Shown: piece after piece, positions 1-64,000 of the stretch | How positions within the stretch are numbered: the first letter of the stretch is position 1 | Layout: each line of letters begins with the position of its first letter | Source: Deltaproteobacteria bacterium | GTDB taxonomy: Bacteria; Myxococcota_A; Polyangia; Polyangiales; JADJMO01 | Reading direction: 5' to 3' | Assembly: GCA_016182965.1 (NCBI GenBank) | Contig: JACPFM010000006.1 | Coordinates: 9,160 to 73,159 of the forward strand | DNA: 64,000 nucleotides | Notes under the pieces: generated by a model | Databases searched by the model: none | The model's input: only the letters and a program-made list of their open reading frames with translations | What the model was told of the DNA's origin: nothing | Translations under genes and position numbers: made by a program

Positions 1-204
1 CATGCTGGCCGATCTCGCGGCCGCCCTCGGCCTGCCCGCGCAGCTTCGCCCGAACGCACACCCGCGGCCGCTCGGCTTCGCGTGCACGACCGCGCGCGCC
101 GACGCGGCATTCCCCGAGCGGACGCGCACGCCCTGGCCGGAAATGGTGCGCCGGACGTTCGTCACAGCCGGATAGCGCGCCGTCGCGATACGCTCCGCTG
201 CGAG

Positions 205-1467
205 ATGGCCGAAGCGTTCACCCGGCGACTGCCCATGCACGAGGAGCGCCGCGCCGACGGGTCGCTCGTGTGCAGACCTCGCTACGCGGTGTGGGAGATC
301 ACGCTGCGATGCGACCAGGCGTGTCGCTTCTGCGGCACCCGCGCCGGGCGCCCGCGCGAGGACGAGCTCTCGACCGCCGAGGCGGTCGACGTCGTGCGCC
401 AGCTCGCCGACATGGGCTGCATGGAGGTCGCGCTGCACGGCGGAGAGACCTACCTGCGAGACGACTGGCTCGACATCGTCCGGGCCATTCGCGATCACGG
501 CATGGACTGCACGATGGTCACCGGTGGCCGCGGCATGACGCAGGAGCGCGCGCGGGCCGCGAAGGAGGCTGGCATCCACGCGGTCAGCGTCTCGATCGAC
601 GGCCTCGACGAGACGCACGACGCGCTCCGCGGCCTGCGGGGGAGCCGCGCGGCCGCGCTGCGCGCGCTGCACGCGCTGAAGGACGTCGGCGTGCGCGTGG
701 GCTGCAACACGCAGCTGAACCAGCGCAACTACCGGGAGCTGCTCCCGCTGGCCGACGAGCTCGCCACGCTCGGGCTCTACGGCTGGCAGGTGCAGCTGAT
801 GGTCCCGATGGGCCGCGCCGCCGACGCGTCGGAGCTATGGCTGCAGCCGTACGATCTGCTCTCGGTGATCCCCGAGGTCGCCGCCGCCCGCGAGCGGTGC
901 GACGCGGTCGGCCTGCGGCTCTGGCCCGGCGACAACATCGGCTACTTCGGCCCCTACGAGCACGTCCTCCGGAAGGCGCGGACGCGCGGCGCGCACTCCG
1001 GCGGGTGCGGCGGCGGGATCATCACCCTCGGCATCGAGGCGAACGGCGACGTGAAGGGCTGCTCGGCGATGGCGACCGAGGGGTTCGTCGCCGGCAACGT
1101 GCGCGACGAGCCGCTCGCCGCGCTGTGGGAGCACGCGCCGGAGCTTCGCTTCACCCGCGACTTCGTGCTCGACGATCTGTGGGGCGCGTGCGCCACCTGT
1201 TACTACGCCGACGTCTGCAAGGGCGGGTGCGTGTGGACGGCATCGGCCCTGCTCGGCAGGCGCGGCAACAACCCGTACTGCCACCACCGCGCGCTCGAGC
1301 TGCTCGCCGCCGGCAAGCGCGAGCGGCTCGAGCTCGTGCACGCGGCCGCCGGCCTGATCCGCGATCGCGCGCGCTTCGAGCTGCACGTCGAGGACGCGCC
1401 GCCCGAGTGGATCGCCTCGTTGACCGTGCCGCGTCAGCTCGCGCCGGTGTCGGGCGGCGGACCGTAG
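205..1467 (+). CDS. Radical SAM enzyme with C-terminal SPASM-like Cys-cluster domain
   Basis: Frame is open from GTG 82; ATG 205 (MAEAF..) is preferred. Radical-SAM motif 'EITLRCDQACRFCG' (CxxxCxxC), 'LHGGETYL', and a C-terminal Cys cluster 'GGCGGG..GDVKGC..CATCYYADVCKGGCVW'. Confidence 0.85.
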   Translation: MAEAFTRRLPMHEERRADGSLVCRPRYAVWEITLRCDQACRFCGTRAGRPREDELSTAEAVDVVRQLADMGCMEVALHGGETYLRDDWLDIVRAIRDHGMDCTMVTGGRGMTQERARAAKEAGIHAVSVSIDGLDETHDALRGLRGSRAAALRALHALKDVGVRVGCNTQLNQRNYRELLPLADELATLGLYGWQVQLMVPMGRAADASELWLQPYDLLSVIPEVAAARERCDAVGLRLWPGDNIGYFGPYEHVLRKARTRGAHSGGCGGGIITLGIEANGDVKGCSAMATEGFVAGNVRDEPLAALWEHAPELRFTRDFVLDDLWGACATCYYADVCKGGCVWTASALLGRRGNNPYCHHRALELLAAGKRERLELVHAAAGLIRDRARFELHVEDAPPEWIASLTVPRQLAPVSGGGP

Positions 1468-1820
1468 GCGCCAGCCATCCCCGAGTCGGCCGGCGTCGTG
1501 TCTTCGGCGCCGGTGTCGGGCGGCGGACCGTACGCGGCGATCGGACCCATGTCGGCGCCGGTGTCGGCGCGGCCGGTGTCGGGCGGCGGACCGTAGGCGG
1601 GTGCCGGCCCGTTGTCGCCGCTCACGTCTGCCGTCGCGTCGGTCACCGGCGAAGGCTCGATCGAGGAGCCGCAGCCGGCCAGCGCGATGCCGAGCCCGAG
1701 GACGACCGCGGCGGACGGCACGAACGGCGCCGTCGATTGCATGGCGGTCCCGCAGAACGGGCAGCGCGGGTCGCGCGGCTTCACGTGCCGCTGGCACGTC
1801 GGGCAGAGCAGAAGGGTCAT
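1434..1820 (-). CDS. Small membrane protein: N-terminal Zn-ribbon, one TM helix, four 'YGPPPDTG' repeats
   Basis: Start 'MTLLLCPTCQRHVKPRDPRCPFCG' (CxxC..CxxC) with GAGG upstream. TM helix 'AAVVLGLGIALAGC'. C-terminal repeats AYGPPPDTG x4. The 3' end overlaps the radical-SAM 3' end by 34 nt. Confidence 0.55.
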   Translation of the reverse strand: MTLLLCPTCQRHVKPRDPRCPFCGTAMQSTAPFVPSAAVVLGLGIALAGCGSSIEPSPVTDATADVSGDNGPAPAYGPPPDTGRADTGADMGPIAAYGPPPDTGAEDTTPADSGMAGAYGPPPDTGAS

Positions 1821-2043
1821 GATGGACCTCGCCTCGTCGCGACGGTCGACCGGCGCGACACGAGCAGCGTCTCGCCGAGCGGGGTCCGCCGTCAAGGACG
1901 GCGGAGACGGCGCACGCGAAGGAGGCCGAGGACGGCCGCCGCGCTACGAATCGCGCGCGTCTCGCAGTACACTCCCCCACACGAACGACGGCGCGAGCGG
2001 GTGGGCGTCTCTCGTGACCCACTCCGAGCATGCGGCAGGACCG

Positions 2044-3243
2044 ATGAGCGCGACCGACGAAGTGAGGAAGACGATCGGCGTCAGGCGCTCGCCCGTCGTG
2101 CGGTGGCTCTTTCGGCTCGCCGTCCCGCCCCTGCCCGTCGCCGCGGTGCTGCTCGGCGCGCGTGCGTGGCGCGCGCGCGCGGCCAGTCGCGTGCCGACCT
2201 TCGTCTCCGAGCCGGCGCGCCGCGCCGACGTGCTGGTGACCGTCACCTCCACCGGGACGCTCGAGGCGGTGACCACCGTCGATGTCGGCGCCGAGGTCAC
2301 CGGCCGCATCCTCAAGCTGAACGTCGGCGAGAACGACAAGGTCAAGAAGGGCCAGGTGCTCGCGCAGATCGACCCCGAGCAGCTCCAGGCCGCGCTCGAT
2401 CAGGCCACCGCGCAGGTCGCCGCCGCCGACGCGTCGGTGCTGCAGGCGAAAGCCACCTTGACCGAGGCGACCATCGTCCTTGATCGCAACAAGAAGCTCC
2501 GCGAGCAGGGCCTGCTCGGCCAGGTCGAGGTCGACACAGCCACCGCCAACAAGGCGCGCGCCGAGGCGACGCTCGCAAGTGCGAAGGCCAACGCGTCGCT
2601 CGCGCGCGCCGCCTACAAGCTCGCGCGCTCGCGCCTCGACAAGACGACCATCATCTCTCCCATCGACGGCGTCGTGCTCTCGCGCTCGGTCGAGCTCGGG
2701 CAGACGGTGACCGCCGGGTTCCAGACGCCGCTCCTCTTCCGGCTCGCCGAGGACCTCACGCGCATGCGGGTGAAGGCCGCGATCGACGAGGCGGACGTCG
2801 GCCGCGTGCGGCCTGGGCTGCCCGCCACCTTCGTGGTCGAGGCCTACCCCGAGCGGAAGTTCCCCTCGACGGTCAGCTCGCTCGGCAACGATCCGAAGAC
2901 GTCGCAGAACGTCGTCACCTACCTCGCGCACCTCGCCGTCGACAACACCGAGAAGCTGCTGCGACCGGGCATGACGTGCACCGCGACGATCGTGTCCGAG
3001 ACCAAGAAGGACGTGCTGGTGGTGCCGAACGCCGCGCTGCGCTTCGTTCCGCCGGCGAAGCCCGGTGAGAAGAAGACCAGCACCGTCGTCGATCCCCGGC
3101 ACCACGTCTGGGTCCTGCAGGGCACGACGCCCGTCTCGATCGAGGTGAAGATCGGCGCGACCGACGGTCTGGTGACCGAGATCGTCTCCGGCGAGGTCAA
3201 GCCCGGCACGGAGGTGCTCGTCGACGTGAAGGAGCTGCCGTGA
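2044..3243 (+). CDS. HlyD/MacA-family periplasmic adaptor (membrane fusion protein)
   Basis: ATG 2044 (MSATDEV..), N-terminal TM helix, lipoyl-like 'VDVGAEVTGRILKLNVGENDKVKKGQVLAQID', coiled-coil region, and beta-barrel 'ISPIDGVVLSRSVELGQTV'. Its stop overlaps the next start (ATGA-type coupling). Confidence 0.85.
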   Translation: MSATDEVRKTIGVRRSPVVRWLFRLAVPPLPVAAVLLGARAWRARAASRVPTFVSEPARRADVLVTVTSTGTLEAVTTVDVGAEVTGRILKLNVGENDKVKKGQVLAQIDPEQLQAALDQATAQVAAADASVLQAKATLTEATIVLDRNKKLREQGLLGQVEVDTATANKARAEATLASAKANASLARAAYKLARSRLDKTTIISPIDGVVLSRSVELGQTVTAGFQTPLLFRLAEDLTRMRVKAAIDEADVGRVRPGLPATFVVEAYPERKFPSTVSSLGNDPKTSQNVVTYLAHLAVDNTEKLLRPGMTCTATIVSETKKDVLVVPNAALRFVPPAKPGEKKTSTVVDPRHHVWVLQGTTPVSIEVKIGATDGLVTEIVSGEVKPGTEVLVDVKELP

Positions 3244-3935
3244 CGGCGCCGCTCGTCGAGCTGCGCGACGTCACCAAGGTCTACGGTCAGGGCGACTCCG
3301 AGGTGCACGCGCTCGCCGGCGCCGACCTGCGCATCGACGACGGCGAGTTCGTCGCGGTGATGGGGGCGAGCGGCTCGGGCAAGTCGACCTGCCTCAACGT
3401 CGTCGGGTGCCTCGATCAACCGACCAGCGGCCACTACCTGTTCCGCGGCGTGGACGTCGGCAGCCTCGATCGCGATCAGCTCGCGCTGCTGCGCCGCCAC
3501 TACCTCGGCTTCGTCTTCCAGAGCTTCAACCTGCTCGCGCGCACCAGCGCCATCGAGAACGTCGAGCTGCCGCTGATCTACCGCCGCGTGCACGCCCGCG
3601 AGCGTCATCGGCTCGCGCTCGCGGCGCTCGCAGAGGTCGGCCTCGCCGATCGGGCGCGCCACACGCCGGCGGAGCTCTCGGGCGGTCAGCAGCAGCGCGT
3701 GGCCATCGCGCGCGCGATCGTCACGAAGCCCCAGATGCTCCTCGCCGACGAGCCGACCGGCAACCTCGACTCGGCGCGCAAGGTCGACATCATGAACCTC
3801 CTCGTGCAGCTCAATCGCGAGCGGAGGATCACCATCGTCATGGTGACGCACGAGCCGGACATGGCGCAGTACACGACGCGCACCGTCCTGTTCAAGGACG
3901 GGCGCGTCGAGCGCGACAGCAAGGCGGGCCCGTGA
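3240..3935 (+). CDS. ABC transporter ATP-binding protein (MacB/LolD type)
   Basis: Walker A 'GASGSGKST', signature 'LSGGQQQRVAIARA', Walker B 'LLADEPTGNLD'. Confidence 0.92.
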   Translation: MTAPLVELRDVTKVYGQGDSEVHALAGADLRIDDGEFVAVMGASGSGKSTCLNVVGCLDQPTSGHYLFRGVDVGSLDRDQLALLRRHYLGFVFQSFNLLARTSAIENVELPLIYRRVHARERHRLALAALAEVGLADRARHTPAELSGGQQQRVAIARAIVTKPQMLLADEPTGNLDSARKVDIMNLLVQLNRERRITIVMVTHEPDMAQYTTRTVLFKDGRVERDSKAGP

Positions 3936-5137
3936 TCTGGGCGACGATCCTGATGGCGCTCCGCGAGATCCGCCGCAACACCATGCGGTCGGTCCTGACG
4001 ACGCTCGGCATCGTCATCGGCGTCGGCTCGGTCATCGCGATGGTGACGCTCGGGCGCGGCGCCTCGGCGCGGATCACCGCCGACATCGCGAACATGGGCA
4101 CCAACCTGGTCATCGTCTCGCCGGGCACCGAGCGGCGCGGGCCGACCAGCGGCAGCGCGAAGCCGTTCGATCTCGACGACGTGAGGGCGATCGAGCGGGA
4201 GGTCTCGGCGGCGAGCCGCGTCGCCCCCGCAGCCGGCCGCGCCGCGCTGCTCGTCTACGGCAACAAGAACCACAACGCGACGATCACCGGCACCACCAAC
4301 GACTACCTCGAGGTGCGCGGCTTCGGCATCGCCCTCGGTCAGAGCTTCTCCGACGCGCAGCTGCAGGCGGGCACCCCGGTCTGCCTCCTCGGTGCGACGG
4401 TGCGCAAGGAGCTCTTCGGACCGCAGGATCCCATCGGCGCGACGGTGCGCGTCGGCACGGTGCCCTGCACGGTCGTCGGGGTCCTCACCTCCAAGGGCCA
4501 GTCGACCTTCGGCATGGATCAGGACGACTTCCTGGTGATGCCGCTCCGCGCGTTCCACCGGCGCATCGCCGGCAACAACGACGTCGCGACCATCTTCGTC
4601 AGCGCGGTCAGCGACACCGCGACCAGCAAGGCCAAGCAGCAGATCGAGCTGCTCATGCGCGAGCGTCGTCACATGGCGCCCGGCCAGCAGAACGACTTCG
4701 CCGTGCAGGACATGAAGGAGATCAGCAACACGCTCGGCAGCGTGACCGGCGCGCTGACCGCGCTGCTCGGCGCCATCGCCGGCGTGAGCCTGCTGGTCGG
4801 CGGCATCGGCATCATGAACATCATGCTGGTGTCGGTCACCGAGCGCACGCGCGAGATCGGCCTGCGCCTGGCGATCGGCGCGCGCGGCGCGGAGGTGTTG
4901 CTGCAGTTCCTCATCGAGGCGGTCACCCTGTCGCTGCTCGGCGGCGCGATCGGGGTGGTCTTCGGGCTCGCCTTGTCCTATTCGGCGGCCCGCGCCCTCA
5001 CCCTGCCGTTCATCGTCCTGCCCGACATCGTGGTCGTGGCCTTCGCCTTCTCGGCGACGGTGGGCGTCGCGTTCGGGTTCCTGCCGGCGCGCAAGGCCTC
5101 GCGCCTCGACCCGATCGAGGCGCTGCGCCACGAGTGA
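3932..5137 (+). CDS. ABC transporter permease, MacB/FtsX type
   Basis: GTG 3932 overlaps the ATPase stop. N-terminal TM helix 'VLTTLGIVIGVGSVIAMV', a large periplasmic domain, and the FtsX-type motif 'GGIGIMNIMLVSVTERTREIGLRLAIGAR'. Confidence 0.88.
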   Translation: MIWATILMALREIRRNTMRSVLTTLGIVIGVGSVIAMVTLGRGASARITADIANMGTNLVIVSPGTERRGPTSGSAKPFDLDDVRAIEREVSAASRVAPAAGRAALLVYGNKNHNATITGTTNDYLEVRGFGIALGQSFSDAQLQAGTPVCLLGATVRKELFGPQDPIGATVRVGTVPCTVVGVLTSKGQSTFGMDQDDFLVMPLRAFHRRIAGNNDVATIFVSAVSDTATSKAKQQIELLMRERRHMAPGQQNDFAVQDMKEISNTLGSVTGALTALLGAIAGVSLLVGGIGIMNIMLVSVTERTREIGLRLAIGARGAEVLLQFLIEAVTLSLLGGAIGVVFGLALSYSAARALTLPFIVLPDIVVVAFAFSATVGVAFGFLPARKASRLDPIEALRHE

Positions 5138-5141
5138 CGGG

Positions 5142-6497
5142 TCAGCCCTTCTTGAGCCCGTGCTTGCGGATCAGGTCGGAGAGGTGGTTGCGATCCATGC
5201 GCGCCTCGCGCGCGGCGGCCGACACGTTGCCTGCGTGGCGGCCGACCAGCCATCGCACGTAGTCACGCTCGAACGCCGCCTCGCGCAGCGCGCGCGTCTC
5301 GCGATAGCTGAGCGCCGGATCGAACTCGCCGCCCGCCGCCGGCGAGGCGCTCGCCGCGCCGAGCGCAGACGGCGGGAAGTCGACCAGCCGCAGCTCCGCC
5401 TCGCCGCTCGCCGCGCTCAGCGCCGACGCGCGCTCGAGGACGTTGCGCAGCTCGCGAACGTTACCAGGCCAAGAATGGGCAGAGAGCGCGTGGATCGTCT
5501 CGCGCGAGACCGCGAGCCGCCCGCCGAGGAACGACTCGACCAGCATCGGCAGGTCGTCGATGCGCTCGCGGAGCGGCGGCACCCGCAGCGACACCACGGC
5601 CAGTCGGTAGTAGAGGTCCTCGCGGAAGCGGCCGGCCGCGACCTCCGCGCGCAGCTCGCGCGACGTCGCCGCGACGACGCGCACGTCAGCGCCGCGCGTC
5701 TCGGCGCCGCCGACACGGCGGAACGTGCGGCTCTCGAGCACCCGCAGCAGCTTCGGCTGCAGCTCGAGCGGCAGCTCGCCGAGCTCGTCGAGGAAGAGCG
5801 TGCCGCCGTCGGCACGTTCGAACGCGCCGGCGCGCGCGGAGACCGCGCCGGTGAACGCGCCGCGCTCGTGACCGAAGAGCTCGCTCTCGACGAGGCCTGG
5901 GACGATCGCGCCGCAGTCGACGACCTCGAACGCTCCGGTTCGGCCGCTGCGTAGATGGACCGAGCGCGCGAGGACGTCCTTGCCGGTGCCCGTCTCGCCG
6001 GTGAGCAGGATGCTCGCCGTGGTCGTCGCCGCCCGCTCGAGGACGCCGAAGACCCGCCGCATCGCCTCGCTGCGGCCGAGGGCGAGCTCGAAGCGCGTCT
6101 CTCTGCTCGTCGGCACGTCGACGCGATCGATGGCGACGGCGACGAGCAGCTCGATGTCTCCGATAGAGAGGACGGTGCCCGGGCCGACGAGCGCCTCGCG
6201 GATGGTCGCGGCGCCGATGCGCGTGCCGTTGGTACTGCCGAGGTCGCGCACGCGAAGGCCCTCGCGAACGCGCATGATCTCGAGGTGCTTGCGCGAGACG
6301 GTCTCGTCGTCGAGCACGAGATCGCTCGTCGCGGCCTTGCCGATGATCGCGACCGCGCCAGCCGCGCCGGGCACGGCGAAGGTGGTGCCTCTGGCGGAGC
6401 CGGACAACACGATGAGGATCGCGCCGTCGGGCGACGTCGGGCGCGAGACGTTCCTGGTGACGCCCTCGATGTCGTCTTGCGTGTCGTCGCGAGTCAT
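5142..6497 (-). CDS. FHA-domain sigma-54-dependent transcriptional activator (NtrC/Fis family EBP)
   Basis: N-terminal FHA ('[17 protein letters not shown]'); AAA+ 'GETGTGKD' and '[15 protein letters not shown]' (GAFTGA loop); C-terminal Fis-type HTH '[25 protein letters not shown]'. Confidence 0.9.
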
Positions 6498-6530
6498 CCA
6501 GCGTCCGCAGAGTAGGCGGTCCCGCCGGCG

Positions 6531-7907
6531 GTGGCGATGACGCGATGCCGTCGACTACACTCCGCCGAGGCCATGTCCCCCGAGCCTTCGGCGTTGCCCG
6601 TCGATCACGTCGCGGCCGGCAAGTGGCGCGTCGTGCGGCTGATCGCCAGCGGCGGGATGGGCAGCGTGTACGAGGCCGAGCACCTGCGCACCCATGGGCG
6701 CGTGGCCCTCAAGGTCCTCAACGACGACGCGAGGCGCGACCCCTCTTCGCGCACGAGGTTCGAGCGCGAGGCGCGCGCCACGGGCCGGCTCCGTAGCCGC
6801 CACGTCGCGCGGGTGCTCGACGTCGACACGCTCGAGGACGACACCCCCTTCCTGGTGATGGAGCTGCTGGCCGGCCGCGATCTGTCGCGCGAGGTCAAGG
6901 AGCGTGGAGCGCTGCCGGTGGCGGAGGCCGCGGCGATCGTCGTGCAAGCGGCCGCCGGCGTGGCCGAGGCGCACGCCGCCGGGATCGTCCACCGCGATCT
7001 GAAGCCGGCGAATATCTTCCTCTCCGAAGAGGGCGCGCAGCGCGTCGCCAAGGTGCTCGATTTCGGCATCTCCAAGGTGCCGACCGAGGGCGACGAAGAG
7101 GAGATCACGCGCACGCTCGCGACGGTCGGAACGCCTGGGTACATGTCGCCGGAGCAGATTCGCGCGCCGCGCGACGTCGACGCCGCGACCGACGTGTGGT
7201 CGCTCGGCGTCATCCTCTACCGGCTGCTCGCGGGGCGCGTGCCCTTCTCCGGCAACTCGTCGTCGGTCGCGGTGGCGATCTGCCACGACGCGCCGCAGCC
7301 GATCGGCGCGATGCGCGGCGACGTGCCGGCCGAGGTCCTCGCGCTGGTCGACGCCGCGCTGCAGAAGGACAAGGCGTTCCGCCCGACGCTCCGTGAGCTC
7401 GCCGACGTCCTCGTCGAGCACGTCGGCGACGGCGCCCTGGCCGCGGTCGCCCGCGAGGCGCACGCCGAGCTCGGCCGGATCGCGGGGCTGCCGGCGAGCT
7501 CCGGCGTGCTCTTGCGACCGGTGGTGTCGCATCCGGAGGTTGCCACCGTCGCGATGAACGCGATCGTCGAGCCTGCCGCTGCCCCGGCGTCGCGCCGACG
7601 CGCGCTCTTCGTGACCGCGGGCGTGCTCCTGACGGGGTGCGCGCTCGCGCTGTTCGGGCTGACCCGCGGCTCGCGGACCGCCGCGAACGACGCGCCGACG
7701 GCCGCGCCGACGCACGCTTCGCCGATGCCGTCGATCAGCGTATCGTCGGCCGCCTCCGCGAGCGCCGCACCACCGCCCGCGTCGCCCTCCGTCTCCGGTG
7801 TCGCGTCCGTCGCAGGTGCGTCGGCGTCCCCGTCCTCGAAGCCCAAGCCCCTGGCCGCCACCACCCATGCTCCCAAAGCCCCGGCGCAGCCCCCGCCTCG
7901 CCTCTGA
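6531..7907 (+). CDS. Hanks-type Ser/Thr protein kinase with C-terminal TM helix and Pro/Ala/Ser-rich tail
   Basis: 'HRDLKPANIF', 'DFGISK', 'GTPGYMSPEQ'. Alternative starts are GTG 6531, ATG 6537 and ATG 6573. Divergent from the FHA activator gene. Confidence 0.9.
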   Translation: MAMTRCRRLHSAEAMSPEPSALPVDHVAAGKWRVVRLIASGGMGSVYEAEHLRTHGRVALKVLNDDARRDPSSRTRFEREARATGRLRSRHVARVLDVDTLEDDTPFLVMELLAGRDLSREVKERGALPVAEAAAIVVQAAAGVAEAHAAGIVHRDLKPANIFLSEEGAQRVAKVLDFGISKVPTEGDEEEITRTLATVGTPGYMSPEQIRAPRDVDAATDVWSLGVILYRLLAGRVPFSGNSSSVAVAICHDAPQPIGAMRGDVPAEVLALVDAALQKDKAFRPTLRELADVLVEHVGDGALAAVAREAHAELGRIAGLPASSGVLLRPVVSHPEVATVAMNAIVEPAAAPASRRRALFVTAGVLLTGCALALFGLTRGSRTAANDAPTAAPTHASPMPSISVSSAASASAAPPPASPSVSGVASVAGASASPSSKPKPLAATTHAPKAPAQPPPRL

Positions 7908-8847
7908 TCCGCGGCTCGTGGCGTGGGTCCTCGCGCTCACGGCGCTCTCGCCGTCGTTCGCTGCCGGCGCCGCGCCCAAGTCGGCGCCGACGACGCCCAC
8001 GGCGAAGACGGCGGCGCAGCTGAAGGCCGAGGGCGACAAGGCGTTCGACGCCTTTCTCTACGAGGACGCGCTCCGGGCCTACGAGGCGGCGTGGGAGCTC
8101 TCGCCCGACCCCGCGCTCCTCTACAACCGCGGGCGCGCGCTGCAGGCGCTCGGTCGACACCCCGAGGCGCTGACGATGCTCGAGCGGTTCGCCGCCGAGG
8201 CGCCGCCCGACCTGAAGGCGAAGGTGCCCGGCCTCTCCAAGCTCATCGCCGACGTGCGCGCCCGTGTCGCCACGTTGCACGTCGCGTGCGAACCGAAGGA
8301 CGCGCAGGTGGTCGTGGGCGATCGCGTCTACGGCACCTGCGCCACGGTCTCCGAGCTGCGCCTGGTCGCCGGCGCGACGACGGTGAAGGTCGAGCGCGAG
8401 GGGCACTTTCCGTTCCGGCGCGACGTGAAGCTCGAGGGCGGCTCGGCGGTGACCGTCGAGGCGCGGCTGCTCGCGCGCGCGACCTCCGGCGTCCTCGCGG
8501 TCGTCGTCGATCCGGCCGCCGCGCGCGTGAGCGTCGACGGCAAGTTCGTGGGCAACGCGCCGGTCGAGCTGGTGCTCTCGGCGGGCACGCACGACATCTC
8601 CACGCAGAGCCCCGGCTACGAGCCGCTCGCGTCGAAGGCGGTGGTAAAGGCCGACGGCCGCATCGACGTGCGCCTGACCATGAAGCAGACGCCGGGGCTC
8701 ACGTCGCGCTGGTGGTTCTGGACGAGCATCGGCGCGGTGGTGACGACCGGCGTCGTGTTGACGATCGCGCTCACCACCGAGCGCGACGCGCCGAGCGGCG
8801 ACTTCTCTCCCGGCCGCGTCGGCGCACCGCTGTGGAGGTTCGAATGA
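7867..8847 (+). CDS. Secreted TPR plus PEGA-domain protein with C-terminal TM anchor
   Basis: ATG 7867 gives a signal-like 'MLPKPRRSPRL..VAWVLALTALSPSFAAG'. TPR-like 'YEDALRAYEAAWELSPDPALLYNRGRALQALG'. Two PEGA-like beta units ('VDPAAARVSVDGKFVGNAPVEL'). TM helix 'WWFWTSIGAVVTTGVVLTIAL'. Confidence 0.75.
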   Translation: MLPKPRRSPRLASDPRLVAWVLALTALSPSFAAGAAPKSAPTTPTAKTAAQLKAEGDKAFDAFLYEDALRAYEAAWELSPDPALLYNRGRALQALGRHPEALTMLERFAAEAPPDLKAKVPGLSKLIADVRARVATLHVACEPKDAQVVVGDRVYGTCATVSELRLVAGATTVKVEREGHFPFRRDVKLEGGSAVTVEARLLARATSGVLAVVVDPAAARVSVDGKFVGNAPVELVLSAGTHDISTQSPGYEPLASKAVVKADGRIDVRLTMKQTPGLTSRWWFWTSIGAVVTTGVVLTIALTTERDAPSGDFSPGRVGAPLWRFE

Positions 8848-10580
8848 GGGCGCCGCTCCTCCTCGCCGCGGTGTCGGTGTCGCTGTCGATGACCGTGACG
8901 GGCTGCCGCACACCGACCGCGATCACCGTGCACGTCCTCAGCGACGTCCCGTGCGACAAACAGCGCGGCGTGATCGTCGCCGCCGGCGCGCCCGAGGAGT
9001 ACGAGTCGCTGCCGCCGGCGGGCCGATCCTCGCGCTGCTCACCGCTCGGCAACGGGCTGTACGACCTCGGCACGCTCGTCGTCGTGCCGCGCAAGGATCG
9101 CGAGGCGCGGATCGGCATCCGCGCGGTGCTCGGCGCCCGCCGCGACGCGGAGGCCTGCTCCTCCGCCGACCAGTGGGCCGGCTGCATCGTCGCGCGACGC
9201 CTGCTGCACTACCTGCCGAACGACGAGCTCACCGTCGACATCCTGCTGCGGCAGGACTGCGCCGACGTGGCCTGCGACGCGCGGACCACCTGCGTCGATC
9301 GGACCTGCGGCGGCGCGCAGATCGATCCCGGCGCGTGCCTGTCCGGCTGCGGCGAGGGCGCGCTCCCCGCCGCGAGGACGTGCGACACGCCGGGCGAGGT
9401 CGCCTGCGAGGGAGGCCTGCGTCTCACCTGCATGCCCGGCGGGGTGCTGCGCTCGGAGGACTGCGGCATCGCGTGTACTACGACATCGTGTGTCGGTGCG
9501 ACCGCGGTCGTCGCCATGGCTGCCGCTGGGCAGAAGGGCACCACCTGCGCGCTCGTCGACGGCGCGGTGTACTGCTGGGGTGACAACGCCGCCGGCCGCC
9601 TCGGGACGCCCACCGCGCCGCCGGCGACCACACCGACGAAGGTCGCAGGCCTCCCGCGCATCGTGCAGCTCGCGTCGATGGGCACGGCCAGTCACGTCGT
9701 CGCGCTCGACGACACCGGCGGCGTGTGGTGCTGGGGCACCAACGACAGCCGCCAGTGCGGGCTGCCGGTGAGCGGGCCCGTGGCCGTGCGCAGCGTCGAG
9801 AAGCGCGGCGGCGGCGCGTGGGTCGACGTCGTGCAGGTGGTCGCTTCGAGCAACTCGACCTGCGTGCGACGGTCCAACGGCGTGGTCGAGTGCTTCGGCG
9901 GGGGCTCCGTCGGGCAGCTCGGGCGCGGCGACACCTCACCCGACGACAGGCCGAGCCCGGTGCTCGTCGCCGGCGCGTGGTCCGGCGTCGCGCGGGACGT
10001 CGCGTGCGCCACCAACGCCTGCTGCGTCCTCGACGACAAGGGGGCGGTCGCCTGCTTCGGCAACAACAGCTCCGGGCAGATCGGCGTCGGCTCGACCGAG
10101 ACGCGCATCCCGACGCCGAGCGCGGTGAAGCTGCCGGCGGAGGCGCGCGCCATCCGCGCCGGCGACAACGCGTTCTGCGCGATGCTCGTCGACGATCGCG
10201 TGGCGTGCTGGGGCGACGGCGACTGGAACCTCCTCCTCGCCGACAAGCTGCTCGAGCGCACGCCCGTGGTCGTCGAGGCGCTCTCGGGCAAGGGTGTGCG
10301 CGATCTCGCGATCGCGTTCCCGACCGGCCACTACGCCACCACCGCTGCGGGCACCGTCGGGGGCACGACGTGGGGCTGGGGCACCTCTGGTCTCGGCAAG
10401 AGCCCGCTCGCCCCGGTCGCCTCGCTCGCCGGCGCACGGACGGTCAGCCTCGCCTTCCAGCACGCGTGCGCCCTCGTCGCCGGTCAGGTGCTCTGCTTCG
10501 GGACGGACGCGAACGGCGCGCTCGGCGACGGCACGCTCACGCCGCACGCGGCTCCCGCGCCGGTGAAGTGGCCGTTCTGA
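8844..10580 (+). CDS. Lipoprotein with RCC1-like beta-propeller repeats
   Basis: ATG 8844 overlaps the previous stop. Lipobox 'LSMTVTGC'. Repeated 'CWGDNAAGRLG', 'CWGTNDSRQCG', 'CFGGGSVGQLGRG', 'CFGNNSSGQIGVG', 'CFGTDANGALGDG'. Confidence 0.85.
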   Translation: MRAPLLLAAVSVSLSMTVTGCRTPTAITVHVLSDVPCDKQRGVIVAAGAPEEYESLPPAGRSSRCSPLGNGLYDLGTLVVVPRKDREARIGIRAVLGARRDAEACSSADQWAGCIVARRLLHYLPNDELTVDILLRQDCADVACDARTTCVDRTCGGAQIDPGACLSGCGEGALPAARTCDTPGEVACEGGLRLTCMPGGVLRSEDCGIACTTTSCVGATAVVAMAAAGQKGTTCALVDGAVYCWGDNAAGRLGTPTAPPATTPTKVAGLPRIVQLASMGTASHVVALDDTGGVWCWGTNDSRQCGLPVSGPVAVRSVEKRGGGAWVDVVQVVASSNSTCVRRSNGVVECFGGGSVGQLGRGDTSPDDRPSPVLVAGAWSGVARDVACATNACCVLDDKGAVACFGNNSSGQIGVGSTETRIPTPSAVKLPAEARAIRAGDNAFCAMLVDDRVACWGDGDWNLLLADKLLERTPVVVEALSGKGVRDLAIAFPTGHYATTAAGTVGGTTWGWGTSGLGKSPLAPVASLAGARTVSLAFQHACALVAGQVLCFGTDANGALGDGTLTPHAAPAPVKWPF

Positions 10581-10601
10581 ATCCGTCACGGCCGCGAGAC
10601 G

Positions 10602-10621
10602 CTGCGGGGGCGCCCCCGCAG
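10602..10621 (+). terminator. Perfect 20-bp GC palindrome downstream of the RCC1 gene (possible terminator hairpin)
   Basis: 'ctgcgggggcgcccccgcag' lies 22 nt after stop 10580. There is no U-tract. Confidence 0.35.
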
Positions 10622-10662
10622 GCGCCGCTCCGCAGCCAGGGTTTCCGGGGGCCGGATTTCCC

Positions 10663-12097
10663 GTGCGCGCTGCTGGAATGCCTGTTGCTATGACGGCGCG
10701 CATGACCCTCGACCGCCGCCTCGCGTCCGTCCTCGCCTCGATCTCCGTCTCGATCTCCGTCTTCGTCGTCGCTCCTTCGGCGCTCGCGGCGGTGCGCTCG
10801 GTCGGACCGGGCAAGACCTACGCGACGCCGTGCGCGGCGCTCGCCGCCGCAGCCGACGGCGACGCGATCGAGATCGACGAAGATCGACGCCGGCGGCAAG
10901 AGCGCGGGCGGCAAGGCGATCTGGGTCGTGCAAGGCAACGACACCACCATCGAGGACGTCGAGCTCTCGGGCTGCAAGGTCGTCGACAAGAACGGCGCGG
11001 GCATCCGACAGGAGGGTCGGAACCTCACCGTGCGGCGGGTGTACTTCCACGACAACGAGAACGGGATCCTCACCGGCGCGAACGCCGACAGCACGATCGT
11101 CGTCGAGGACTCGGAGTTCGGGAACAACGGCGCCGGCGACGGGTACTCGCACAACATGTACATCGGCGAGATCAAGAGCTTCACGCTGCGCGGCAGCTAC
11201 AGCCACCACGCGAAGGTCGGCCACCTCGTCAAGTCGCGCGCGCTCCGCAACCACATCCTGTTCAACCGCCTGACCGACGAGAACGGCAACGCCAGCTACG
11301 AGATCGATCTGCCGCAGGGCGGCCCCTCGTGGATCATCGGCAACGTCGTGCAGCAGTCGGCCTCGACCAGCAACTCCGGCCTGGTGTCGTATGCGCGCGA
11401 GTCGAAGCGCAACCCGGAGAGCGCGCTGTGGGTGGTGAACAACACCTTCTTCAACTCGCGCGGCGCCGGCACCTTCGTCGCGGTGGCCTCCGATCTCGGC
11501 ACGCCGGTGCTCCTGCGCAACAACGTCTTCGCCGGACCGGGGACGGTCTGCGATCAGGCCTCCGCGATCAAGGACTCGAACTTCGTCGGCGATCCCGGGT
11601 TCGTGAACGCCGCCGCGTGGGACTTCCACCTGAAGAGCGGCGCGACCGCCGAGGGAAAGGGCGCCCCGCCGGGCACCGGAGGGAGCGAGCCGCTCGATCC
11701 CATTTGTCAGTACGTGCACCCGGCGCGCGCGATGACGCGCAAGACCGTCGGGACGCTCGATCAAGGCGCGTTCGAGCTGGGCGGCGAGACGACGATCCCG
11801 TGCGGCGCGACCGAGCCCGCCGACGCGGGCGGCACCGGCGACGCAGGGGTCGACGCGGCGACAGGTGACGCCGGTCTCGACGCGGGCAGCGGCGACGACA
11901 GCGGCGGCCTTCCGGGTGGAGACGCGGGGGCCGACGGCGGCGCCTCGGGCGACGCAGGGGCCGACGGCGGCGCCTCGGGCGACGCGGCGACCGATGACGG
12001 CGGCTGCAGCTGCCGCGTCGGAGACTCCGACGGCGGCGCGCGCGCCCTGCCCTTCCTCGCGCTCGTCGCCGCGCTCTGGATGCGTCGCCGTCGCTGA
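10663..12097 (+). pseudogene. Right-handed beta-helix (pectate-lyase-fold) protein with MYXO-CTERM tail, frameshifted by a 10-bp tandem duplication
   Basis: Signal peptide and 'GPGKTYATPCAALAAAADGDAIEID' are in frame 1 (from 10663). The beta-helix and the 'GCSCRVG..ALPFLALVAALWMRRRR' tail are in frame 2 (ORF 10928-12097). 'agatcgacga|agatcgacgc' at 10871-10890 is a tandem repeat; deleting one copy joins the two frames. Confidence 0.75.
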
Positions 12098-12125
12098 CGC
12101 CCCCGGTGCCTGCGCCTGACTTGCC

Positions 12126-12668
12126 TCAGCCCTGCACGGCCGCCGGAGCCGACTGACGCGCGCGCTCGATGCGCTCTGCCCACGCGGCGTTGCCCTCCAC
12201 CACGAACCGCTCGACCGCGCCACCCGCGAGGTGCACGCGCAGGCCGTTGGGGATGATCCCGAGCGTGCGCGCGGCCTCGACGCGCACGACGCTCTCGAGG
12301 GGATACCACTCGTCGTGCACGCGGATGTTCACCCGGTGCGAGCGGAACCGGAGCCGCTGCGTCGTCAGGTAGAGACGCCCGCCGACCGACTCGATGCCCT
12401 TGAAGTGGTTGGCCACGCCGACGTGGAGCAGCTGCTCGCCCTCGTCGAGGACCGACGCCGCCTCCGCGTCGTCGAGCGCGCCGGACGAATTGAGCCTGCG
12501 CACGAAGGCGAGCAGCCCGCCGAAGACCGCCCCGGTGCCGATCGCGACGACGATCGCGCGCCCGACGTCGCCGCTAGCGATCAAGACGACGCCGCCGAGC
12601 ACCACACCGAACACCGCGCCGGCGATGAGGGCGGCGACGAGCGCGGAGCTCTTGTCGGGTGCGGTCAT
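12126..12668 (-). CDS. Membrane protein with C-terminal bacterial PH/GRAM-like domain
   Basis: ATG 12668 (MTAPDKSS). Two Gly/Ala-rich TM helices, then 'GRLYLTTQRLRFRS..IPNGLRVHLAGG' typical of PH-like (GRAM/YokE-type) folds. Confidence 0.65.
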   Translation of the reverse strand: MTAPDKSSALVAALIAGAVFGVVLGGVVLIASGDVGRAIVVAIGTGAVFGGLLAFVRRLNSSGALDDAEAASVLDEGEQLLHVGVANHFKGIESVGGRLYLTTQRLRFRSHRVNIRVHDEWYPLESVVRVEAARTLGIIPNGLRVHLAGGAVERFVVEGNAAWAERIERARQSAPAAVQG

Positions 12669-12751
12669 CGCGCGATGGTTCGCCCTGCGCGCCTGCCGGT
12701 CAACGCGCCGCCGAGCAACCGCGACGTCGGCCGTGTTAGACACCGCCCGCG

Positions 12752-13384
12752 ATGTCCGGCGGGCTCACCTTCCTCGGCTTGTGCCTCCCCTCCCTGCTGT
12801 CGATCGTCGATCCGCTGGCGGCGGTGCCGGTCTTCGTCACGCTCGTCGCCAAGGACCCGCGAACCGAGCAGCGGCGCACCGCCATGCGCGCGGTCTTCAC
12901 CATGACGGTGATGCTGGCGCTCTTCGCCGCCGCGGGGAACGCCATCTTCCACTTCTTCGGCATCACCGTTCCTGCGTTCAAGATCGCCGGCGGCGTGCTG
13001 CTCTTCTCGATGGCGCTCGAGATGATGCGCGCGCACCCCTCGGCCGTGCGCTCCAAGCCCGAGGAGGAGCAGGAGGCCGAAGGCAAGCAGGACGTCGGCA
13101 TCGTCCCCCTCGGCATCCCGCTGCTGTCCGGCCCCGGCGCGATCGCCACCGCCATGATGTGGGCCGCGCGCGCCAAGACGCCGGCCGAGAACGCCGCCCT
13201 CTACGGCTCCATCCTGTTCGTCGGCGTCGTCACCCTGCTCACGCTCGTCTTCTCGACGAAGCTCCTCGCGCGCCTCGGCAAGACCGGCATCAACATCGCG
13301 ACGCGCATCATGGGCCTGATCCTCGCGGCGACCGCGGCGCAGTTCCTCATCGACGGCATCCGCGAGGCGATGCAGCGCGCGTGA
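12752..13384 (+). CDS. MarC-family integral membrane protein
   Basis: 'LLSIVDPLAAVPVFVTL', 'IVPLGIPLLSGPGAIAT', about six TM helices, 210 aa. Confidence 0.85.
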   Translation: MSGGLTFLGLCLPSLLSIVDPLAAVPVFVTLVAKDPRTEQRRTAMRAVFTMTVMLALFAAAGNAIFHFFGITVPAFKIAGGVLLFSMALEMMRAHPSAVRSKPEEEQEAEGKQDVGIVPLGIPLLSGPGAIATAMMWAARAKTPAENAALYGSILFVGVVTLLTLVFSTKLLARLGKTGINIATRIMGLILAATAAQFLIDGIREAMQRA

Positions 13385-13500
13385 CCTGCGCGGCCACCGG
13401 TGCCACGGCGTCAGCTCGTCCCTCGATCACCACGAAATTGCCGCGATTCCCCGCGGAGCGAGCGCTCGCCCCGACGTAACGCTAAGATGCGTCACTCCCG

Positions 13501-15783
13501 ATGCGGTCCGCCCTGCCCCTCTTCCTCCTTCTCGGGTCTACCGTCCTCTTCGCCTGCAGCGGCTCCAACCCCGAGGACCAGCCGCAGCCGGGCAACGACG
13601 CCTACGTCCCCCCTCTCGAAACCGGCGGCGAGACCGGCGGCGAGACCGCGCCGACGGGTGACACCGCGGTCGCGCCCGACGCCGTCACCGACGCGCCCGA
13701 AGACGCGCCGAGCAGCGTCCCGACGCGGTCGTGCAAGACGACGTTCGAGCTCGCCCCGGGGGCGTCCTCCACCACCATCGAGATCGCCGGCGAGTGGGAC
13801 GGCTTCAAGAAGGCGGCGATGACCGACGCCGGCTCCGGCAAGTGGCGCGCCGAGCTCGACCTGCCGAAGGGCGACTACGGCTACAAGTTCGTCGTCGGCG
13901 GCACCGACTGGCGGCTCGATCCCTCGCACGGGCGCCGCAAGTACGTCGGAGGCGTCGAGAACTCGCGGGTGATCGTCGGCGACTGCAACGTGCCGCTGCT
14001 GCGCGTCGCGTCGCACGTCGCCACCCCCGGCTCCGGCGCCGTCGACGTCGCCTTCCAGTACGTCGACGGCGCCGAAGCCAAGGGCCTCGACGTCGGCAGC
14101 GTGAAGGTGGTCGCGGCAGGCCTGACCTTCGCCCCCGCCATCGACGGGACGTCCGGCCGCATCACCGCCAAGGTCGGCGGCGCCGCCAAGGGCAAGTACA
14201 CCTTCGTCGTCGACGCCAGGGACAAGGCCGGCCGCGCCGCCAAGACGCTCTACGTCCCCACGTGGGTCGAGGACGAGGCGTTCCAGTGGAACGACGGCCC
14301 GATGTACTTCGCGTTCACCGATCGCTTCCGCAACGGCGACGCCACCATCGACGCGAAAATCGCCGGCATCGACGATCGCGCCAACTACCAGGGCGGCGAC
14401 TTCGCCGGCGTGAAGAAGGCGATCGACGACGGGTACTTCGACAAGCTCGGCGTACGATCGATCTGGCTCTCGCCGGTCAACGACAACACCAACAAGGCCG
14501 GCAAGGGGTCCGACGGCCGCGACTACTCCGGCTACCACGGCTACTGGCCGACCGAGCCGCGCAAGACCGACGACCACTTCGGCTCGCTCGACGCGCTGCG
14601 CGCGCTCACCGCCGCGGCGCACGCGCACGGCATCCGCGTGGTCCTCGATCTGGTCAACAACCAGGTGCACCAGGATCACGCCTACGTCGCCGCGCACAAG
14701 ACCGACGGCTGGTTCAACGGCGACGGCTCGTGCGTGTGCGGCGGCGCCGGCTGTTCGTGGGACGCTCGACCGGTCGACTGCTGGTTCACGAGCTACCTCC
14801 CCGACGTCGACTGGACCAACACCGGCGCGCAGGACGCCTTCATCGACGACGCGCTGTGGTGGCTCTCGAACGCCGACGCCGACGGCCTCCGCGTCGACGC
14901 CGTCAAGCACATGAACGACGTCGCCTCGACCGCGCTCCGCACCGAGATCCGCGACCAGCTCGAGCACGGGAACGCGAAGTACTACCTGGTCGGCGAGACC
15001 TTCACCGGCGGCGACGACGGCGGCCGCGGGCTCATTCGCAAGTACATCGGCGACAACGCGCTCTGGGGCCAGTTCGACTTCCCGCTGTTCTGGTCCATCG
15101 ACTACGCCTTCGCGCAGATGGGCGGCACCATGGCCGATCTCGACGCCGCCGCGGTCAAGAGCGAGACCAGCTACGGCCCGGGCGCGCTCATGTCGCCGTT
15201 CCTCGGCAACCACGACGTCACGCGCTTCATCTCGCGCGCCGCGGGCATGATCGGGTCCAACCCGCAGGAGCAGGCGTGGAGCGCGCCGCCCGCGTCGCCC
15301 ACCAACGACGAGCCGTACGATCGCGCGTTCCTCGCGTTCGCGTTCCTCCTCGGCCAGCCGGGCGTGCCGCTCATCTACTACGGCGACGAGACGGGGCTCC
15401 CCGGCACCGCCGATCCCGACAACCGTCGCTTCCTCAAGGACGAAGGCGCGCTCTCGGCGCGCGAGAAGAAGCTGCTCGATCGCGTGCGCCTCCTCGCCAA
15501 GGCCCGCGGGACCCACCTCGGCCTCAAGCGCGGCGCGCGCAAGACGCTGCACACCGACGGCGACGGCTACGTGTTCGCGCGCGGCACCGGCGTCGACCTC
15601 GCCGTGGTCGCGATCAACCGCGGCACCACCAACCGCAGCGTGAAGGTCACCGTTCCCGCGGAGCTCGGCGCACCCGACGGGACCACCCTGAAAGACCTCC
15701 TCGGCGGGCCCGGCGTGACCGTGACGGGCGGCGCGATCGACGTGCCCTTCACCGCGAAGGGCGCGGCTCTGTTCGTTCGCTGA
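13501..15783 (+). CDS. GH13 alpha-amylase-family lipoprotein with N-terminal glycogen-binding (E-set/CBM48-like) domain
   Basis: Lipobox 'VLFACSG'. 'GEWDGF..GKWRAELDLPKGDYGYKFVVGG'. GH13 regions 'VVLDLVNNQV', 'GLRVDAVKHM', 'YLVGETF', 'FLGNHDVTRF'. Confidence 0.9.
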   Translation: MRSALPLFLLLGSTVLFACSGSNPEDQPQPGNDAYVPPLETGGETGGETAPTGDTAVAPDAVTDAPEDAPSSVPTRSCKTTFELAPGASSTTIEIAGEWDGFKKAAMTDAGSGKWRAELDLPKGDYGYKFVVGGTDWRLDPSHGRRKYVGGVENSRVIVGDCNVPLLRVASHVATPGSGAVDVAFQYVDGAEAKGLDVGSVKVVAAGLTFAPAIDGTSGRITAKVGGAAKGKYTFVVDARDKAGRAAKTLYVPTWVEDEAFQWNDGPMYFAFTDRFRNGDATIDAKIAGIDDRANYQGGDFAGVKKAIDDGYFDKLGVRSIWLSPVNDNTNKAGKGSDGRDYSGYHGYWPTEPRKTDDHFGSLDALRALTAAAHAHGIRVVLDLVNNQVHQDHAYVAAHKTDGWFNGDGSCVCGGAGCSWDARPVDCWFTSYLPDVDWTNTGAQDAFIDDALWWLSNADADGLRVDAVKHMNDVASTALRTEIRDQLEHGNAKYYLVGETFTGGDDGGRGLIRKYIGDNALWGQFDFPLFWSIDYAFAQMGGTMADLDAAAVKSETSYGPGALMSPFLGNHDVTRFISRAAGMIGSNPQEQAWSAPPASPTNDEPYDRAFLAFAFLLGQPGVPLIYYGDETGLPGTADPDNRRFLKDEGALSAREKKLLDRVRLLAKARGTHLGLKRGARKTLHTDGDGYVFARGTGVDLAVVAINRGTTNRSVKVTVPAELGAPDGTTLKDLLGGPGVTVTGGAIDVPFTAKGAALFVR

Positions 15784-15797
15784 TACCATTCGGGGCC

Positions 15798-16259
15798 ATG
15801 AGGCTCCTCCGGATCACCTTCGCCGCGCTGTTCGTCGCCGGCACGTTCGCGGCGTGCGACGACGACCACGACAACCACCCGCCGGCCGAGAACACCGGCA
15901 GCGCCTGCACCGCGCCCGACCAGTGCTACCCGGGCCTCGACGGCGGCACGCTCAAGGGAGAGGTGGAGTGCCTGACGAAGGTGCCCGGCGGCTACTGCAC
16001 GCACCGGTGCGCCAGCGACACCGACTGCTGCGCGGTGACCGGCGAGTGCAAGAGCGGCTTCAAGCAGGTGTGCGCGCCGCTCACCAACGAGACCATCACG
16101 CGCTGCTTCCTCTCCTGCGAGGACGCCGACGTGAAGGCCGCCGACCCGGCGTACGCGAGCGACACGAACGGCTACTGCGCCAAGTACGCGAACGCCGCGT
16201 TCGGCTGCCGCTCGACCGGCGGCGGCAGCGCGAACCGCAAGGTCTGCCTGCCGAACTGA
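15798..16259 (+). CDS. Cys-rich lipoprotein, unknown function
   Basis: ATG 15798, lipobox 'GTFAAC', 14 Cys in the 153-aa precursor, high GC3. Confidence 0.7.
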   Translation: MRLLRITFAALFVAGTFAACDDDHDNHPPAENTGSACTAPDQCYPGLDGGTLKGEVECLTKVPGGYCTHRCASDTDCCAVTGECKSGFKQVCAPLTNETITRCFLSCEDADVKAADPAYASDTNGYCAKYANAAFGCRSTGGGSANRKVCLPN

Positions 16260-16262
16260 TGC

Positions 16263-16393
16263 GAGTCGTCAGTCGTCAGTCGTCAGTCGTCAGTCATGAG
16301 CCGTGAGGGCGAGGCGGTGCCGAAAGCGAGCCGCAGGCGGCGGCCCGGCCCGCTCTCGAACTGACGACTGACGACTGACGACTGACGACCCGA
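16263..16393. repeat. Inverted heptamer arrays (GTCGTCA)x4 / (CTGACGA)x4 flanking a ~60-bp GC-rich spacer
   Basis: Left arm 16263-16300 starts 4 nt after stop 16259. Right arm is 16361-16389. Lies between convergent genes. Predicted ~30-bp stem. Confidence 0.9.
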
Positions 16394-16450
16394 CCTTCGC
16401 GAGTGGCGACACGTCGCGCGCCCGAGAGACGCGACCGACCAGGAGGGCGC

Positions 16451-17317
16451 TCAGGGGCGCTTCGCCTCGATGACCCGCTGCACGTCCTCCGGCACCCGAC
16501 CGAGGAAGTCGTAGCCGGTCGCCGCCTCGACCTCGTCGATCGACACCCGATAGTCGGTCCACGGCTTCGACGTCACCGACTTGCTGTTCGGCATGATCGC
16601 CGCGATCACCTCGGTCGCGGCGGTCACGTCTTTCGCGCCCTGCCCGTGCTCGAGCACCACGATGATCTTGTAGGCGGCCTTGGGCACCGCGACGCCGTGG
16701 CCGATGGTCTTCGGGTTCGCGTCGAAGATGCCGCCGGCGATCACGTACAGCTGCTTCTGTCGGCCGATCGCGAGGTCGCGGGTGAACTCCTCCATCTCCT
16801 TCCAGCGATGGCGGTTCAGCTCCGGGCGCTGCGGCTGCATGTTCGTCATCACGAAGGTGAGCGAGTTCACCTCCGGCGAGGTCGAGCGGTCCTTCGACGG
16901 GCAGAGGTGGCCGCGATCGAAGCCGGACTTCGCGTAGTCCTTCGGCGTCACCCGGTAGAGCCCGCCGGGGAGATCCTGGTCGATGCGGAAGTCGTCCTGT
17001 CGCTCGACGTCGCCGATGTCGGCGGCGGAGAGCCGCCAGGACACCCAGTTCGGATCCTCGAGCTTCGGGTTGTACGAGAGGACGAAGGCGTCGCGATCGA
17101 GGAGGACGTCGTCGGTGTCGTCGCCGTCCTTCGGCACGCCCATCGCGGCGTGGACGCTCTTGGCGATGCCCTCGATCACCGGCGCGGCGGGCGGCGGCGG
17201 CGCGGTGACGACCGGCCCCGGCGCAGGCTCCACCCGCGCGAGGCGCGCGCCCGCGCAGCCGGCGATCGCGACGACGATCGCCGCGCCGACCAGCCGCACG
17301 CGCGAGGCCCGGGTCAT
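16451..17317 (-). CDS. Secreted DNA/RNA non-specific endonuclease (NucA/EndoG beta-beta-alpha-Me family) lipoprotein
   Basis: Lipobox 'VAIAGCAG'. Catalytic 'SGFDRGHLCPS' (DRGH). 'NMQPQRPELNR'. Confidence 0.88.
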   Translation of the reverse strand: MTRASRVRLVGAAIVVAIAGCAGARLARVEPAPGPVVTAPPPPAAPVIEGIAKSVHAAMGVPKDGDDTDDVLLDRDAFVLSYNPKLEDPNWVSWRLSAADIGDVERQDDFRIDQDLPGGLYRVTPKDYAKSGFDRGHLCPSKDRSTSPEVNSLTFVMTNMQPQRPELNRHRWKEMEEFTRDLAIGRQKQLYVIAGGIFDANPKTIGHGVAVPKAAYKIIVVLEHGQGAKDVTAATEVIAAIMPNSKSVTSKPWTDYRVSIDEVEAATGYDFLGRVPEDVQRVIEAKRP

Positions 17318-17414
17318 CGCCTCGAGGATACGCGATCGTGCCGGGTTGGGTGCTGGACCTTCGACCTACGAAGCCGAAGCGGCGAGCGTCGGCTCCGAGA
17401 AAGGCGAAGTCGAG

Positions 17415-18230
17415 TCAGAGCTCGTAGAGCATGTACGGCACCTCGCTCCCGCTCCCGAGCAGCAGCGGCATCGCCACGTTGAACACGGGGATGCCTTGCG
17501 CGGTCTGTCCGGTCAGCGAGCCCTTGTGCGCGTGGCCGTGGAACACCACGTCGACCGGCGCGCGCATGAGCGGCTCCTCGAGGCGGCTGCAGCCCAGGTA
17601 GGGGTAGATCTCCTTGCGCTCGCCCTCGCACGTGGTGTCGATCGGCGCGTAGTGCATCAGCACGACCCTCTGATCGGTCTGGAGGTGCGCGAGCGCGTGC
17701 TCGAGCTTGAGCGCCTCGTCGATCGCGGCCTGCACGAACGCCTTCACCGCGGTCTCTCCCCAGAAGCCGAGCGTCCCCCGGCCGAAGCCGCCGAGGAACC
17801 CCTTGACGCCCGCGAAGCCGACGCCGTTCACCTCGACCGCTTCCCCGTCGAGCACCTGCACGCCGGCCTCGCTCAACGTGTCCGCGACCTTCTCCGGCGT
17901 GCCCGCCTCGTGGTCGTGATTGCCGAGCACGGCCACCACCGGGATGCGCACGTGCGTCAGCTCGCGCGCCAGGAGCACGGCCTCGTCCTGTGTGCCGTGG
18001 TCCGTCAGATCCCCGCACAGGACCAGCACGTCGGCGCGTTCGTGCACGCTCCCGAAGAGCGCCTCGATGCGTCCGCTCGACCCCTTCGTGCAGTGGACAT
18101 CGGCGGTCGCAGCGATGCGGACCTTCGCGCGCTGGCTCCCGCCCTCGCCTTGTCCCCAGTTTCCCGGTCCGCCGCGGCCTGGTCCTTCGCTGATGATCGT
18201 GTCACGGACCTCGCCTTGATCGCTGCCCAT
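17415..18230 (-). CDS. Calcineurin-like metallophosphoesterase
   Basis: ATG 18230 (MGSDQGEV). 'ATADVH', 'LCGDLTDHG', 'LGNHDHE', 'FHGHAHKG'. Confidence 0.85.
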   Translation of the reverse strand: MGSDQGEVRDTIISEGPGRGGPGNWGQGEGGSQRAKVRIAATADVHCTKGSSGRIEALFGSVHERADVLVLCGDLTDHGTQDEAVLLARELTHVRIPVVAVLGNHDHEAGTPEKVADTLSEAGVQVLDGEAVEVNGVGFAGVKGFLGGFGRGTLGFWGETAVKAFVQAAIDEALKLEHALAHLQTDQRVVLMHYAPIDTTCEGERKEIYPYLGCSRLEEPLMRAPVDVVFHGHAHKGSLTGQTAQGIPVFNVAMPLLLGSGSEVPYMLYEL

Positions 18231-18355
18231 CGTCGTGCTCACCCAGCGGTCATCCGGCAAGACGCATGCCCTCGCCCGGTGCGGCGCGCGGCCCCGCCGA
18301 TGGCACGCGGGCGAATCCAGGGCGCGCGGCACGTCCTTTGCGACACGACGAGGGG

Positions 18356-19159
18356 ATGCACAGCGCTTCGATCGAGCCGCCGTTCGACGAGGAGGTCCAC
18401 GCGTTCTACCGCGATGTGCTCTCGACGCTCCGCGACGAAGGAGTGCCGTTCCTGCTCGGTGGCGGCTACGCGATGCGGCATTGGACCGGCATCGCGCGCG
18501 ACAGCAAGGACCTCGATCTGTTCCTGCGACCCGATGACTGCGCGCGAGGCCTCGAGGCGATGCGGCGGCGCGGCTATCTCACGACGACGCCCTTCCCCCA
18601 CTGGCTCGCCAAGGTCTACGACGGCGATCTCTACGTCGACGTCATCTACAACTCCGGCAACGGCCTGACGAAGGTCGACGACGGTTGGTTCGAGCACGCC
18701 GACGACGGGCGCATGCTCGGCGTTCCGGTGAAGATCTGCCCGGCCGAGGAGACGCTCTGGTCGAAGTCGTTCGTCATCGAGCGTGAGCGCTGCGACGTCG
18801 CCGACGTCGCCCACCTGCTGCGCGCGCAGGGGCCACACCTCGACTGGCACCGCCTCCTCGCTCGGTTCGAGGAGAACGGGCGCGTGCTGTTCGCGCACCT
18901 GGTCCTCTTCGGGTTCATCTACCCGAACGAGTCCGACAAGGTCCCGCGCTGGGTGCTCGACCACCTGTTCGATCAGGTGCGCGGCGGGGAGACGCGGGCC
19001 GCGGAGGGGCTCTGTCGCGGCACGCTGCTCTCGCGGGCGCAGTTCCTCATCGACATCGAGCGCTGGGGGTACAAGGACGCGCGGACCGAGCTCGGGATCA
19101 TGCGCCCCTCGCAGATCGAGATCTGGACGGCGGCCATCGCCGACTCGCGCTCGCGTTGA
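18356..19159 (+). CDS. Nucleotidyltransferase-fold protein (uncharacterised NTase family)
   Basis: ATG 18356. 'LLGGGYAMRHWTGIARDSKDLDLFL' matches the G[GS]..D.D pattern of the pol-beta NTase fold. Confidence 0.65.
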   Translation: MHSASIEPPFDEEVHAFYRDVLSTLRDEGVPFLLGGGYAMRHWTGIARDSKDLDLFLRPDDCARGLEAMRRRGYLTTTPFPHWLAKVYDGDLYVDVIYNSGNGLTKVDDGWFEHADDGRMLGVPVKICPAEETLWSKSFVIERERCDVADVAHLLRAQGPHLDWHRLLARFEENGRVLFAHLVLFGFIYPNESDKVPRWVLDHLFDQVRGGETRAAEGLCRGTLLSRAQFLIDIERWGYKDARTELGIMRPSQIEIWTAAIADSRSR

Positions 19160-19182
19160 ACGCCTGACGCGGGGGGGACGAC

Positions 19183-20994
19183 ATGATCACCGAGCCGTTC
19201 GTTCTCACGGCCGGCGCCGCGACCGTCGACCCCCTGGTCCGAGACATCGGCGTCTGCCTGCTCGCCGCCGGAGCGCTCTCGCTGCTGTGCGCGAGGCTGC
19301 GGCTGCCGACGATCGCCGCGCTGCTCCTGGCCGGCGTCGCCATCGGACCGGTCGGGCTCTCGATCGTCACCGACCAGGCGCGCATCGAGACGATCGCGCG
19401 CCTCGGCCTCGTGCTGCTCTTGTTCGTCATCGGCGTCGAGGTCGACCTGCGGATGTTCGCCCGCAGCGGCCGCGCCATCTTGATCTCGGGGCTCTTGCAG
19501 GTCCCGCTGACGGTGGCGGCGGCGTGGGGCGCCTTCCTCGGCCTCCGCGCGCTCGGCGTCCCGTTGCTCGCGGGCGGGCACGCGCCGCTCTACCTCGCGC
19601 TCGCCTGCGGGTTCTCGTCGACGCTGCTCGTGTTCCAGCTGCTCCACGCGCGCAAGCAGCTCGACGCCGGCTCGAGCCAGCTCGCCATCGCGCTCCTGGT
19701 CTTCCAGGACGCCTGGGCGATCGTCGTGCTCGCGGTGCAGCCGAACCTGCAGCGCCCCGATCTGCTGCCGATCCTCGGCACCTTCGCCGGGATCTTCCTC
19801 CTGGTCGTCGCCGCCTTCGGCGCGTCGAAGTGGGTCCTGCCGCCGCTGTTCCGGCTGGTCGCGAAGGTCCCCGAGCTGGTGGTGCTCACCGCGCTCTCCT
19901 GGTGCTTCGCGCTCGGGCTGTTCGCGACCAACCTCGATCCGCTGCTGTCGCTCGTCGGCGTGCACGCGCGGCTGTCGGTCTCGCTCGAGCTGGCGGCGCT
20001 GATCGCGGGGGCGAGCATCGGAGGGCTCCCCTACGCGCACGAGATCGTCGGCAAGGTCATCTCCCTGCGCGACTTCTTCGTGACGCTGTTCTTCGTCGCG
20101 ATCGGCATGAGCATCCCGCTCCCGCGCGCGCCCGAGGTGATCGGGCTCGCGTGCGCGCTGGCCGTCATCGCGGTGGCGCTCCGCGCGCTCGTCTTCCTCC
20201 CCGTCCTCCACCTCGCCGGCGTCGATCGGCGACGGGCGGTGATCACCGCGACCCGCCTCGCGCAGCTGTCCGAGTTCTGCCTCGTCATCCTCTACCTCGG
20301 CCGCGGCCTCGGCCACGTCGACGGCGATCTGGTCGCGGTGGTGATCCTCGCGTTCGTGCTCACCGCGCTGGCGACGCAGCCGCTGTTCGGCGTCGCCGAG
20401 CGGATCGAGCCGGCCCTCGGGCCCGTCCTCTCGAGGCTCGGCATGCCGGCGCCGAACGAGTCGCGCGACACGCCGATGGTCTGGGCGCCCACGCGCCTGC
20501 TGCTCCTCGGGTTCCACCGACTGTCCTCGGCGATCATCCACGACCTCGAGCGCAACAACCCCGACCTGCTCTCGGCGACGGCGGTCGTCGACCTCAACGT
20601 CGCGCTGCACGACGCCCTGGCGGCGACCGGTGTCCACGTGGTCTACGGCGACGTCTCGAGCCTCGAGACGCTGGAGCACGCCGGCGCCCGCGACGCCGAC
20701 GTGATCGTCTGCACGGTGCCCGACGATCTCCTCAAGGGGACCTCGAACGTCGCGCTCGCCGCGACGCTTCGCCGGATCGCGCCGCACGCGCGCATCCTGG
20801 TGAACGCGCTGACCCGGCGCGACGCCGCGGCGATGTACGCCGCCGGCGCCGACTGGGTGTTCGCGTTCCGAGTCGAGGCGGCGCGCGGCGTGATCCCCGC
20901 CATCGAAGCGTGCCTCGAGGGCGAGCTCGAGGACTTCCGCGCCACGCGCCGCGAGGAGGGCGGCGACATCGCGTACCGGGAGGAGATCCTCTGA
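19183..20994 (+). CDS. Cation:proton antiporter (CPA2/Kef type) with C-terminal TrkA-N/RCK domain
   Basis: About 12 TM helices, then 'LLLLGFHRLSSAIIHDL...VVYGDVSSLETLEHAGARDADVIVCTVPDD'. Confidence 0.85.
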   Translation: MITEPFVLTAGAATVDPLVRDIGVCLLAAGALSLLCARLRLPTIAALLLAGVAIGPVGLSIVTDQARIETIARLGLVLLLFVIGVEVDLRMFARSGRAILISGLLQVPLTVAAAWGAFLGLRALGVPLLAGGHAPLYLALACGFSSTLLVFQLLHARKQLDAGSSQLAIALLVFQDAWAIVVLAVQPNLQRPDLLPILGTFAGIFLLVVAAFGASKWVLPPLFRLVAKVPELVVLTALSWCFALGLFATNLDPLLSLVGVHARLSVSLELAALIAGASIGGLPYAHEIVGKVISLRDFFVTLFFVAIGMSIPLPRAPEVIGLACALAVIAVALRALVFLPVLHLAGVDRRRAVITATRLAQLSEFCLVILYLGRGLGHVDGDLVAVVILAFVLTALATQPLFGVAERIEPALGPVLSRLGMPAPNESRDTPMVWAPTRLLLLGFHRLSSAIIHDLERNNPDLLSATAVVDLNVALHDALAATGVHVVYGDVSSLETLEHAGARDADVIVCTVPDDLLKGTSNVALAATLRRIAPHARILVNALTRRDAAAMYAAGADWVFAFRVEAARGVIPAIEACLEGELEDFRATRREEGGDIAYREEIL

Positions 20995-20996
20995 GG

Positions 20997-21369
20997 ATCG
21001 AGTCTAGAGTCGAGAGTCCAGAGTGGCTTTGCACCAAGAACTCGCGAGGTGCCCTCTCGCCGTGGAACACCTCTAGCGGGACCTCACGCGGGCTCCTGAA
21101 ACCGGAGTGCTTCGCTGGGACCTTTGCCCTCACCCCGACCCTCTCCCAGAGGTAGAGGGAGCGAGAAATGCCCGCAGCTCTCGGCCCTCTCCCTTCGGGA
21201 GAGGGCCTGGGTGAGGGCCCTCTCTCGCGACCGCATCTCGCGTCAGAGTCCTGCGCCGTTCACTCGTCGCGCCACGACAACGGCACCCGCCCCCACCGGC
21301 CGCGGGTCTCTGTCTCTTCTCTCCACTCTAGACTCTAGACTCTAGACTCTAGACTCTGGACTCTGGACC
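20997..21369. repeat. Composite repeat: inverted GAGTCNA heptamer arrays flanking ~295 bp that holds an inverted pair of 'GCCCTCACCC..CCCTCTCCC' hairpin elements
   Basis: Left arm 20997-21027 starts 3 nt after stop 20994. Right arm 21323-21369 is '(tagactc)x4(tggactc)x2'. Inner elements are at 21126-21162 and 21183-21219 (reverse complements of each other). Confidence 0.85.
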
Positions 21370-21430
21370 GCTGCCTCCCCAGCCGATCCTGGCGTATCTC
21401 AGACCAGAGTGACGGCAGGGTTGACGCCCC

Positions 21431-22990
21431 ATGCCACGTGCGGAGACGCTTCCGTCGCCCTCCATGTCCCCAAGCCGCCTCGCCCGCGCTCGGGGGGTTC
21501 GCGGTCGCCAGCGAACGCTGGCCGTCGCCTTCGCCCTCGCCCTGATCTCCGCCGCCGGCTCCGCCGCGGCCGCCGACCCCGAGGCGACGCCGCCGGGGAC
21601 CACTCCGCCGCCCTCGGCGCCGAAGTACCCGACGCAGGCCACCGCCGCCGCGCCGGCGGGTGAGGGCTTCTCGTTCGGCTCCTACGGGCGCGTGAGCACG
21701 GCGAGCGATCTCCGTGGCGGCAGCGGCCGCGAGGCGAACATCACCGCCTTCGGCTCGCGGCTCGATCTCCCCACGTACGCCGAGATCCAGCTCGAGCGCC
21801 GCGACAGGTGGCCGAACAAGGGCGGCGTCGGCTCGGTGAGCACCAACGTGGTGTTCACGATGGCCTTCGCCGGCCCGCTCTTCCACGAGACGGGCGTCTT
21901 CGACGCGAAGACGGCGGTCCGCAACCTCTACGCCGACACCAAGGGCATCTTCCACAAGGGGTTCTCGGCGTGGATCGGCTCGCGGATGTACCGCGGCGAC
22001 GACGTCTACCTCCTGAACTTCTGGCCGCTCGACAACCTGAACATGGTCGGTGGCGGCGTGAAGCTCGCGCTCGACACGACGAGCGAGGAGGCGACCACCC
22101 TCGCCCTCGCCGTCGGCCTCGGGCGGGCGCAGGATCCGTTCTCGTTCCAGACCATCCCGTCGTCGTCACCGAGCGGCTTCGGCGCGACCCAGGTCACCTT
22201 CCTCGATCGCCCGCGGCTGGTCACCAGCCTCAAGGCGCAGCACCTCACCTTCCTCAAGCAGGGCAAGGAGGGCGAGGGCGCGAAGCCGGGGTTCAAGGTC
22301 GCCCTCTACGGCGAGCAGCACTCGATGGGCCGCGGCGTGCGCTTGAACGAGAGCAACCTCAGAGAGGAGCTCCCGTCCGAGCGCGGCACGATGATCGGCG
22401 GCCAGCTCGGGTTCTTCACCGGCGAGCGCGACGTCTTCGTCAACCTCTTCCTCCGCTACGCGACGGGCCTCGCCGCGTACGGCGACAAGACGGTGCCCTC
22501 CGCGCTCAACCTCGACAAGAGCACGAGCGGCGCGCACGAGACGCAGCTGGCGCTCTCGGCGAACTACGAGAAGGGTCCGCTCGGCGTGCTGGTCGGCGGC
22601 TACTTCCGCGCCTTCAAGGACGCGTCGGGCAACGCCTACTCGCGCAACACGTTCAACGAGGGCTCGCTCGTCGTGCGCCCGCAGGTGTGGCTCGGCGATC
22701 ACTTCGGGCTCGCGCTCGAGGGCAACTACCAGTCGCTCGCCACCGCCGCGGTGCGCGACGACGGCAGCCGCGAGCGCGCGTCGCTCTGGCGGTTCGGCGT
22801 CGTGCCGTTCCTCTCGCCGGCGGGGCGCGGCTCGTTCACCCGCCCGCACTTCCAGCTGATCTACCTCTACACCTCGCGCGACGCGGGCGCGCGCCTCCGC
22901 TACGCGCCCGACGACAAGTTCGCGCGTCGCCAGAACGAGCACTACCTCGGCTTCACGGTCGAGTGGTGGTTCAACTCCAGCTACCGGTGA
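21431..22990 (+). CDS. Outer-membrane carbohydrate porin, maltoporin (LamB)-like
   Basis: Signal peptide '..ISAAGSAAAA'. Beta-strand-rich. C-terminus 'FTRPHFQLIYLYTS...HYLGFTVEWWF' resembles the LamB 'RPELR..FATYA..EIWW' end. Directly upstream of a GH13 gene. Confidence 0.7.
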   Translation: MPRAETLPSPSMSPSRLARARGVRGRQRTLAVAFALALISAAGSAAAADPEATPPGTTPPPSAPKYPTQATAAAPAGEGFSFGSYGRVSTASDLRGGSGREANITAFGSRLDLPTYAEIQLERRDRWPNKGGVGSVSTNVVFTMAFAGPLFHETGVFDAKTAVRNLYADTKGIFHKGFSAWIGSRMYRGDDVYLLNFWPLDNLNMVGGGVKLALDTTSEEATTLALAVGLGRAQDPFSFQTIPSSSPSGFGATQVTFLDRPRLVTSLKAQHLTFLKQGKEGEGAKPGFKVALYGEQHSMGRGVRLNESNLREELPSERGTMIGGQLGFFTGERDVFVNLFLRYATGLAAYGDKTVPSALNLDKSTSGAHETQLALSANYEKGPLGVLVGGYFRAFKDASGNAYSRNTFNEGSLVVRPQVWLGDHFGLALEGNYQSLATAAVRDDGSRERASLWRFGVVPFLSPAGRGSFTRPHFQLIYLYTSRDAGARLRYAPDDKFARRQNEHYLGFTVEWWFNSSYR

Positions 22991-22995
22991 GCACC

Positions 22996-24855
22996 ATGCG
23001 ATTGCGCTCGATTCTCCCGTTCGCCCTCGCCATGGCCGCCATGGTCGCGACGTCTTGTGTCGACGTCTCTCCCGACCCGGAGCTGCAGGTCGGCAATCAC
23101 GTCGACGACTGGCGCGACGAGGTCATCTACCAGGTGCTCATCGATCGCTTCGCCAACGGCGATCTGAGCAACGACTACCGCGTCAACAAGGCGCACCCGG
23201 CGCGCTACCACGGCGGCGACTGGAAGGGCCTCGCCGACAAGCTCGATTACATCCAGGCGCTCGGCGTCACCACGCTGTGGATCTCCCCCATCGTCCGCAA
23301 CGTCGAGACCGACGCGGGGATCGACAGCTACCACGGGTATTGGACGCAGGACCCGTTCCTGCTCAATCAGCACTTCGGCAACCTGCACGACCTGCAGGAC
23401 CTGGTGAGGCGCGCGCACCGCCGGAAGATCAAGGTGGTGCTCGACATCGTCACCAACCACATGGGTCAGCTGTTCTATTACGACATCAACCAGAACGGCC
23501 GGCCCGACGAGAGCGTCCAGGGCGGGATCAAGACCGCGAAGAACCCCGGCGGGACGGTCCACATCACCGAGTACGATCCGGACTACGAGGCGCCGGTCGT
23601 GCAGTCGTTCACGTCGCTCGGCAACGCCGGTCCGGCGCCGATCATCTTCATCCGCGATCCGGCCATCAACCGCATCCCGCCGCAGACGCCCGAGGCGTGG
23701 ATCCTGGCGACCGCCGAGGGCTACCACCGCCGGGGCCGCATCGTGAACTACGACGCGCCGCCCGACGGCACCGAGCAGACCATGTTCGGCGACTTCCCCG
23801 GCGGCCTGAAGGACGTGGCCACCGAGGACCCGCGCGTCCGCGACGTGATGCTGAAGGCCTACGGCCGCTGGATCCAGCTCGCCGATCTCGACGGCTTCCG
23901 CATCGACACGGTCAAGCACGTCGAGCACGAGTTCTGGGAGGTGTGGAGCAAGGGCATCCGCGACAAGGCGAAGTCGCTCGGCAAGCCGAAGTTCCTCCTC
24001 TTCGGCGAGGTGTTCGACGGGAAGGACGATCTGGTCGGCAGCTACACCGGCGTGCGGAAGGACGCCAAAGGCACCCGCCTGCCCGACGTCGACGAGCTCG
24101 ACGGCCTGTTCGACTTCCCGCAGTACTTCCAGGTGTTCCGCGACGTGTTCATCGGCGGCGGCCCGACCACCAAGATCGCCGCGCGCTGGACGGAGCGCGC
24201 GAGCAACTGGTCGAAGACGCCGCCCGCCGGCGGCATCGGCGTCGCGCCCGTCGAGGCGCACGTGAACTTCCTCGACAACCACGACGTCGGGCGCTTCCTC
24301 TGGCAGGCGTCGGGTTCCGGTCGCGAGAAGGACAAGCTCGCGGTGCTGCACAACGCGCTCGCCTTCCTCCTCACCGAGGACGGCATCCCGTGCATCTACT
24401 ACGGCACCGAGCAGAACTTCTCCGGCGGCAACGATCCGTCCAACCGCGAAGACCTCTGGCTGTCGGGCTACGACAAGACCAACGAGACCTTCCAGCGCAT
24501 CGCGCGCCTCAACCGCGTCCGCGCCGCGGTCCCCGCGCTGCGCCGCGGCGACATGCAGTTCACCTGGACGACCGATCACGTCGCCGACGAGAGCGACGCC
24601 GGCATCGTCGCCTTCGAGCGCTTCACCGCCGACGGCAGCTACGCGCTGGTGGTCATCAACACCAACGCCGCCCACGCGTCGACCACCGAGTTCGGCGCCA
24701 ACGCGATGAAGGTCCGCGCCCCCGAGGGCCTCGAGCTCGCCGACTACCTCCCGCCGAGCGGCGGCCAGAAGGTCACGGTCACCGGCGGCACGGTGAAGAT
24801 CACGGTGCCTCCGACGAGCGCGGTGATCCTGCTGCCGTCGTCCGCGCGCATCTGA
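22996..24855 (+). CDS. GH13 alpha-amylase-family lipoprotein
   Basis: ATG 22996, lipobox 'MVATSC'. 'VIYQVLIDRFANGD', 'VVLDIVTNHM', 'GFRIDTVKHV', 'LFGEVF', 'FLDNHDVGRF'. Confidence 0.92.
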   Translation: MRLRSILPFALAMAAMVATSCVDVSPDPELQVGNHVDDWRDEVIYQVLIDRFANGDLSNDYRVNKAHPARYHGGDWKGLADKLDYIQALGVTTLWISPIVRNVETDAGIDSYHGYWTQDPFLLNQHFGNLHDLQDLVRRAHRRKIKVVLDIVTNHMGQLFYYDINQNGRPDESVQGGIKTAKNPGGTVHITEYDPDYEAPVVQSFTSLGNAGPAPIIFIRDPAINRIPPQTPEAWILATAEGYHRRGRIVNYDAPPDGTEQTMFGDFPGGLKDVATEDPRVRDVMLKAYGRWIQLADLDGFRIDTVKHVEHEFWEVWSKGIRDKAKSLGKPKFLLFGEVFDGKDDLVGSYTGVRKDAKGTRLPDVDELDGLFDFPQYFQVFRDVFIGGGPTTKIAARWTERASNWSKTPPAGGIGVAPVEAHVNFLDNHDVGRFLWQASGSGREKDKLAVLHNALAFLLTEDGIPCIYYGTEQNFSGGNDPSNREDLWLSGYDKTNETFQRIARLNRVRAAVPALRRGDMQFTWTTDHVADESDAGIVAFERFTADGSYALVVINTNAAHASTTEFGANAMKVRAPEGLELADYLPPSGGQKVTVTGGTVKITVPPTSAVILLPSSARI

Positions 24856-24910
24856 CGATCTCCCTGCGCTTCGCGATCTCCCAGCGCTTGCGATCTCCCG
24901 TTAGCTTCGG
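24856..24910. repeat. 17-bp tandem repeat x3 starting 1 nt after the amylase stop codon
   Basis: 'cgatctccctgcgcttcg / cgatctcccagcgcttg / cgatctcccgttagcttcgg'. Confidence 0.8.
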
Positions 24911-24996
24911 CGCGAGCGTTTTGCCTGGCCGTCGATGGGCACGTGGCGCGTCCGAGGGGACCGCCGCAGGTCCGCTCGCGGGCACCAGCCCTCGCG

Positions 24997-25253
24997 ATTT
25001 CGGCCCCGAACTGCTGAACAGGTTCAGCAAATGGGGCGAGGACCGTTCCCGCACGGCCAATGAGCCTCGTGCGCGTTGTTGAACACGTTCAACAACTCCG
25101 AGCGCCCGCGCGAATCCGGAGCGCGACCAGGGGTTCAGCAATTGCTGAACACGTTCAGCGACTCGGAACCCGACGGCGCCGGCCGCAATCGGTAGGTCGC
25201 GCCGCGGCAGCTCTCCGTTTGCTGAACCGGTTCAGGAGTTCGGACCCGAAAAA
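24997..25253. mobile_element. MITE-like non-coding element with ~37-bp terminal inverted repeats and four 20-bp palindromes
   Basis: Left end 'tttcggccccgaactgctgaacaggttcagcaaatgg' versus the reverse complement of the right end 'tttcgggtccgaactcctgaaccggttcagcaaacgg' (32/37). Palindromes TTGCTGAAC-NN-GTTCAGCAA are centred near 25020, 25085, 25151 and 25228. No ORF inside. Confidence 0.55.
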
Positions 25254-25352
25254 GAGGAGGGAGGGCTCGCCCGACCGCGGGCCGCCCAGGCAACCGGAGC
25301 GCGGACGGCGTCGCCCGCCGCGGCAGATTTCGAGGCGACGGCGCGCGCGCCG

Positions 25353-26642
25353 TCAACCGCGTCGCGCCGGCCCCTGCCGAGCGCGCCTGCCGGGGAAAGC
25401 GATCCGCGCCGCCAACGCGAGGCTGGCCGCCGCGACCAGCAGGAAGATCACTGCAACGCCGATCCACCCCCTTCGCAACGCATCCATCGCGAGGGCGCCG
25501 ACGGACACGGCGACGGCCACGCAGATCGTGGTCAACAGGACACGCGGCAGGGGCTCCCAGATCATCGACGGCATCGGTCGGCGGCGCTCTTCGGTCTCGC
25601 GCTCGCGGTCGATGCGCGCCCGCGAGGGACCGCGGAAGCGGATGGACCACGCGACGGTGTCGCCGCTGCCGGCGCGATAAGGAGCGCCGCGCGGCACGGG
25701 GCGGTACGCACGCGCGTCGGCGGAGGCGCCGGGAATCGACGCGCCGCGGGTGCCGTCGAGCGCGCACTCGCGCGGGCACCGCAGCTCGTCCTCGCCTTCG
25801 AGGCTCGCGCCACACGAGGGGCAGCGCGGCTCGCGCGCGATGACCTCGAGGCGAAGCGCACCGATCCGCTGCTCGTCGCCGCGGCGGAACGGAACGTCGA
25901 CGGAGAGCGGCGCCTCCGCGCGCTCGTCGTCGGCGACGTCGTGCGCATGAACGGCGATCCGCGACCAGACCTCGCTCGGCGCGGTCGCCTCGGCACCGCA
26001 AGCGCACGCGATCTCGGACCCGAACGTCGGATCCAACGCGTGCCCGCAGAACGGGCAGGCGATCCGTAGCGTGATCTCGCCCCACAGCGTCCGCATCGGA
26101 GGTGGCGGCGCGACGTCGACCGTCCGAGCGACCGAGAGGCACGCCCGGAACGTGCGCGGGTCGATGGCCGGCGAGAGGCACGTCGTCGGGCCCCACGGCT
26201 CGACCCTCGCCGGCACCGGAGTCGGGCCGGTCATCGACGCCTCGACGTAGCGGCGCCTGCGCTCGAGGATCGCGGCACGCGCCGCCGGGCGTGACGCCGG
26301 GGCCGCGCCGGGGAGCGTGTCGAGCACGTCTTCCATCCACTCGACGCCCGCGCCGAGCGCTTCGTCGCGCGGCAGCGCCAGCGCAATCCAGAGGACCTCG
26401 TCGTCGACGCCGAGCTCCAGGGGCTGCTCGACGCCATCGACGCTGAAGCCGGGCGCCGCAGCGATCGCGTGTCGCGCCCGGTCGAGCGCGGCCGACGCCC
26501 CGGAGGCCTCGAGCGCAACGGCTCCGAGCACGTGCTCGGCGCCGCTCGCGGCGTCGCGCACGACGAAGACGCGGCCGCGTTCCTCGATCGCGCGCACGTC
26601 GACGAACCGACTCGAGAGGACGCGACCGCTCGGGAGATCCAC
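25353..26642 (-). CDS. Hypothetical protein with Zn-ribbon-like Cys motifs and C-terminal TM helices
   Basis: 'IACPFCGHAL..IACACG', 'RCPSCGASLEGEDELRCPREC'. C-terminal TM helices 'VLLTTICVAVAVSVGALA' and 'IGVAVIFLLVAAASLALA'. High GC3. Follows the kinase gene by 26 nt. Confidence 0.7.
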   Translation of the reverse strand: MDLPSGRVLSSRFVDVRAIEERGRVFVVRDAASGAEHVLGAVALEASGASAALDRARHAIAAAPGFSVDGVEQPLELGVDDEVLWIALALPRDEALGAGVEWMEDVLDTLPGAAPASRPAARAAILERRRRYVEASMTGPTPVPARVEPWGPTTCLSPAIDPRTFRACLSVARTVDVAPPPPMRTLWGEITLRIACPFCGHALDPTFGSEIACACGAEATAPSEVWSRIAVHAHDVADDERAEAPLSVDVPFRRGDEQRIGALRLEVIAREPRCPSCGASLEGEDELRCPRECALDGTRGASIPGASADARAYRPVPRGAPYRAGSGDTVAWSIRFRGPSRARIDRERETEERRRPMPSMIWEPLPRVLLTTICVAVAVSVGALAMDALRRGWIGVAVIFLLVAAASLALAARIAFPGRRARQGPARRG

Positions 26643-26668
26643 GCGCCCACGCTACCCGAACGCCAATG

Positions 26669-27556
26669 TCACCGCACGATCCCGAGCGCGCTCTCGTACG
26701 CGTCGGAGAACGCGCGCGGCGTCGGGAAGCGACGGTCGATGGCGCGGGCGAAGGCGCGGGCGAACACGCCGTCGATCGCGCGCGGAAGCGAGGGCATGAT
26801 CGTCGTCGGGAGCTTGAACTCCGCCTCGCAGACGTGGATGAGCACCTCGCGCGTCGAGCGCCCGGTGAACGCGTCCTTCGCGAGCAGGCTGCGGTAGGCG
26901 AGGCACGCGAGCCCCCACACGTCGGCGCGCTCGTCGACGATCTCGCCGCGCGCCTGCTCGGGGCTCATGTTCATCGGGGTGCCGAGCACGATGCCGTTCG
27001 AGGTGTGGTGCCGGCAGAACGGCTGCATCCCCGGCGCGCCCCTGGCGAGCCCGAAGTCGATCACGCGCGCGATCATCCGCCCGTCCTCGCGCGTCAGCAG
27101 GACGTTGCCGGGCTTCAGGTCGCGGTGGACGATCCCCACGGCATGCGCCACGGTCAGCGCGCGCGCGACGTGGCGCACCACGCGCGCCGACTCCTCCGGC
27201 ACGAGCGGCCCCTGCTCGATGCGGTCCTCGAGCGAGATGCCCTCGTAGAGCGGCATCACGAGGTACGGCCTTCCGAAGTACAAGCCCTCGTCGACCACCG
27301 GCACGACGTGGTGGGTCCTGCGACCGAGCAGACCGCCGAGCCGCGCCTCGAGCTCGAAGCGGGAGACGGTGTCGTCATTCAGCCCACACAGCGGGGCGAG
27401 GAGCTTCATCGCGAACTCCTGATCGATCGCGAGGTGACGCACCGCCCAGACCTCGGCCATGCCGCCGCGCGCGATGCGCCGGGCGGCTTCGTACCGCCCG
27501 TCGATGAAGTCGCCGGGCAGCAGCTTCAGCTTGGCGTCGAAGGCTACCGCGGTCAT
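26669..27556 (-). CDS. Hanks-type Ser/Thr protein kinase (kinase domain only)
   Basis: ATG 27556 (MTAVAFDAK). 'GGMAEVW', 'HRDLKPGNVLL', 'DFGLAR', 'MSPEQ'. Confidence 0.9.
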   Translation of the reverse strand: MTAVAFDAKLKLLPGDFIDGRYEAARRIARGGMAEVWAVRHLAIDQEFAMKLLAPLCGLNDDTVSRFELEARLGGLLGRRTHHVVPVVDEGLYFGRPYLVMPLYEGISLEDRIEQGPLVPEESARVVRHVARALTVAHAVGIVHRDLKPGNVLLTREDGRMIARVIDFGLARGAPGMQPFCRHHTSNGIVLGTPMNMSPEQARGEIVDERADVWGLACLAYRSLLAKDAFTGRSTREVLIHVCEAEFKLPTTIMPSLPRAIDGVFARAFARAIDRRFPTPRAFSDAYESALGIVR

Positions 27557-27587
27557 GCAACCCCGCCGGTGCAACCGCTGTGCGAGA

Positions 27588-27944
27588 TCAAGCCGCGGTG
27601 GCCAGGGAGCGGAGCCGCTCGACGAGCTCACGCGGACTGAACGGCTTGGTCACGTAGTCGACGGCGCCGAGGCTGCGCGATCGCGCAAGGTAGGCGTGCT
27701 GGTGCATCGAGGTGACCACGACGGCGCGCACGCCCGCCCCGCGGATCTCGCGCAGCAGATCGAGGCCGTGGCCGTCGGGCAGCTCGAGCTCGAGGAGCAG
27801 CAACGTGATCCGCTCCTCGAGGATCGCCTCGCGAGCCTCGCGCAGAGTGGCCGCGGTCCTCACCTCGAAGCCTGCTCGCGCCAGCGTCGCCGCGAGGACG
27901 GTGCGCGCGGTCAGGTCGCCGTCCACGACGAGCACCTTCGACAC
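27588..27944 (-). CDS. Stand-alone response-regulator receiver (CheY-like)
   Basis: GTG 27944 sits a few nt downstream of 'gaaggagg'. 'VLVVDGD', phospho-acceptor context 'LLLLELELPDGHG', 'VVVTS', 'DYVTKPF'. No output domain. Confidence 0.85.
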   Translation of the reverse strand: MSKVLVVDGDLTARTVLAATLARAGFEVRTAATLREAREAILEERITLLLLELELPDGHGLDLLREIRGAGVRAVVVTSMHQHAYLARSRSLGAVDYVTKPFSPRELVERLRSLATAA

Positions 27945-28130
27945 TGCATGCCTCCTTCGAGAGGGGTCACCACGACGCGTCGCAAGGGACGTGCCCCGCG
28001 CGCGACTCCCTGCAGTCGGCGCGCGCGTTCGCAACAGGTGCGTCGCGTCGCGCCTGGTCGTTCTGGATCGTCTCTCGATCGTGAAGGGTCGCCCGCGCCG
28101 CGGCGGGCGATGCCTCGTCCACCGTCGATC

Positions 28131-28145
28131 TGGCTCGTTGGTTGC
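28131..28145 (+). promoter_or_regulatory. Sigma-54 (-24/-12) promoter candidate for the EPS operon
   Basis: 'TGGCTCGTTGGTTGC' versus consensus TGGCACG-N4-TTGC: TGGC, C6, G7 and TTGC all match with exact GG-N10-GC spacing. It lies only ~20 nt before ATG 28165, which implies a very short leader. Confidence 0.5.
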
Positions 28146-28164
28146 GTGAGCGACCGTCAAAGCG

Positions 28165-29361
28165 ATGGCCCAACCAAAGCGGCACTGCGCGACGAGAGCC
28201 CTCCGGGCGTTGATCGCCTTCGCCTCTTTGCTCGCGGCGCTCGCGGCTCCGCGCCTTGCGCATGCAATCGGCGCCGCCGGCGACGCGGCGGGCCAGGCGT
28301 TCCGCGTCGCGCAGGATCACGCGCGCGCAGGACGTTGGGACGAAGCGATCGCCACCTATCGAGCGATGCTCGCCACCGACCCCCGCAACGTCGACGCACG
28401 CGCCGGCCTCATCGACGTGCTCATCTGGGATCGACAGTTCGACGCCGCCGATCGTGAGCTCGACGTCGGGCTGACGCTCGCGCCGAAGGCGCCCGCACTG
28501 CTTTCGCGGCGCGCGCGTCTGCTGCACCTGCGCGGCGAGACCGCTCGCGGACGGCCCTACCTCACGCGCGCGGAGGAGCTTTCGCCTGGAGACGACGAGC
28601 TGTTGCTCATCGGTGACCGCATGTGGCTCGGCGAGGCGAGGCTGCGCGTCCGCAACGACTTCTTCCCCAAGGGCTGGGACGATCTGCCCGCCGCGGAGCT
28701 GTCGATCCTGCAGCGCGCGGGGCGCTTCGTCTTCGGCGCCCGCACCGAGCACTCGCGGCGCTTCGCGACCGCCTACGGGGCGCGCGCCTACAACGCCTTC
28801 TACGCCGGCTCGATCGCCTACTCGATCGCCGTCGGTTGGGTCGCGGGCGTGGAGGTCGGCTTCGGCGCGCCGGCGCGCGCGATCCCCGACGCGCTCGTGC
28901 GAGGGTCGCTGTACTTCCCGCTCGTCGGGCGGCTCGACGGTTACGCGGCCTACTCGTGGTTCCGCTACCCGAACGACATCGCGGTCAACATGCTGAACCC
29001 CGTCCTCGGCTTCCAGCTCACCGATCAGCTCCGCGTCGACGCGCGCTACTGGATCGCGCGCGTCGGCGCGCCAGGCACCGAGACCGACCTCGTGCACTCG
29101 TACGGCGGTCACGTCGCCTATCGGCCGGTCCGTCGACTGGCGTTCGACGCGTTCTACGTCTACGGCGCGCAGCTCGATCGCCTGCCGAACACGGCCCAGC
29201 TCGGCGCCATCCGCTCGCACATCATGACGGGCGCGATCGACCTCCTCGTCGTGCGCGAATTCGGGCTCCGTCCGCTCTACGAATTCGAGATCCGCAAGAA
29301 CCCGCGGGGCGACGTCATCCACATCCATGCCGTCGAGCTCGCCGTCTACGCGAGGTGGTGA
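28165..29361 (+). CDS. Outer-membrane protein: N-terminal TPR plus YaiO-like beta-barrel
   Basis: Signal 'LLAALAAPRLAHA'. TPR 'WDEAIATYRAMLATDPRNVDARAGLIDVL'. Alternating beta-strand C-terminal half ending in an aromatic residue, 'VELAVYARW'. Confidence 0.7.
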   Translation: MAQPKRHCATRALRALIAFASLLAALAAPRLAHAIGAAGDAAGQAFRVAQDHARAGRWDEAIATYRAMLATDPRNVDARAGLIDVLIWDRQFDAADRELDVGLTLAPKAPALLSRRARLLHLRGETARGRPYLTRAEELSPGDDELLLIGDRMWLGEARLRVRNDFFPKGWDDLPAAELSILQRAGRFVFGARTEHSRRFATAYGARAYNAFYAGSIAYSIAVGWVAGVEVGFGAPARAIPDALVRGSLYFPLVGRLDGYAAYSWFRYPNDIAVNMLNPVLGFQLTDQLRVDARYWIARVGAPGTETDLVHSYGGHVAYRPVRRLAFDAFYVYGAQLDRLPNTAQLGAIRSHIMTGAIDLLVVREFGLRPLYEFEIRKNPRGDVIHIHAVELAVYARW

Positions 29362-29364
29362 CCC

Positions 29365-30561
29365 ATGTGGAGACGATGGGGCGATTACCTCTACGCGATC
29401 ACGGTCCTCGTGGTCTTCGGCGCCGAAGCGCTGGCCCTGGCCGCGCTGTCGCTCGCGTTCTTCGCGCGACTGCTCGGGCTCCTGCCGTACACGCGGCTGC
29501 TCGCGATCCTCACCTGGGTCGTGATCCTCACCTGCGTGTCGCTAGCGGTCGTCATGCAGCACGTGCTCGTCTACTACGCGGCGAGTGCGTGGCGCGAGCG
29601 AACGCGCAGGGAGCGCTCGACGGAGTGGACGGAGCTGTTCGTCCGATGGCTGTTCGATCGCACCACGCCGGTCCCGCAGCGTCTCCCGCGTGAGGCCGTC
29701 GACGCGCTGCTCGACCTGCGCGAGACCATCCGTGGCGAGGACGGCGCCGCGATCGGCGAGCTGATCGAGCGTCTCGGCATCGGCGCACGCCTGATGGCGC
29801 GCACGCGCTCCCACAACTTCGCGACCCGGCTGCAGGCGGTCGAGGGGCTCGCCAAGGCGCGCCTGCCGAGCGCGCTCGACGCCGCCTTCCAGCTGCTCGA
29901 CGATCAATCGGCGGTCGTGCGCTTCATGGCCACGCGCGTGATCGCGCGCACGCTCGCGTCGCTGCCGCCGGGCGAGGAGCGCGAGCGCCAGGCGCTGCGG
30001 CTCGCCGAGCGGCTGCGCGTGACCGACCTGCCGACCGGCGTGGTGGAGGAGGCGCTGCTGCTGCTCGACGACGCGGCCGAGCCGGTGGTGCGCGTGCTCC
30101 TGCAGCACGAAGGCACGCGGCCGAAGATCGTCCGCGCCGCGCTCGACGCCGCCGGGAGGCTCGATCTGTCGCGCCTGTCGGATCTGGTCGCGCGGTTCCT
30201 CACGCACCCCGACGCGGAGCTCCGCGCCGCGGCGCTGCAGTGCGCGCCCCGACTGCACCTGCCGCCGGAGGCGATCGCGGACACCATCACGAAGGCGGCC
30301 GAGGAGCCGATCGAGTTCGTCCGCGTGCAGGCGACGCGCGCGCTGGCGATCATCCCGCAGTCGCGCGCGCTGCCCTGCCTGTGGGTGCGGCTGCACGACG
30401 CCTCGTGGTGGGTGCGTCGCGCCGCCGCGGAGACGCTGCGCGGGCTCGGCCCGGCCGGCGTCGCCGTGCTTCGCCGCGCCGACGAGCGGCACCCGGATCG
30501 CTTCGCCCGGCAGATGGCGCACCACATCCTGACCGAGGCGCGCCTCGCGGAGGTCCCATGA
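29365..30561 (+). CDS. Membrane-anchored HEAT-repeat protein
   Basis: Three N-terminal TM helices, then HEAT-like units ('RLQAVEGLAKARLPSALDAAFQLLDDQSAVVRFMATRVIA', 'DASWWVRRAAAETLRGLG'). Confidence 0.75.
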   Translation: MWRRWGDYLYAITVLVVFGAEALALAALSLAFFARLLGLLPYTRLLAILTWVVILTCVSLAVVMQHVLVYYAASAWRERTRRERSTEWTELFVRWLFDRTTPVPQRLPREAVDALLDLRETIRGEDGAAIGELIERLGIGARLMARTRSHNFATRLQAVEGLAKARLPSALDAAFQLLDDQSAVVRFMATRVIARTLASLPPGEERERQALRLAERLRVTDLPTGVVEEALLLLDDAAEPVVRVLLQHEGTRPKIVRAALDAAGRLDLSRLSDLVARFLTHPDAELRAAALQCAPRLHLPPEAIADTITKAAEEPIEFVRVQATRALAIIPQSRALPCLWVRLHDASWWVRRAAAETLRGLGPAGVAVLRRADERHPDRFARQMAHHILTEARLAEVP

Positions 30562-31994
30562 GCGTGCTCCTCACGATCACGCTGGCGTTCCAGTACGTGG
30601 TGCTCGCGTACTTCGCGGTGCTCAACCTGGCCTACACGCTGTTCGGCTACCTCGGGCTCCGCAGCATCGTGGTCTACACGCGCGAGCTGTCGCAGATGAC
30701 GCTGCGCGATCTGCTGGCGCGCGAGAGCTACAAGCCGGTGAGCATCCTCGTGCCGGCCTACAACGAGGAGAAGAGCATCGTCGCGAGCGTGCACTCGTTC
30801 CTCGGCCTTCGCTTCCCCGAGTTCGAGGTGGTGGTCGTCTCGGACGGCTCGACCGACCAGACGATCCCGAAGCTCATCGAGGCGTTCGCGCTGGTGGAGA
30901 TCCCGGCGGTCTACTGCCGGACGCTCCCTTCGGCGGCGATCCGCCGCATGTTCCGGTCGCTCGAGCACGGCAACCTGGTGGTCCTCGAGAAGGAGAACGG
31001 CGGCAAGGCCGACGCGCTCAACGCCGCGATCGACGTCGCGCGCTACCCGCTCATCTGCTCGGTCGACGCCGACTCGCTGCTCGACGCCGACGCGCTGCTC
31101 CGCGCGACCCGCCCGTTCCTCGAGGACGACGACGTGATCGCGATCGGCGGCACGATCCGGCCGCTCAACGGCGCCACGATCGTCGACGGACGGGTCACCG
31201 CGCTGTCGATGCCCAAGGGCTGGCTCGAGCGCCTGCAGATCCTCGAGTACACACGCGCGTTCTTCAGCGGCCGCGCGGGGTGGAGCCACTTCGACGCGCT
31301 GTTGATCATCTCCGGCGCGTTCGGCGTCTTCCGGCGCAGCGCGGTGATCGAGGCGGGCGGCTACCTCGTCGGCACGGTCGGCGAGGACATGGAGCTGGTG
31401 GTGCGCCTGCATCGCCGATACCGCGAGCTGCGCCAGCGCTACCGCATCCTCTTCACGCCGGATCCGATCTGCTGGACCGAGGTGCCCGCCGATCTCGGGA
31501 CGCTCCGCCGCCAGCGCAACCGCTGGCACCGCGGGCTGTGGGAGACGCTGTGGCACCACCGCTCGCTGATGTTCAACCCGCGGTTCGGGCGCCTCGGCAC
31601 CGCGGCGTTCCCCTACTTCCTCGTGTTCGAGGGCGTGTCGCCGATCGTCGAGGCCATCGGCTGGGTGCTCATCCCGACCACCTTCGCGCTCGGCATCTTC
31701 AACGGTTGGTTCGCGATCCTGTTCCTCGCGCTGTCGGTGCTCTACGGCGTGCTCCTCTCCCAGCTCGCCGTGGGCATCGAGACGCTGCTCTTGCAGCGCT
31801 ACCCGCGGCTCCGCGATCGCCTGATCCTGTTCGCCGCCGCGTTCCTCGAGTTCGCGGGCTACCGGCAGATCCTGGTCCTCGAGCGCTGCCTCGCGACGGC
31901 GCAGGTGTTCCGCAAGCGCGGCGTGTGGGGCCACATGCAGCGGCAGGGCATCGCCGAGGAGCCCCGTGACAAGGCGGCGGAGGCGGCGCAATGA
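30558..31994 (+). CDS. Processive family-2 glycosyltransferase (PgaC/IcaA/NfrB-like polysaccharide synthase)
   Basis: ATG 30558 overlaps the previous stop. 'ILVPAYNEE', 'VVVVSDGSTD', 'SVDADS', 'GEDMEL', 'QRNRWHRG' (QxxRW). TM helices flank the catalytic domain. Confidence 0.9.
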   Translation: MSVLLTITLAFQYVVLAYFAVLNLAYTLFGYLGLRSIVVYTRELSQMTLRDLLARESYKPVSILVPAYNEEKSIVASVHSFLGLRFPEFEVVVVSDGSTDQTIPKLIEAFALVEIPAVYCRTLPSAAIRRMFRSLEHGNLVVLEKENGGKADALNAAIDVARYPLICSVDADSLLDADALLRATRPFLEDDDVIAIGGTIRPLNGATIVDGRVTALSMPKGWLERLQILEYTRAFFSGRAGWSHFDALLIISGAFGVFRRSAVIEAGGYLVGTVGEDMELVVRLHRRYRELRQRYRILFTPDPICWTEVPADLGTLRRQRNRWHRGLWETLWHHRSLMFNPRFGRLGTAAFPYFLVFEGVSPIVEAIGWVLIPTTFALGIFNGWFAILFLALSVLYGVLLSQLAVGIETLLLQRYPRLRDRLILFAAAFLEFAGYRQILVLERCLATAQVFRKRGVWGHMQRQGIAEEPRDKAAEAAQ

Positions 31995-33256
31995 AACGCG
32001 CGGTCGCGCTGCTGCTGTTCTTGGCCGGCTGCTCGCAGCCGACACCGGCGCACGGCCCGCGCGACATCCTCGATCCGGTCCCGTGGGACTCGTACGCCGC
32101 GTACGACGAGCTCGGCGCGGTGCGGAAGGTCAGCGGGTGCGCGCTCGACTGCGGCGCGGTCGTGTCGTTCCGCATTCCCATCGATCACCCGCTCGCCGCG
32201 GATCTGGCCGGCCGGTCGTTCGTCTACGACGACGCCCTGGCGATGCTCGTCCACCTCGCCGAGGGCCGCCCCGATCGCGCGCGCGCCATCGGCCGCACGC
32301 TGGTCGCGCTGCGGAACAGCGACGGGACCATCGGCTTCTCCTTCGACTTCGAGCGGACGGCGTTCGTCGACGCGCGCTACGTGCGGGCCGGCGTCGTCTC
32401 GTGGGCGGCCTACGCGCTCGCCACCTACGCCCTCTCGACCGGTGAGGACGTCTTCCGGACCGAGGCGCGCGCGTTCGCGGACGCGCTGCTCGCGGCGCGC
32501 GTCGACGCCCAGGGCGATCCGCGGCACGGCCTGATCGCGGCGGGGCGCGGCCGCTACCTCGACGGTCGCGTCTTCGACGGCGCGTTCATCGCCGACTACG
32601 CCGTCACCGAGCACCAGATCGACGCGTACTTCCTGTTTCGCACGCTGCACGCGCTCGATCCGCAGGGGCCGTACGGGGCCGCGGCCGACGCCCTCGCGCA
32701 GGCGCTGATCCGAGCCGCGTGGATCGACGAGGAATCGGTGTTCGCCGCCGGCGTCGGTCGCGCGGGCCCGACCGCCGATCGCGCGCTCGACGCCGCGGGC
32801 GCGTGGGGCGCGACCCTGCTGCTCGCGGTCGGCGAGGACGAGCGCGCGCGACGCTCGCTCACCGCGACGCGCACCCGCTTCACCGTCTACGTCGACGGAT
32901 ACGCCGGGTTCGCGCCGTACGTCGGGGTCGTATCCGATTACAGCGGCGCGGATCTCTCCGGCACCTTCTTCTCCGAGGGCACCGCGGGGATGGGCGTGCT
33001 CTTCGCGCGCTTCGGGATGCAGGCGGAGGCGCGCTCGATCGGAAGGACGCTCGGCAGGCTGCGCGCGAAGAACGAGGGGGCGATCCCCTACGCGTTCCCC
33101 GAGTCCCGCGACTTCCCCGAGCTGCCCTCGGCGGCGCCCACCGCGTGGCTGCGCCTGCTCGAGCGGGAGCTCGCCGGCGCGCCGCCCATGGTGCTCGCGG
33201 TGCCGCCGCACCCGTCCCCGCTGCTGACCGCCTTGCTCGGGAGGACCCGGCCATGA
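31991..33256 (+). CDS. Lipoprotein of unknown function (possibly an alpha/alpha-toroid glycan-binding or hydrolase fold)
   Basis: Lipobox 'LLFLAGCS'. ATGA overlaps on both sides. Helix-rich sequence ('YDDALAMLVHLAEG', 'SWAAYALATYAL'). The functional guess rests on operon context only. Confidence 0.6.
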   Translation: MKRAVALLLFLAGCSQPTPAHGPRDILDPVPWDSYAAYDELGAVRKVSGCALDCGAVVSFRIPIDHPLAADLAGRSFVYDDALAMLVHLAEGRPDRARAIGRTLVALRNSDGTIGFSFDFERTAFVDARYVRAGVVSWAAYALATYALSTGEDVFRTEARAFADALLAARVDAQGDPRHGLIAAGRGRYLDGRVFDGAFIADYAVTEHQIDAYFLFRTLHALDPQGPYGAAADALAQALIRAAWIDEESVFAAGVGRAGPTADRALDAAGAWGATLLLAVGEDERARRSLTATRTRFTVYVDGYAGFAPYVGVVSDYSGADLSGTFFSEGTAGMGVLFARFGMQAEARSIGRTLGRLRAKNEGAIPYAFPESRDFPELPSAAPTAWLRLLERELAGAPPMVLAVPPHPSPLLTALLGRTRP

Positions 33257-35286
33257 TCGCCACCCGCACCTCGCACCGTGGGCCAAGCCCCCGGACCCCT
33301 GCGCTCCTTTCCCTCGCGCTCGTGCTCGCGGCCGTGCCGCTCGCCGGCTGCTCGGGCGGAGACGGCGACGACGACGGCTCCGACTCCGGCCTGCCCTTCG
33401 GCAATCCGGTGGTGATCCCGCCGACCCACGTGAAGTGCGATCTCGACGGGATCCACGCCGAGCTGAAGAACAACGTCCTCGTCGGGCTCCCGACGAAGGA
33501 GGTGCCCGTCCTGCCGCCGGTGGTCACCCCGCAGACGACCAAGACCCCGCCGGAGCAGCACCACCGCAAGCTGGTCGGCATCCTCAACATCTCGCCGAAC
33601 ATCCGCGACTCGCAGGCGCTCGAGCACCTCCTCAAGCCGGTGGGCATCCCCTACGCGATCACGACGTCGCCGAAGCTCTCGTGGCAGCACGATCTGACGA
33701 TCTTCTTCCCCGAGGCGTATCCGGAGAACTTCGACGCCGACGAGCTCTCGACGCTGCGGATGTACTTCGACCTCGGCGGCACGCTGATCATGAAGGCCAA
33801 CGAGGTCACCGCGTTGAAGCAGCTCGGCGGCGTCACCAAGACGACCTTCAAGCTGCCGCACTTCCGCGTCGACCTCACCGAAGCCGGCAAGCGCGAGTTC
33901 CCGAGCCTCGATCACCCGCACGAGCAGACCTTGCCGTTCGGCGGCACCGCGACCGAGTTCCTCAACACGTGGTCGCTCGAGGTCGCGGCCGGGGCCGAGG
34001 TGCTCGCGCGGTTCGACGACGGCAGCGCGGCGATCGTGAAGAACAAGGTCGGCACCGGCACCGTGTACACGTTCGGCGTCGACTGGCGCGATCTGATCAT
34101 CCGAAACCAGCTCGGCTACCCGCTGGGCGGCGCGCGCAGCTACATCAACAGCTTCGAGCCGGCGACCGACGCGTGGATGCTCATGGTGCGCGACATCTAC
34201 GATCGCGTCGTGCAGTTCGGTGTGCGCCTGCACACCGCGCCCAACGGTGCGCGCGCCGCGCTGCTGCTCACGCACGACCTCGACTGGGGGCCGAGCTACG
34301 AGAACGGCGTCATCTTCGCCGCCGACGAGCGCGCACGCGGCGCGAGCTCCACGTTCTTCTCCCACACGAAGGTCGTGCGCGACGCGCAGGACGAGGCGTT
34401 CTTCAAGCCCGATCGTGCGCCGATCCTCGCGCGGTTCCTCGAGCTCGGGGCGACGGTCGGATCGCACACCGTCGCGCACTCGCGGATCATGGAGACGTTC
34501 CCGATCGGCGACGGCGCCGAGCTGTACCCGCAGTACTCGCCGGTCAACGTCACGAAGTTCGACACCACCGGCGGCACCCTGTTCGGCGAGGGACGCGTCT
34601 CCAAGAGCTTGATCGACGCCTACCTCGACCTCTGCAGCGTCAAGCACGAGGTGGTCTCGTTCCGCTCCGGTCACCTGCGCTTCCACGCAGCGCACGCCGA
34701 GACGCTCGAGCGACTCGGCTACCGCTACGACAGCTCGCGCGCGATCGGAGAGGTGCTGACCAACTTCCCGTTCCGCATGATGACCAACTGGCCCGAGGCG
34801 AACGACACCAGCATGTTCGAGTTCCCGGTCACGCTCGAGGACGAGCTGCCCCCGCGCCTCGATCTTCGCGTCGCCGAGATGCGCGCGATCGTCGCGGCCA
34901 ACGCCGACAACGGCGCGCCGACGACGTTGCTCATCCATCCGAACGTCACCGACTACAAGCTCGAGGCGCAGCAGCACCTGGTCGCGACGCTACCCCCGGG
35001 GGTCGTCGCGATGGGGCTCGAGCCCTTCGGCGAGTTCTGGCGGGCGCGCGACGAGGTCCACATCGACGCGGTCGACTACGACTGGATGGCCGAGAAGGTC
35101 ACCGTGAAGCTGACGCCGCGCCTGCCCATCGCCGGGCTCGCGCTGCGCGTCGGCAGCGAGATCGACGCGGTGGAGGCCCCCGCCGCCGCTCGTTACGTGC
35201 GCTCCCCCGACGGCTCCGGTCTGGTCACGCTGCCGCCGCTGCCGGCCGCGACGCAGTCGTCGGTGGTCATGCACTTCAAGCGGTGA
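33253..35286 (+). CDS. Polysaccharide deacetylase (NodB-homology) lipoprotein with large N-terminal domain
   Basis: Lipobox 'VPLAGCSG'. NodB-like motifs 'LLLTHDLDWG', 'GSHTVAHSR', 'LLIHPN'. Confidence 0.8.
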   Translation: MIATRTSHRGPSPRTPALLSLALVLAAVPLAGCSGGDGDDDGSDSGLPFGNPVVIPPTHVKCDLDGIHAELKNNVLVGLPTKEVPVLPPVVTPQTTKTPPEQHHRKLVGILNISPNIRDSQALEHLLKPVGIPYAITTSPKLSWQHDLTIFFPEAYPENFDADELSTLRMYFDLGGTLIMKANEVTALKQLGGVTKTTFKLPHFRVDLTEAGKREFPSLDHPHEQTLPFGGTATEFLNTWSLEVAAGAEVLARFDDGSAAIVKNKVGTGTVYTFGVDWRDLIIRNQLGYPLGGARSYINSFEPATDAWMLMVRDIYDRVVQFGVRLHTAPNGARAALLLTHDLDWGPSYENGVIFAADERARGASSTFFSHTKVVRDAQDEAFFKPDRAPILARFLELGATVGSHTVAHSRIMETFPIGDGAELYPQYSPVNVTKFDTTGGTLFGEGRVSKSLIDAYLDLCSVKHEVVSFRSGHLRFHAAHAETLERLGYRYDSSRAIGEVLTNFPFRMMTNWPEANDTSMFEFPVTLEDELPPRLDLRVAEMRAIVAANADNGAPTTLLIHPNVTDYKLEAQQHLVATLPPGVVAMGLEPFGEFWRARDEVHIDAVDYDWMAEKVTVKLTPRLPIAGLALRVGSEIDAVEAPAAARYVRSPDGSGLVTLPPLPAATQSSVVMHFKR

Positions 35287-35403
35287 CGGCCCCGTCGCCC
35301 CGCGCGTTCGTCGCACCCGCATCGGTTGCGCCGGCGCGAGGGCGACGATCGGCCGCATCGCGCGAGGTGCGATGGCGCGCGCGATGCACGACATCCGACC
35401 ACC

Positions 35404-37206
35404 ATGACCTCGGATCCAGACGATGGGACGCGCGCGGTCATCCTCGCGCCCACGGCGATCGAGGCCCACCAGACGCCCAGGAAGGTCGAGTTCGCGGATC
35501 TCCCGCGCGTGGTGCAGGACCGGTTCGTCGCGGCGACCGAAGAGACGTTCCCACCGTGGCCGATCCTGCGCGCGCACGCCCGTGCTCCCGCCTCGCGTGG
35601 CTGGACCTTGGTCGCGATCGGCGCCGTGCTGGCCTTGATCGCGCTCGTCCTGCCGGGGTTCGGTGATCCGTTCTCGACGCTGGCGACGCACCCACGCTGG
35701 GCGCTCGGGCTGTTCGCGGTCCTCGTGGCGCTCGCGGTGCTCGGGGCGCCGCGCGCGCTCGCCGCGCACGGCGCGCGCGATCTGCCGTTCCGTGCGGGCG
35801 TCTACGTGTTCCCGAGCGAGCTCGTCGACGCGCGCACCCCGACGCTCTGGATCCACCCGCTCGGCGAGCTGCGGTCCATCGAGACCGGCGCGCGCACGAT
35901 CCGTCTGCACTTCCGCGGCGGTCGGGCGTACGCGTTCGACGTGCCGGAGCTCGAGACCGCCGAGTCGGCGGTCGCGCAGGTGCTCCGCGCGCGCGAGGCG
36001 CTCGAGCAAGGCGGAGACGCGCCGTCGCTCCTCGGGCTGGTCGATCCGCTCTTCGAGCCTACGGAGGGGCCGCCGATCGCGCTGGCAGCCCCCTTTCGCG
36101 TGCGCTGGTCGTTCTGGGTGCAGCGGCGCGCCGGCGTCACCGTCGCCGCGGCGCTGATCCTGGGGCCGCTGGCGTTCGTCGCGCGCGACACGTACAGCGA
36201 CCGCGCGGCGTTCGCCAAGGCCGCCGCGGGCTCCGACCCGGCGGCGCTGCGCGCGTACGCGGATCACGGCAGGCGGCACGTCGCCGAGGTTCGCGGCCGG
36301 CTGCTCCCGCTCGTCGAGCTCCGCGCGCTCCACGACACCGCCGCGATCGAGCGCTGGATGCGCGATCACCCGGTCGCCGCGGCGACGGACGAGGCGAAGG
36401 ACGCCCGGCGGGCCGCGCTCTCGCGCGACGCCGCGCGGCTGTCGACGTTGGCCGCGATCCGCGCCTACGCGGCCGCCCACGCCGGCGACGGTCCGCAGGT
36501 GGAGGCCGACATCACCGAGGCGCTGCGCAGGCTGCACGCCCGTGTGACGTCGTCGCGGGTCGGATCGGTCGCGATCGAGCAGCTGCTCGGCCAGCCGTCC
36601 GCCTGCGGCACGGGCGTCGCGATCGAGATCGTGCGCGGCTCGGGCAACCTTCGAAAGGCCGATCGCGCGGTCTCGGAGTCGCGGCGCTTCGCCGGGAGCG
36701 CCTCGTTTCCGTCTCTTCACCTCACCGCCGCGCCCGGCCCCGAGCGCGAAGCGCGCGAGCTGATCGCGGCGCGCATCGGCGCCGTGTTCCCCGAAGGGTG
36801 CCTCGTCGCGGCGAGAGCCGCGCCGGCGATCGCGGCGACAGCCGCGCCGGCGATCGGTGTCCGGACCGCGACCCTGCGCCTCACCTGGACGCCGCGCTTC
36901 GCGGGGACGGTGCGCACGTCCAACGCGCCGCCGGCGGTGTTCGCGGACCTCGCGTTCGACGTCGACATCCGGCTGCTCGGCCAAGACGGCCGGGCGCTCT
37001 CGCATGCGCGACGGACCATCGGCGCCTCGGTCACCGACGCGAGCCTCACCGCGTACGCCTCGCTCGTCAGGCAGAGCCCGTTCGACGACGCGATCGAGCG
37101 CGGCGCGTACGAGGACGTGCTCCTCCGCGTCCTGACGGTCGCCGCGCGCGACGCGGCCACCTGGCTTCTGGGCGAGGAGCCCACGTCGCCGGTGGCGCCG
37201 CTGTGA
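35404..37206 (+). CDS. Hypothetical membrane protein
   Basis: ATG 35404. TM helices 'GWTLVAIGAVLALIALVL', 'ALGLFAVLVALAVLG' and 'GVTVAAALILGPLAFVA'. High GC3 throughout. No motif recognised. Confidence 0.65.
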   Translation: MTSDPDDGTRAVILAPTAIEAHQTPRKVEFADLPRVVQDRFVAATEETFPPWPILRAHARAPASRGWTLVAIGAVLALIALVLPGFGDPFSTLATHPRWALGLFAVLVALAVLGAPRALAAHGARDLPFRAGVYVFPSELVDARTPTLWIHPLGELRSIETGARTIRLHFRGGRAYAFDVPELETAESAVAQVLRAREALEQGGDAPSLLGLVDPLFEPTEGPPIALAAPFRVRWSFWVQRRAGVTVAAALILGPLAFVARDTYSDRAAFAKAAAGSDPAALRAYADHGRRHVAEVRGRLLPLVELRALHDTAAIERWMRDHPVAAATDEAKDARRAALSRDAARLSTLAAIRAYAAAHAGDGPQVEADITEALRRLHARVTSSRVGSVAIEQLLGQPSACGTGVAIEIVRGSGNLRKADRAVSESRRFAGSASFPSLHLTAAPGPEREARELIAARIGAVFPEGCLVAARAAPAIAATAAPAIGVRTATLRLTWTPRFAGTVRTSNAPPAVFADLAFDVDIRLLGQDGRALSHARRTIGASVTDASLTAYASLVRQSPFDDAIERGAYEDVLLRVLTVAARDAATWLLGEEPTSPVAPL

Positions 37207-37245
37207 ACGTGCGCGGGGGGCGCGTGCTGACCTACGCTGGGACCG

Positions 37246-38573
<1,328 letters not shown>

Positions 38574-38574
<1 letters not shown>

Positions 38575-39086
38575 TGACGACGGTCCCCGCGCTCGCGTCG
38601 CTCTGGCTCGCGCAACGGCGACGAGCGCCGTCCGACGCCGCCGGCGCGATCGTCCTCTCGATCAGCACCGCCGCCATCGCGCTCGCCTCTGCGCACGTCG
38701 GGCCGTTCGTGCTGGTCCCCGGGTGGGCGGCGCAGAACACGCTGGTGTTCGCCATGCACGCGCGCCGCGGCGCGCCGCGCATCACCGTGATCGCGGCCGG
38801 CACGCTCGCCTTCCTCGTGCCGCTGGCGCTCGAGCTGCTCGGGGTGCTGCCGCCTTCTTTCCGTTTCGAGGGCGGACGGCTGCTCATCGGATCGCGGGTC
38901 GCGGCGCTCGACCCGGTGCCGACCATGCTGCTGCTCACCGGGTTGAACGTGGCGCTGCTCGCGATCCCTTCGCTCATCGTCGCCCGCGCGCACGACGACG
39001 CCGAGCAGGCCAAGGAGCGGCTCGCCGCGCACCTCTGGCACCTGCGGCAGCTCGTCCCCGTGCGTCGCCCCTCCGCCGATCGCTGA
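38574..39086 (+). CDS. Small polytopic membrane protein translationally coupled to the kinase
   Basis: ATG 38574 overlaps kinase stop TGA 38572-38574 (tgATG). About 4 TM helices ('AIVLSISTAAIALASAHVGPFVLV', 'LLLTGLNVALLAIPSLIVA'). Confidence 0.6.
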
Positions 39087-39227
39087 ATCCGCGGCGCAGG
39101 CGGAGGCGCACCGTCACCCACATTGCACACGTGTCATGCGCGAGTTTCAAAACTGAACGCTGGGCAAGCGTATCGGGTGGGACATCCACCCCTGTGCAGA
39201 TCAGTTAAGTTTCTGAACAAACCCGAC

Positions 39228-39242
39228 TGGTTGGACACCTGC
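39228..39242 (+). promoter_or_regulatory. Sigma-54-like -24/-12 candidate
   Basis: 'TGGTTGGACACCTGC' has correct GG-N10-GC spacing and sits ~80 nt upstream of ATG 39324, in a visibly less GC-rich intergenic region. A weaker match than the one at 28131. Confidence 0.3.
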
Positions 39243-39323
39243 GATCGCGGTAATTCAAGGGCTTCGACGGCTGAGGCATGACTCCTGCTTGGTGCCGGCG
39301 CACCTCGGGAGGAGATAACTCAG

Positions 39324-40295
39324 ATGACCCGCACCGCCCTCGTCGCCCTCGCCCTCGCGTCCCTGACCCTCGTCGCCTGCGCCGGCAACGACGGCACCGG
39401 CGGTCCCGGCGGCACCGGCGATCCCACGGGTCCGGCGCCCACGGCCCCGACGACGCCCAGCGCCGATCCCAACGCGCCGCTCGATCCGGTCGACGATCCC
39501 GTGCCCGCCGGCATCCCCGCGCTCGGCGCGTTCGATCGCGAGAAGGGCATCGAGCTTCCCGTGGATCTGAGCTGCGTGGGCAGGCCGTTGCCGGTCGCCA
39601 CCGGCGCCGCGTCCGAGCGCGACTTCCACCTCATCCAGCTCGGCGGACAGGACGCCGATCGCGTCGCCGACGCGAAGGTCGAGATCTTCCTCGACAACAA
39701 GCTGACGATGCCGGCCGACGCCACCGTGCAGCTCAAGAAGGACGCCGACCCCGCCAAGAACGGCGCCTTCACCACGCAGGCGCAGCCCGGGTGGATCGCC
39801 TATCGCGTGTCGCCGGGCGCAGGGTTCCTCCCGATCGTCGGCCTCGACCTCGAGGTGCCGGAGACCGGCGCGGTGCTCCCCGCGGTGCCGACCGCCGACA
39901 AGGTCTCGATGATGTCGATCCTCATCGCCGGCGCGACGTACGAGCCGAGCAAGGGTTCCGGACGCGCCGTCCTGCGGGCCGTCGATTGCGCCGGGCACGC
40001 GCTGGTCAACTCGCACATCGTGCTCGAGATCGACGGCAAGCTCGCACGGCCGAGCAAGGGCGACGGGATTCGTCGCAGCTACTTCAACGACACCGAGTTC
40101 CCGAGCGCGAGCGCGCTGTGGACGAGCCGCTCGGGCGTGGTCGCGTTCATCGAGATGCCCGCCGGCGCCAAGGCCATTCGCGCGGTCGCGCGCGGCATCG
40201 TCGACGGTCAGACCAAGGTGCTCGCGCTGCGGACGATCCCCCTGGTCGCGGACGGCGTGACCACGGCGAAGCTGTTCCCCTACGCGATGCCGTGA
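39324..40295 (+). CDS. Lipoprotein, unknown function
   Basis: 'GGAGA' RBS is 8 nt upstream. Lipobox 'LTLVACAG'. Pro/Thr-rich linker. High GC3. Confidence 0.75.
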   Translation: MTRTALVALALASLTLVACAGNDGTGGPGGTGDPTGPAPTAPTTPSADPNAPLDPVDDPVPAGIPALGAFDREKGIELPVDLSCVGRPLPVATGAASERDFHLIQLGGQDADRVADAKVEIFLDNKLTMPADATVQLKKDADPAKNGAFTTQAQPGWIAYRVSPGAGFLPIVGLDLEVPETGAVLPAVPTADKVSMMSILIAGATYEPSKGSGRAVLRAVDCAGHALVNSHIVLEIDGKLARPSKGDGIRRSYFNDTEFPSASALWTSRSGVVAFIEMPAGAKAIRAVARGIVDGQTKVLALRTIPLVADGVTTAKLFPYAMP

Positions 40296-40384
40296 CCTCC
40301 GGCCCTTCACCGCAGCGCGCGACGGCGTAGCCTGTCACCCGGCCCGGGAGACGCGCACGCGTCTCTCCGAGCGGGAGGGCTGCG

Positions 40385-40498
40385 ATGTCGAATCGGTGGG
40401 TGCCTGCGTTCCTCGTCTGTCTCTCGGCGGCTTGCTCGAAGGAGGAGATCCTCGAGCATGAGGACAACGAGATGATGCGTCCGCTGATCGTCGAGTGA
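40385..40498 (+). CDS. Possible 37-aa mini-lipoprotein
   Basis: 'MSNRWVPAFLVCLSAACSKEEILEHEDNEMMRPLIVE*' has a lipobox-like 'LSAAC'. Too short for the ORF track and has no other support. Confidence 0.2.
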   Translation: MSNRWVPAFLVCLSAACSKEEILEHEDNEMMRPLIVE

Positions 40499-40535
40499 TC
40501 GCTCGAGTCGGCATGGGCCCATACCGAGGCGACGC

Positions 40536-41249
40536 TCACCGAGATCGAAGAGAAGGGCGATCACCCGCAGGAGGAGCTGGCCTGAATCCCGCCTGCGAGG
40601 GGCGCACACGCCGCGCCTGCTCGAGTATGGCGACCACCTCGTCGTCGGTCACCTGCGTGAAGTCGACATAGAAGCGCCCGATGGCCATCAGGTCGTCCTC
40701 GGGCTGGGGGCACTCGACGACGTCGGCGTCGTCGAGCATCGCGTGGAGCGTCACCGTGGCGCCGACCGGCACCGCGAGCACCAGCTTGCTCGGGCCGCGG
40801 CGCCGCAGCGCCCGAAGCGCCGCGCGCGCGGTGCCGCCGGTCGCCAGACCGTCGTCGACGACGATCACCACGCGGCCGTGCACGTCGGGGGGCGGCGCGC
40901 CGCCGCGGAACTTCGCGACGCGCGCCTCGATCTCGCGGAGCTTCGCGGTGGCGATGCGCTCGACCTCGGCGTCGGTGGTGCCGGTGGCGGCGATGACGTC
41001 CTCGTTGAGGTGGACCCCTCCCCCCTCGGCGACCGCGCCGAGCCCGAGCTCCGGCTGCATCGGCGCGCCGACCTTCCGCACGATCCAGGTGTCGAGCGGG
41101 GCGTCGAGCGCGCGCGCGACCTCGTCCGCTACCGGCACTCCTCCCCGCGGCAGGCCGAGCACGATGGGCGACTGCGCGCGATAACGGGCGAGGTGCGCGC
41201 CGAGCGCGCGCCCTGCCTCACGACGGTCCCGAAAACGATGAACGGCCAT
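40536..41249 (-). CDS. Phosphoribosyltransferase-family protein
   Basis: ATG 41249 with 'gaggtggagg' upstream. 'VLGLPRGGVPVA' and the PRPP motif 'VVIVVDDGLATGGTARAA'. Confidence 0.85.
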   Translation of the reverse strand: MAVHRFRDRREAGRALGAHLARYRAQSPIVLGLPRGGVPVADEVARALDAPLDTWIVRKVGAPMQPELGLGAVAEGGGVHLNEDVIAATGTTDAEVERIATAKLREIEARVAKFRGGAPPPDVHGRVVIVVDDGLATGGTARAALRALRRRGPSKLVLAVPVGATVTLHAMLDDADVVECPQPEDDLMAIGRFYVDFTQVTDDEVVAILEQARRVRPSQAGFRPAPPAGDRPSLRSR

Positions 41250-41268
41250 CCTCCACCTCTCGAGTGAC

Positions 41269-41745
41269 TCACGCGCCCCGCGTCCGACCGTGCGGCCCTC
41301 GATGCAGGACCTCCGACGCGCGCCGTCGGTGCTGCGCCAACGTGCCCGCGTCGACCTCACGGCGAATCGCCGCGAGCACGTCGTCGAGCGTGACGACGCC
41401 GTGGACGTGCCCCGAGCGGTCGATCACCGGCAGTCGTCGCGCCTCGAAGCTGCGCATCCGGTGGAGCGTCTCGTCGAGGTCCTCGTCGACGGTCACGCTG
41501 GCGAAGCCGTCGCGGACGAGGGTCCCGATCTGCAGTTTCGCCGGATCGGCCCCCTCGTCGGCGAGGACCGAGACGACGAGATCGCGCTCGGTGACGACGC
41601 CGACGGGGCGGACGCCGCCGCCGCCGCGCTCGACGACGATCAGCTGGTCGACGCGGGCGTCGCGCATGCGTCTGGCCGCGGCGGCGACGCTCTCGTCGCC
41701 GTCGATGGTCGCCACCTCGCGTCTGCACAGCTCGCCGACCTTCAT
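41269..41745 (-). CDS. CBS-pair domain protein
   Basis: 'MKVGELCRREVATIDGDESV..GVVTERDLVV..RRLPVIDRSGHVHGVVTLDDVL'. Paralogous to the protein at 45988-46440. Confidence 0.85.
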   Translation of the reverse strand: MKVGELCRREVATIDGDESVAAAARRMRDARVDQLIVVERGGGGVRPVGVVTERDLVVSVLADEGADPAKLQIGTLVRDGFASVTVDEDLDETLHRMRSFEARRLPVIDRSGHVHGVVTLDDVLAAIRREVDAGTLAQHRRRASEVLHRGPHGRTRGA

Positions 41746-41804
41746 GGCGTCCCTCCTCGTCCAAGACGGGGAAGACGTGATGCACGTCGAGCGCCAGCGA
41801 CGGC

Positions 41805-44075
41805 TCAGTCGTGCGCGGTCCGCGAGCGCGCCGCCGCGAGCAGGATTCGCCGCTCGGCCGCGTCGACGTTGCGCCTCGTCGCGTCGATCGCGTCGGGGTT
41901 GACCGAGATGGAGTCGATGCCCTCGCGGACCAGCAGCTCGGCGAGCTCGGGGTGGATCGAGGGAGCCTGGCCGCAGATCGAGCAGGTCAGGCCGCACGCC
42001 CGCGACGCCGCGATGATCGCCCGGATGGCCGCGAGCACCGCCTCGTCTCGCTCGTCGAAGAGGTCGGCGAGCGCGGCGCTGTCGCGATCGACGCCGAGGA
42101 CGAGCTGGGTGAGATCGTTCGAGCCGATCGACACGCCCTGCACGCCGAGCTTCGCGTACGTCGGCAGCCAGTACACGACCGAAGGCACCTCGGCCATGAC
42201 CCACAGCTGGAGGTCGCGCTGTCGGCTGAGATCGCTGTGATCGACCAGGTCCTTGCACGCGCGCACCTCGCTCGCCGTGCGCACGAACGGGATCATCAGG
42301 TGCACGTTGCCGAGGCCCGATCGCGCCCTGGCGAGCGCGGTCAGCTCGAGGGCGAAGAGGTCCGGCTCGCGCACGTAGCGGTAGCAGCCGCGGTACCCGA
42401 TCATCGGGTTGTCCTCCTTCGGCTCGAAGCGATCGCCCCCCTCGAGGCCGCGGAACTCGTTGGTGCGGAAGTCCATGCTCCGGTAGACGACCGGTCGTGG
42501 GTGGAAGGCCCTGGCGAAGCCGCGGATGCCCTCGGCGAGCCGGTCCACGAGGCGGGAGCTCTCGCCGCGCTCGAGGAGCAGGCGCGGGTGCTTGCCGTCG
42601 AGGGCCCGGAGGATCATGAACTCGGCGCGCAAGAGCCCGACGCCGTCGACGTCCATCGCCGCGATCTCCGCGGCCCGCGCGGGATCGCCGAGGTTGACGT
42701 AGACGCGCGTGGCGGTCGTCGCCGCGGCGCGCCCGGCGGTCGTCTTCGGCGGTCTGACCTCGCCGCTGGGCGCCGCGCCTCGCCGCACGACGCCCTCCAC
42801 CGCGTCGAGCGTCACGACGGTGCCGGTCGCGACCTTTCGCGTCGCGTCGCCGGCGCCGACGATGCACGGGATCCCGAGCTCGCGCGACACGATCGCGGCG
42901 TGGCTGGTCTTGCCGCCGCTGTCGGTGACGATCCCGCCGGCGCGACGCAGGAAGGGCACCCAATCGGGCGTGGTCATCGGCGCGACGAGGATCTCCCCCT
43001 TCTGAAGGCTCCCTCCGAGCTCGGGCCCGAGGAGCACGCGCGCGGCGCCGCTGACCAGGCCGGGGCTCGCGGCGAGGCCGCGCACGAGGATCTCCCCCTC
43101 GCGCACGTCCTGCTTCGGGCGCGAGGTCACCGGGCGCGTCTGCACCAGCCACTCCTTGCCGCGCGCGATGGCGAACTCGGCGTCCTGCGGGGCGCCGTAG
43201 TGCTGCTCGTCGGCGAGCGCCAGCCGGGCGACAGCGCGCACCTCGTCGTCGCTCAGCGACGGAGCGTCGGCGCGATCGGGCGACAGGTCGTGTCGCTCGT
43301 TCCGCTCGCGCGCGCCGCGCACGAGCTCGAAGGTCTTGTGGCCGATCGCGCGATCGACGATCTCGAGCGTCTTCTTGTCGACCACGAAGCGATCGGGCTG
43401 CACCAGCCCGCCGACCACGACCTCGCCGAGGCCCCAGGCGGACTCGATGACCATCACGTCGTCGCGACCGGAGGTCGGATCGACGGTGAAGAGCACGCCG
43501 GACTTGTCGGCGTCGATCATCGCCTCGACGACGACCGCGAGCTCGGGCTCGGCCGGCGCGTGCTGCGACTTGCGGTAGAAGAGCGCCCGGGCCGCGAAGG
43601 CGCTCGCCCAGCAGCTGCGCACCGCGTCCACGACCGCGGCGTCACCGCGCACGTTCAGGAAGCTCTTGTGCAGGCCGGCGAACGAGAACTGCGCGGTGTC
43701 CTCGGCGGTGGCCGACGACCGCACCGCCACGAACGGGTCTCGCTCGCCGACCCGCGTCGCCAGCGCGTGGTAGGCGTCGACGATGCGCGCGCGGACCTCG
43801 TCGGGCACCTCCGCTCCGACCACGCGCCGCTGGATCTCCTCGGACGCGACGCCGAGCGCCGCGGTGTCGTCGACGTCGAGCGCGGCGATGCGCGCGCGGA
43901 TCTCGTCGGCGAGGCCGCTCTGCGCGAGGAACGCGCCGAACGAGTCGACGGTGACGACGAACCCGGGCGGCACCGGCAGGCCCGCGCGGATCATCTCCCC
44001 GAGGTTCGCCCCCTTGCCGCCGGCGCGCGACACGTCGGCGCGCGACAGCTCCTCGAACCAGGCTGTGTTCGGCAT
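41805..44075 (-). CDS. ppsA: Phosphoenolpyruvate synthase (pyruvate, water dikinase)
   Basis: 'AGGKGANLGEM' ATP-grasp N-terminus. Swivel His 'GGKTSHAAIVSRELGIPCIVG'. PEP-utilizer TIM barrel 'GLLRAEFMI..VSIGSNDLTQLVLGVDRDS'. Confidence 0.85.
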   Translation of the reverse strand: MPNTAWFEELSRADVSRAGGKGANLGEMIRAGLPVPPGFVVTVDSFGAFLAQSGLADEIRARIAALDVDDTAALGVASEEIQRRVVGAEVPDEVRARIVDAYHALATRVGERDPFVAVRSSATAEDTAQFSFAGLHKSFLNVRGDAAVVDAVRSCWASAFAARALFYRKSQHAPAEPELAVVVEAMIDADKSGVLFTVDPTSGRDDVMVIESAWGLGEVVVGGLVQPDRFVVDKKTLEIVDRAIGHKTFELVRGARERNERHDLSPDRADAPSLSDDEVRAVARLALADEQHYGAPQDAEFAIARGKEWLVQTRPVTSRPKQDVREGEILVRGLAASPGLVSGAARVLLGPELGGSLQKGEILVAPMTTPDWVPFLRRAGGIVTDSGGKTSHAAIVSRELGIPCIVGAGDATRKVATGTVVTLDAVEGVVRRGAAPSGEVRPPKTTAGRAAATTATRVYVNLGDPARAAEIAAMDVDGVGLLRAEFMILRALDGKHPRLLLERGESSRLVDRLAEGIRGFARAFHPRPVVYRSMDFRTNEFRGLEGGDRFEPKEDNPMIGYRGCYRYVREPDLFALELTALARARSGLGNVHLMIPFVRTASEVRACKDLVDHSDLSRQRDLQLWVMAEVPSVVYWLPTYAKLGVQGVSIGSNDLTQLVLGVDRDSAALADLFDERDEAVLAAIRAIIAASRACGLTCSICGQAPSIHPELAELLVREGIDSISVNPDAIDATRRNVDAAERRILLAAARSRTAHD

Positions 44076-44195
44076 GATCCCGCCCCCTCTTCAGCTCCCG
44101 ACGTGCGTCGGCCGTGCCAGCGGCGACGGCGGGGGCGTGCCCGGGCGAGCTCACTCGGCGCTCTCAGCCCGGCGAGAGCGTGTATCCTCACGCGC

Positions 44196-45323
44196 GTGAG
44201 CGCACGCAAGCCTCTCGACGTCGCACTCCTCTGCAACCCTCTCGCGGGCGGGCGCTGGCGTGTCCTGGCCGACGTGCTCGACTCCGACGAGGCGAAGGCT
44301 GCGCACCGCATCGTCACGGACGAGATCAGCGACGTCGGCGAGGCCCTCGCCGGCCTCGGTCAGCGGGTGAAGCTGCTGTGCATCTACGGCGGCGACGGCA
44401 CGATCTACCGCGTCATCAACGAGCTGCTCCGCGACCCGAGCGCCACCCCGCCGCGCATCGCCCTGCTCGGCGGCGGCACGATGAACGTGACCGCCGGGTG
44501 GCTCGGCATGCGCGAGACGCCCGGCGAGACCTTCCGCCAGATCATGCGCGCCTACATGGCCGACCGCCTGCTCTGGCGCGAGGTGCCGCTCCTCGCGGTC
44601 ACCCACCACGGCCAGACGCAGTTCGGCTTCACGCTGGGCTTCGGGCCGATGATCCGCATCCTCGAGCGCTTCGAGTCGGGCCAGAAGAGCCGCCTCAACG
44701 CGGTGAAGATCGGCGTCCAATCGGTGCTGAGCGCGGTGAGCGGCTTCCCGAAGGAATATCAGCAGGTGCTGCGCGAGATGGACGCGACGCTCACCGTCGA
44801 CGGCGAGCGCATCCCCCACACGCGGTTCGCGGCGGTCCTCGGCAACGTCACCGGCGTCATCAACCCGTTCGTCGAGCCGTTCGTCGGCGAGCGCACGCGC
44901 GACTCGTTCCACTTCCTTTCGTACGCGGTGTCCTCGCGGGAGTTCGCGATCATGGTGCCGCTGCTCGCCCGGGCGCTCGTGCCCATCGATCCGCGCTCGC
45001 TGCTGCACCCGGTCTCCGCGTGGCGCCAGGCGCTGCTCTCGGTGATCGGCGAGCGCCACCTGCCGGCCGATCCGCGCTACATCAACAGGCCGGCGCGCCA
45101 CCTCGTCATGGAGACGTCCGAGCCCTTCTACACGATCGACGGCGAGGTCTTCCCGGCGCTCGACGGTCGCTTCGAGGTCCGCCTGGGCCCGCAGCTCCAC
45201 CTCGCGACGCTCGGCGGCCGCCGCCGCGCCCTTCGCAAGGCGGCGCCCAACCACGCGGAGAAGCCGAAGAGCAACGGCCACTCGACCATGCCCCACGGCG
45301 ACGGCGCACGCGCGCGCTCGTGA
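44196..45323 (+). CDS. Diacylglycerol/lipid kinase catalytic-domain protein (DAGK_cat/YegS-like)
   Basis: GTG 44196. 'LLCNPLAGG', 'IYGGDGTIYRVINEL', 'LLGGGTMNV'. Confidence 0.75.
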   Translation: MSARKPLDVALLCNPLAGGRWRVLADVLDSDEAKAAHRIVTDEISDVGEALAGLGQRVKLLCIYGGDGTIYRVINELLRDPSATPPRIALLGGGTMNVTAGWLGMRETPGETFRQIMRAYMADRLLWREVPLLAVTHHGQTQFGFTLGFGPMIRILERFESGQKSRLNAVKIGVQSVLSAVSGFPKEYQQVLREMDATLTVDGERIPHTRFAAVLGNVTGVINPFVEPFVGERTRDSFHFLSYAVSSREFAIMVPLLARALVPIDPRSLLHPVSAWRQALLSVIGERHLPADPRYINRPARHLVMETSEPFYTIDGEVFPALDGRFEVRLGPQLHLATLGGRRRALRKAAPNHAEKPKSNGHSTMPHGDGARARS

Positions 45324-45564
45324 CCTGCAGGTCACGCCGGGCTCGGCGCCTCGATCGGCGCGGCGCAGCGCAGGAGTCGGACGCAGGAGTTGCACGCTCC
45401 CCGCCGCGGTCGTCGGCATGGACGCGAACACGACCACCGCGGGCTCGGAGGCTCGATCGGTCCACGTCGTGCACGTCGATCGGGACCGGGCCGTGACGCT
45501 CGCTGCGCTCGAGCTCGATACGTGAGGACGAGCGCGCGTGCCCTAAGACGAGCAGGGGGGCCAC

Positions 45565-45963
45565 ATGATCGCTGCCGACGTGATGACCAACGATCCTCGG
45601 ACCGTTCGCGTGAACGACTCGATCGGCGAGGCCTGGCAGGTGTTTCGCGAGCTCGACATTCGCCACGTCCCGGTGGTGAACGACGACGGCGATCTCGTGG
45701 GGATCCTCAGCGATCGCGATCTGTCGGGTCGCACCCGCGAGTCGCTGCCGGTGAGCACGCTGCGCGTGGCGGACGTGATGAGCGGGAGCGTGGTCGCCGT
45801 GAACCCCCAGACGGACCTCCGCGAGGTGATCGAGGCCTTGCTCGAGCACCGCATCGGCGCCATCCCGGTGGTCGATGGCGAGTCGAAGGTGGTGGGAATC
45901 ATCAGCTACGTAGACGTGCTGCGATCGTTCGATCGAGCGATCGTCGAGGCGACCGCTCCTTGA
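45565..45963 (+). CDS. CBS-pair domain protein
   Basis: 'IAADVMTNDPRTV', 'HVPVVNDDGDLVGILSDRDL', 'GAIPVVDGESKVVGIISYVDVL'. Confidence 0.85.
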   Translation: MIAADVMTNDPRTVRVNDSIGEAWQVFRELDIRHVPVVNDDGDLVGILSDRDLSGRTRESLPVSTLRVADVMSGSVVAVNPQTDLREVIEALLEHRIGAIPVVDGESKVVGIISYVDVLRSFDRAIVEATAP

Positions 45964-45987
45964 GACCGGTCAGAGGGAGACACTCCG

Positions 45988-46440
45988 ATGAAGATCAGCG
46001 AGCTGTGCAGGCGCGAGGTCGCGACCATCGATCCCGGAGAGAGCGTCGTCGCTGCGGCGAAGCGCATGCGCGAGACGCACGTCGGCGATCTCGTCGTCGT
46101 CGATCGGAACGGCGGCGGCGAGCGGCCGCTCGGCATCGTGACCGATCGCGACATCGTCGTCTCGGTCGTCGCCGCCGAGGTGTCCGACCCGGCGAAGCTC
46201 GACGTACGCGACATCGTCCGGGAGGATCTGGTCACCGCGACCGAAGACGAGGATGTCGACGAGGTGCTGCGCCGCATGCGCAGCTTCGCGGTCCGCCGCG
46301 TTCCGGTCGTCGACGCCGCCGGGTTCCTCTGCGGCATCGTCACGCTCGACGACGTGCTCGCCTGGATCGGCGACGACATCGCCGAGGCCACGTCGATCCC
46401 GCGCCGGCAGCGCATGATCGAGTCCCGCGTCCGAGTCTGA
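45988..46440 (+). CDS. CBS-pair domain protein (paralog of 41269-41745)
   Basis: 'MKISELCRREVATIDPGESV..GIVTDRDIVVSV..RRVPVVDAAGFLCGIVTLDDVL'. Confidence 0.85.
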   Translation: MKISELCRREVATIDPGESVVAAAKRMRETHVGDLVVVDRNGGGERPLGIVTDRDIVVSVVAAEVSDPAKLDVRDIVREDLVTATEDEDVDEVLRRMRSFAVRRVPVVDAAGFLCGIVTLDDVLAWIGDDIAEATSIPRRQRMIESRVRV

Positions 46441-46473
46441 CCCGCGGACGCGACCGCGGGACGTCGGATCGTC

Positions 46474-46844
46474 CTACGGACAGGCCGGCGTGACGAACGC
46501 CGTGTCGACGAGATCGTCGGCGTCACCGAGCGCGCGCAGCCGTCCTTCGGATCGAGGGAGAGGAAGGGGAGGTAGTCGGCCGCGATCCGGTCCTCGTAGC
46601 CGTCGTCGAGGCCGTCGCCATCGAGATCGACCGCCGCCTCGGCGTCCGCCGGCGTGTCGGCCGCGTCGGCCGACTCCGTGTCGGGCGGCGCCCCGTCCTC
46701 CTCGGGCGCGTCCTCGTCCGCGACGTCGCCCGCCGCGTCGGTCAACGGCGGCGGCGAAGTGGTCTCGGCGGTCGCGCCGTCGCCGCAGCCGGCGAGCGCC
46801 GCCATGAGCATCGTCAGGACCGTCATGCCCCTCGTGATCCTCAT
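46474..46844 (-). pseudogene. Acidic secreted lipoprotein, apparent 1-nt frameshift near a (CG)n run
   Basis: 'MRITRGMTVLTMLMAALAGCGDG..DLDGDGLDDGYEDRIAADYLPFLSLDPKDGCA' is in one frame. The coding-like GC3 signal then moves to the adjacent frame ('LGDADDLVDTAFVTPACP*', stop 46474). The original frame runs on, antisense, through the CBS genes. Confidence 0.4.
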
Positions 46845-46990
46845 GACCCCATGACCCTCACGACCCTCATGCCCGTCATGACCGTGACGGACGTCGGGAG
46901 CGGGGGCGACCTCACGGCCGGATCGTCGCACGGCCAGCCGTTTCGGTCATGTCCGCCTGCGCCGCCGCGTGTATGCTCCGCGCCCCGGGC

Positions 46991-48103
46991 ATGGCCAGCG
47001 TCACGATCCGCCAGATCCGCAAGACCTACCCGGGCACGGGGCTGACGATCCTCAAGGGCATCGACCTCGAGATCCCCGACGGCTCGCTCACGGTGCTGGT
47101 CGGCCCCTCGGGTTGCGGCAAGTCCACGCTCCTGCGCACGCTCGCCGGTCTCGAGCGCCCCGACTCGGGCGAGATCCGCATCGGCGACCGCGACGTCACC
47201 CGCCTCGAGCCGCGCGATCGCGACGTGGCGATGGTCTTCCAGTCCTACGCGCTCTACCCGCACCTCACGGTGCGCGAGAACCTCGCGTTCGGCCTGAAGC
47301 TCCGCGGCGCGCCGCAATCGGAGATCGACGCGCGCATCGCCGAGGTGGCGCCGCAGCTGAAGCTCGAGGCGTTCCTCGACCGCCTGCCGCGCGCGCTCTC
47401 CGGCGGGCAGCGGCAGCGCGTGGCGATGGGTCGCGCCATCGTGCGGCGTCCCTCGCTGTTCCTCTTCGACGAGCCGCTGTCGAACCTCGACGCCGCGCTG
47501 CGCGGCGAGGTCCGCGTCGAGATCCGCCGGCTGCACGACCGCCTGGGCGCGACGATGGTCTACGTCACCCACGACCAGGTCGAGGCGATGACCCTCGCCG
47601 ATCAGCTCGTCGTGCTCAACGGGGGGGTGATCGAGCAGGCCGGCCCGCCCCTCGAGGTCTACGCGCGCCCGAAGACCCGCTTCGTCGCCTCCTTCCTCGG
47701 CATGCCGCCGATGAACTTCGTCGACGCGACCCTCGAGCGGGTCGGCTCCGCGGTGCGCGCGCGCGGCAAGGGGCTCGACGTCGAGGTCGCCCGCGCGCGG
47801 CTGCCCAAGGCCGACGCCCCCTCCGAGGCGGGGCGCGCGGTGGTGGTCGGCATCCGCCCCCAGGACGTGAAGACGACCGACCGCGCGCCCGCGCCGGTCG
47901 ATCTGCGCTTCGAGCTCGTCGAGGGCCTCGGGTTCGAGTCGCACGTGCACGGCAAGCTCGGCGAAGACGGCGCGCCGTTCGTCGCGCGCCTCGAGGGCGA
48001 CGAGGGCCGACGCATCCCCAAGTGGGGCAAGCTCGCGCTCGAGGTCGCGCCGGCCGACGTGCACGTGTTCGATCGCGAAACCGGGCGGGCGCTCGCGGAG
48101 TGA
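46991..48103 (+). CDS. malK: Sugar ABC transporter ATP-binding protein (MalK/UgpC/MsmK type)
   Basis: 'GPSGCGKST', 'LSGGQRQRVAMGRA', 'LFLFDEPLSNLD', plus a C-terminal regulatory (TOBE-like) domain. The symbol rests on context (malEF, malG, amylases, porin). Confidence 0.85.
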   Translation: MASVTIRQIRKTYPGTGLTILKGIDLEIPDGSLTVLVGPSGCGKSTLLRTLAGLERPDSGEIRIGDRDVTRLEPRDRDVAMVFQSYALYPHLTVRENLAFGLKLRGAPQSEIDARIAEVAPQLKLEAFLDRLPRALSGGQRQRVAMGRAIVRRPSLFLFDEPLSNLDAALRGEVRVEIRRLHDRLGATMVYVTHDQVEAMTLADQLVVLNGGVIEQAGPPLEVYARPKTRFVASFLGMPPMNFVDATLERVGSAVRARGKGLDVEVARARLPKADAPSEAGRAVVVGIRPQDVKTTDRAPAPVDLRFELVEGLGFESHVHGKLGEDGAPFVARLEGDEGRRIPKWGKLALEVAPADVHVFDRETGRALAE

Positions 48104-48105
48104 CG

Positions 48106-50283
48106 ATGAAGCTCCGCAGCGCGCTGGCCGCCTTGCTCGCCGTGATGGGGGCCCTGCTCGTCGCGCTGGTCACGCGACGCGCCGACGCGGCGCGCACGCT
48201 GGTGGTCTGGCACGCCTACCGCGACGCCGAGGAGCGCGCGCTCGACAAGGTGCTCGCCGACTTCCGCGCCGCGCACCCCGACGCGGTCGTCGAGTCGCTC
48301 GCCATCCCCTTCGACGCCTACGCCTCCAAGCTCGAGGCGGCGATCCCCCACGGCCACGGCCCCGACGTCTTCATCGACGCGCACGAGCGCCTCGGCGACT
48401 ACCGCGCCCGCGGCCTCGTCGCGCCGATCGATCCCGCGCTCGTCGATCGCGCGGCGTTCGACGCGTCGGCGCTCGAGGCGGTGTCGCTCGACGGCAAGCC
48501 CTACGCGCTGCCCCTCGCGCTCAAGTGCCTCGCGCTCTACCTGCGCGCGCCGACCTGGCCCGAGGGGAAGAGCCCGGCGTCGCTCGACGAGCTCTTGAAC
48601 GGGCCGGGCGTGCGCCTCGCGTACGAAGCATCGGGTGCTTATACACACGCGCCGCTGCTCCACGCGTTCGGCGGGCGCATCCTCGACGACAAGGGGCGCT
48701 ACGCCTTCGCCGACGGCCCCGCGGTCGACTCGCTGACCTGGGTCGCCGCCGCCGTGTCGCGCGGGGCCATCCCCGAGGAGGCCTCCGGCGCGCTGGTCAC
48801 GCAGATGTTCTCCTCGGGCTCGCCGAGCGGCGCCGACGCGGCGATCAGCGGCCCCTGGCTCGCGGCCGATCTGCCGAAGGGCATCGCCTATCGGGTCGTT
48901 CCCATCCCACCGGTTCGTGCGGGCGGGCCGAAGCCGCGGCCGTTCCTCACCGTCGAGGGCGCGATGATCGCGCCCAAGCCGCGCGACGCGGCGCTCGCCG
49001 GCGAGATGCTGAAGTTCCTCGTGGCGACGCCATCGGCGCTGGTGCGCGCGCGCGAGGGGCGGCAGGTGGTCGCCTCGCGCGACGCCTGGACCGATCCCTC
49101 GGTGGCGAACGACCCGCTGCTGCGTGGCTTCGCCGAGGCGGCCCGCGACGCGATGCCGATGCCCACCTCGGCCGCGATGCGCGCCGCGTGGGAGCCGACC
49201 TCCCGCGCGATCCAGAAGGTCTTGCGCGGCGACGTGGCGCCGCGCGCAGCGATGGACGAGGCCGCGCACCGTTACGCCGACGTCACCCGTCCCCTCCCCC
49301 GCCCGGCCGATCCGCGCTTCCCGCTCCTCCTTCTGGGGCTCGTCGGGCTCTTCGCCGCGTTCCGGGCCGTGCGGGCGGCGCGCGATCCGGTGTTCCGCGC
49401 CGAGGCGCGCGCGTCGCTGCCCGCCTACGCCTACGTCACGCACGCGGTGATCATCGTGACTTTGCTGGTCGCCGTCCCGCTGGTGATCGGCGCCGCCACC
49501 TCGTTCTTCGCCGGGCGCGCCGGCTCGCTCTCCTACGTCGGGCTCGCCAACTACGTCGAGATCCTCACCGCGCGCGGCGGGCCGATCTTCGCTTCGGGCT
49601 CGTTCTACGCGGTCCTCGCGGTCACCATCCTGTGGACGGTGTGCAACGTGACGCTGCACCTCGCGCTCGGGGTCGCGCTCGCGCTCCTGCTCGCGCGCCC
49701 GGCGCTCAGGCTGCGCGGCGTCTACCGCGTGCTGCTCATCGTGCCCTGGGCGGTGCCGTCGTACGTCTCGGCGCTGGCCTGGAAGGGCATGTTCCACCGT
49801 CAGCTCGGCGCGGTGAACGCCATCCTGAAGGCGATCGGCGTCGAGCCGGTCGCGTGGTTCTCGAAGTTCGCCACCGCGTTCGCCGCCAACGTGGCGACCA
49901 ACGTGTGGCTCGGCTTCCCGTTCATGATGGTGGTCACGCTCGGCGCGCTGGCGGCGATCCCGCGTGAGGTGCTCGAGGCGGCGGAGGTCGACGGCGCCAC
50001 GCGCTGGCAGCGGTTCTGGCGCGTGACCTTCCCGCTGCTCCGTCCGACGCTCGCGCCGTCGGTGGTCCTCGGCGCCGTCTGGACGTTCAACATGTTCAAC
50101 GTGGTGTTCCTGGTCAGCGGCGGCGAGCCCGACGGGCGCACCGAGATCCTGGTGAGCGAGGCCTATCGCTGGGCCTTCACCCGCCAGGCGCAATACGGCT
50201 ACGCGTCGGCGTACGCGGTCCTCATCTTCCTCCTCCTCGTCGTGACCACGCGCCTCATCCGCGCGCAGAAGGAGGCCGCCTGA
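48106..50283 (+). CDS. Fused maltose/maltodextrin-type solute-binding protein (MalE-like) plus MalF-like permease
   Basis: Single uninterrupted frame. The N-terminal signal/anchor and SBP ('LVVWHAY..IPFDAY..ISGPWL') run directly into the TM helix 'FPLLLLGLVGLFAAF' and a MalF-type permease with EAA loop 'EAAEVDGATRWQRFWRVTFPLLRP'. Confidence 0.85.
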   Translation: MKLRSALAALLAVMGALLVALVTRRADAARTLVVWHAYRDAEERALDKVLADFRAAHPDAVVESLAIPFDAYASKLEAAIPHGHGPDVFIDAHERLGDYRARGLVAPIDPALVDRAAFDASALEAVSLDGKPYALPLALKCLALYLRAPTWPEGKSPASLDELLNGPGVRLAYEASGAYTHAPLLHAFGGRILDDKGRYAFADGPAVDSLTWVAAAVSRGAIPEEASGALVTQMFSSGSPSGADAAISGPWLAADLPKGIAYRVVPIPPVRAGGPKPRPFLTVEGAMIAPKPRDAALAGEMLKFLVATPSALVRAREGRQVVASRDAWTDPSVANDPLLRGFAEAARDAMPMPTSAAMRAAWEPTSRAIQKVLRGDVAPRAAMDEAAHRYADVTRPLPRPADPRFPLLLLGLVGLFAAFRAVRAARDPVFRAEARASLPAYAYVTHAVIIVTLLVAVPLVIGAATSFFAGRAGSLSYVGLANYVEILTARGGPIFASGSFYAVLAVTILWTVCNVTLHLALGVALALLLARPALRLRGVYRVLLIVPWAVPSYVSALAWKGMFHRQLGAVNAILKAIGVEPVAWFSKFATAFAANVATNVWLGFPFMMVVTLGALAAIPREVLEAAEVDGATRWQRFWRVTFPLLRPTLAPSVVLGAVWTFNMFNVVFLVSGGEPDGRTEILVSEAYRWAFTRQAQYGYASAYAVLIFLLLVVTTRLIRAQKEAA

Positions 50284-51170
50284 TGGCCAAGGCCTCCAAG
50301 AACCAGACGATGGACGAGACCGGCGGACGCCGCAGCCTCCTCGGCGAGGCGCTGGTCCACCTCGCGCTCGTCGTGGCGACGGCGGCGGCGCTCTACCCGG
50401 TGCTGTGGGTCATGTCGCTCGCGTTCTCGAGCTCGCAGGCGCCGAGCGCGCGCGTGCTGCCGTGGCCCGAGGCGCCCTCGCTCGATCAGTTCCGCGCCGT
50501 CGTCGGCACGCACGACGCCGCCGGTCGCTGGCTGTTCGGGCGGCAGCTCTTCAACTCGCTTTCGGTGTCGATCGCCACCGCGGTGGTCGGCGTCGGCATC
50601 GCCACGCCGGCCGCCTACGCGCTCGCGCGCTTCCGCTTCCTCGGCAAGGAGCGCGGCGTGTGGCTGCTCATGGCCACGCAGATGTTCCCCGGCGTCGCCA
50701 CGCTGGTGCCGCTCTACCTCATCTTGCAGGGCCTGCACCTGCTCGACTCGCGCGCGGGGCTCGTCCTGGTCTACGCGACGACCTCGGTGCCCTTCTGCGT
50801 CATGCAGCTGCGCTCGTCGTTCGAGGCCATCCCCGTCGACCTCGAGGAGGCGGCGATGGTCGACGGCGCCAGCCGCTTCCAGGCCTTCCGCATGGTGGCG
50901 CTGCCGGCGGCGCGCCCGGCGATCGCCGTGACCGCGCTCTTCGCGTTCATGGGCGCGTGGAACGAGTTCATCCTCGCCGCCACGCTGATGTCGCGCGCCG
51001 AGTCGTTCACCCTGCCGGTGGCCCTGCAGCGCTACGTCGGCGAGCACGGCGCCGCGTGGGGCCACTTCGCGGCCGGCGCGCTGATCGTGTCCATCCCGGT
51101 GATGGCGATCTTCTACCTGGCGCAGCGCCATATCGTGAGCGGGCTGACGTCGGGCGGCGTGAAGGGCTGA
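50283..51170 (+). CDS. malG: Sugar ABC transporter permease (MalG-like)
   Basis: ATG overlaps the previous stop. EAA loop 'EEAAMVDGASRFQAFRMVALPAARPA'. Six TM helices. Confidence 0.85.
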   Translation: MAKASKNQTMDETGGRRSLLGEALVHLALVVATAAALYPVLWVMSLAFSSSQAPSARVLPWPEAPSLDQFRAVVGTHDAAGRWLFGRQLFNSLSVSIATAVVGVGIATPAAYALARFRFLGKERGVWLLMATQMFPGVATLVPLYLILQGLHLLDSRAGLVLVYATTSVPFCVMQLRSSFEAIPVDLEEAAMVDGASRFQAFRMVALPAARPAIAVTALFAFMGAWNEFILAATLMSRAESFTLPVALQRYVGEHGAAWGHFAAGALIVSIPVMAIFYLAQRHIVSGLTSGGVKG

Positions 51171-51172
51171 CG

Positions 51173-51210
51173 GAGTCGTCAGTCGTCAGTCGTCAGTCGT
51201 CAGTCGAGAC
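51173..51210. repeat. Orphan heptamer array (GTCGTCA)x4, no inverted partner
   Basis: Starts 3 nt after stop 51170. Positions 51173-51204 are identical to 16263-16294 (32/32). Confidence 0.9.
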
Positions 51211-51314
51211 CGAGATCGGCCCCGTCGGGGCTGGAGGGTTCTGTCGCCGCCCCGTCCGACGCCCCACCCCCAAGCCCTCGGCCGCGGCTTCCCGACCGCG
51301 CGCCCGGTGCTCGG

Positions 51315-52238
51315 ATGGCTCGAAAACGCGGGGGTGGTACGCTCCGAGCGATGTCGAACGCGCGCACTTCGACGCCCGGCTGGCGCCTCGATCCCGCGGA
51401 CCCGCGCGCGCCTTCGCGCGAGGTATGGGCCGCGCTCTCGCCCGAAGCGCGCGCCGTGGTGGTCGACGCGCTCCCGTCCGAGCTCGACCCGTCGCTCGGC
51501 GTCGCGCCCCCCGAGGGCGACGAGCACTTCGATGCGTCCGTCAACCCACGGCACGCGCTGCGCCGTTGGTTCGGCAAACTCGGTCGGCGCGCTTACGTCG
51601 GGACGAACCTCGCCGTCTACTACCCTGCCGAGAAGGTCTTCGCGCCCGACCTGATCGTCGTGCTCGACGTCGACCCGGGCCCGCGGATGCGCTGGGTCGT
51701 CGAGGCCGAAGGGAAGGGCCTCGATTTCGTGCTCGAGGTGCATGTCGCCGGGGATTGGCGCAAGGACTTCGTCGACAACGTCGAGCGCTACGCGAAGCTC
51801 GCGATACACGAGTACTTCGTCTTCGACGTTTCGCGGGGCGCGCTCGTCGGACATCGCCTCGACGACACGCGGTGTCGCTACGCGCCCATCGCGCCCGGCC
51901 CCGACGGCTTCCGATCCGAGGTGCTGCAGCTCGACTTGCTGGTCAACGACGCGCGCGTTCGCTTCTTCCACGCGGGCGCTCGGGTCCCGGAGCTCGACGA
52001 GCTGGTCGAGCGGCTCGAGGGCGCCATGGCGGAGGCGATGGCGCACGTCGCGAAGCTCCAGGCCGAGCTGAAGGACACCGCAGACGCCCTCGAAGCGGCG
52101 AAGGCGGCCGAGCGCGCCGAGCGCGAGGCGAGGGAGGCCGAGCGCGAAGCGAGGGAGGCCGAACGCGAGGCGAAGGAAGCCGCCGAGGCCGAGCTCGCGC
52201 GTGTCCGGCGCGAGCTCGACGAGCTGCGGCGACGCTGA
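51315..52238 (+). CDS. Uma2-family (DUF820) putative endonuclease with C-terminal coiled coil
   Basis: 'APDLIVVLD', 'GLDFVLEVHV', 'YAKLAIHEYFVFD' (PD-(D/E)xK-like Uma2 pattern). The tail has 3 x 21-bp repeats (52119-52181) encoding the EREAREA heptad coiled-coil. Alternative start ATG 51351. Confidence 0.75.
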   Translation: MARKRGGGTLRAMSNARTSTPGWRLDPADPRAPSREVWAALSPEARAVVVDALPSELDPSLGVAPPEGDEHFDASVNPRHALRRWFGKLGRRAYVGTNLAVYYPAEKVFAPDLIVVLDVDPGPRMRWVVEAEGKGLDFVLEVHVAGDWRKDFVDNVERYAKLAIHEYFVFDVSRGALVGHRLDDTRCRYAPIAPGPDGFRSEVLQLDLLVNDARVRFFHAGARVPELDELVERLEGAMAEAMAHVAKLQAELKDTADALEAAKAAERAEREAREAEREAREAEREAKEAAEAELARVRRELDELRRR

Positions 52239-52381
52239 GGGCAGCGGCGGTTCAGTCGACCCACGCGGCCCGCATCGCCGGCCACCCGCCGCCGACCCGC
52301 GCGTCCGCGGGTGGTGAGGATGCGGCGCATCTGGCCGTGCTCGTTGCGCATGACGACGTGGCGCTGCATCGAGCGCTCGGA

Positions 52382-52422
52382 GGGGCCAAGAGATCCAAGC
52401 GTGCTTGGCGGATTCCCACCGT
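52382..52422 (-). repeat. Hairpin element copy A
   Basis: 'ggggccaagagatccaagcgtgcttggcggattcccaccgt'. About 38/41 identical to copy B. Core hairpin CCAAG-N4-CTTGG. Confidence 0.85.
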
Positions 52423-52672
52423 AAGGCACACAGTGCCATGGCCCTCGCGGCGTTGATTGTCAACGGATGAAACCGGCGGTGGGTCTCCGGCGGAGCCGCC
52501 GTGCTTCGCGCGCTGCGCAGTCGTGTCCGGTGGCGCCTGTTCGTCGCCCAATCGAACCCGAAGGGCGACGTTGACGTCGGCACGCGTCTCGCTCGGTGAC
52601 TGCCTGCGGAGACTGCGTCGCTCCGTCGGTGCGTCGCGCCGCGGCGTTCGCGAAGGCGGGGAGGGCCGTGTC

Positions 52673-53839
52673 ATGAGGACGAGCTCGTCGATTGCGCTGT
52701 TCACCGTGCTCGGGTTCACCTCGTGTGCGCCACGCGACGACGCCGGCGGCCGGCAGAACGCTACCGTGCTCGCTGCGGACTGCTACTCGGTCACGCAGAT
52801 CGACAACCGCAAGTTCGGCGGCGGTGTCGCTCCGCCACACGACATCGACGAGCGCGGAAGGCTGCTGTTCGATCGGTTCATCTGGGACCACGGAGAGCGA
52901 ACCCCGCTGCGGGCGCCGGAGGGCTGGGTCGCGGCCGGCGCGGTCGACTTCAACGAGCGCGGTGACGTCGTCGGCACAGTGCTTCGCGAGCTCGGTGCCG
53001 GTGCTCGGCGCCCCATCGTGTGGTGGCACGACGGCACCGTGGCCCTGTTGCCGGAGGTCGCGAGTCTGAACGAGGTCCTCGAAATCACCGAGCGCGGTCA
53101 CGTGCTCGCGCGCACGTACGACGGCCGCGCGTGGGATGTCGTTCTCTATCGCGACGGCGCCTGGATCGATTTGGGCCGGGGTATCGCCTACGACGTCAAC
53201 GACGACGACGAGGTCGTCCTCGTCGACGATCGCCGCGCGGTCTTGTGGAAGGACGGCGCGCGGATCGATCTCGGGCTCGACGGCGCCTTGACCATGAAGC
53301 TCAACGACCATGGCCAGGTGATCGCCAACGCCGAGCGCGCCGGCCCCGGGACGGAGGCGGCGTTCCTGTGGGAGACCGGGGTCGCGCGGATGCTCCCCGC
53401 GCTTCCATCGCTTGGGGACGCGCAGCAGTGGAGCGCGACCGCCATCAACGAGCGGGGCGACGTCGCCGGTTTGGTGATTCCGTCCAGCACCAGCACGTAC
53501 TTCTCGTATGCAGTGCTATGGCGCGGTGGCGCTCCGACCGTCCTCGCGGACTGGAGCGCGGGCGTGCTCGACCTCAACGACGCCGGTCAGGTGTTCGGCA
53601 ATGCCAGGCGGGGCGACGTGTTGAGACCATTCGTTTGGGATCGCGGAACGTACGTCGAGCTGCCGATGCCGTTCGTCGCACGCTCCGCCACCGGCTACGC
53701 GGACGGTCGCAAGTCGATCAACGAACGCGGCGACGTCTTCTTCAACATGAAGCCGGTCGACGGGATCAGCCACACGTTGCTGTGGAGGAATGACCTCTGC
53801 GGCCGTCCCGAGCCGGAGCCGGAGGAGCCCGGGGAGTGA
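52673..53839 (+). CDS. Lipoprotein with HAF-like extracellular repeats (beta-propeller-like)
   Basis: ATG 52673, lipobox 'LGFTSCA'. About 7 repeats of the pattern 'A..(I/F)NERGDV(V/A)G ... (V/F)(L/W)W..G....L'. Confidence 0.75.
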   Translation: MRTSSSIALFTVLGFTSCAPRDDAGGRQNATVLAADCYSVTQIDNRKFGGGVAPPHDIDERGRLLFDRFIWDHGERTPLRAPEGWVAAGAVDFNERGDVVGTVLRELGAGARRPIVWWHDGTVALLPEVASLNEVLEITERGHVLARTYDGRAWDVVLYRDGAWIDLGRGIAYDVNDDDEVVLVDDRRAVLWKDGARIDLGLDGALTMKLNDHGQVIANAERAGPGTEAAFLWETGVARMLPALPSLGDAQQWSATAINERGDVAGLVIPSSTSTYFSYAVLWRGGAPTVLADWSAGVLDLNDAGQVFGNARRGDVLRPFVWDRGTYVELPMPFVARSATGYADGRKSINERGDVFFNMKPVDGISHTLLWRNDLCGRPEPEPEEPGE

Positions 53840-54044
53840 TCAGCGGAGCTCGTCGAACCAAACGGCGAGGGAACCCCCGTGGAAATGGCTCTCGATTCGA
53901 CCTTCGACCTTCGACCTCGGAACCGCAGACCGGTTCGTGTTCGTGGTCGCGTGCGGTTCCGTCGTCGCCGCCTGCAAGAAGGCAAAGCTCACCGCCACGG
54001 GCCCGCAGCCGGAGCTCGCGCCAATGGTCGAGGACAAGTGAGCG

Positions 54045-55838
54045 TCAGGGGTCGTCCTCCGCGTCGGTCTCGATGAGCGCACGCCGCCCGCCGAGGTTGA
54101 GCCTGCGGTGCTCGTCGAGCGCGCGGTCGTCAGCTTTGCGCGCATCGGGGTCGAACCGGCGCACCTCAAAGCGATTGGCAAGGTAGACGTCGATCCCCGG
54201 AAACGACACGCACGCGTCAGGGACGCCGTCGTCCCAATCAAGCGTGAGCACCGGGTACTCGCCGATGGCATCGGGCTCGCCGACGTAGAGCACCTCGCAC
54301 CGGTTGCCGTCCTGAGGACCGAGGAGGAAGCAGTAGCCGGGCAGGTCTTCAAGGACGCCTTCGAAGAGGTCACCGACCCGCCGTCCCCACTGGCGGAGCG
54401 CCGCCCCGGCGACAGTCAGCGGCTCGAGGCGCGGCTCGTCGAGATCGGCGAGCAGTCCGAGCGAGGCCGCGTCGAAGGCGAGGAAAGCTCGAAGGGCCGG
54501 GGAAAGTGGCCGGTCGCCCGGGAGCTTCAAGCTCGCCAGGACCTCCGGTGCGAGCGCTCGAGGGGGCTGCTCGAGGAGCTCCTCTTTGCGGATTCGTGCG
54601 ATCACGTCTTCCACCAGAGCGACTCCGCGGTGGAGCTTCGGAGCCTTCGCGGCGGCCCCCGCAGCCTTCTTCTTGCGCGCAGCGAGGATCTTCTCGGCCG
54701 ACGCTCCGCCCCAAGGTGAGCCCGTCTTCTTTTTCGCCTTCTCGCCAGTCGCCATCGCTTCGAGCAGGGCCAGGTGCCCCTCGAAGCCGAGCCCGAGGAG
54801 GGCCTTGCTCGCCGAGAGCATCACGGACCGCTCGGGATCGCAGAGCATCTCCAGGAGTGATGCTCGGTCATTCTCCTTCTCGCGGAGTCCCAGGTACGTC
54901 ATCCGCGGGAGGGAGGAAGCGGCGAACCGCTCTGCCTTCGCGCCCCGCATGTCGGCGATCTGCGCGGCCGCCTCGGGCAAGGCCGCGATCGCTGCCGCAC
55001 GCGCGGTGCTCCAGGCCCTGACGACCTTCGCGTCAAAAGGAGAGCGATCCCCTTGCCACTCGGGAGCGAGCTGCGACGACAGCACCGCGTAGTCGTAGCG
55101 GACCCGGCCGAGGCACGCGATCGAATGGGCGCGGTAGACCTCCTCGACGACCGTGAAGGGGTTGAAGTCCTTGACCGCGAGGAAGCGGGCCCAGTCATCG
55201 TCCGAGAGTGCGCCGACGCGATGCATGTCCGGTGAGTACGGCTCCACGGGGCGGCGTGCGCCGGCGACCAGCTCGGTGAGCTCGTGCCTCCACGCGTCCG
55301 GGTAGGCACAGGCCTCCAGGTACGCGTGAATGGCGACCGCTCGCGCCATATCCCCCGTCTTCGCGACAGCGCAGCCCAGCGTGAGGAGCACGTACGGGTT
55401 CGTCGGATCGAAGCGGAGCGCGCGCTCCGCGAAGCGGACGGCCTCCTCGAGTTGCCCGAGGTGAAGGAGATCGTCGGCGATCGCGTCGAGGACCCGGTAG
55501 GCGGACGTCGCGTGCCAGCGCGGGGTATCGCGGAGCGCGGCGGCATGCGCCACGAGCGCGTCCTCCCAGCGGCCCAAGCGAGTGAACAGCGTGCCGACGA
55601 ACCCCTGGCGGGCGATGAACGAGCCCCAACGGTCCACGAGCGAGACGAGCGCCTCGATCGCGCTGGCTGGCGGAGCGGCCCCGGCGAACGCCTCGGCGGC
55701 GACGCGCGGCAGCGCCTCGCGATCGGCCGCATCCGCGGGCGCGAGCGCCTTGCAGAACGCGGCGATCGTGACATCGTTCGACTCGAAGGCTGCGAACGCG
55801 GGCTCGATGACCTGGGCCGTGCTCATGTTCTTCTCCAT
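54045..55838 (-). CDS. TPR-containing protein with C-terminal SUKH (SMI1/KNR4)-like domain; possible orphan immunity protein
   Basis: ATG 55838 (MEKNMSTAQ). TPR 'LGQLEEAVRFAERALRFDPTNPYVLLTLGCAVAKTGDMARAV'. C-terminus 'LSPALRAFLAF..LPGYCFLLGPQDGNRCEVLYVGEPDAIGEYPVLTLDWDDG..SFPGIDVYL' fits the SUKH pattern. Motif-level inference only. Confidence 0.7.
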   Translation of the reverse strand: MEKNMSTAQVIEPAFAAFESNDVTIAAFCKALAPADAADREALPRVAAEAFAGAAPPASAIEALVSLVDRWGSFIARQGFVGTLFTRLGRWEDALVAHAAALRDTPRWHATSAYRVLDAIADDLLHLGQLEEAVRFAERALRFDPTNPYVLLTLGCAVAKTGDMARAVAIHAYLEACAYPDAWRHELTELVAGARRPVEPYSPDMHRVGALSDDDWARFLAVKDFNPFTVVEEVYRAHSIACLGRVRYDYAVLSSQLAPEWQGDRSPFDAKVVRAWSTARAAAIAALPEAAAQIADMRGAKAERFAASSLPRMTYLGLREKENDRASLLEMLCDPERSVMLSASKALLGLGFEGHLALLEAMATGEKAKKKTGSPWGGASAEKILAARKKKAAGAAAKAPKLHRGVALVEDVIARIRKEELLEQPPRALAPEVLASLKLPGDRPLSPALRAFLAFDAASLGLLADLDEPRLEPLTVAGAALRQWGRRVGDLFEGVLEDLPGYCFLLGPQDGNRCEVLYVGEPDAIGEYPVLTLDWDDGVPDACVSFPGIDVYLANRFEVRRFDPDARKADDRALDEHRRLNLGGRRALIETDAEDDP

Positions 55839-55851
55839 CGCCGACGTAGTA

Positions 55852-56073
55852 GATGAAGATCGTGTCAGGATGCGTGCGGTGCTCGGACCTCTGCCCGCGC
55901 GCAAAGCTCGAGAGCCCGGGGCTCTTGCGCGGCAGCCGGAAGCGCCACGCGCCCGCTGGCGTCGCTCCGATGATCTCGGCGCTCGCGTCCCCGCGTAGAG
56001 GCGCGTGTGCCCACTGGTCCGCCGGTACTGCGACGTGGAAACGCGGGTCGAAGTCATCGGGAAGCAGCGGCAT
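55852..56073 (-). pseudogene. Fragment resembling the middle of a DUF2169 (T6SS-associated) domain
   Basis: 'MPLLPDDFDPRFHVAVPADQWAHAPLRGDASAEIIGATPAGAWRFRLPRKSPGL..RSEHRTHPDTIFI' resembles the DUF2169 segment '..FD.RFF.AAP.DQ...YLRGDE...L..L.P.G...F.LPG....LDT..ID'. It lacks both N- and C-terminal parts and is out of frame with the next gene. Confidence 0.4.
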
Positions 56074-56086
56074 CTTCGTCTGCTGC

Positions 56087-56137
56087 GGGGCTAAGAGATC
56101 CAAGCGTCCTTGGCGGATTCCACCGGTCGCGTTTACA
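56087..56137 (-). repeat. Hairpin element copy B
   Basis: 'ggggctaagagatccaagcgtccttggcggattccaccggtcgcgtttaca'. Its proximal end lies 14 nt upstream (minus strand) of ATG 56073. Confidence 0.85.
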
Positions 56138-56268
56138 TAGCAGACCTACGGCGCCTGCTCGGTCGACGCGGACAACCCGTCGCGCCGCTGCCCGGAGTGC
56201 CCCGTTGCTTGCGACCCGCAGGGAAACCCGACCGGGGACACCGGCTGTGGCCTCGGGGGCGAGAGCGT

Positions 56269-56487
56269 CTTGACGAGGGTGCCGTCGACCTTCTTGCCGA
56301 TGCGGCGGCCGAGCGGGTCGACGATGTACTCGATCGTCTTGCCAGGCATGGCCACGCCGAGGAGGTTGCCCCGGCTGTCCCAGGTGTACGTGGTGGTCCG
56401 CGTCACGCCGGAGACCGTCTCGGTCTTCGTCGCGAGAGGCGTGGCCGGGTTCTTCCTGCCGACGCTGCTCGGAGCGACGAAGCAGGT
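56269..56487 (-). pseudogene. RHS/YD-repeat protein fragment
   Basis: 'TETVSGVTRTTTYTWDSRGNLLGVAMPGKTIEYIVDPLGRRIGKKVDGTLVK' is classic YD-repeat periodicity (Y.YD..GNL.. / ..Y.YD.LGRR). No start, core or toxin domain is present, and the flanks are not coding-like. Confidence 0.7.
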
Positions 56488-56759
56488 CACCGGCTCGGAC
56501 GGGCGGCGTTCGCGGTGCTCGCGGGCGTGGCGGCGTGCGCGTTCGCCGCGCTGCGGCTGGTGGTCGTCACCAGCTGCCGCGATAGGCGAGGAGCGCAACG
56601 AAGTGGGCGCCGCGAGCCAACGCGGGTCCGTGAACGCACACCCAGTGTGAGAAGAGCCGTCCACCCTGCAACCGGCGGCCACTCGCTCCTCGTCGCGGAG
56701 TACGCCTCGCCCCTCCCCGAGCCGTTGTTCAACGTGGAGCTCGGCTCTACCCTGGCCCG

Positions 56760-59700
56760 ATGACGGACCGGGGGCGGCTGGTCGGGGTCTTTCTTCTTGG
56801 TGGGGCGCTCGTTTCGACGGCTTGCTCGTCCGATTCGAAAGACGGGCCCCGCGGCACGTTCCTCGAGGTGACCACGTTCGACGTGGCCGAGGCGGGTTGG
56901 GGCGATGCGCCGCTGCCGGTGCACTTCGTCTGGTCGATCAAGGCCGACGGAGGACCGCTCACCTGCAAGCTCGATTGGGACGGTGACGGCACGATCGACA
57001 AGGAGATCTCGGGGTGCCGCCCCGACACGCTCCAGGACGCAGTCGCCGACTTGCCGACGTACACCTTCACGAAGACCGGTGAGCATCACCCCAAGCTCGT
57101 CGTGAGCGACGGCGTTCGCACCGCGGAGAGGACGACGACCGTCTTCGCGAACTTCGTGAAGTACGCGCCGGGCGTGATCCTGCCGGAGAAGACCGAGGGC
57201 TTCGTCGGCGCGGAGACGAGCTGGAAGGCGCCCGCCACGTACGGCGTCGATCCGCCGCACGTCGTCCTCACGTACACGGACGCCTCCAAGGTCCCTGCGA
57301 TCGCACCGGGCACGATCCTCTGGGGCAGCGCGTACGTCATGAAGGTCACGACGGCGACTCCGTCGGGGAAGACGCTCGCCGTCGACGGGGTGAGCGTGCC
57401 CATCACCGACGCGATCCAGGACTGCTTCGTCGGCGCGCGCGATGTCGTCCCCTCGTTCGCCGGCGCGCGCTGCAACGCTGATTCGTGCAAGGACTGGGTC
57501 TACGAGCCCCTGCCGCCCGGCAAGTCGCCGATCGCAGGCGCAGACGCTGGGGCCGACGGAGGTTCGCCCACGTCGTTCAAGCGACTCGGCACGCACGCCG
57601 ATCCGCTCAAGGTCGACTTCGCCGGCAGCTTCTTCGGCCTCAAGGTCGGACTGCCGACGCTCGACATCGACGCGTTCGAGCACTCGTTCCAATTCGGCAT
57701 CGTGGTCAACAAGTTCCTCGTCGAGATCGGCGGCTTCTCGCTCAAGATCGCCGAAGTCGACATCCAGCCGAGCCTCAAATACGAGTTCAACGTCAAGGAG
57801 GCCCTCCGCGACGGGAAGTATGACTTCGGCGCGGCGCCGCTCGGCCCGCCCATCGCGATCGGCCCCATCCCGTTGATCCCGGAGGTCGCGCCCCAGCTCC
57901 GGTACAAGGTCGACGTCAAGGCGGGGGCTTCCGTGGAGTTCAAGGCGCCGATCAAGTTCGCCTACCACGACGGACCCCCGAGCAACCTTGGCTTCGAGTT
58001 CAACCCGCTGCCGACTGCCTTCCTGGGCATCACTAACTGGGAACCGACCCCTGAGGCCGCCGCCGGTCTCTCGGGGAGCCTCTCGTTCGTTCCGAAGTTC
58101 CGGCTGCGCATTCCGGGCATCGGCGGTCCCTACGTCGCGCCCGTCATCTCGGCGACGATCGAGGGGATGGCGAAGATGAAGACGCCCTCGCCTCCGGGCG
58201 CGGCCTGCAGCGATCCCGACTACGTGCCCCCCAGCGGAGGCGTGTTCTGCGGCGCGTTCAAGCTCGGCTTCGGCGGCGAGTGCGACTTCGAGCTCACGTG
58301 GCTCGAGTTCACCAAGAAGAAGCTCAGTTGGAAGACGCTCGAGTTCCAGATCGCGGAGATCGTGCTCGAGAAATGCAAGGGCTTCTGCGGAGGGACGACC
58401 GTCGACGCAGGTTCCGACGCGGCCGACGCAGCACCGGATGGCGATGCGACGGCAGGCGACGCCGTTGCCAGTGATACCAGCGTGGGCGACTCGTCGATCC
58501 CCGACGCCCCGGCAGAAGGAGGATCCGATTCGGGCACGCTCGCCGACATCACGGCCGACTGCTTCGAAGGGGCGACCGTGTCGGTCTGCGGCACGAGCTT
58601 CTACCCCGGGAGCACGATGACGCTGGTCAACGTCACGGAGGTGCCCGGCGGCATCTCGAGCTATGCGGCGGTCCTCGGCAAGCCCGAGGTCGGCGACGAG
58701 AGCTCCAACGTCCCCAGCAGCGCGAAGGTGTTCACCTTCTTCGACACCAGCAGCCTGTGGGGCGTCCCCGGATTCCCGACGCCGATCGTCGGGCGCGACG
58801 TCAATCGAGGGGGCCGATCGAACCTCATCGCGGTCTGGAAGAACTCGGCCGGCGTCTTCGAGTGGGTCACCAACATCACCGGCGGTCACTACAGCTTCAC
58901 CGGCGGCCTTCCTGTCTACCGTCAGTTCCAGTTCATCCACGAGTCGAGCTCCGCCCCCACGAGCTCTCCCTTGTCGTCGTTCGGCGCGCGGAAGGACTTC
59001 TTCCGAAGCTACAAGAGCTCCGAAGGGACGGTCTGGACCGAGCTCGACCCGCCGACCGACCTCTCGTGTGCGCCCGTCATCTCGTTTCCGAAGGACTGCT
59101 TCCAGTACGCGGAGCTGTCGATGGCCCCGATCGCGATCGACCTCGGCGCCGTTCCGGCCGGTTCGAGCTCCGCGGACGCGACCTTCGACCTGTCGAACGA
59201 CGGGAAGGACCCGAGCAGCGCGATCACGCTCTCGCTGACGGGCGCCGATGCGTCGCTCTTCTCGATCTCCGGAGGATCGTGCATGTCGGGGGTGACGACG
59301 CTCGCGGCGGGCGGGTCGTGCGCCATCAAGATGAAGTTCAACCCGCTCTCGACGACGAGCGTCGGTACGAAGACCGCGACGCTGAAGGCGACGGCCTCGA
59401 CGGGCGGAACCGTGCACGCAACCGTGACGGGCAAGGTCTCCTCCGCCGGGCTCGCGCTCTCGCCGACGCCGAAGGACTTCGGGTTCCTGCTCGCTGGCGC
59501 GAGCACGCCGGACACGACGTTCACCGTGACGAACACCGGGGGGTCGCCGAGCAGCGCGATCACGCTGTCGCTGACCGGCGCCGATGCGTCGCAGTTCACC
59601 CTCACGGGCGGCACCTGCGCCTCCGGCACCACCACGCTCGCACCGTCCGCGAGCTGCACCGTGACCGCCCGGTTCGCGCCGGGCAGCACGGCGATCGCCG

Positions 59701-60113
59701 GATCCAAGTCGGCGACGCTGTCGGCCACCGCGACGACGGGCGGGACGGCGAGCGCTGCGCTGAGCGGCGTGGTCCAGGCACCGGCGGCGCTCACCATCAC
59801 GCCGGCAGGGAAGGTCTACGGGTCGGTATCTACGACCGGCGCCGGCACCGACAGCCTCTTCACCGTGAAGAACGGCGTCGGCGGCGTCACGAGCGGAACG
59901 CTCGCGATCGCGATCGGCGGTACCCACCCCTCCGACTTCGCCATCACCGGCGGCACCTGCGTCCCGGGCACGACCAAGCTCGCGGGCGGCGCGAGCTGCA
60001 GCGTCATCGTCAGGTTCAAGCCGACATCGACGGGGGCGAAATCCGCATCGCTCGGCGTCGTGGCGACACCCGGCGGCACCCCGGCCGCCTCGCTGACGGG
60101 CACGGGCATCTGA
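56760..60113 (+). CDS. Large surface lipoprotein: PKD-like domain, ~450-aa unknown domain, Asp/Ala-rich linker, second unknown domain, three Ig-like 'choice-of-anchor D'-type repeats
   Basis: Lipobox 'LVSTACSS'. PKD-like 'PLPVHFVWS..DWDGDGTID..YTFTKTGEHHPKLVVSDG'. Three C-terminal ~95-aa repeats ('FG.V..GSSS.ATF.LSNDG..PSSAITLSLTGADAS.F...GG.C..G.T.LA.G.SC'). Confidence 0.85.
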   Translation: MTDRGRLVGVFLLGGALVSTACSSDSKDGPRGTFLEVTTFDVAEAGWGDAPLPVHFVWSIKADGGPLTCKLDWDGDGTIDKEISGCRPDTLQDAVADLPTYTFTKTGEHHPKLVVSDGVRTAERTTTVFANFVKYAPGVILPEKTEGFVGAETSWKAPATYGVDPPHVVLTYTDASKVPAIAPGTILWGSAYVMKVTTATPSGKTLAVDGVSVPITDAIQDCFVGARDVVPSFAGARCNADSCKDWVYEPLPPGKSPIAGADAGADGGSPTSFKRLGTHADPLKVDFAGSFFGLKVGLPTLDIDAFEHSFQFGIVVNKFLVEIGGFSLKIAEVDIQPSLKYEFNVKEALRDGKYDFGAAPLGPPIAIGPIPLIPEVAPQLRYKVDVKAGASVEFKAPIKFAYHDGPPSNLGFEFNPLPTAFLGITNWEPTPEAAAGLSGSLSFVPKFRLRIPGIGGPYVAPVISATIEGMAKMKTPSPPGAACSDPDYVPPSGGVFCGAFKLGFGGECDFELTWLEFTKKKLSWKTLEFQIAEIVLEKCKGFCGGTTVDAGSDAADAAPDGDATAGDAVASDTSVGDSSIPDAPAEGGSDSGTLADITADCFEGATVSVCGTSFYPGSTMTLVNVTEVPGGISSYAAVLGKPEVGDESSNVPSSAKVFTFFDTSSLWGVPGFPTPIVGRDVNRGGRSNLIAVWKNSAGVFEWVTNITGGHYSFTGGLPVYRQFQFIHESSSAPTSSPLSSFGARKDFFRSYKSSEGTVWTELDPPTDLSCAPVISFPKDCFQYAELSMAPIAIDLGAVPAGSSSADATFDLSNDGKDPSSAITLSLTGADASLFSISGGSCMSGVTTLAAGGSCAIKMKFNPLSTTSVGTKTATLKATASTGGTVHATVTGKVSSAGLALSPTPKDFGFLLAGASTPDTTFTVTNTGGSPSSAITLSLTGADASQFTLTGGTCASGTTTLAPSASCTVTARFAPGSTAIAGSKSATLSATATTGGTASAALSGVVQAPAALTITPAGKVYGSVSTTGAGTDSLFTVKNGVGGVTSGTLAIAIGGTHPSDFAITGGTCVPGTTKLAGGASCSVIVRFKPTSTGAKSASLGVVATPGGTPAASLTGTGI

Positions 60114-60135
60114 TCCAGCTCGCGCGAGAAGGCTC

Positions 60136-60513
60136 TCAACCGTCGTCGAGCACGTCGGCAACTGCGTCGCCCGTGGTCGCGTCCGACGCGACGTCGGCGC
60201 GTTCCAACGCACCGGCGTCGTCGTCGTCGATTCCAGGCGCATACCGGCAGAGCCGGTGCGAGTCCGCGCAGGAGATCTGACGGTACGGCCACTTGCAGGT
60301 GGGCACGCCGTGCTCGCACACCGGCGGCTGCAGCACGTCCAGATCGCAGCAGCAGACGCCTTTCGCGTCGCACGCCGCATCGATGCCGCCCTCGGATCGG
60401 ACGTCGGCAGCGTCGCCCTCGGGCGGCGCGTCGGCGGCGCCATCGCTGAGGACGTGCGGGGCGCACGCCGCCGGGCACCCCACGACCGTGAGCGCGAAGA
60501 GCAACGGCCGCAT
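60136..60513 (-). CDS. Cys-rich acidic lipoprotein
   Basis: ATG 60513, lipobox 'LTVVGCPA', includes 'CDAKGVCCCDLDVLQPPVCEHGVPTCKW'. Convergent with the large lipoprotein; 22 bp separate the two stop codons. Confidence 0.65.
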   Translation of the reverse strand: MRPLLFALTVVGCPAACAPHVLSDGAADAPPEGDAADVRSEGGIDAACDAKGVCCCDLDVLQPPVCEHGVPTCKWPYRQISCADSHRLCRYAPGIDDDDAGALERADVASDATTGDAVADVLDDG

Positions 60514-60540
60514 GGCATCGAGTGTACCGGATGGCGACGA

Positions 60541-60592
60541 GGGGGCTAAGAGAGCCAAGCGTCCTTGGGGATCCACCGTTCGCGTTTGCATA
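60541..60592 (-). repeat. Hairpin element copy C
   Basis: 'gggggctaagagagccaagcgtccttggggatccaccgttcgcgtttgcata'. About 47/52 identical to copy B. Lies 27 nt upstream (minus strand) of ATG 60513. Confidence 0.85.
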
Positions 60593-60658
60593 TTTCGGAC
60601 ATATGCGCAGTTCGCTCGGGACGGTCGGAATACGGGTCATGGGCCGTGAGCGTCTCTC

Positions 60659-60820
60659 GTGAGCAATGCAAGGCTCGCGGACTTCGCGACCCGCGTGCAC
60701 GAGGACTTCGCCGACGAGCTCTCGTTCGCCCGAGTCTGGGGCCACGGGAAGCACGACGGCCAGCGGATCCACCGCGACCACCCGCTCGCCGACGGCGACG
60801 TGATCGAGCTGCACCTGTAG
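60659..60820 (+). pseudogene. Isolated C-terminal TGS-domain tail of an Obg/DRG-type GTP-binding protein gene
   Basis: '(V)SNARLADFATRVHEDFADELSFARVWGHGKHDGQRIHRDHPLADGDVIELHL*' matches the DRG/Rbg TGS end ('..IH.D....F.YA.VWG...K...QRVG.DH.L.D.DVV.I'). An in-frame TGA at 60647 means no GTPase domain lies upstream. Confidence 0.55.
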
Positions 60821-60919
60821 GTGCGGAAACTGTTGAGCAACCGCCCCGCATGCGCGAGTCTTGGCAGCGGGGGGGAGGGGCGAGTCCCGTGGGCATGACC
60901 ACACAGGACTACGACGAAC

Positions 60920-62197
60920 ATGATCGTCCTCGCGCCCAACACCGCGTTCCTCTCCGAGACATCGCGAATGCTTGCGGTCTACCAGGCGCTGCGGGCGCGC
61001 GGCGCGCCCGTAACGGTGGTGACGCACGGCGGCCCCCACGAGCGGGTGCTCTCCACGCACGACGTGCCCTACGAGGTGCTGGGCCCCGGCTGGAGCCGTG
61101 AGCGTGCGGCGCGCTTCGTGACGTCGATACCTGGCATGAGTCCGCCCGGTGCGGAGCTGTACAGCGACGCGGAGCTGATTGAACTGACCCGCGCCGAGGC
61201 GGCCCACTTCGCGCGCGTGCGCGCGACCGCGGTCGTCACGGGGTTCATCCTCTCGACGCTGCTCTCGAGCCGAATGGCGCGCATCCCCCTGGTGACCACG
61301 CACGCTGCCTCCTGGGTCGCGCCGGTGATGGAGCGGGGGATGCTCCCGGTGCCGTCGAAGAACGTCCTGCCGCTGCAGCGCTGGCTGCCCGAGCGGGTGA
61401 AACGCTTCCTCGCCAACGTGGGACCGATGCGCGGGACGGTGGGCTGCGGAGTGTTCAACCGGGCGGCGCGCACGCTCGGCGTCGAGGGCGTGCCCAGCCT
61501 CGCGGCGCTGCTGATGGGCGATCTCACCCTCGTCACGGACGTGCCCGAGGTGCTCGGCATCTCCCGCGCGGAGTTGGAGGCGTGGCGACCGCGCAATCCG
61601 AGGTACTTCCGAAGCGAGCCGAAGCTCCGCTACGTGGGCCCCATGTTCGCGAAGCTCGATCTACCCGTGTCGCCGCAGGTCGAGGAGTTCCTCGCCGGGC
61701 CCCGGCCCATCGTCTACGTCGCGATCACCTCCAGCACGCCGGGGCTCGTGCGCGGGGTGGTGCGCGCGGTGCGAGCGGCCGGCACGCGAGCGCTGGTGGC
61801 GAGCACGGTGCACGAGGTGGGCGACGTCGCAGGCGACGGCGTGCTCGTCGAGCAGGTGCTGCCCAGCCATCTCATCATGCCGAAGGTCGACCTGGCGGTG
61901 ACGGCCGGCGGTCAGGGCAGCGTGCAGACGGCGATGACGTCGGGCACGCCGCTGATCGGCATCCCGCTGCAGCCCGAGCAGGACTTCAACGTCGTGCTGA
62001 TGGAGCGGCACGGCGCCGCGCGCCGGCTCGCGGAGGCGCACGCGGCATCGCCGGCGCTCACCGAGCTCGTACGCACGATGCTCGCCGACGAGCGGTACAA
62101 GGAAGCGGCGCAGCGGGTGCAGCGCTGGTACGCAGGCGTCGACAGCGCGGGCGCCGCGGCGGACGCCATCCTGGAGTGCGCGAGCCAACGAAGCTGA
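60920..62197 (+). CDS. GT1-family (UDP-glycosyltransferase/MGT-like) glycosyltransferase
   Basis: GT-B C-terminal nucleotide-sugar motif 'VTAGGQGSVQTAMTSGTPLIGIPLQPEQDFN'. 425 aa. Confidence 0.8.
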   Translation: MIVLAPNTAFLSETSRMLAVYQALRARGAPVTVVTHGGPHERVLSTHDVPYEVLGPGWSRERAARFVTSIPGMSPPGAELYSDAELIELTRAEAAHFARVRATAVVTGFILSTLLSSRMARIPLVTTHAASWVAPVMERGMLPVPSKNVLPLQRWLPERVKRFLANVGPMRGTVGCGVFNRAARTLGVEGVPSLAALLMGDLTLVTDVPEVLGISRAELEAWRPRNPRYFRSEPKLRYVGPMFAKLDLPVSPQVEEFLAGPRPIVYVAITSSTPGLVRGVVRAVRAAGTRALVASTVHEVGDVAGDGVLVEQVLPSHLIMPKVDLAVTAGGQGSVQTAMTSGTPLIGIPLQPEQDFNVVLMERHGAARRLAEAHAASPALTELVRTMLADERYKEAAQRVQRWYAGVDSAGAAADAILECASQRS

Positions 62198-62577
62198 CGC
62201 GATGGTCGTCGAATCGAGCGACGATCGCGCGACCATCGAGGCGACGCTCGAAGCGGGAGGGAAGATCTGCGCGACGGTGTCGCGGCACGTTCGTCGCCGT
62301 CAAGGACGGGTCACCCGGCGTATCACCGCTTGTGATTCGCCTCCCACCCGCCGATTCGCGAACACATCGATCGGAATAGGCGGACAGGTCGCGCGGGCGG
62401 TCCTCCGCGCCGCCGCGTGTCGTCAGACCGAGCTGCAGCGAGTCGAAGGCGTGCCACCGCGTGACGCCGTCCACCGCGCGCGACGGACGCGCCGACACCA
62501 CGCCCGCGTCAGGCTGCGACGTCCACCCTCAAGGGCAAGGGCTGCGATACCGAGCGACCGCTCGCGAAGCAGCGGGA

Positions 62578-63174
62578 TCAGCGCAGCAGCCCGCGCGCCT
62601 TCGCAGCCGCGACGAAACGATCCTTGGCGAGTTGATAGCGCTTGCGCAGGCGGGCGCTCTCGCGCTCGAGCGCGGCCTCGTCGGCCTGCTCACCGAGGAA
62701 CACGCGAGAGAGCTCGCGCCACGACAGGCCCTCTTCGAGCCTCAGGAGCAGGAGCGTGCGATCCTCTTCGCTGAACGAGGACCGCAGCTCGGCGCGCGCG
62801 CGATCGATGTTGCTGCTGGTCTCGGTGCGCAGGCGCTCCGCGAGCTTCTCGACCTCGCTGGCTTGCGAGAGCGGGACCTCGCCCGCGCGCCGCTCGCCGA
62901 GGCGCGCGTGATCGACCGCGGCGTGACGCGCGAGCAGGAAGCACCACGAGCGCAGCGAGCACTGCCAGCCGAACTGGGGAAGGCTCGTCCACAGTCGCTC
63001 GGCGAACACCGAGAACGCGTCGCCGGCACGGGTCTCGTCGCCGAGGAGCGACCGCAAGAACCGGAGCACCTCGGGGCCGCGCCCCTGCAAGGCGAGCGTG
63101 GTCGCGCGGGCTGCATCCCCCTCTTCGAGCGCAGCGAGAACGGACGCCTCGAGCGCCCCCTGCTCCTCCTTCAT
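62578..63174 (-). CDS. ECF-type RNA polymerase sigma-70 family factor
   Basis: Region 2-like 'FSVFAERLWTSLPQF..SLRSWCFLLARHAAVDHAR'. Region 4 HTH 'LLLLRLEEGLSWRELSRVF'. 198 aa. Confidence 0.75.
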   Translation of the reverse strand: MKEEQGALEASVLAALEEGDAARATTLALQGRGPEVLRFLRSLLGDETRAGDAFSVFAERLWTSLPQFGWQCSLRSWCFLLARHAAVDHARLGERRAGEVPLSQASEVEKLAERLRTETSSNIDRARAELRSSFSEEDRTLLLLRLEEGLSWRELSRVFLGEQADEAALERESARLRKRYQLAKDRFVAAAKARGLLR

Positions 63175-63203
63175 GACGAAAGTCTATCCAAGGCTTCACA
63201 TCC

Positions 63204-63228
63204 GGAAAGCCGCCGACGTCTACCCGTC
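63204..63228 (+). promoter_or_regulatory. ECF-type promoter candidate (GGAAA-N16-CGTC) upstream of the Cys-rich lipoprotein gene
   Basis: 'GGAAAgccgccgacgtctacccCGTC' ends 12 nt before ATG 63241, in the divergent region shared with the ECF sigma gene. Confidence 0.25.
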
Positions 63229-63240
63229 GGAGGTCATGGA

Positions 63241-63999
63241 ATGAGGACTCTGGCTCTCGTCTTCCTGGGGATGTTCTTGGGTTGTAGCTCGTCCGACGAG
63301 CCGTCGGCGCCGGCGACCGTCACCGACTCGGGGATGGACGCGCCGGTCATCGTCGACAGCGAGGTCGCCGAGACCCCGGCCGCCGACGCAGGCGCCAAGT
63401 GTGCACCCCGACCCATCACCGGATGGACGCCGGGCTGGTATCCGCCGAGCGGGGCGCATCAAGGCAAGTGCACCGCGACCGAGATCGACGAGCTGGTGGC
63501 CGCGTGCTTGGGCCCCGGCGCGCCGCCCGATGGGTGCAACGCCACGCGCGCGAAGTTGGCCACGTGCGCGGCGTGCGTGAGCTCGGACGCCTACGCGACG
63601 CCCACCGCCGCGCTGCTCGAGTACAAGACCCCGCTGATGTTGCTCGATCGCAACGTCGGCGGCTGCGTCGCCTTGAAGCTCGGGGACTCGACGAAGGACG
63701 GCTGCGGCGCCAAGGTCCGCGCCGCGATCGACTGCGGCCTGCAGGCGTGCGGCGCCCAGTGCCCCTTCGATCCGACCAGAGGCTTCGCCGCGCTCAACGC
63801 GTGCCAGAAGAAGGCGTTCGCCGACCCGAGCCTCTGCAAGACGTACTTCGACGCCGCCGATCAGTGTGTGGCCGAAGCCGGCGACAAGGTCACCGAGTGT
63901 TCGTTCTACCTGACCGGCGAGCCCGTGGCGGATGTGTTCAAGCGCTACGCGACGCTGTTCTGCGTCGCGGCGCCGACGTCGGACGCCGGCACCGACTAG
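63241..63999 (+). CDS. Cys-rich lipoprotein, unknown function
   Basis: ATG 63241, lipobox 'GMFLGCSS', 17 Cys in the 252-aa precursor, high GC3. Stop at 63997-63999. Confidence 0.75.
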   Translation: MRTLALVFLGMFLGCSSSDEPSAPATVTDSGMDAPVIVDSEVAETPAADAGAKCAPRPITGWTPGWYPPSGAHQGKCTATEIDELVAACLGPGAPPDGCNATRAKLATCAACVSSDAYATPTAALLEYKTPLMLLDRNVGGCVALKLGDSTKDGCGAKVRAAIDCGLQACGAQCPFDPTRGFAALNACQKKAFADPSLCKTYFDAADQCVAEAGDKVTECSFYLTGEPVADVFKRYATLFCVAAPTSDAGTD

Positions 64000-64000
64000 G

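Follow-up and report, generated by a model that had tools for sequence, protein, structure and literature searches.

The perfect 7-nt arrays in the window, by which we mean the whole 64,000-nt stretch of DNA analysed, are heptanucleotide long SSRs (LSSRs) built on an AGTC core and probably driven by slippage, and this is the best explanation we can give for them. They belong to the class of heptamer arrays described in Xanthomonas (GGGAATC), Nostoc and Calothrix (GGGGAYT) and Beggiatoaceae (TAACTGA), they turn over rapidly between relatives and they obey rules of orientation relative to genes and to one another. The class itself is already known; new here are the AGTCGTC unit, its host and a spread over at least 14 phyla with the same orientation rule. 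The endonuclease flanking the main arrays has 100% identity to a protein of an NCBI MAG that carries the label Deltaproteobacteria bacterium, and its closest named relatives come from Polyangiaceae/Polyangiales MAGs. The host is therefore a Polyangia-like member of the Myxococcota, and the window has a G+C content of 71%. In the following, F denotes the strand reading (AGTCGTC)n and R its complement, and the arrays are arranged with their neighboring stop codons as listed.

16257-16259, plus strand: TGA stop of the upstream gene, 4 nt before the left array; the 3' end of this gene aligns with the orthologue in the relative L110.
16264-16295, plus strand: left (F) arm of the main pair, perfect (AGTCGTC)x4.6 (TRF, 100% matches).
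16296-16359, no strand: spacer or loop of the main pair, 64 nt, GC-rich, unrelated to the 20-nt spacer of the orthologous pair.
16360-16389, minus strand: right (R) arm of the main pair, perfect (ACTGACG)x4.3 as read on the plus strand, equal to (AGTCGTC)n on the minus strand (TRF).
16451-16453, minus strand: stop codon of the convergent gene for a DNA/RNA non-specific endonuclease (16451-17317), 61 nt from the right arm.
20992-20994, plus strand: TGA stop of the Na/H exchanger gene, 5 nt from the first perfect unit of the second pair.
20993-21024, plus strand: F arm of the second pair, a degenerate GAGGATC over the TGA followed by GAGTCTA, GAGTCGA, GAGTCCA and GAGT (TRF).
21325-21368, minus strand: R arm of the second pair, read as (ACTCTAG)x6.3 along the plus strand and as GAGTCTA units along the minus strand (TRF).
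51168-51170, plus strand: TGA stop of an ABC-transporter permease (gene at 50283-51170), separated from the orphan array by 3 nt.
51174-51206, plus strand: orphan F array, perfect (AGTCGTC)x4.7, with no inverted partner (TRF).
53896-53917, plus strand: fifth perfect heptamer array, of a different unit, (TTCGACC)x3.1, intergenic and 56 nt after a stop at 53839.

The main pair (16263-16393) is placed between two convergent genes, the plus-strand gene ending at 16259, whose 3' end is conserved in one relative (L110), and the minus-strand endonuclease gene. An earlier note on this DNA had described inverted heptamer arms around a GC-rich spacer between convergent genes, and this description holds, with (AGTCGTC)x4.6 and (ACTGACG)x4.3 separated by 64 nt and able to form a 33-bp stem. 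A repeat finder delimits the arms at 33 nt with 97% complementarity and 65 nt between them. An independent Logan assembly of the same genome (L001) reproduces the right arm in part, matching the flank and the array and breaking inside the array. Each arm is composed of tandem heptads and not of palindromic REP units. The two strands of the unit differ in coding potential, as (AGTCGTC)n has no stop codon in any frame of its own strand and the complementary (ACTGACG)n carries TGA in all three. The claim that a 7-nt period cannot be coding is therefore right for the complement and wrong for (AGTCGTC)n itself.

Taken with the G before it, the left arm (16263-16295, 33 nt) has an exact copy at 51173-51205, bearing out the recurrence reported about 35 kb away. 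This orphan copy lies between the gene for the final permease in a sugar ABC-transporter operon and a Uma2-family gene. The related GAGTCNA pair is likewise real and inverted, with 21000-21024 pairing with 21325-21368 across a spacer of about 300 nt, and its R arm ends 62 nt upstream of the start (21431) of a LamB-type porin. The genes upstream of the second pair and of the orphan are identified by Pfam as a Na/H exchanger and an ABC permease. The strict proximity to stop codons that had been noticed is seen in the main pair, the orphan and the second pair, which begin 4, 3 and 5 nt past a TGA, and it generalises to about 100 unrelated genomes. The fifth array (53896-53917) lies 127 nt before the stop of a minus-strand TPR gene; a TTCGACC array is also present in the Thermomicrobiales MAG L079 (4254-4277), and similar units are arrayed in L002 and L006. 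Perfect period-7 arrays of three or more units number five in the window and zero in 60 second-order Markov simulations; at periods 5, 6 and 8-11 the window has none of this length.

Several known repeat types can be set aside from the form of the arrays. A CRISPR array, with 23-50-nt repeats set apart by unique spacers of like size, is excluded, since the units measure only 7 nt and adjoin one another directly. The G-quadruplex subclass of heptamers (Rehm 2015) is excluded since AGTCGTC, GAGTCNA and TTCGACC all lack any G-tract. Resemblances to integron attC sites and to SARP heptad operators were dropped as neither has any defining feature here.

Folded as RNA, the main pair is predicted to form a stem of about 33 bp on both strands, with energies of -97 and -133 kcal/mol and z scores of about -8, and the second pair is predicted to close a domain of 370 nt (z = -7.1). 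The surroundings of the orphan are predicted to be no more structured than shuffled sequence (z = 0.25). Neither arm of the main pair, whose loop is 64 nt, is followed by a T run, and a scan of 15800-21800 for consensus terminators or promoters gives 0 sites. A canonical intrinsic (Rho-independent) terminator is rejected on these three grounds, the missing T/U tract, the loop and the empty scan. A search of the whole window with Rfam 15 gives no match at the gathering score and one chance-level hit (E = 0.21) in 15800-21800, and no tRNA or tmRNA genes were found in the window. A strong GC-rich hairpin at 21123-21218 (gccctcacccc...ggggtgagggc, with inner ctctccc/gggagag stems) lies inside the spacer of the second pair, and its Rfam match, to Pab91 (E = 0.21), is at chance level only.

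Short over-represented intergenic motifs that follow stop codons, often as inverted stem-loop pairs in 3' UTRs, are familiar from REP/BIME (REPIN) and from inverted DNA-uptake sequences. These are single imperfect palindromes or fixed motifs of 10-35 nt with a genome-specific consensus, and REPs come with a RAYT transposase. The arrays described here differ in being tandem 7-nt repeats with a variable number of units. A selected RNA 3'-end element of comparable type, in which the F...R stem is kept for bidirectional termination or for protection against 3' exonucleases as in REP/BIME and Neisseria uptake sequences, is a possible reading that we nevertheless hold to be unlikely. It would account for a predicted stem that is very stable on both strands, that begins 4 nt past a stop between convergent genes and that has a counterpart F...R pair in the orthologous intergenic region of a relative, and it is consistent with the unrelated long inverted repeats that two distant relatives (L121, L123) carry after the orthologous permease stop. 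Convergent contexts are also mildly enriched: among the matches listed, they make up 14 of the 75 cases in which both neighbors of the array could be called. In Xanthomonas, the starts or ends of transcripts fall at such repeats more often than at control repeats (PMC4692102), and this enrichment points the same way. The lack of a T-tract, the long loop and the empty terminator scan speak against such an element, as do the roughly three quarters of arrays that are partnerless among the matches listed, the unstructured orphan in the window and arm variants in L110 that are not compensatory. The same pairs moreover occur inside operons against a ribosome-binding site (L079), start codons are adjoined about as often as stops, and a stem by itself cannot explain why pairs occur only in the order F then R.

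On the slippage reading the stem is probably not maintained as a conserved structure. The RNA of the pair would form the stem of about 33 bp in the 3' UTRs of both convergent transcripts, where it could incidentally hinder 3' exonucleases or RNA polymerase or aid termination. The arrays themselves would be born and resized by replication slippage in dispensable DNA at gene boundaries, and the second arm may be an inverted copy of the first, made for example by intramolecular template switching or quasipalindrome correction. Inverted copying of an arm would yield two perfect arms of near-equal length without selection. The orphan at 51174 would be a recently born solo array.

Comparison with relatives shows how quickly the arrays change. 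In L110/L111, in which the endonuclease is 87% identical, an F...R pair is present in the same convergent intergenic region, placed 4 nt after the stop of the endonuclease, whereas in the window it adjoins the stop of the other gene; in both cases the pair lies 4 nt after a CTGA stop. The L110/L111 arms consist of AGTCGTCx2 plus AGTCATCx2 facing CTGACGAx2 plus CTGATGAx1, and the comparison of unit number, which the earlier note had proposed for strains, gives between these relatives 4 and 3 units there against 4.6 and 4.3 in the window. The positions of the L110 variant units are not compensatory in the stem. The spacer in L110/L111 is 20 nt and unrelated to the 64 nt of the window, and the flanks cannot be aligned. 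Inversion of the whole intergenic region was considered for the shifted L110 pair and rejected, as the similarity is weak only (z at most 3.5). A metagenome scan for orthologues of the flanking endonuclease gave 223 pattern matches, of which 0 were confirmed.

The orthologous permease stop is not followed by the orphan array in L120-L127, which span 98-82% protein identity and include the L110/L111 relative (98% protein identity) and five more distant ones. The gene content downstream of the permease (51315-52238), where the window has a Uma2-family putative endonuclease, differs in all relatives examined (L120-L127), so that the orphan lies at a synteny breakpoint. At the same permease gene end, L121 (2383-2600; 88% protein identity) and L123 (2377-2600; 87%) have long inverted repeats formed by short CCAAGG-type motifs (e.g. 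CACCAAGGATCCAAGGAGGCACCAAGGAG ... its complement) and not by heptamer arrays. Since these stand at the site of the orphan, different lineages place different repeat-built hairpins at one and the same gene end. A second copy of the window spacers was found neither in the window nor in any fetched locus. The shifted and resized L110 pair, the absence of the orphan from relatives and the single-copy spacers show that the arrays are young, lineage-specific and fast-changing and that they lack a conserved interior of the MITE type. Among the three readings first offered for the arrays, slippage-prone microsatellites are best supported by these comparisons, as number, variants, position and presence of the units all differ between close relatives.

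The second of those readings, an insertion-site-specific MITE, fails on the same material, the spacers being unrelated between copies and between orthologous loci, with no other copy found and no target-site duplications visible. The arms do have the form of terminal inverted repeats (33 nt, 97% complementary), and neither a conserved multi-copy interior nor target-site duplications accompany them, the spacers being unique and the flanks free of duplication. In a broader form, a mobile element of MITE or REPIN type would have the heptamer arrays as its terminal inverted repeats and a preference for gene ends, and the orphans would be one-ended remnants. Such an element would explain the fixed orientation of the arms (22:0 among the matches listed, see below), the preferred phase of the outer end, with 11 of 21 stop-adjacent arrays starting exactly with AGTCGTC among the matches listed, the presence or absence of arrays between relatives and the move of a pair within one intergenic region of a close relative, 4 nt after CTGA each time. 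The majority of Xanthomonas arrays are paired (PMC4692102), and the identical unit occurs in many phyla, as would also be expected of a mobile element. The interiors are nevertheless unrelated even between orthologous loci, at 64, 20, 45, 58 and about 300 nt, and no second copy of any is found; there are no visible target-site duplications and no linked transposase; the outer phase varies, the arms differ in unit number and variants, and the arrays grade into blocks of variant units as is typical of microsatellite evolution. We regard a mobile origin as improbable.

The distribution of the unit was determined by scanning the exact 21-mer (AGTCGTC)3 over a collection holding one genome per species. 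It is present in at least 108 genome stretches, where about 0.3 would be expected by chance, and the hosts belong to at least 14 phyla among the matches listed. The bacterial hosts listed are from the Acidobacteriota, Chloroflexota, Bacteroidota, Cyanobacteria, Actinomycetota, Planctomycetota, Verrucomicrobiota, Myxococcota, Pseudomonadota, Gemmatimonadota, Desulfobacterota, Omnitrophota, Patescibacteria and Bacillota, and one further host is an archaeon. An identical array in at least 14 phyla implies a cause that is general and not lineage-specific. Lengths among the matches listed are 3.x units in 56, 4.x in 43 and 5.x in 9, with a sharp fall past about 4.7 units, and the AGTCGTC arrays of the window have 4.6, 4.3 and 4.7 units (TRF). 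In viral contigs, used as a unit control, (AGTCGTC)3 has 4 matches and permuted units have 5 and 0, so that one composition-matched permutation equals the frequency of AGTCGTC; these counts are too small to rate the unit as special.

Many of the matched loci hold additional period-7 arrays. The units beside the query array are mostly one substitution away from it and expanded to a block (ACTGACC, ACTGATG, ACTGACT and others), and single-substitution units expanded into blocks are a signature of microsatellite evolution. Long composite tracts of ATCAGTT, ATCAGTC, TCAGTCG and TCAGTCA blocks are present in an Anammoxibacter MAG (L016, 5050-5197), in Desulfococcaceae HSG8 (L051, both ends) and in a Verrucomicrobiota MAG (L064, 2246-2403), and these tracts record stepwise mutation of the unit followed by expansion.

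The placement of the arrays relative to genes, which were called in the fetched loci by a rough gene caller, is strongly polar. Among the matches listed, a gene boundary is found 15 nt or less from the 5' end of F in 31 of 91 cases and from its 3' end in 5 of 87 (Fisher p = 1.6e-6). For 21 of the 45 arrays with a 5' neighbor in the sense orientation among the matches listed, the distance between its stop codon and the array is -2 to +13 nt, and some stops share bases with the first unit (T-AG-TC, TG-A-GTC). When the 5' neighbor is antisense, the array reads (ACTGACG)n on the strand of the gene and reaches the Shine-Dalgarno sequence and start codon. R arrays stop 0-20 nt before an SD-ATG in many genomes (L014, L067, L079, L058, L052), and arrays adjoin start codons roughly as often as stops among the matches listed.

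The same polarity is seen in the order of the arms. Adjacent perfect arrays of opposite orientation are arranged F then R in 13 cases and R then F in 0 among the matches listed. With degenerate partners included (complements with at least 16 of 21 matches, searched up to 250 nt downstream of F), 22 of 97 arrays among the matches listed have a partner downstream and 0 of 97 have one upstream. About a quarter of the arrays are thus paired and the remainder are orphans, as is the array at 51174, again among the matches listed. Both window pairs and the orphan conform to the orientation rules found across genomes. An independent set of viral contigs with other AGTCNNN units gives 8 pairs in the order F then R and 1 in the order R then F; the 5' anchoring in this noisier set is not significant (20/73 vs 15/76), and many of the viral AGTCNNN arrays lie in ORFs or are chance matches. 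Three-frame stops were considered as the general cause of the polarity and rejected, as TTCGACC and many AGTCNNN units contain no stop whichever way they are read, and GAGTCTA contains stops both ways.

Some loci have exactly the architecture seen in the window, one of them in L079. In this MAG a TAG stop shares bases with the first unit of (AGTCGTC)x4, an unrelated spacer of 45 nt separates this F arm from (CTGACGA)x4, and 19 nt past the R arm, behind an AGGAG, the next ABC-transporter cistron starts with ATG; a Tepidisphaeraceae MAG (L065) has an arrangement of this type on the minus strand. A further alternative is a device at the boundary of translation, in which an F arm covered by the terminating ribosome and an A/C-rich R arm at the Shine-Dalgarno sequence form a hairpin that couples or insulates cistrons, and in which the AGTCGTC R arm would add three-frame stops just before the ribosome-binding site. 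The stop-to-array distance of -2 to +13 nt is within reach of a terminating ribosome, the R arrays 0-20 nt before SD-ATG recur in many genomes, the stop-F-spacer-R-SD-ATG order stands between two ABC-transporter cistrons in L079, and (ACTGACG)n has TGA in every frame. A translational role has also been proposed for TAACTGA (MacGregor 2015, PMC4679880). The main pair does not fit such a device, lying between convergent genes with no nearby start codon, and the orphan likewise falls outside it; in the second pair, 62 nt separate the R arm from the start of the porin gene, three-frame stops are lacking in other AGTC-core units, and stop-adjacent solo arrays are left unexplained. The likelihood of a translational device is slight.

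The contiguous heptads could alternatively serve as a platform bound by one protein per unit, on DNA or RNA, and the number of about four units would then reflect how large the complex is. Examples of such proteins would be those with a cold-shock domain, binding single strands, and ribbon-helix-helix proteins on heptad operators. The sharp preference for about four units among the matches listed, in a unit without G-quadruplex potential, is in keeping with this, as are mixed arrays that keep the AGTC core and vary at three positions, although the set was itself selected on a constant AGTC. CspB binds heptamer repeats with one protein per unit, as cited in PMC4679880, and a Nostoc preprint, which ascribes modest effects on regulation to other heptamer arrays close to start codons, inferred a heptamer-binding partner (bioRxiv 10.1101/2022.06.06.494920). 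Many unrelated units form arrays in the same genomes, however, and rapid gain and loss speaks against dedicated regulatory sites, so that a binding platform seems very improbable. Each of the four alternatives, 3'-end element, mobile element, translational device and binding platform, agrees with some of the data and conflicts with others.

The favored slippage reading has limits of its own. Slippage alone fails to predict the F then R order, the anchoring of the AGTC end on a gene and the ceiling of about 4.7 units, and it fails to account for a pair placed 4 nt from a different stop in two relatives. As the strict orientation and the sharp drop after about 4.7 units lie outside simple slippage, an additional constraint or mechanism must exist. 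G-quadruplexes cannot explain these features of AGTCGTC because the unit is without G-tracts. A more far-reaching proposal, which we think distinctly doubtful, is that AGTC-core arrays are a cross-phylum family of self-building polar hairpins, with the AGTC arm 5' and the outer end on a stop or ribosome-binding site, made or maintained by a dedicated mechanism. This could be a palindrome builder driven by an enzyme or by template switching, or a universal factor that reads 7-nt registers. If such machinery existed, the arrays would mark and control the boundary between translated and untranslated RNA, and the size of about four units and the 22:0 orientation among the matches listed would be its signatures.

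Heptanucleotides are the most abundant class of long SSR in many prokaryotes, and polymerase slippage has been put forward as their origin (Mrazek 2007, as reported in PMC4679880 and PMC4692102). Period 7 predominates in the LSSR survey (Mrazek, Guo and Shah 2007) and among cyanobacterial STRR heptamers, the class to which the GGGGAYT heptamers of Nostoc and Calothrix belong, and in the window it is the sole such period; orientation and pairing rules as found here do not figure in what is reported of those surveys. Mrazek and Huang (2014) mention neither Myxococcota nor heptamers. A literature search for the exact AGTCGTC array returned incidental primer matches only.

The closest described system is that of the GGGAATC arrays in two Xanthomonas species and the GGGGA(C/T)T arrays in Nostoc (Rehm 2015, PLoS One 10:e0144275, PMC4692102). 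These are 89-93% intergenic, with a mean distance of 28 nt to the 5' ORF compared with 160 nt to the 3' ORF whatever the ORF orientation, often overlap a stop codon, prefer four units, form 70-75 convergent pairs per genome and vary extensively between species; the majority are transcribed and no function was found (PMC4692102). The arrays described here share the 7-nt period, the intergenic location, the size of about four units, the position near the 5'-side ORF or stop, the convergent inverted pairs and the interspecies variation. They differ in that AGTCGTC and GAGTCNA lack G-tracts, making a G-quadruplex impossible, and in their host, a Myxococcota MAG, and the identical unit in at least 14 phyla contrasts with the lineage-enriched view of that paper.

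TAACTGA arrays stand directly before start codons in Beggiatoaceae, cyanobacteria and Bacteroidetes (MacGregor 2015, PMC4679880). With 2-6 units, they resemble the present arrays in being mostly intergenic, fixed in orientation to genes and patchy across phyla. In both systems the strand carrying ACTGA reads toward start codons and finishes just short of them, here in the R orientation of L014, L067 and L079, and in both it has stops in all three frames. The TAACTGA study describes almost only direct arrays (with one inverted case) in mostly start-proximal positions, whereas the window arrays are stop-proximal and include an inverted pair.

Heptamers have been flagged as the dominant long microsatellites of bacteria since 2007, and their placement at gene ends was described in 2015. 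The preference for four units in a unit that cannot form a G-quadruplex undercuts the sole published rationale for that number, and the near-absolute orientation (22/97 downstream and 0/97 upstream among the matches listed) could make the old question experimentally tractable. For annotation, heptamer arrays explain contig breaks in k-mer assemblies and should not be labelled as MITEs, terminators or CRISPR-like repeats.

The window also contains tandem repeats of other periods. A 9-nt-period repeat, TCATGACCC x7.9, occupies 46814-46883, where a lipoprotein-like gene on the minus strand and the gene for a MalK-like ABC ATPase on the plus strand (46949-48103) diverge. Read along the minus strand, the repeat would specify a stretch rich in His and Gly ahead of a lipoprotein signal peptide, and it could be an operator array or an N-terminal extension. 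Three tandem repeats of longer period are found at 1442-1621 (63-66 nt x2.8), 11921-12002 (30 nt x2.7) and 52116-52182 (21 nt x3.2), and these are probably coding repeats because their periods are multiples of three. In the sugar ABC transporter (about 48100-50283) the solute-binding protein is apparently fused to a permease (SBP_bac_1/8 plus BPD_transp_1) in one product of 706-756 aa, and the same call is obtained in several Polyangia relatives (L121/L123/L125).

Follow-up and report, generated by a model that had tools for sequence, protein, structure and literature searches.

The locus at 28165-35286, together with the divergent genes beside it, looks like a new form of the synthase-type biofilm-polysaccharide machines. 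It lies in the 64-kb stretch of deltaproteobacterial DNA analysed here, referred to as the window. The favoured reading, given a probability of about 0.55, is a synthase-dependent exopolysaccharide machine with a receiver–HEAT–GT2 core, in which the receiver acts via the HEAT protein and the two divergent operons are σ54-driven. A core of receiver, membrane HEAT protein and polymerising family-2 glycosyltransferase (GT2) recurs in several bacterial phyla, and no published account of it was found in the papers searched. The locus comprises the following features:

26669-27556, minus strand: Hanks-type Ser/Thr kinase, 296 aa, kinase domain only (Pkinase 1e-25; HRDLKPGN and DFG motifs)
27588-27944, minus strand: single-domain pseudo-receiver, 118 aa (Response_reg 1e-20; GTG start preceded by GGAGG)
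27981-27996, minus strand: σ54-type -24/-12 element GGGCACGTCCCTTGCG, upstream of the receiver–kinase operon (motif search, alignment)
28131-28146, plus strand: σ54-type -24/-12 element TGGCTCGTTGGTTGCG, upstream of A (2 mismatches; ends 18 nt before the ATG)
28165-29361, plus strand: A, secreted TPR and YaiO-family β-barrel protein, presumed outer-membrane export porin (profiles, signal peptide)
29365-30561, plus strand: B, inner-membrane 2-TM HEAT-repeat protein, presumed synthase co-subunit (HEAT_2 7.5e-18, topology prediction)
30558-31994, plus strand: C, membrane-embedded processive GT2, the synthase (Glyco_tranf_2_3 1e-22, motifs)
31991-33256, plus strand: D, (α/α)6 six-hairpin glycosidase-fold lipoprotein, presumably a hydrolase that trims the polymer in the periplasm (lipobox LAGC, predicted structure)
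33253-35286, plus strand: E, three-domain lipoprotein deacetylase with a NodB fold (lipobox LAGC, predicted structure, homologues)
35326-37206, plus strand: X, membrane protein assigned to no family (3 predicted TM segments; probable start ATG 35404)

The A–E operon and its products

Genes A to E are five co-directional open reading frames that form a sugar-polymer secretion operon. The TGA stop of A is followed by a 3-nt gap (CCC) and the ATG of B, while three ATGA overlaps join B to C, C to D and D to E; GC3 is 0.89-0.97 across all five genes. Gene structure and coding signal thus bear out the original prediction of five tightly coupled genes, and the domain and fold assignments agree with its description of a synthase-type operon for a TPR-barrel in the outer membrane, a processive GT2, a deacetylase and a membrane subunit with HEAT repeats.

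C contains the motifs D96, D170xD172, G-E-D (275-277) and QRNRW (319-323), with TM helices at both its N- and C-terminal ends. Its top NCBIfam match is PgaC_IcaA (130 bits; cut-off 422), followed by an XrtG-associated glycosyltransferase, NodC (59 bits) and CelA. Residues 53-396 align to BcsA 134-467 in an end-to-end alignment, and hyaluronan synthases align as well, with the TM region and the QxxRW finger covered. Identity is 51-65% to actinobacterial orthologues and 79-89% inside the lineage. Processive GT2 enzymes of the PgaC/BcsA-like class polymerise a UDP-sugar and extrude the chain via their own membrane channel, and C would probably do the same. The sugar is most likely an N-acetylhexosamine, and the polymer would then be β-linked.

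The presumed co-subunit B has two N-terminal TM helices and a predicted cytoplasmic HEAT domain, with basic residues following TM2. Its N-terminus, MWRR, is conserved in the family alignment, Glu21 is nearly invariant inside the first predicted TM helix, and the HEAT domain carries the motifs GDxSWWVRRAAA and HPDRFAR. PgaD and IcaD likewise have two membrane helices in an N-in topology. B may be the obligatory synthase co-subunit. The cytoplasmic HEAT solenoid could then provide a docking surface through which the receiver would switch the synthase. Fusions of receiver to HEAT or of HEAT to GT2 were not seen.

Lipoboxes on D and E and a signal peptide on A (ending AHA) indicate that all three act outside the cytoplasm. 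A contains TPR repeats (Pfam TPR_19, 1.9e-10) and a barrel-type C-terminus (...LAVYARW). Its assignment to the YaiO family is presumed, with matches below the cut-off for the window protein itself (Pfam 9e-4; TIGR04390 3.7e-6). All four A orthologues tested match TIGR04390, one of them (L049, 60% identical to A) above the cut-off (43.6 bits, 3e-11). The positional equivalent in Cognatilysobacter is a bona fide TPR-YaiO protein (TIGR04390, 131 bits), and that in L055 is 24% identical over residues 53-358 (1.5e-13). A would be a candidate for carrying the polymer across the outer membrane.

The model of E (pLDDT 92) shows three domains: one GATase1-like, as found in CBM87, one catalytic with a NodB-type (β/α)7 fold, and a β-sandwich at the C-terminus. 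The best PDB fold match of E is Agd3 (6nwz, 6.5e-15 over 745 columns), ahead of the GH42 middle domain/ThuA, NDST1, 3rxz and ArnD. E itself has no Pfam match, homologues bear PF01522/PF08532, and the H-x3-H motif is where the E profile matches 2iw0, a CE4 chitin deacetylase. H341, D342, H405 and R471 are invariant and D344, H409 and H562 nearly so, a pattern compatible with the NodB motifs. The predicted NodB-type deacetylase was therefore correct in fold and motifs, but E is not a plain NodB/CE4 enzyme. E may strip part of the N-acetyl groups in the periplasm.

D has no sequence match in Pfam or the PDB. Foldseek places its model (pLDDT 92) next to MmpH (7qsj, 1e-8), GH100 invertases, GH76 and AGE epimerases in the PDB. 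D80, E207, H208, D211, E248 and D267 are invariant, and the domain family has 1431 representatives, phage tail-fibre fusions among them. The modelled fold suggests that D trims or releases chains, but D could instead be a binding or epimerase-type protein. D had earlier been listed as an unknown lipoprotein extra to characterised systems; given its (α/α)6 glycosidase fold, it instead fills the place that a periplasmic glycosidase-type protein usually has in such systems. The HEAT-repeat membrane subunit, also described as foreign to them, retains that status.

Distribution of the core and its regulatory partners

The kinase, the receiver and A-B-C-D-E are syntenic in all six loci of the myxobacterial-type lineage (53-89% protein identity). 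More broadly, a B-family HEAT gene lies directly upstream of the GT2 gene in 52 of 52 fetched loci. Among the first 47, a receiver gene is found directly upstream on the same strand in 33, mostly from Actinomycetota, plus Thermus and Bacterium HR12, with a gap of 1-71 nt in all but four; the other 14 have no adjacent receiver. Diderm versions add a TPR protein, in the order HK-REC-TPR/YaiO-HEAT-GT2 in Cognatilysobacter, HEAT-GT2-TPR in Fibrobacterota and deacetylase-TPR barrel-HEAT-GT2 in L055. Conservation as a neighbourhood holds for HEAT–GT2 and, inside the lineage, for the full set; the deacetylase is missing in many actinobacterial relatives. Some actinobacterial relatives contain a sugar-nucleotide 4-epimerase-type gene, and one a UDP-sugar dehydrogenase.

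In monoderm relatives, HEAT and GT2 occur alone, with or without the receiver, and export and modification genes are absent. This arrangement, and the NodC match of C, would suit a GT2 whose product is not a secreted high-molecular-weight polymer but a short oligosaccharide or a glycan bound to the envelope; Nod-factor-like chito-oligomers, a glycan of the periplasm and a component of the spore or cell wall would be examples. NodC works with the NodB deacetylase. Such a product is very unlikely here: NodB acts in the cytoplasm, whereas D and E are lipoproteins outside it, an outer-membrane TPR-barrel is co-transcribed, and C aligns over its whole length with the channel-forming BcsA and hyaluronan synthases.

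The flanking genes are as originally described, namely the receiver, the upstream kinase and a second kinase at 37246-38574 on the plus strand; receiver and upstream kinase are two separate genes. A gap of 31 nt separates the receiver gene from the upstream kinase gene, which follows it within one transcription unit and whose product has no TM segment or sensor domain. An orthologue (56-61% identity) occupies the same position in five of five related loci, while the downstream kinase is retained in only one of five. Sequence comparison identifies the single-domain receiver, and not the kinases, as the conserved regulatory partner of HEAT–GT2, the upstream kinase being lineage-specific. Alignment with CheY and module-linked receivers shows Glu at the phospho-acceptor Asp site of the window receiver and an acid pocket of D-G instead of the usual D/E-D. 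All six lineage receivers have 'DGD ... LLELELPDGHG', whereas Asp is retained in 33 of 33 other module-linked receivers, so that the Glu site is confined to the kinase-bearing lineage.

The ancestral core may have consisted of three genes, whose products are a single-domain receiver, a HEAT protein with two TM helices, and a processive GT2 of the PgaC/BcsA-like type; the receiver would have become a pseudo-receiver in the myxobacterial lineage. There, control has probably moved from His-Asp phosphotransfer to phosphorylation on Ser/Thr, as the pseudo-receiver shares a transcription unit with the gene for a soluble Hanks kinase. RitR/StkP of Streptococcus pneumoniae is an example of an Asp-less receiver controlled by a Hanks kinase. 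RitR is a DNA-binding regulator, unlike the locus receiver, which has no output domain and is encoded beside a polysaccharide synthase module.

Most relatives have a normal Asp receiver, with histidine kinases or GGDEF-EAL proteins encoded nearby; in 13 actinobacterial loci, a PAS-GGDEF-EAL gene directly adjoins the GT2 gene. Cyclic di-GMP may therefore be an input to the module, perhaps the main one, and HEAT or GT2 could bind it. Pfam and NCBIfam searches detected PilZ, GGDEF or MshEN domains in none of the five operon proteins, and the surroundings of the six myxobacterial-type loci are free of GGDEF, EAL and PilZ genes. The proposal of control by Ser/Thr phosphorylation rather than c-di-GMP is supported in part: it keeps its upstream kinase–receiver pair (6/6) but loses the downstream kinase, and c-di-GMP may still contribute.

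Gene X, without Pfam or NCBIfam profile matches, has a homologue (46-48% identity) in four of five other lineage loci, located after E or beyond the kinase, and is only loosely associated with the locus.

σ54-type elements between the divergent operons

A strong σ54 promoter match had been noted, but in the window alone such matches are at chance level (16 found, 13.2 expected). It is their conservation in 6/6 loci that argues that the promoters are real, and there are two divergent elements, not one. An equivalent of the plus-strand element with GG-N10-GC lies shortly upstream of the first ATG of A in all six loci, at 15-19 nt in five; that of L049, TGGCTCGTGGGTTGCG, is nearly identical to the window element. 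The minus-strand element corresponds to an invariant block, GCAA.G...G.GCC, 26-41 nt ahead of the receiver start in 6/6 loci, in an alignment with a mean column identity of 39%. The chance of matches on both strands is 0.0007-0.009 per intergenic region. If both operons are read from σ54-type promoters, they require an enhancer-binding protein encoded elsewhere; the only one within the window lies 22 kb off. In the five loci with only 15-19 nt between the plus-strand element and the ATG, there is hardly room for a leader, an unusual arrangement.

Four compact loci have the two elements arranged as an inverted repeat, GCAAGG-N24-CCTTGC, which could be one operator. Myxobacterial genomes encode very large numbers of kinases and the downstream kinase is clearly unconserved, so the receiver–kinase pair might be an independent neighbour and the σ54-like blocks a shared operator for another regulator. 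This explanation is considered quite unlikely. The gap between the elements varies (6, 26 or 134 nt) while the GG-N10-GC spacing is fixed, and each element stays close to its own start codon, which fits two promoters and not one operator. Furthermore, the kinase–receiver pair is kept throughout the lineage, receiver adjacency to HEAT–GT2 is held across phyla, and the window receiver is nearer to module-linked receivers (36-49% identity) than to CheY (27%).

Relation to known polysaccharide systems

The parallel drawn with pga/ica is apt, as the synthase-dependent layout is shared. Like PgaABCD/IcaADBC, which produce poly-β-1,6-N-acetylglucosamine, the locus combines a processive GT2, best matched by the PgaC/IcaA family, with a small partner of two TM helices encoded beside it, a lipoprotein de-N-acetylase in the periplasm, an activity of the glycosidase type and a TPR and β-barrel exporter. 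A one-to-one mapping is conceivable (A as PgaA, B as PgaD, C as PgaC, and E and D as the two halves of PgaB), and the PgaC_IcaA match of C and weak TPR matches of A to PgaA models point the same way. The locus might then be an ordinary PNAG-type system in which HEAT replaces PgaD, c-di-GMP acts at the synthase or co-subunit, as the GGDEF-EAL neighbours of the 13 actinobacterial loci would allow, and receiver and kinase act on transcription or other targets. This is regarded as rather unlikely. Every component falls short of the pga/ica family cut-offs, and by a wide margin: C scores 130 bits where PgaC requires 422, and A scores 23 bits where PgaA requires 367. The barrel belongs to the YaiO and not the PgaA family, the deacetylase has Agd3 architecture, and D, the glycosidase-type protein, is a lipoprotein of its own with an (α/α)6 fold, whereas the C-terminal domain of PgaB is a (β/α)8 barrel. 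The HEAT domain of about 300 aa on the partner and the receiver as conserved regulatory neighbour are further differences. The module receivers lack a DNA-binding output domain, which makes it difficult to see them acting on transcription alone, and their genes overlap or nearly overlap the HEAT gene, suggesting co-translation. The myxobacterial-type loci also lack nearby c-di-GMP genes.

With NfrA/NfrB and BcsA/BcsB/BcsC/BcsZ, the locus shares an inner-membrane processive GT2 and a TPR-containing outer-membrane exporter; in the cellulose system, BcsZ is in addition an (α/α)6 glycosidase of the periplasm. NfrB and BcsA carry their own c-di-GMP modules (MshEN and PilZ, respectively), unlike the locus proteins. 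Neither the Nfr (phage N4 receptor glycan) nor the Bcs system is known to include a HEAT partner or receiver.

The suggested E. coli counterpart exists as the uncharacterised yaiO-yaiX-yaiP-yaiS, where a YaiO-family outer-membrane barrel is encoded close to a GT2 gene and a gene of the deacetylase type, but the resemblance is limited. YaiP is 26% identical to C over 246 residues, a generic GT2 level, YaiS is PIG-L and not NodB, YaiO has no TPR repeats, unlike A, and the neighbourhood contains no HEAT protein, receiver or (α/α)6 protein.

The bacterial Agd3-like clusters reported by Bamford et al. 2020 (PMC7229062) encode a cytoplasmic glycosyltransferase, a multi-TM protein, GH114 and Pel-like outer-membrane parts, without GT2, HEAT or (α/α)6 protein. 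Agd3 itself (CE18/CBM87), from the Aspergillus galactosaminogalactan system, is composed of a GATase1-like domain, a distorted (β/α)7 deacetylase and a β-sandwich (PMC7229062). E shares this three-domain plan with no match to Agd3 at the sequence level. Its motif is H-D-x-D in place of D-D, and its metal Asp and His are separated by 61 residues, a CE4-like distance, compared with 132 in Agd3 (D378 to H510, β2 insertion).

Gene layout and the synthase

Positions 28165–35286 are filled by five open reading frames in the same direction, A to E, from which a receiver gene and a kinase gene diverge.

Genes of the locus and its flanks
26669–27556, minus strand: Hanks kinase of 296 aa, its gene 31 nt downstream of the receiver gene in the same operon
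27588–27944, minus strand: receiver of 118 aa with a receiver fold (Response_reg, 1e-20)
28165–29361, plus strand: A, signal peptide ending in ...LAHA, TPR_19 (1.9e-10), C-terminal half with sub-threshold YaiO matches
29365–30561, plus strand: B, conserved MWRR start, two TM helices, HEAT_2 (7.5e-18)
30558–31994, plus strand: C, GT2 with D96, DxD170–172, GED275–277 and QRNRW319–323, TM helices at both ends
31991–33256, plus strand: D, L-A-G-C lipobox, predicted (α/α)6 six-hairpin barrel
33253–35286, plus strand: E, L-A-G-C lipobox, three-domain model (pLDDT 92)
35326–37206 (probable start 35404), plus strand: X, membrane protein with three predicted TM segments
37246–38574, plus strand: second kinase, downstream of the operon

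The stop of A (29361) is followed by the start of B at 29365, and ATGA overlaps join B to C at 30558, C to D at 31991 and D to E at 33253. These coordinates and overlaps, together with a GC3 of 0.89–0.97 across A–E, confirm that the five tightly coupled genes of the original prediction are real; no terminator-like site was present at any gene end inside the operon. The G+C content of the window is 71%, and the closest named relatives of its proteins belong to Polyangiales and Polyangiaceae. Five related loci (L010, L048, L049, L052 and L053), which together with the window represent one lineage, keep the kinase and receiver genes divergent from A-B-C-D-E in the same order, with 53–89% protein identity.

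Protein C shows the motifs and TM helices of the processive, membrane-embedded GT2 enzymes of synthase-dependent exopolysaccharide systems and aligns over its full length with BcsA and hyaluronan synthases (HAS). Its top curated family is PgaC/IcaA (TIGR03937), and its score of 130 bits stays below the equivalog cut-off of 422 bits. GT2 enzymes of this class polymerise from a UDP-sugar and translocate the chain. They invert the anomeric configuration, and the polymer made by C should therefore be β-linked. From the nearest families, PgaC/IcaA and NodC, and from the dedicated de-N-acetylase we infer an N-acetylhexosamine as the probable substrate. PgaD and IcaD have two TM helices and an N-in topology, and the HEAT-repeat protein B has this topology too.

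Protein A of the window scores below both YaiO cut-offs, with 19.7 versus 23.9 bits for PF19413 of Pfam (9e-4) and 27.1 versus 32 bits for TIGR04390 (3.7e-6). TIGR04390 is matched by all four A orthologues tested, and the L049 orthologue (60% identical) exceeds its cut-off with 43.6 bits over model positions 21–230 of 230. The Pfam YaiO model matched one of four orthologues, and BLASTP and hhalign comparisons of A with TPR-YaiO of Cognatilysobacter and with the TPR protein of Fibrobacterota aligned the TPR part alone. The barrel assignment of A is therefore based on TIGR04390 and on L055, a metagenomic locus with an A-like barrel. The C-terminal end of the A family reads ...LAVYARW. With the TPR_19 match, the signal peptide and the TIGR04390 matches of the orthologues, the operon has the features of a TPR-containing outer-membrane β-barrel exporter, the window protein itself being sub-threshold.

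Protein X has no family match in Pfam or NCBIfam. Homologues with 46–48% identity occur in four of the five other lineage loci, either behind E or past the kinase position, and from this conservation X may be linked in function with the operon. The downstream kinase, previously read as a control element flanking the locus, is conserved in one of these five loci and was rejected as a member of the system. The kinase 26669–27556 is adjoined by a 429-aa ORF (25353–26642, minus strand) whose product ends in two TM helices. Its match to the domain of unknown function DUF7575 stays below the cut-off (19.2 versus 28.5 bits, E 7.7e-4); no homologue of this ORF was found in the related loci.

Conservation and relation to known systems

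For a wider survey, one genome per species was scanned with an alignment of the HEAT family, supplemented by contig look-ups. In all 52 loci the HEAT gene is followed directly by a GT2 gene, whose product is 37–65% identical to C. Of the first 47 loci, 33 carry a same-strand single-domain receiver immediately 5' of the HEAT gene, with a gap of 1–71 nt in all but four of them. The receiver-bearing loci come mainly from uncultured Actinomycetota, and also from Bacterium HR12 and a Thermus MAG with the order TPR protein-REC-HEAT-GT2. In the cultured Cognatilysobacter bugurensis KCTC 23077 the gene of a CHASE3-PAS hybrid histidine kinase is followed by those for the receiver, TPR-YaiO (131 bits for TIGR04390), HEAT and GT2. 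A Fibrobacterota MAG has the order HEAT-GT2-TPR protein. L055 (10001–15994 of a 56%-GC metagenomic contig) encodes relatives of E (a deacetylase, 36% identical) and of A (a TPR barrel, 24%) together with HEAT and GT2 (41%); neither a D-like gene nor an adjacent receiver was found in it. Judged from its gene content, L055 is a second diderm lineage with a deacetylase. The neighbours in monoderm loci include histidine kinases and, in one case, a UDP-sugar dehydrogenase. In seven monoderm loci a NAD-dependent sugar epimerase gene lies upstream in place of the receiver.

The neighbourhoods across these loci define receiver-HEAT-GT2 as the core. Diderm loci add a TPR protein, and the TPR-YaiO barrel is confirmed in three lineages. 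The deacetylase was added in at least two lineages, and the (α/α)6 lipoprotein occurs, among the loci surveyed, in the window lineage only. The HEAT–GT2 pair stands in all 52 loci, but many of the actinobacterial ones have no deacetylase.

The parallel with pga/ica holds for the working scheme, which is alike, but the locus failed every test for membership in pga/ica. In addition to the low TIGR03937 score of C, protein A reaches 23 bits for the PgaA porin (TIGR03939, cut-off 367 bits) with its TPR part only, and neither D, an (α/α)6 protein, nor E matches the PgaB family (CE4 + GH153 lipoprotein). E. coli yaiO-yaiP-yaiS shares the barrel family and the general theme, but orthology to yaiP and yaiS was rejected on sequence comparison. 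The reported bacterial Agd3 clusters have synthesis and export genes unlike those of the locus (PMC7229062). In the literature searched, no paper described HEAT-GT2 or receiver-HEAT-GT2 as a system, and only the Agd3 work surfaced. The class of machine is familiar, and the putative co-subunit, the proposed coupling to a receiver and the probable rewiring to a pseudo-receiver and kinase are unfamiliar.

Control of activity and transcription

The window receiver is 36–49% identical to module-linked receivers and 27% identical to CheY. It carries Glu at the position of CheY D57 and D-G in place of the acid pocket (CheY D12, D13). The phospho-acceptor Asp and acidic pocket of canonical two-component receivers are thus missing in all six lineage loci, which share the pattern DGD...LLELELPDGHG; the Asp is kept in all 33 other module-linked receivers. 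Loss of the phospho-acceptor coincides exactly with the presence of a co-operonic Hanks kinase gene. The pseudo-receiver is probably a substrate or partner of this kinase, and the lost Asp together with the co-operonic kinase gives the best support for the predicted Ser/Thr control.

The gating signal of most characterised exopolysaccharide machines of the synthase-dependent type (cellulose, alginate, PNAG, Pel, Nfr) is c-di-GMP. Searches for PilZ, MshEN and GGDEF domains in A–E gave no match, as had been noted, so that C and its partners lack a recognisable domain of c-di-GMP-gated synthases. Cryptic c-di-GMP binding occurs at the PgaC–PgaD interface, and by analogy A–E may bind the nucleotide in a similar way. 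The proposal that Ser/Thr phosphorylation acts rather than c-di-GMP is supported in part, by the pseudo-receiver and its Hanks kinase in the window lineage; c-di-GMP may still be an input. In 13 actinobacterial loci (L001, L004, L022, L023, L025, L026, L028, L030, L033, L036, L037, L041 and L042) the HEAT-linked GT2 gene has a PAS/CHASE-GGDEF-EAL gene at a distance of less than 5 kb, mostly directly downstream.

The level established in this analysis comprises the parts list, the predicted compartments and the co-inheritance of the parts. In the mechanism proposed, C would polymerise a UDP-sugar, probably an N-acetylhexosamine, and move the chain across the membrane, E would deacetylate part of the chain, D would trim it and A would export it. 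The HEAT protein B would be an obligatory co-subunit of the synthase, and the receiver would dock on its cytoplasmic solenoid. The input would be Ser/Thr phosphorylation in the window lineage and His-Asp phosphotransfer elsewhere, possibly with c-di-GMP. Tentatively, and with a probability of roughly 0.3, the two-TM HEAT protein may represent a new class of synthase co-subunit that couples phosphorylation of a stand-alone receiver directly to GT2 polymerisation, alongside or instead of c-di-GMP, and that was rewired to a Hanks Ser/Thr kinase via an Asp-less pseudo-receiver in one myxobacterial lineage. If true, a widespread synthase that is always paired with a HEAT protein, and usually with a bare receiver, would provide a second signalling logic for the biofilm matrix, in which the machine itself is the target of phosphotransfer. 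The HEAT protein would then be a new type of accessory subunit for synthases, and the lineage would offer a natural case of a two-component receiver turned to Ser/Thr-kinase control. The module is carried by many uncultured soil Actinomycetota, by Thermus and by at least one cultured gammaproteobacterium, and this occurrence makes the idea directly testable.

A σ54 promoter match had also been predicted. The element at 28131–28146 (plus strand) has two mismatches to the σ54 consensus, and the number of σ54-like matches in the window (16 versus 13.2 in shuffles) is not above chance, but the element is conserved: in all six loci a GG-N10-GC element is located upstream, at a short distance from the first ATG of A. 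A second element is found on the other strand 26–41 nt before the receiver start, also in all six loci (27996 to 27981 in the window, GGGCACGTCCCTTGCG), and this minus-strand element is the sole invariant block of the intergenic alignment (mean column identity 39%). Both strands thus carry putative σ54-dependent promoters, GG-N10-GC with flanks of the TGGCAC-N5-TTGCW type and two to three mismatches, in each of the six loci. The two elements are 6, 26 or 134 nt apart, and this variable spacing favours two promoters over a single palindromic operator. In Markov simulations, both-strand matches occurred in 0.07–0.9% of equal-size regions, values that cannot be multiplied across loci, as the loci are related. 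A sigma-70 scan found nothing.

From the end of the plus-strand element to the ATG of gene A there are 15–19 nt in five of the six loci; in L053, the element is immediately followed by one ATG and, about 14 nt further on, by another. No Shine-Dalgarno sequence was found in this stretch (28146–28165 in the window and its equivalents in L010, L048, L049, L052 and L053), and the short leader without such a sequence implies a nearly leaderless gene A transcript. The window's closest match to the σ54 consensus, with one mismatch, falls in the gap between the receiver and kinase genes (27570–27585, minus strand, TCGCACAGCGGTTGCA); it was rejected as a σ54 site, because the mismatch abolishes the essential -24 GG. 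The sole enhancer-binding protein within the window is of the FHA-domain type (5142–6497, minus strand; FHA and Sigma54_activat domains, GAFTGA) and is encoded 22 kb away, divergent from a Hanks kinase gene at 6531–7907 (plus strand). It is a candidate activator of the σ54-type promoters of the locus.

The lipoproteins E and D

Sequence searches against PDB chains were useless for D and returned short CE4 and GH42 matches for E, so that fold comparison was needed. The window E has no Pfam match, including PF01522; of its 72 homologues, seven match PF01522 and some match PF08532. The homologue alignment shows strict conservation of H341, D342, H405 and R471 and near-strict conservation of D344, H409 and H562. 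The E profile aligns its GSHTVAH segment with the MT2 H-x3-H motif of the CE4 chitin deacetylase 2iw0 (5.7e-4). The best full-length PDB match of the E model is Agd3 (6.5e-15), and the domain-wise fold matches are the GH42 middle domain and ThuA (GATase1 fold), NDST1, a mycobacterial polysaccharide deacetylase and ArnD.

Agd3 consists of a GATase1-like CBM87 domain, a distorted (β/α)7 CE domain and a β-sandwich (PMC7229062). The modelled E shares the three-domain plan of this CE18 enzyme, with a CBM87-like α/β/α domain, a (β/α)7 CE domain and a β-sandwich. In Agd3, however, the metal Asp is separated from the first His by 132 residues (D378 to H510, with a β2 insertion) and CM1 reads D-D, whereas E has a spacing of 61 residues and H341-D342-x-D344, i.e. 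D-x-D. E also has no phmmer or profile match to Agd3 6nwz. E thus lacks the sequence hallmarks of CE18 (D-D in CM1, more than 120 residues from CM1 to CM2, homology to Agd3) and is not a CE18 member at the sequence level. The assignment as a NodB-type deacetylase was probably right in substance, given the motifs and the 2iw0 match, but the architecture is Agd3-like. Homologues about 52% identical to E can stand alone, as in the locus L054, and membership in the E family is therefore not by itself a marker of the system.

Protein D has only 35 homologues by word index, and its sequence matched nothing in Pfam, NCBIfam or PDB. The AlphaFold model calculated from its homologue alignment (pLDDT 92) is an (α/α)6 six-hairpin barrel, and among PDB folds it comes closest to the polysaccharide hydrolase MmpH, GH100 invertases, GH76 mannanases and AGE-type epimerases (E about 1e-8, TM 0.55–0.6). 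Periplasmic glycosidase-type parts of such systems are BcsZ, the C-terminal domain of PgaB and PssZ. Given the modelled fold and the wide occurrence of the domain, D is most likely the usual part of this type, and not an extra outside the characterised systems, as had been supposed.

A full profile search retrieved 1431 representatives of the D-domain family, which is covered by no Pfam model. Fusions of the domain with CBM30, β-helix and RHS modules and with the N-terminus of lambda-type side tail fibres also occur. D itself matches E. coli phage tail proteins with 27–31% identity and, by fold, a viral model with TM 0.69. This occurrence in phages and modules fits a polysaccharide-degrading or polysaccharide-binding domain, possibly one with a depolymerase or receptor-binding role that has gone unrecognised; the large family may represent a new group of polysaccharide depolymerases. 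In lambda-type side tail fibres the domain takes the C-terminal position, and it is also present in a tail protein of an E. coli Stx2k phage and in a protein of a jumbo phage; the phage records are OQ243220.1 (42799–44616) and OP557969.1 (67360–68757).

Follow-up and report, generated by a model that had tools for sequence, protein, structure and literature searches.

We analysed a window of 64,000 nucleotides of DNA (the whole stretch), in which an accessory segment lies between a malG-type permease gene (50283-51170, with a BPD_transp_1 match) and a GT1 glycosyltransferase gene (60920-62197). A GC3 frame plot and translations located coding signal at the places named by an earlier, sequence-only reading of this DNA, and the GC content was 0.687 within the segment against 0.716 outside it. 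That reading had described intact accessory genes interspersed with genuine gene remnants, a patchwork that Pfam searches and frame analysis bore out. The first accessory gene, on the + strand, is intact and of the Uma2 family of putative restriction endonucleases (51315-52238; GC3 frame signal), an assignment upheld by PF05685 (E 1.7e-13); the C-terminus is a coiled coil encoded by 21-nt tandem repeats (52116-52182). It is followed on the same strand by a HAF-repeat-like lipoprotein gene (52670-53839) seen in the GC3 frame. The mechanical ORF begins at 52457, and the likely start is at 52670 (MRTSSS..., with a lipobox). The product contains five internal INERGDV-type repeats and scores just under the cut-off of TIGR02913 (22.1 against 22.65 bits). 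An intact 1117-aa lipoprotein gene (56760-60113, + strand) had been described as encoding a PKD lipoprotein; the lipoprotein part stands, while PKD is a weak match (E 0.022) and the strong match is to choice-of-anchor D (NF012200, E 2.8e-37; PF22544, E 1e-11), with three choice-of-anchor D/HYDIN-type Ig domains. Finally, a Cys-rich lipoprotein gene on the - strand (60136-60513 by GC3 frame, ORF to 60591) likely starts at M27, MRPLLFALTVVGC, and was called as a 125-aa gene in a Logan assembly; its product had no family match in Pfam and TIGRFAM/NCBI-type profile searches.

At the right end of the segment is the TGS-domain 3' tail of a DRG/Rbg-type GTPase gene (60659-60820, + strand; Pfam TGS E 2.4e-10), comprising the last ~50 codons and the stop codon; it aligns with residues 315-364 of a DRG/Rbg-type GTPase of 366 aa (PDB sequences 2eki and 7nrc_So), and the G domain is absent. 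An in-frame TGA (60647-60649) lies ahead of it, as had been noted from the sequence. To the left, TRF, a pattern search and the sequence itself showed a heptamer array, (AGTCGTC)x4.7, at 51174-51208 (+ strand), beginning 3 nt past the malG stop codon. The same heptamer at 16264-16296 is accompanied by an inverted array at 16360-16390, whereas the copy at 51174 has no such partner, as earlier stated. A rearrangement breakpoint at the left edge of the segment would fit these data.

The gene at the centre of our analysis is an intact TPR gene on the - strand (54045-55838, 593/597 aa), with a likely start at ATG 55826 that has GGAG upstream. The protein aligns over its full length with homologues (P0002, P0003, P0009 and P0177). 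Comparison with an 84%-identical relative (L025) gave a dN/dS of 0.26 at a dS of 0.41, an average over the whole divergence in which a recent loss of constraint is undetectable, and indicated purifying selection on the gene. Its last ~350 codons, which are those present on the L025 contig, are in frame and stop-free there, in a different downstream context. Convergent on the TPR gene, with the two stop codons 3 nt apart, is the C-terminal tail of a vgrG gene (~53949-54041, + strand), consisting of its last ~20-30 codons and ending in KLTATGPQPELAPMVEDK before the stop codon. The tail matched the VgrG of Sorangium So ce362 (L010, 3792-6020) in tblastn (E 1e-7), with identity at 17 of the 18 C-terminal residues; the DNA alignment showed close nucleotide similarity across the last 57 nt, and GC3 was coding-like in this frame. 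This is a fourth remnant, overlooked in the sequence-only reading. Just 5' of it lies a (TTCGACC)x3 array (53896-53917).

On the other side of the TPR gene and on the same strand, we identified an internal fragment of a DUF2169 gene (55852-56085), encoding part of a T6SS PAAR-like-domain chaperone. A DUF2169 piece out of frame with the start of the TPR gene had been proposed here, and PF09937 confirmed it (E 1.1e-15), with the match spanning only positions 202-282 of the 294 in the profile. The 78 codons are truncated at both ends and are 64% identical to residues 225-302 of intact 337/338-aa Sorangium-type proteins. Relative to these homologues, the fragment has lost ~220 residues at the N-terminus and ~38 at the C-terminus, together with the intergenic spacer, and both breakpoints were visible in a DNA alignment to an intact gene (L002). 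Further upstream is a YD/RHS-repeat fragment of ~57 aa (56270-56439, - strand), for which HMM support was borderline (Pfam RHS_repeat E 0.0022, below the gathering score; TIGR01643 16.6 bits, cut-off 15.8). The earlier assignment to YD/RHS repeats gained support from frame analysis and from a JGI YD-repeat protein (P0007; 50% identity over window positions 56439-56270, E 7e-8 database-wide). The fragment has no start, no PxxxxDPxGL core-end motif and no toxin domain after it. It shares a reading frame with the DUF2169 fragment, with one TAG (56146-56148) between them.

A direct repeat of ~53 bp, with a core beginning GGGGCYAAGAGAKCCAAGCGTSCTTGG, occurs in three + strand copies, all within 52.4-60.6 kb, where none would be expected by chance. 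Copy 1 (52380-52432; nhmmer E 1.4e-14) is intergenic, between the Uma2 and HAF-like genes; copy 2 (56085-56141; E 1.5e-18) directly abuts the DUF2169 fragment at its 5' truncation point; and copy 3 (60540-60594; E 1.2e-15) lies ~27 nt upstream of the start of the Cys-rich gene, with the TGS tail ~65 nt to the right of this copy. What had been called a short junction element is thus one of these copies. We found no copy elsewhere in the 64 kb, no match in other sequences, no recognisable function and no stable predicted fold. With two of the three copies at or near truncation points, we infer that deletions and insertions occurred at or beside copies of the repeat. Our synteny comparison found no close relative with conserved flanks, and both the limits of the insertions and deletions and the sequence in which they arose are therefore reconstructions.

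Sequencing frameshifts can be ruled out as the origin of the remnants, because most of each gene is missing. Another concern is that the patchwork is artificial, created during assembly or binning when unrelated pieces were joined at repeats into a chimeric contig, as the source is a metagenome-assembled genome (MAG). Logan contigs break at 53898, within a heptamer array, and at 56235, where the overlap is only 3 nt, and a 2339-nt contig with these very ends was seen in two samples; the joins between the HAF gene and the VgrG tail and between repeat copy 2 and the YD fragment thus come from the MAG assembly alone. However, the fragments were reproduced at 100% identity in the independent Logan assembly of SRR12113421. 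Both DUF2169 junctions and the junction of the VgrG tail with the TPR gene each lie inside single Logan contigs, as do the TGS tail and the 5' boundary of the YD fragment, and GC content and GC3 are similar on both sides of the joins. An artefact is therefore very unlikely.

An intact counterpart of this arrangement was found in Sorangium sp. So ce362 (CP150332.1), where three vgrG genes, a Tox-PAAR-like (DUF4150) gene, a weak VRR_NUC match, TsiV, DUF2169 and the TPR homologue lie together. The full order from vgrG to the TPR gene was also present in a second assembly, and L002 has TsiV (E 2.6e-27), DUF2169 and the TPR homologue in that order. We saw the intact arrangement in the Sorangium clade only, where the TPR proteins share 85-91% identity with each other. 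DUF2169 proteins are chaperones that strictly co-occur with VgrG and DUF4150 (PMC11883445, PMC13373197), and the Sorangium island has all three, as the definition of the vgrG-linked Tap2/TvpA class (VgrG, DUF4150 'PIPY' and DUF2169) requires. Such a cluster is the probable source of the DUF2169 piece and the VgrG tail in the window. The remains here are non-functional: DUF4150 and the body of VgrG are absent, and only about a quarter of DUF2169 is left. The myxobacterial version differs in that DUF2169 follows the immunity gene and is itself followed by the TPR gene, a placement absent from the descriptions in PMC11883445, PMC13373197 and PMC9635880. TsiV is an immunity protein to VRR-Nuc effectors (PMC9635880), and the Sorangium island, like the TseV/TsiV system of Salmonella bongori (a PAAR-like VRR-Nuc effector with DUF3396 immunity), has TsiV and a weak VRR_NUC by the PAAR-like gene, although in Sorangium one gene encodes the PAAR-like part and another the nuclease part. 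DUF4150, TsiV and VRR-Nuc had no match in the window.

The intact Sorangium arrangement leads us to conclude that 53.9-56.5 kb of the window is probably the eroded remnant of a vgrG-linked T6SS auxiliary island. The VgrG tail and the DUF2169 fragment substantiate the tie to type VI secretion that had been drawn earlier. The orientation of the VgrG tail is opposite to that in Sorangium, and an inversion must therefore be assumed. The Sorangium island contains no Rhs gene, and the YD fragment may consequently stem from a separate, unrelated event.

The sequence-only reading had favoured an orphan Rhs toxin/immunity cassette, in which a displaced rhs 3' piece is left beside an intact SUKH-family gene neutralising an Rhs-delivered toxin. 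As in Rhs orphan modules (displaced rhs-CT/rhsI pairs), an intact small-island gene is preceded by a short rhs-derived piece, here on the same strand and in the frame of the DUF2169 piece, and purifying selection on the TPR gene would suit an immunity role. Protection against non-self toxins has been suggested as a role for isolated SUKH genes (PMC3113570). The piece, however, comes from the repeat shell and has neither core end, C-terminal toxin nor adjacent cognate immunity gene; ~130 nt of unrelated DNA, the repeat and the DUF2169 fragment separate it from the TPR gene; and in intact loci the conserved upstream neighbour is DUF2169, not rhs-CT. With Rhs lacking from the Sorangium island as well, we consider such a cassette quite improbable.

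The nature of the TPR protein bears on the same question. Pfam detects TPR alone, and the N-terminal TPR region is followed by a ~190-aa alpha/beta domain (54048-54620) that belongs to a large family (306 representatives) without a Pfam model. Structure prediction, suggested earlier for this product, gave an AF2 model (pLDDT 93) with helices, short N-terminal strands and a 4-stranded meander. The domain is distantly related to DUF5066, with PDB 4iqn as its closest curated relative. Its predicted topology also fits the core of the SUKH superfamily (SMI1/KNR4, Syd, US22; PMC3113570), one of 79 family members matches SMI1_KNR4 (E 0.005), and one member is named 'SMI1/KNR4 family protein' in UniRef; the match to SUKH structure 2icg was weak (Foldseek TM 0.38-0.44, probability 0.18, rank 25). 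The domain is thus possibly SUKH-like, but the label given to the protein earlier did not hold, as no SUKH HMM matched it even at E 10. Moreover, all three stand-alone family members that we checked occurred in toxin-free housekeeping neighbourhoods, and multidomain members carry TPR or ankyrin repeats and are never fused or adjacent to toxin domains. We propose that the product is a cytoplasmic protein-binding protein, combining a TPR solenoid with a DUF5066-like domain.

This composition of TPR and a protein-binding alpha/beta domain is typical of chaperones, and raises the possibility that the gene encodes a T6SS co-chaperone or adaptor stranded by recent deletions, functionless, with decay yet to arrive. 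Its position after DUF2169 resembles that of accessory genes in class II/III Tvp clusters (PMC13373197), dN/dS is blind to such recent loss, and in another lineage (L001) a homologue carries a frameshift, is truncated and lies among IS elements, showing that the gene decays once isolated. In contrast, the relics near the TPR gene are all shorter than 80 codons, yet its 597 codons are free of frameshifts and stops, GGAG and the start codon were kept despite a deletion end ~14 nt upstream, and L025 keeps its last ~350 codons open in a different context. We regard a stranded, functionless gene as possible but somewhat unlikely.

Four dead gene fragments around one intact conserved gene represent fairly ordinary genome decay. 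On the reading of an eroded T6SS island, the terminal TPR gene would be the sole island gene left, with vgrG, DUF2169 and YD/RHS pieces around it. These relics would sit in a rearrangement-prone accessory segment, from the ABC-permease gene to the glycosyltransferase gene, that also bears lineage-specific lipoprotein genes, the Uma2 gene and the DRG-type GTPase 3' stump. Our best guess is that the TPR protein binds a T6SS spike or effector partner, and in intact islands it may work beside DUF2169, either as a co-chaperone or as a second immunity factor. Orphan T6SS immunity genes and immunity islets likewise consist of one intact, selectively kept gene without weapon genes (PMC7400221, PMC12247911), but here the recognised immunity gene, TsiV, is lost and the TPR protein is only a putative immunity protein. 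If the TPR gene still works in this organism, its simplest role would be to protect, on its own, against effectors that relatives deliver.

The accessory segment was mapped from a codon-position GC plot, because lists of open reading frames are untrustworthy at a G+C content of ~71%, the value found across the window. Coding frames chosen in this way placed the ABC permease gene ('malG') at 50283-51170, followed on the same plus strand by a Uma2 gene (51315-52238) and a HAF-like lipoprotein gene (52670-53839). Beyond these lie the minus-strand TPR gene (54045-55826 or 55838), which encodes an N-terminal TPR region and a C-terminal domain of ~190 residues, a plus-strand gene for an 1117-aa lipoprotein (56760-60113) and a minus-strand gene for a Cys-rich lipoprotein (60136-60513). 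Two further stretches gave a coding-like signal, one on the minus strand at 55850-56520, in a frame other than that of the TPR gene, and one on the plus strand from 60650, in the frame of the GT1 gene (60920-62197). The G+C content of the segment is 0.687, as against 0.716 for the remainder of the window, and it contains no integrase, transposase or tRNA, so that it is not a classical island. Its description in the sequence-only reading, a patchwork of intact genes and true remnants, was borne out, since most of the gene from which each remnant derives is physically absent; for this reason the alternative of intact genes with sequencing frameshifts was rejected. A six-frame look at the remaining intergenic stretches revealed no more recognisable remnants.

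Logan contigs, an independent assembly of run SRR12113421, matched the window at 100% over 53898-56236 and 56234-64000. These contigs stop at 53898, within a TTCGACC array, and at 56235, and support for the two internal joins therefore comes from the MAG assembly only; the breaks hint at strain-level variation or low coverage at those joins. The truncation points themselves each lie inside a single Logan contig. The 2339-nt contig that carries the VgrG tail described below, the TPR gene, the DUF2169 fragment and the second copy of a ~53-bp repeat had identical ends in two samples. A 114-aa open reading frame at 56146-56490 was 99% identical to an NCBI protein from a 'Deltaproteobacteria bacterium' MAG (HYV09_02430).

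Few homologues match the TPR protein over its full length; four were obtained in a first search, and a profile search added two Sorangium proteins. In one Logan contig (L002), the homologue (45% identity) lies directly after an intact 338-aa DUF2169 gene, which in turn has a 4-bp overlap with a TsiV gene (PF11876, E 2.6e-27). The complete Sorangium sp. So ce362 genome (CP150332.1, 5319660-5341435; locus L010, island at 1-11776) has three vgrG genes, followed by a separate 122-aa Tox-PAAR-like (DUF4150) gene, a gene for a 232-aa protein with a weak VRR_NUC match, a gene for a 267-aa protein, TsiV, DUF2169 and the TPR homologue, and then by unrelated genes. TsiV (DUF3396) proteins are immunity proteins of VRR-Nuc effectors (PMC9635880), and DUF2169 proteins are chaperones, found strictly together with VgrG and DUF4150, that maintain a secretion-competent spike tip (PMC11883445, PMC13373197). 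VgrG, DUF4150 and DUF2169 are present together in the intact Sorangium locus, which resembles a TseV/TsiV module that has been split and in which DUF2169 comes after the immunity gene. The position of the TPR homologue after DUF2169 in both L002 and So ce362, together with the published roles of these families, identifies the TPR gene as the terminal gene of such a T6SS auxiliary island. DUF2169 was found directly upstream of the TPR-fused form in all three intact loci examined, which belong to the Sorangium clade, the only clade in which the intact arrangement was seen and one in which the TPR proteins are 85-91% identical to one another.

In the window, the DUF2169-like remnant noted from sequence alone was confirmed by Pfam (PF09937; 58.3 bits against a cut-off of 25, E 1.1e-15). 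The match spans profile positions 202-282 of 294 only, short of a complete domain, and the piece aligns at 64% identity with the Sorangium protein over residues 225-302 of the latter; ~220 N-terminal and ~38 C-terminal residues of the L002 and L010 proteins are absent from it. DNA alignment to L002 showed that DUF2169 homology begins at ~56082 and stops at ~55858, the final ~35 codons and a 63-nt spacer being gone from the window. As a result, the fragment leads directly into the TPR gene at its ribosome-binding site and start. Judged from these alignments, the piece is an internal fragment, for which frameshift errors would not account.

A fourth relic, absent from the list of the sequence-only reading, was found by searching the proteins of the Sorangium island against the window. 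This is the C-terminal tail of a VgrG protein (53949-54041, plus strand), which ends in ...KLTATGPQPELAPMVEDK and a stop codon. The last residues are identical at 17 of 18 positions to the Sorangium VgrG that adjoins the PAAR-like gene (tblastn E 1e-7), and the DNA aligns with close similarity across the final 57 nt. The last ~19-31 residues alone are recognisable; the gp27/gp5-like body domains are absent, and the 83-aa open reading frame that holds the tail had no Pfam match. The TPR gene converges on the tail, and only 3 nt separate the two stops. The search with the Sorangium island proteins found no PAAR-like, VRR-Nuc or TsiV sequence within the 64 kb, and no DUF4150 match accompanies the ~30 codons of VgrG that remain beside the DUF2169 fragment. 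Relative to the Sorangium layout, the block downstream of vgrG would have been inverted, with deletions afterwards. We infer this order of events and the borders of the segment, as no syntenic close relative was found; a synteny scan with the GT1 protein returned only homologues of 49-52% identity, with no neighbours in common.

The TPR gene itself has been maintained. Its closest relative, on a JGI contig (L025; Ga0451576_0126148, 1-2667), shares 84% DNA identity over 1015 gapless bases. The homology ends 31 nt short of the stop codon and the genes downstream are unrelated, indicating that the 3' flank of the TPR gene varies even among close lineages. The Nei-Gojobori dN/dS between the two genes was 0.26 (dS 0.41); for the C-terminal domain by itself it was 0.24. 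The value for the gene implies purifying selection through most of the divergence between the window and L025. A 58%-identical homologue on another contig (ENA ERZ28533575 NODE_2350, 6849-7987) is frameshifted near residue 277 and truncated; it is surrounded by IS elements, with IS21, ISAZ013 and DDE_Tnp_1 transposase genes directly upstream, and is an independent case of TPR-gene decay outside a T6SS island.

The sequence-only reading had proposed a different origin for the segment, an orphan Rhs toxin/immunity cassette in which the TPR gene would be the immunity gene of the SUKH family. The YD/RHS remnant on which this drew is supported by protein homology, with 50% identity (E 7e-8) to a JGI 'YD repeat-containing protein' found in a database search, although its profile scores are borderline (Pfam RHS_repeat, 18.8 bits against a cut-off of 22; TIGR01643, 16.6 bits against 15.8). 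The alignment covers 56439-56270 and ends abruptly at ~56270, downstream of which neither a PxxxxDPxGL core end nor a C-terminal toxin was found in any of the three frames. The fragment lies 130 nt past a copy of the ~53-bp repeat and shares its frame with the DUF2169 piece, from which one TAG separates it. The order expected of an rhs-CT/immunity cassette is thus missing: ~130 nt of unassigned DNA, the repeat element and the DUF2169 fragment lie between the YD piece and the intact gene, and there is no toxin. With no core end, no toxin and a DUF2169 fragment and a repeat in between, the cassette model was not supported in its specific form. As the Sorangium island has no rhs gene, the YD fragment may come from outside the ancestral island.

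The immunity label was then considered at the level of the protein. No SMI1_KNR4 or other SUKH HMM matched the window protein or its two closest homologues up to E 10. A profile of the last 190 residues gathered 306 cluster representatives at E <= 1e-3, mostly stand-alone proteins of 190-280 aa, none of which has a Pfam domain at this place. Among 79 family members, one matched SMI1_KNR4 (E 0.005) and two weakly matched DUF5066 (PF16728), which the window protein itself did not match. The family profile matched one solved structure, the Salmonella DUF5066 protein 4iqn (E 1.4e-7). An AlphaFold2 model of the whole protein from four sequences was unusable in the C-terminal domain (pLDDT <50), and an alignment of the 79 sequences was used instead. 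The resulting model (pLDDT 93) consists of helices, short strands, helices, a four-stranded meander and helices. The SUKH core is described as four helices, a beta-hairpin and a 4-stranded beta-meander (PMC3113570), and the predicted order of elements fits this description. Foldseek against the PDB returned 4iqn (E 8.8e-6, TM 0.46-0.56), with the SUKH structure 2icg at rank 25 (E 1.2, TM 0.38-0.44); a BFVD structure search with the domain gave no match, nor did tblastn of the domain and of 4iqn against plasmids, and no published literature on 4IQN or DUF5066 was found. The window protein is therefore best described as a distant relative of DUF5066 and not a member of it. The SUKH-like label has no HMM support and is plausible but unproven.

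The wider family was considered from its genomic and domain contexts. All three stand-alone members checked lie among housekeeping genes with no toxin nearby, and TPR-fused members lie in T6SS islands. Ten multidomain members were scanned: eight carry TPR or ankyrin repeats, in one case together with a PARP zinc finger, and no fusion to a toxin was seen. This suggests that the C-terminal domain is a general protein-binding or tethering module. Ankyrin-repeat fusions occur among the members P0051, P0076, P0078 and P0092, and one 1332-aa protein combines TPR and ankyrin repeats, a PARP-type zinc finger and the family domain.

The TGS tail in front of GT1 was upheld as a remnant (Pfam, 40.7 bits against a cut-off of 22.2, E 2.4e-10), together with the in-frame TGA that precedes it (60647-60649). 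It aligns to residues 315-364 of the 366 of yeast Rbg2 and to the TGS domain of human DRG1; no G domain lies upstream, where the DNA consists of a repeat element and the divergent Cys-rich gene. The Uma2 nuclease was likewise supported by a Pfam match above the gathering score in an intact open reading frame (PF05685; 50.8 bits against a cut-off of 27, E 1.7e-13). At its 3' end (52116-52182), three 21-nt tandem repeats encode a charged coiled-coil tail of the (AEREARE)n type. For the HAF-like lipoprotein, five internal repeats are visible but the TIGR02913 score (22.1 bits) falls slightly below the cut-off of 22.65, and the 1117-aa protein, called a PKD lipoprotein from sequence, is better fitted by a choice-of-anchor D / HYDIN-type Ig protein (E 2.8e-37).

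What had been read as a short junction element proved to be a copy of a ~53-bp sequence (GGGGCYAAGAGAKCCAAGCGTSCTTGG...CCACCG..CGCGTTTRCATA) that occurs three times and contains a small hairpin, CCAAG-CGTC-CTTGG. All copies lie in the accessory region in the same orientation (plus strand): at 52380-52432; at 56085-56141, adjoining the 5' breakpoint of the DUF2169 fragment; and at 60540-60594, upstream of the Cys-rich gene by ~27 nt and with ~65 nt between it and the beginning of the TGS stump. nhmmer found no copy elsewhere in the window, where none is expected by chance, and none occurs in the other loci fetched. The repeat is non-coding, because its copies differ by indels. There was no Rfam match at gathering score and none at E<=1 in the region, no tRNA and no sigma-70-like promoter, and neither strand gave a fold that was consistent or unusually stable; on the Rfam, tRNA and folding results, an RNA or tRNA relic was rejected. 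Ten exact-core matches in JGI metagenomes were dismissed as chance, as they differ in GC content and have dissimilar flanks. By its placement, the repeat appears to mark junctions, with a mobile-element end, a recombination site and a regulatory box as candidates.

The heptamer array after malG (51174-51208), proposed earlier as a left breakpoint, is real and, as claimed, has no inverted partner, unlike the array pair at 16264-16390. Heptamer tandem arrays also occur at 21000-21370 and 53896-53917, and all four begin 0-60 nt past the stops of plus-strand genes. Two are inverted pairs (AGTCGTC with its complement; GAGTCYA with ACTCTAG), and those at 51174 and 53896 are unpaired. The paired arrays could form long hairpins around spacers of 63 nt and ~300 nt.

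Taken together, the best-supported reading of the segment is an eroded T6SS vgrG auxiliary island within a rearrangement-prone accessory segment, with one surviving gene. The event, in which a T6SS effector island decays, is of a known kind; two small features beside it, the heptamer arrays and the 53-bp repeat, are unexplained. For the TPR protein two options are live, an orphan protective gene and a stranded co-chaperone. We consider it a rather unlikely, speculative extension that the TPR and DUF5066-like protein is an undescribed component of the myxobacterial T6SS, a partner of DUF2169 acting as second chaperone or immunity factor, which here would persist as a stand-alone gene for defence after the loss of the weapon, while the three 53-bp direct repeats would be cut-and-rejoin sites of a small, lineage-specific recombination or mobile element that truncated the genes.

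The segment thus illustrates, for one myxobacterial lineage, how a T6SS auxiliary island erodes and which of its genes survives longest. It also points to an unannotated protein family that neighbours DUF2169 and joins a TPR region to a domain without a Pfam model. If the TPR protein is neither an immunity factor nor a spike-loading helper, the segment would represent routine decay of the accessory genome; if it is one of these, the DUF2169/PAAR-like branch of the T6SS would gain a component.

Follow-up and report, generated by a model that had tools for sequence, protein, structure and literature searches.

Three direct copies of a short non-coding element with one fixed border in a strain-variable patch of a myxobacterium-like genome

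Short conserved sequences between bacterial genes have been described in several settings. The attC sites of integrons carry R'' (RYYYAAC) and R' (GTTRRRY) at their ends and form an imperfect palindrome of 57–141 nt which folds as a single strand. REP/REPIN sequences consist of a long imperfect palindrome, often arranged in inverted doublets, and occur in many copies together with a RAYT transposase. The terminal repeat of the Tn3 family is approximately 38 bp long, with GGGG outermost and TAAG innermost, and occurs in inverted pairs along with a transposase; the ends of insertion sequences often supply outward promoters. Putative mobile promoters are ≥ 80% identical across stretches of ≥ 50 nt which precede non-paralogous genes, in a defining window of −150 to −50, with no recognised mobile element attached and an unknown mechanism of spread (Matus-Garcia, Nijveen and van Passel 2012; PMC3575422). 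The rAID arrays of Bacteroidales combine a tyrosine recombinase, co-oriented short orphan immunity genes and conserved intergenic motifs (PMC12247911).

We analysed a stretch of 64,000 nucleotides (the window) from the metagenome-assembled genome of an uncultured myxobacterium-like bacterium, in which a preliminary description had reported three direct copies of a hairpin element. The copies are real: they were read directly from the sequence, repeat finding agreed (Table 1) and the 27-mer CCAAGSACGCTTGGMTCTCTTRGCCCC (minus strand) had exactly 3 matches in the window, with 0.00 expected from shuffled sequence. Logan assemblies of SRR12113421 and SRR12113422 reproduced the copies and both of their flanks at 100% identity, and these independent contigs, which cover all three copies, exclude an assembly artefact. 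The copies share one orientation and are spaced 3705 and 4455 bp apart. Pairwise blastn of their 1-kb neighbourhoods aligned B with C over 53 columns (90.6% identity, E = 3e−12), A with B over 40 columns (92.5% identity, E = 3e−9) and A with C over 41 columns (85% identity, E = 3e−6), and no significant match was found beyond these 40–53-column stretches. The 53-nt consensus of the family, TATGYAAACGCGAMCGGTGGAATCCGCCAAGGACGCTTGGATCTCTTAGCCCC, is matched by copy B, the closest of the three; three private changes were found in A and three in C, with no mosaic pattern among the copies. Common to all of them is a 27-nt block of invariant length, containing only 3 substitutions and no indel, while the 14 nt adjoining it hold three indels and C has two 1-nt deletions relative to B. 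As the preliminary description had proposed, the element is non-coding: the copies differ by indels of 1–2 nt which disrupt every frame, and of the three substitutions only one is synonymous, whichever frame is read.

The outer border of the element, GGGGC on the plus strand, is present in 3/3 copies. Similarity stops there at one shared base (the first position of each copy in Table 1), beyond which it is random at once in every pair, the flanks being unrelated. The inner border is not constant, with 41 nt included in A and 51–53 nt in C and B; the likeness of A to the other copies ends at 52421/52422.

Table 1 Positions of the repeated element and of neighbouring features, counted from the first base of the window.
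Feature	Position	Strand	Remarks	Logan contigs
Stretch to which the 94%-identical relative has no counterpart in this place	51161–64000		From contig comparison; 64000 is the end of the window	
Coding-like relic, about 25 codons	52307–52381	−	Abuts copy A	
Copy A	52382–52422	−	41 nt; conserved 27-nt block at 52382–52408	L019
TPR-containing gene, intact	54045–55838	−	Downstream of the DUF2169 relic	
DUF2169 relic	55852–56085	−	Pfam profile positions 202–282 of 294, E = 1e−15	
Copy B	56087–56139	−	53 nt; 27-nt block at 56087–56113	L016
YD/Rhs-repeat relic ORF	56146–56490	−	Repeat match at 56338–56403, above the NCBIfam cut-off	
Cys-rich lipoprotein gene, 125 aa, intact	60136–60513	−	Start 28 nt after copy C	
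Copy C	60542–60592	−	51 nt; 27-nt block at 60542–60568	L005, L013, L014
TGS-domain relic	60650–60820	+	E = 2e−10; approximately the last 50 residues of a YchF-like GTPase	

No further copy was found in the rest of the window, in agreement with the earlier account. Searches with ≤ 3 mismatches to the 27-mer, a Hamming scan of the whole window at ≤ 8/27 mismatches and an nhmmer profile all gave no additional copy, and scans with 16-mer sub-blocks (both strands, ≤ 3 mismatches) gave no partial or inverted copy. With three copies inside 8.2 kb and none in the other 56 kb, the family is locally clustered. The element was not found outside the source organism in the reference genomes, metagenomes, viral contigs, plasmids and phages searched. 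A degenerate 25-nt pattern, CCAAGNNNNCTTGGNTCTCTTNGCC, matched exactly and hence in a way that diverged relatives would escape, occurred at 4 loci in 185,579 reference genomes and at 7 in JGI metagenome contigs; these are chance matches, because they lie in unrelated low-G+C organisms and their similarity is confined to the pattern. Two looser patterns found 0 and 2 loci in viral contigs, where the nhmmer similarity was weak and restricted to the pattern and was taken as chance, and copy B had no blastn match among plasmids and phages.

The element had been placed inside an accessory patch, and this was borne out by a relative which lacks the patch at the same position. Over the ABC-transporter genes a contig of this relative has 94.3% identity to the window; from position 51161 the two diverge fully, and the contig carries no copy. 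Approximately 9 kb around the copies form a strain-variable patchwork of gene relics, including DUF2169, YD-repeat and TGS relics, and orphan lipoprotein genes, with a slightly lower G+C content (0.67–0.70) than the rest of the window (0.70–0.76). As homologue searches were unproductive, the orthologous locus of a close relative was recovered at the left edge only (contig L015). It is possible that the element partitions the patch into cassettes, as had been suggested, but each inter-copy unit contains genes on both strands and further relic breakpoints lie in the patch away from the element. The genes scanned, a set which covers the window in part and does not extend to the approximately 9 kb of the source contig outside it, included no recombinase, integrase or transposase; no integrase was found in 52.4–60.5 kb, and ARAGORN found no tRNA or tmRNA in the window.

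Each copy was also thought to sit just upstream of a minus-strand start codon. The distances given to the ATGs are right (12 nt for A, 13 nt for B, and 23 and 28 nt for C), and C, alone among the three, does precede an intact gene. The ATG near copy B, at 56073, is instead internal to DUF2169 homology. The relic begins within about one codon of the GGGGC end of the copy, its alignment to the profile already includes the 4 residues preceding the ATG (first profile position 202, not 206) and its score is 58.4 bits with the residues upstream of the ATG vs 54.5 bits. As the homology runs upstream through this ATG, we regard it as a Met codon inside a truncated gene. It serves as a lesson for annotation, where an ATG near a conserved upstream element is no proof of a start codon. 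No word-sharing relative of the DUF2169 relic was found. The true start of the TPR-containing gene beyond it is likely to be 55826, with GGAG 6 nt upstream, and on the minus strand the stop codon of the YD/Rhs relic lies 7 nt before copy B. At copy A the adjacent stretch, with a GC3 of 100% and GC1 > GC2 on the minus strand, is a relic for which no homologue was found (no match among 1.84 billion representatives), so nothing marks its ATG as a start. The 125-aa lipoprotein at copy C had no homologue in the database, the TGS relic lies 58 nt past the other end of this copy, and the best match of the adjoining glycosyltransferase had 62% identity with gene order not shared.

All copies contain the stem CCAAG-N4-CTTGG, with 5 invariant base pairs and a 4-nt loop, and GGA motifs can be read in and beside the loop in B and C. 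A structured small RNA or 5'-UTR riboregulator built on this hairpin nevertheless seems very unlikely, and the earlier suggestion of a small structured RNA was not upheld. The fold energies of both strands were no better than those of shuffled sequence (z from −0.64 to +0.97), the stem showed no covariation since 5/5 of its pairs never vary, the indels are located in the flanking segment, and Rfam matched none of the copies, even at E up to 10. The last result does agree with the earlier remark that the element was not recognised as a named one. An intrinsic terminator at the copies was not reported by the scan, the tail ATCTCTTA having 4 T in 8 positions.

The element has the appearance of a joint or regulatory module which works as DNA, and not of an RNA. 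We tentatively prefer, as a reading that may well be correct without being probable, that it forms the fixed end of DNA segments which recombine or move, which would be compatible with a promoter module. In this lineage one hot spot would have received such segments in succession, by insertion or recombination, with the element as the joint sequence. A recombinase or transposase encoded elsewhere would recognise the 27-nt block with its CCAAG-N4-CTTGG dyad, and DNA would be joined at the GGGGC end, which would explain why the sequence beyond this end is unrelated from copy to copy. Since the GGGGC end faces minus-strand coding sequence in 3/3 copies, the element may also supply an outward-reading promoter. 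Such a joint is favoured by the similarity stopping at the identical base in all three comparisons, by DUF2169 homology which reaches the GGGGC border through the supposed start codon, by the relics around the copies, by the divergence of the related contig without a copy, by the direct orientation and clustering of the copies, by the slightly lower G+C of the patch and by the failure of the RNA and coding readings. Against it stand the lack of an integrase, transposase or tRNA among the window genes scanned, of an inverted partner, terminal inverted repeat or target-site duplication in the flanks, and of any copy found outside the source organism. Genes on both strands within the inter-copy units and breakpoints elsewhere also count against it, as does the fact that truncation could be shown at one junction only (B), with a relic without homologue at A and an intact gene at C. 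Divergence of 7–15%, with indels among the differences, shows that the copies were not recently renewed by recombination, and this likewise weighs against a joint.

The main alternative, possible if rather doubtful, is that the element is a reused or "mobile" cis-regulatory module, comprising a short leader and a putative promoter, operator or both, of which copies were placed in three divergent intergenic regions. The 27-nt block would be bound via the dyad by a sigma factor or dimeric regulator, and transcription would run on the minus strand into the adjacent sequence or on the plus strand into genes 250–730 nt away, where HAF-repeat lipoprotein, choice-of-anchor-D lipoprotein and glycosyltransferase genes are candidate targets. 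All three copies do have a minus-strand coding stretch on one side and a plus-strand gene on the other, and the element is A+T-richer than the genome, which has 71% G+C. By eye, the minus strand reads GGAATCC-N16-TCTCTTA, resembling the sigma-E type consensus GGAACTT-N16-TCTGA, and the plus strand reads TTGGCG/TTGGGG-N18-TACATA/CATATT/CACAGT. An ECF sigma gene is located 2 kb away; a likeness between the element and the region upstream of this gene was rejected, as only a 7-mer is shared. The B–C pair, at 90.6% identity over 53 nt upstream of unrelated genes, has the similarity by which putative mobile promoters are defined (PMC3575422). However, a consensus scan gave no sigma-70-like site anywhere in 51–64 kb, and a sigma-54 promoter was rejected on reading the sequence, where the GG-to-GC spacing is 2 nt too short (GG-N8-GC is present and GG-N10-GC is needed). 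Copy C, the sole copy followed at once by an intact gene, has its two deletions inside the putative −35 and spacer. Of the three minus-strand "targets" two are relics, the 64 kb contain no other instance of the dyad, and there is no obvious reason why a promoter should end at the same base three times.

We consider it improbable that the copies are functionless leftovers kept by chance, whether a decayed local duplication or the solo terminal remnants of a lost insertion sequence. There are only three of them, all in one decaying patch with relics as neighbours, and our searches found the element nowhere else. A decayed segmental duplication would, however, predict graded flanks and not 85–92% identity falling to random at one base. 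The 27-nt block, with 3 substitutions and no indel next to 14 nt with three indels, also counts against leftovers. Integron-type attC sites bounding gene cassettes would account for direct repeats which separate unrelated gene content, and for the Uma2 gene being followed 144 nt downstream by copy A in the manner of an ORF-attC cassette. Yet we rate this reading as extremely unlikely: there is no R''/R' pair, GTTTACA and GTTTGCA misfit GTTRRRY (T at position 4) and have no RYYYAAC partner, and in place of an extended imperfect palindrome we found a 5-bp stem with a fold z of approximately 0. The copies (41–53 nt) are also shorter than the usual range of attC, the window genes scanned include no integrase, and each unit contains more than one gene, with both strands used.

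As a recombination joint, if that is what it is, the element would mark a hot spot at which this lineage swaps lipoprotein and antagonism-related genes and would give a handle for finding the responsible enzyme. If it is a reused promoter, it adds another case of regulatory DNA copied independently of genes. The reach is small either way, with three copies in one metagenome-assembled genome.

When compared to the described systems, the element resembles putative mobile promoters in being a closely similar non-coding stretch before non-paralogous genes of one genome, without a recognised mobile element. Its position relative to the ATG is −12 to −80, though, and not −150 to −50; two of its three downstream "genes" are relics, and A shares 40–41 nt only, short of 50. 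Like the att repeats of genomic islands, the copies are short same-orientation repeats which separate strain-variable blocks at one hot spot, but these blocks are only 3.7 and 4.4 kb long, with no integrase inside them and no tRNA/tmRNA target, and the repeats have diverged by 7–15%. The sharp GGGG outer end, which borders on interrupted genes and is turned towards the neighbouring coding sequence, recalls the ends of insertion sequences and the Tn3 family. In our locus no inverted partner or transposase was seen, all copies present the same end in the same orientation, reading of the flanks of all copies gave no target-site duplication or shared direct repeat, and TAAG occurs in copy A only, formed where A diverges. 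REP/REPIN sequences and MITEs such as Correia elements are likewise short dispersed intergenic repeats able to carry promoters; here there are three clustered copies with a 5-bp stem, and no inverted pairs, terminal inverted repeats or target duplication. The rAID arrays differ from this locus in their recombinase, none having been seen here, in phylum and in sequence, with which there is no similarity, and our genes lie on both strands. By analogy with an integron or rAID array, the element could be the recombination site of an undescribed cassette-capture system in a Myxococcota-like lineage, in which a recombinase acting in trans would line up cassettes of several genes, head to tail, at one hot spot and the site would supply an outward promoter too; we think this quite unlikely. 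The cargo under such a reading would be fragments related to antagonism systems along with orphan lipoprotein genes. What the locus has in common with rAID arrays and with integron-less attC clusters is intergenic motifs which separate orphan or relic antagonism-related genes, represented here by DUF2169 and the YD repeat.

Direct reading of the sequence recovered the three copies of the hairpin element where the preliminary description had placed them. On the minus strand copy B reads TATGTAAACGCGACCGGTGGAATCCGCCAAGGACGCTTGGATCTCTTAGCCCC; copy C differs from it by two 1-nt deletions, one further core substitution and two distal substitutions, and copy A has only the proximal 41 nt in common with the family. 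The conserved 27-nt block (CCAAGSACGCTTGGMTCTCTTRGCCCC) is free of indels and shows three substitutions overall among the copies, and was found three times in the window (0.00 expected), with no further window site at ≤ 3 mismatches. When the 1-kb neighbourhoods of the copies were compared by blastn, similarity was limited to 40–53 columns at 85–92.5% identity, outside of which nothing significant was found. No additional, half or inverted copies were detected in the 64 kb (≤ 8/27 mismatches; 16-mer sub-blocks, both strands; nhmmer profile). The dyad CCAAG-N4-CTTGG did not occur exactly elsewhere in the window, and its one-mismatch version had a single other match, within the choice-of-anchor-D gene.

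The source, labelled ‘Deltaproteobacteria bacterium’, is a metagenome-assembled genome (proteins MBI2388451-56; contig of 73,313 bp) with a G+C content of ~71%, and its Ser/Thr kinases, FHA sigma-54 activator and many lipoproteins fit a myxobacterium-like organism. Every copy and both flanks were recovered at 100% identity in independent Logan assemblies from two runs, which rules out an assembly artefact as the origin of the repeat. Logan contigs break at window 51181–51195, 53898–53916 and 56234–56236 (none at an element copy), with overlaps of only 3–19 nt; the 51.2-kb break is present in both SRR12113421 and SRR12113422 and the other two in contigs of one run. Low coverage or strain variants could account for these breaks.

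Genes were called from the codon-position G+C pattern together with Pfam and NCBIfam, and their order places each copy in a divergent non-coding gap. The window genes scanned included no integrase, transposase or tRNA.

Features surrounding the three copies, in plus-strand order
Feature	Coordinates	Strand	Remarks
ABC sugar-transporter genes	end 51170		
Uma2 gene		+	
Coding-like relic	52307-52381	-	~25 codons; abuts copy A
Copy A	52382-52422	-	
HAF-repeat lipoprotein gene		+	
TPR protein gene		-	
DUF2169 relic	55852-56085	-	abuts copy B
Copy B	56087-56139	-	
YD-repeat relic ORF	56146-56490	-	stop codon 7 nt from copy B
Choice-of-anchor-D lipoprotein gene		+	
Cys-rich lipoprotein gene		-	125 aa
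Copy C	60542-60592	-	
TGS relic	60650-60820	+	56 codons; matches last ~50 residues of YchF-like GTPase
Glycosyltransferase gene		+	
ECF sigma gene		-	

The TGS relic, between copy C and the glycosyltransferase gene, is reported as a 53-aa gene by the Logan gene caller.

Each copy had been described as lying just upstream of a start codon. This holds for copy C, which alone is directly followed by an intact gene (one with no homologue anywhere), but not for copy B. The DUF2169 ORF read from its ATG aligns to the profile from position 206 (54.5 bits), and with in-frame read-through from the element (LDLLAPQQTKMPLL...) the alignment begins at Q7, profile position 202, and rises to 58.4 bits, indicating that the four codons between element and ATG are still DUF2169. 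The Met after copy B is therefore internal to a DUF2169 gene which lacks its first ~200 residues and is broken at the GGGGC end of the element, the border common to all copies. The DNA across copy B is other than the missing half of DUF2169, which excludes a simple 53-bp insertion. The relic has no stop of its own (window 55826–55860) and its frame overruns the start of the TPR gene by ~210 codons, to 55195, so that it is cut at both ends; the TPR gene probably starts at its second ATG, 55826, with GGAG 6 nt upstream. The 25 minus-strand codons adjoining copy A are coding-like by direct count (GC3 100%, GC1 0.64, GC2 0.44) and have no detectable relative, so that their ATG is a candidate start codon.

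The suggestion that the copies sit in an accessory patch was borne out. A Logan contig from another run matches the window at 94.3% identity across 1393 bp of ABC-gene sequence, loses all relation to it from 51161 onward, precisely where the permease gene ends, and contains no copy of the element; its positions 1394–3659 encode two other lipoproteins, one Cys-rich (200 aa, -) and one of 395 aa (+), instead of the window genes. Together with the slightly lower G+C in 53–60 kb, this places the copies within an accessory, relic-rich patch; a hot spot of lipoprotein gene swapping apparently lies downstream of the ABC-transporter operon. An exact degenerate 25-nt pattern gave chance matches only in 185,579 representative genomes and the JGI metagenome collection, in a scan insensitive to diverged relatives, and nothing related was found in plasmids, phages or viral contigs. 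Sampling of the lineage is sparse: for the neighbouring glycosyltransferase, the best homologue reaches 62% identity and lies in a different context. The absence of the element elsewhere is therefore weak evidence.

Other repeats were observed in the window. Five copies of a 14–16 bp palindrome, (C/T)TGAAC-N4-GTTCA(G/A) (e.g. CTGAACAGGTTCAG, TTGAACACGTTCAA and CTGAACCGGTTCAG), lie in a ~260-bp non-coding stretch (24998–25251) adjoining the minus-strand ORF 25353–26651, and look like a putative operator array for one dimeric regulator. Between an alpha-amylase gene (+) and an Endonuclease_NS gene (-), four tandem GTCGTCA heptamers, a 65-nt spacer and four TGACGAC heptamers (16262–16392; arms of 33 nt, 97% complementary) probably form a long bidirectional terminator hairpin. 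The pyruvate phosphate dikinase gene is flanked by a 426-nt inverted repeat (41320–41745 and 45988–46413; 74% complementarity), whose two arms are probably paralogous coding segments that have diverged and point in opposite directions (CBS/phosphoribosyltransferase gene region).

We tentatively read the element as a DNA-level joint that marks the constant end of a segment which recombines or moves; the joint could be att-like, a cassette boundary or a one-ended transposon terminus. Similarity stops at the identical base in all three pairwise comparisons and a gene is cut there at copy B, which points to such a joint; the direct orientation, tight clustering and variable, relic-filled setting also fit. 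Against it, neither an enzyme nor an inverted partner or target duplication was seen, divergence among the copies is 7–15%, and the junction is proven at one copy only. That the copies form a cassette array served by an integrase in trans is unlikely. The main rival, in which a promoter/operator module has been reused as in putative mobile promoters, is somewhat less likely than the joint. The B–C pair satisfies the identity and length criterion of the catalogue of these (PMC3575422), all three gaps are divergent, and promoter-like hexamers can be seen by eye on either strand, e.g. GGAATCC-N16-TCTCTTA (minus); however, a consensus scan reports no promoter, copy C, with its intact gene, has lost bases from the putative -35 and spacer, and a promoter copy need not stop at one and the same position. 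Both readings may hold, since outward promoters are often present at the ends of mobile DNA. That the element is a functionless remnant seems improbable. The small structured RNA proposed in the preliminary description is very improbable: minimum free energies of 101–111-nt windows on either strand gave z-scores of -0.64 to +0.97, the five stem pairs are all invariant and thus uninformative on structure, and Rfam had no match at the copies (E up to 10). Coding sequence is ruled out, as had been argued, by the 1–2 nt indels between copies, which exclude a shared reading frame.

Compared with known systems, the element lacks the defining features of MITEs, REP/REPINs, Tn3-type repeats, island att sites with integrases and rAID arrays (PMC12247911), and also those of attC sites, making an integron-type attC site highly improbable. 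The only match is a loose descriptive class, that of short dispersed intergenic repeats and putative mobile promoters, which the element fits.
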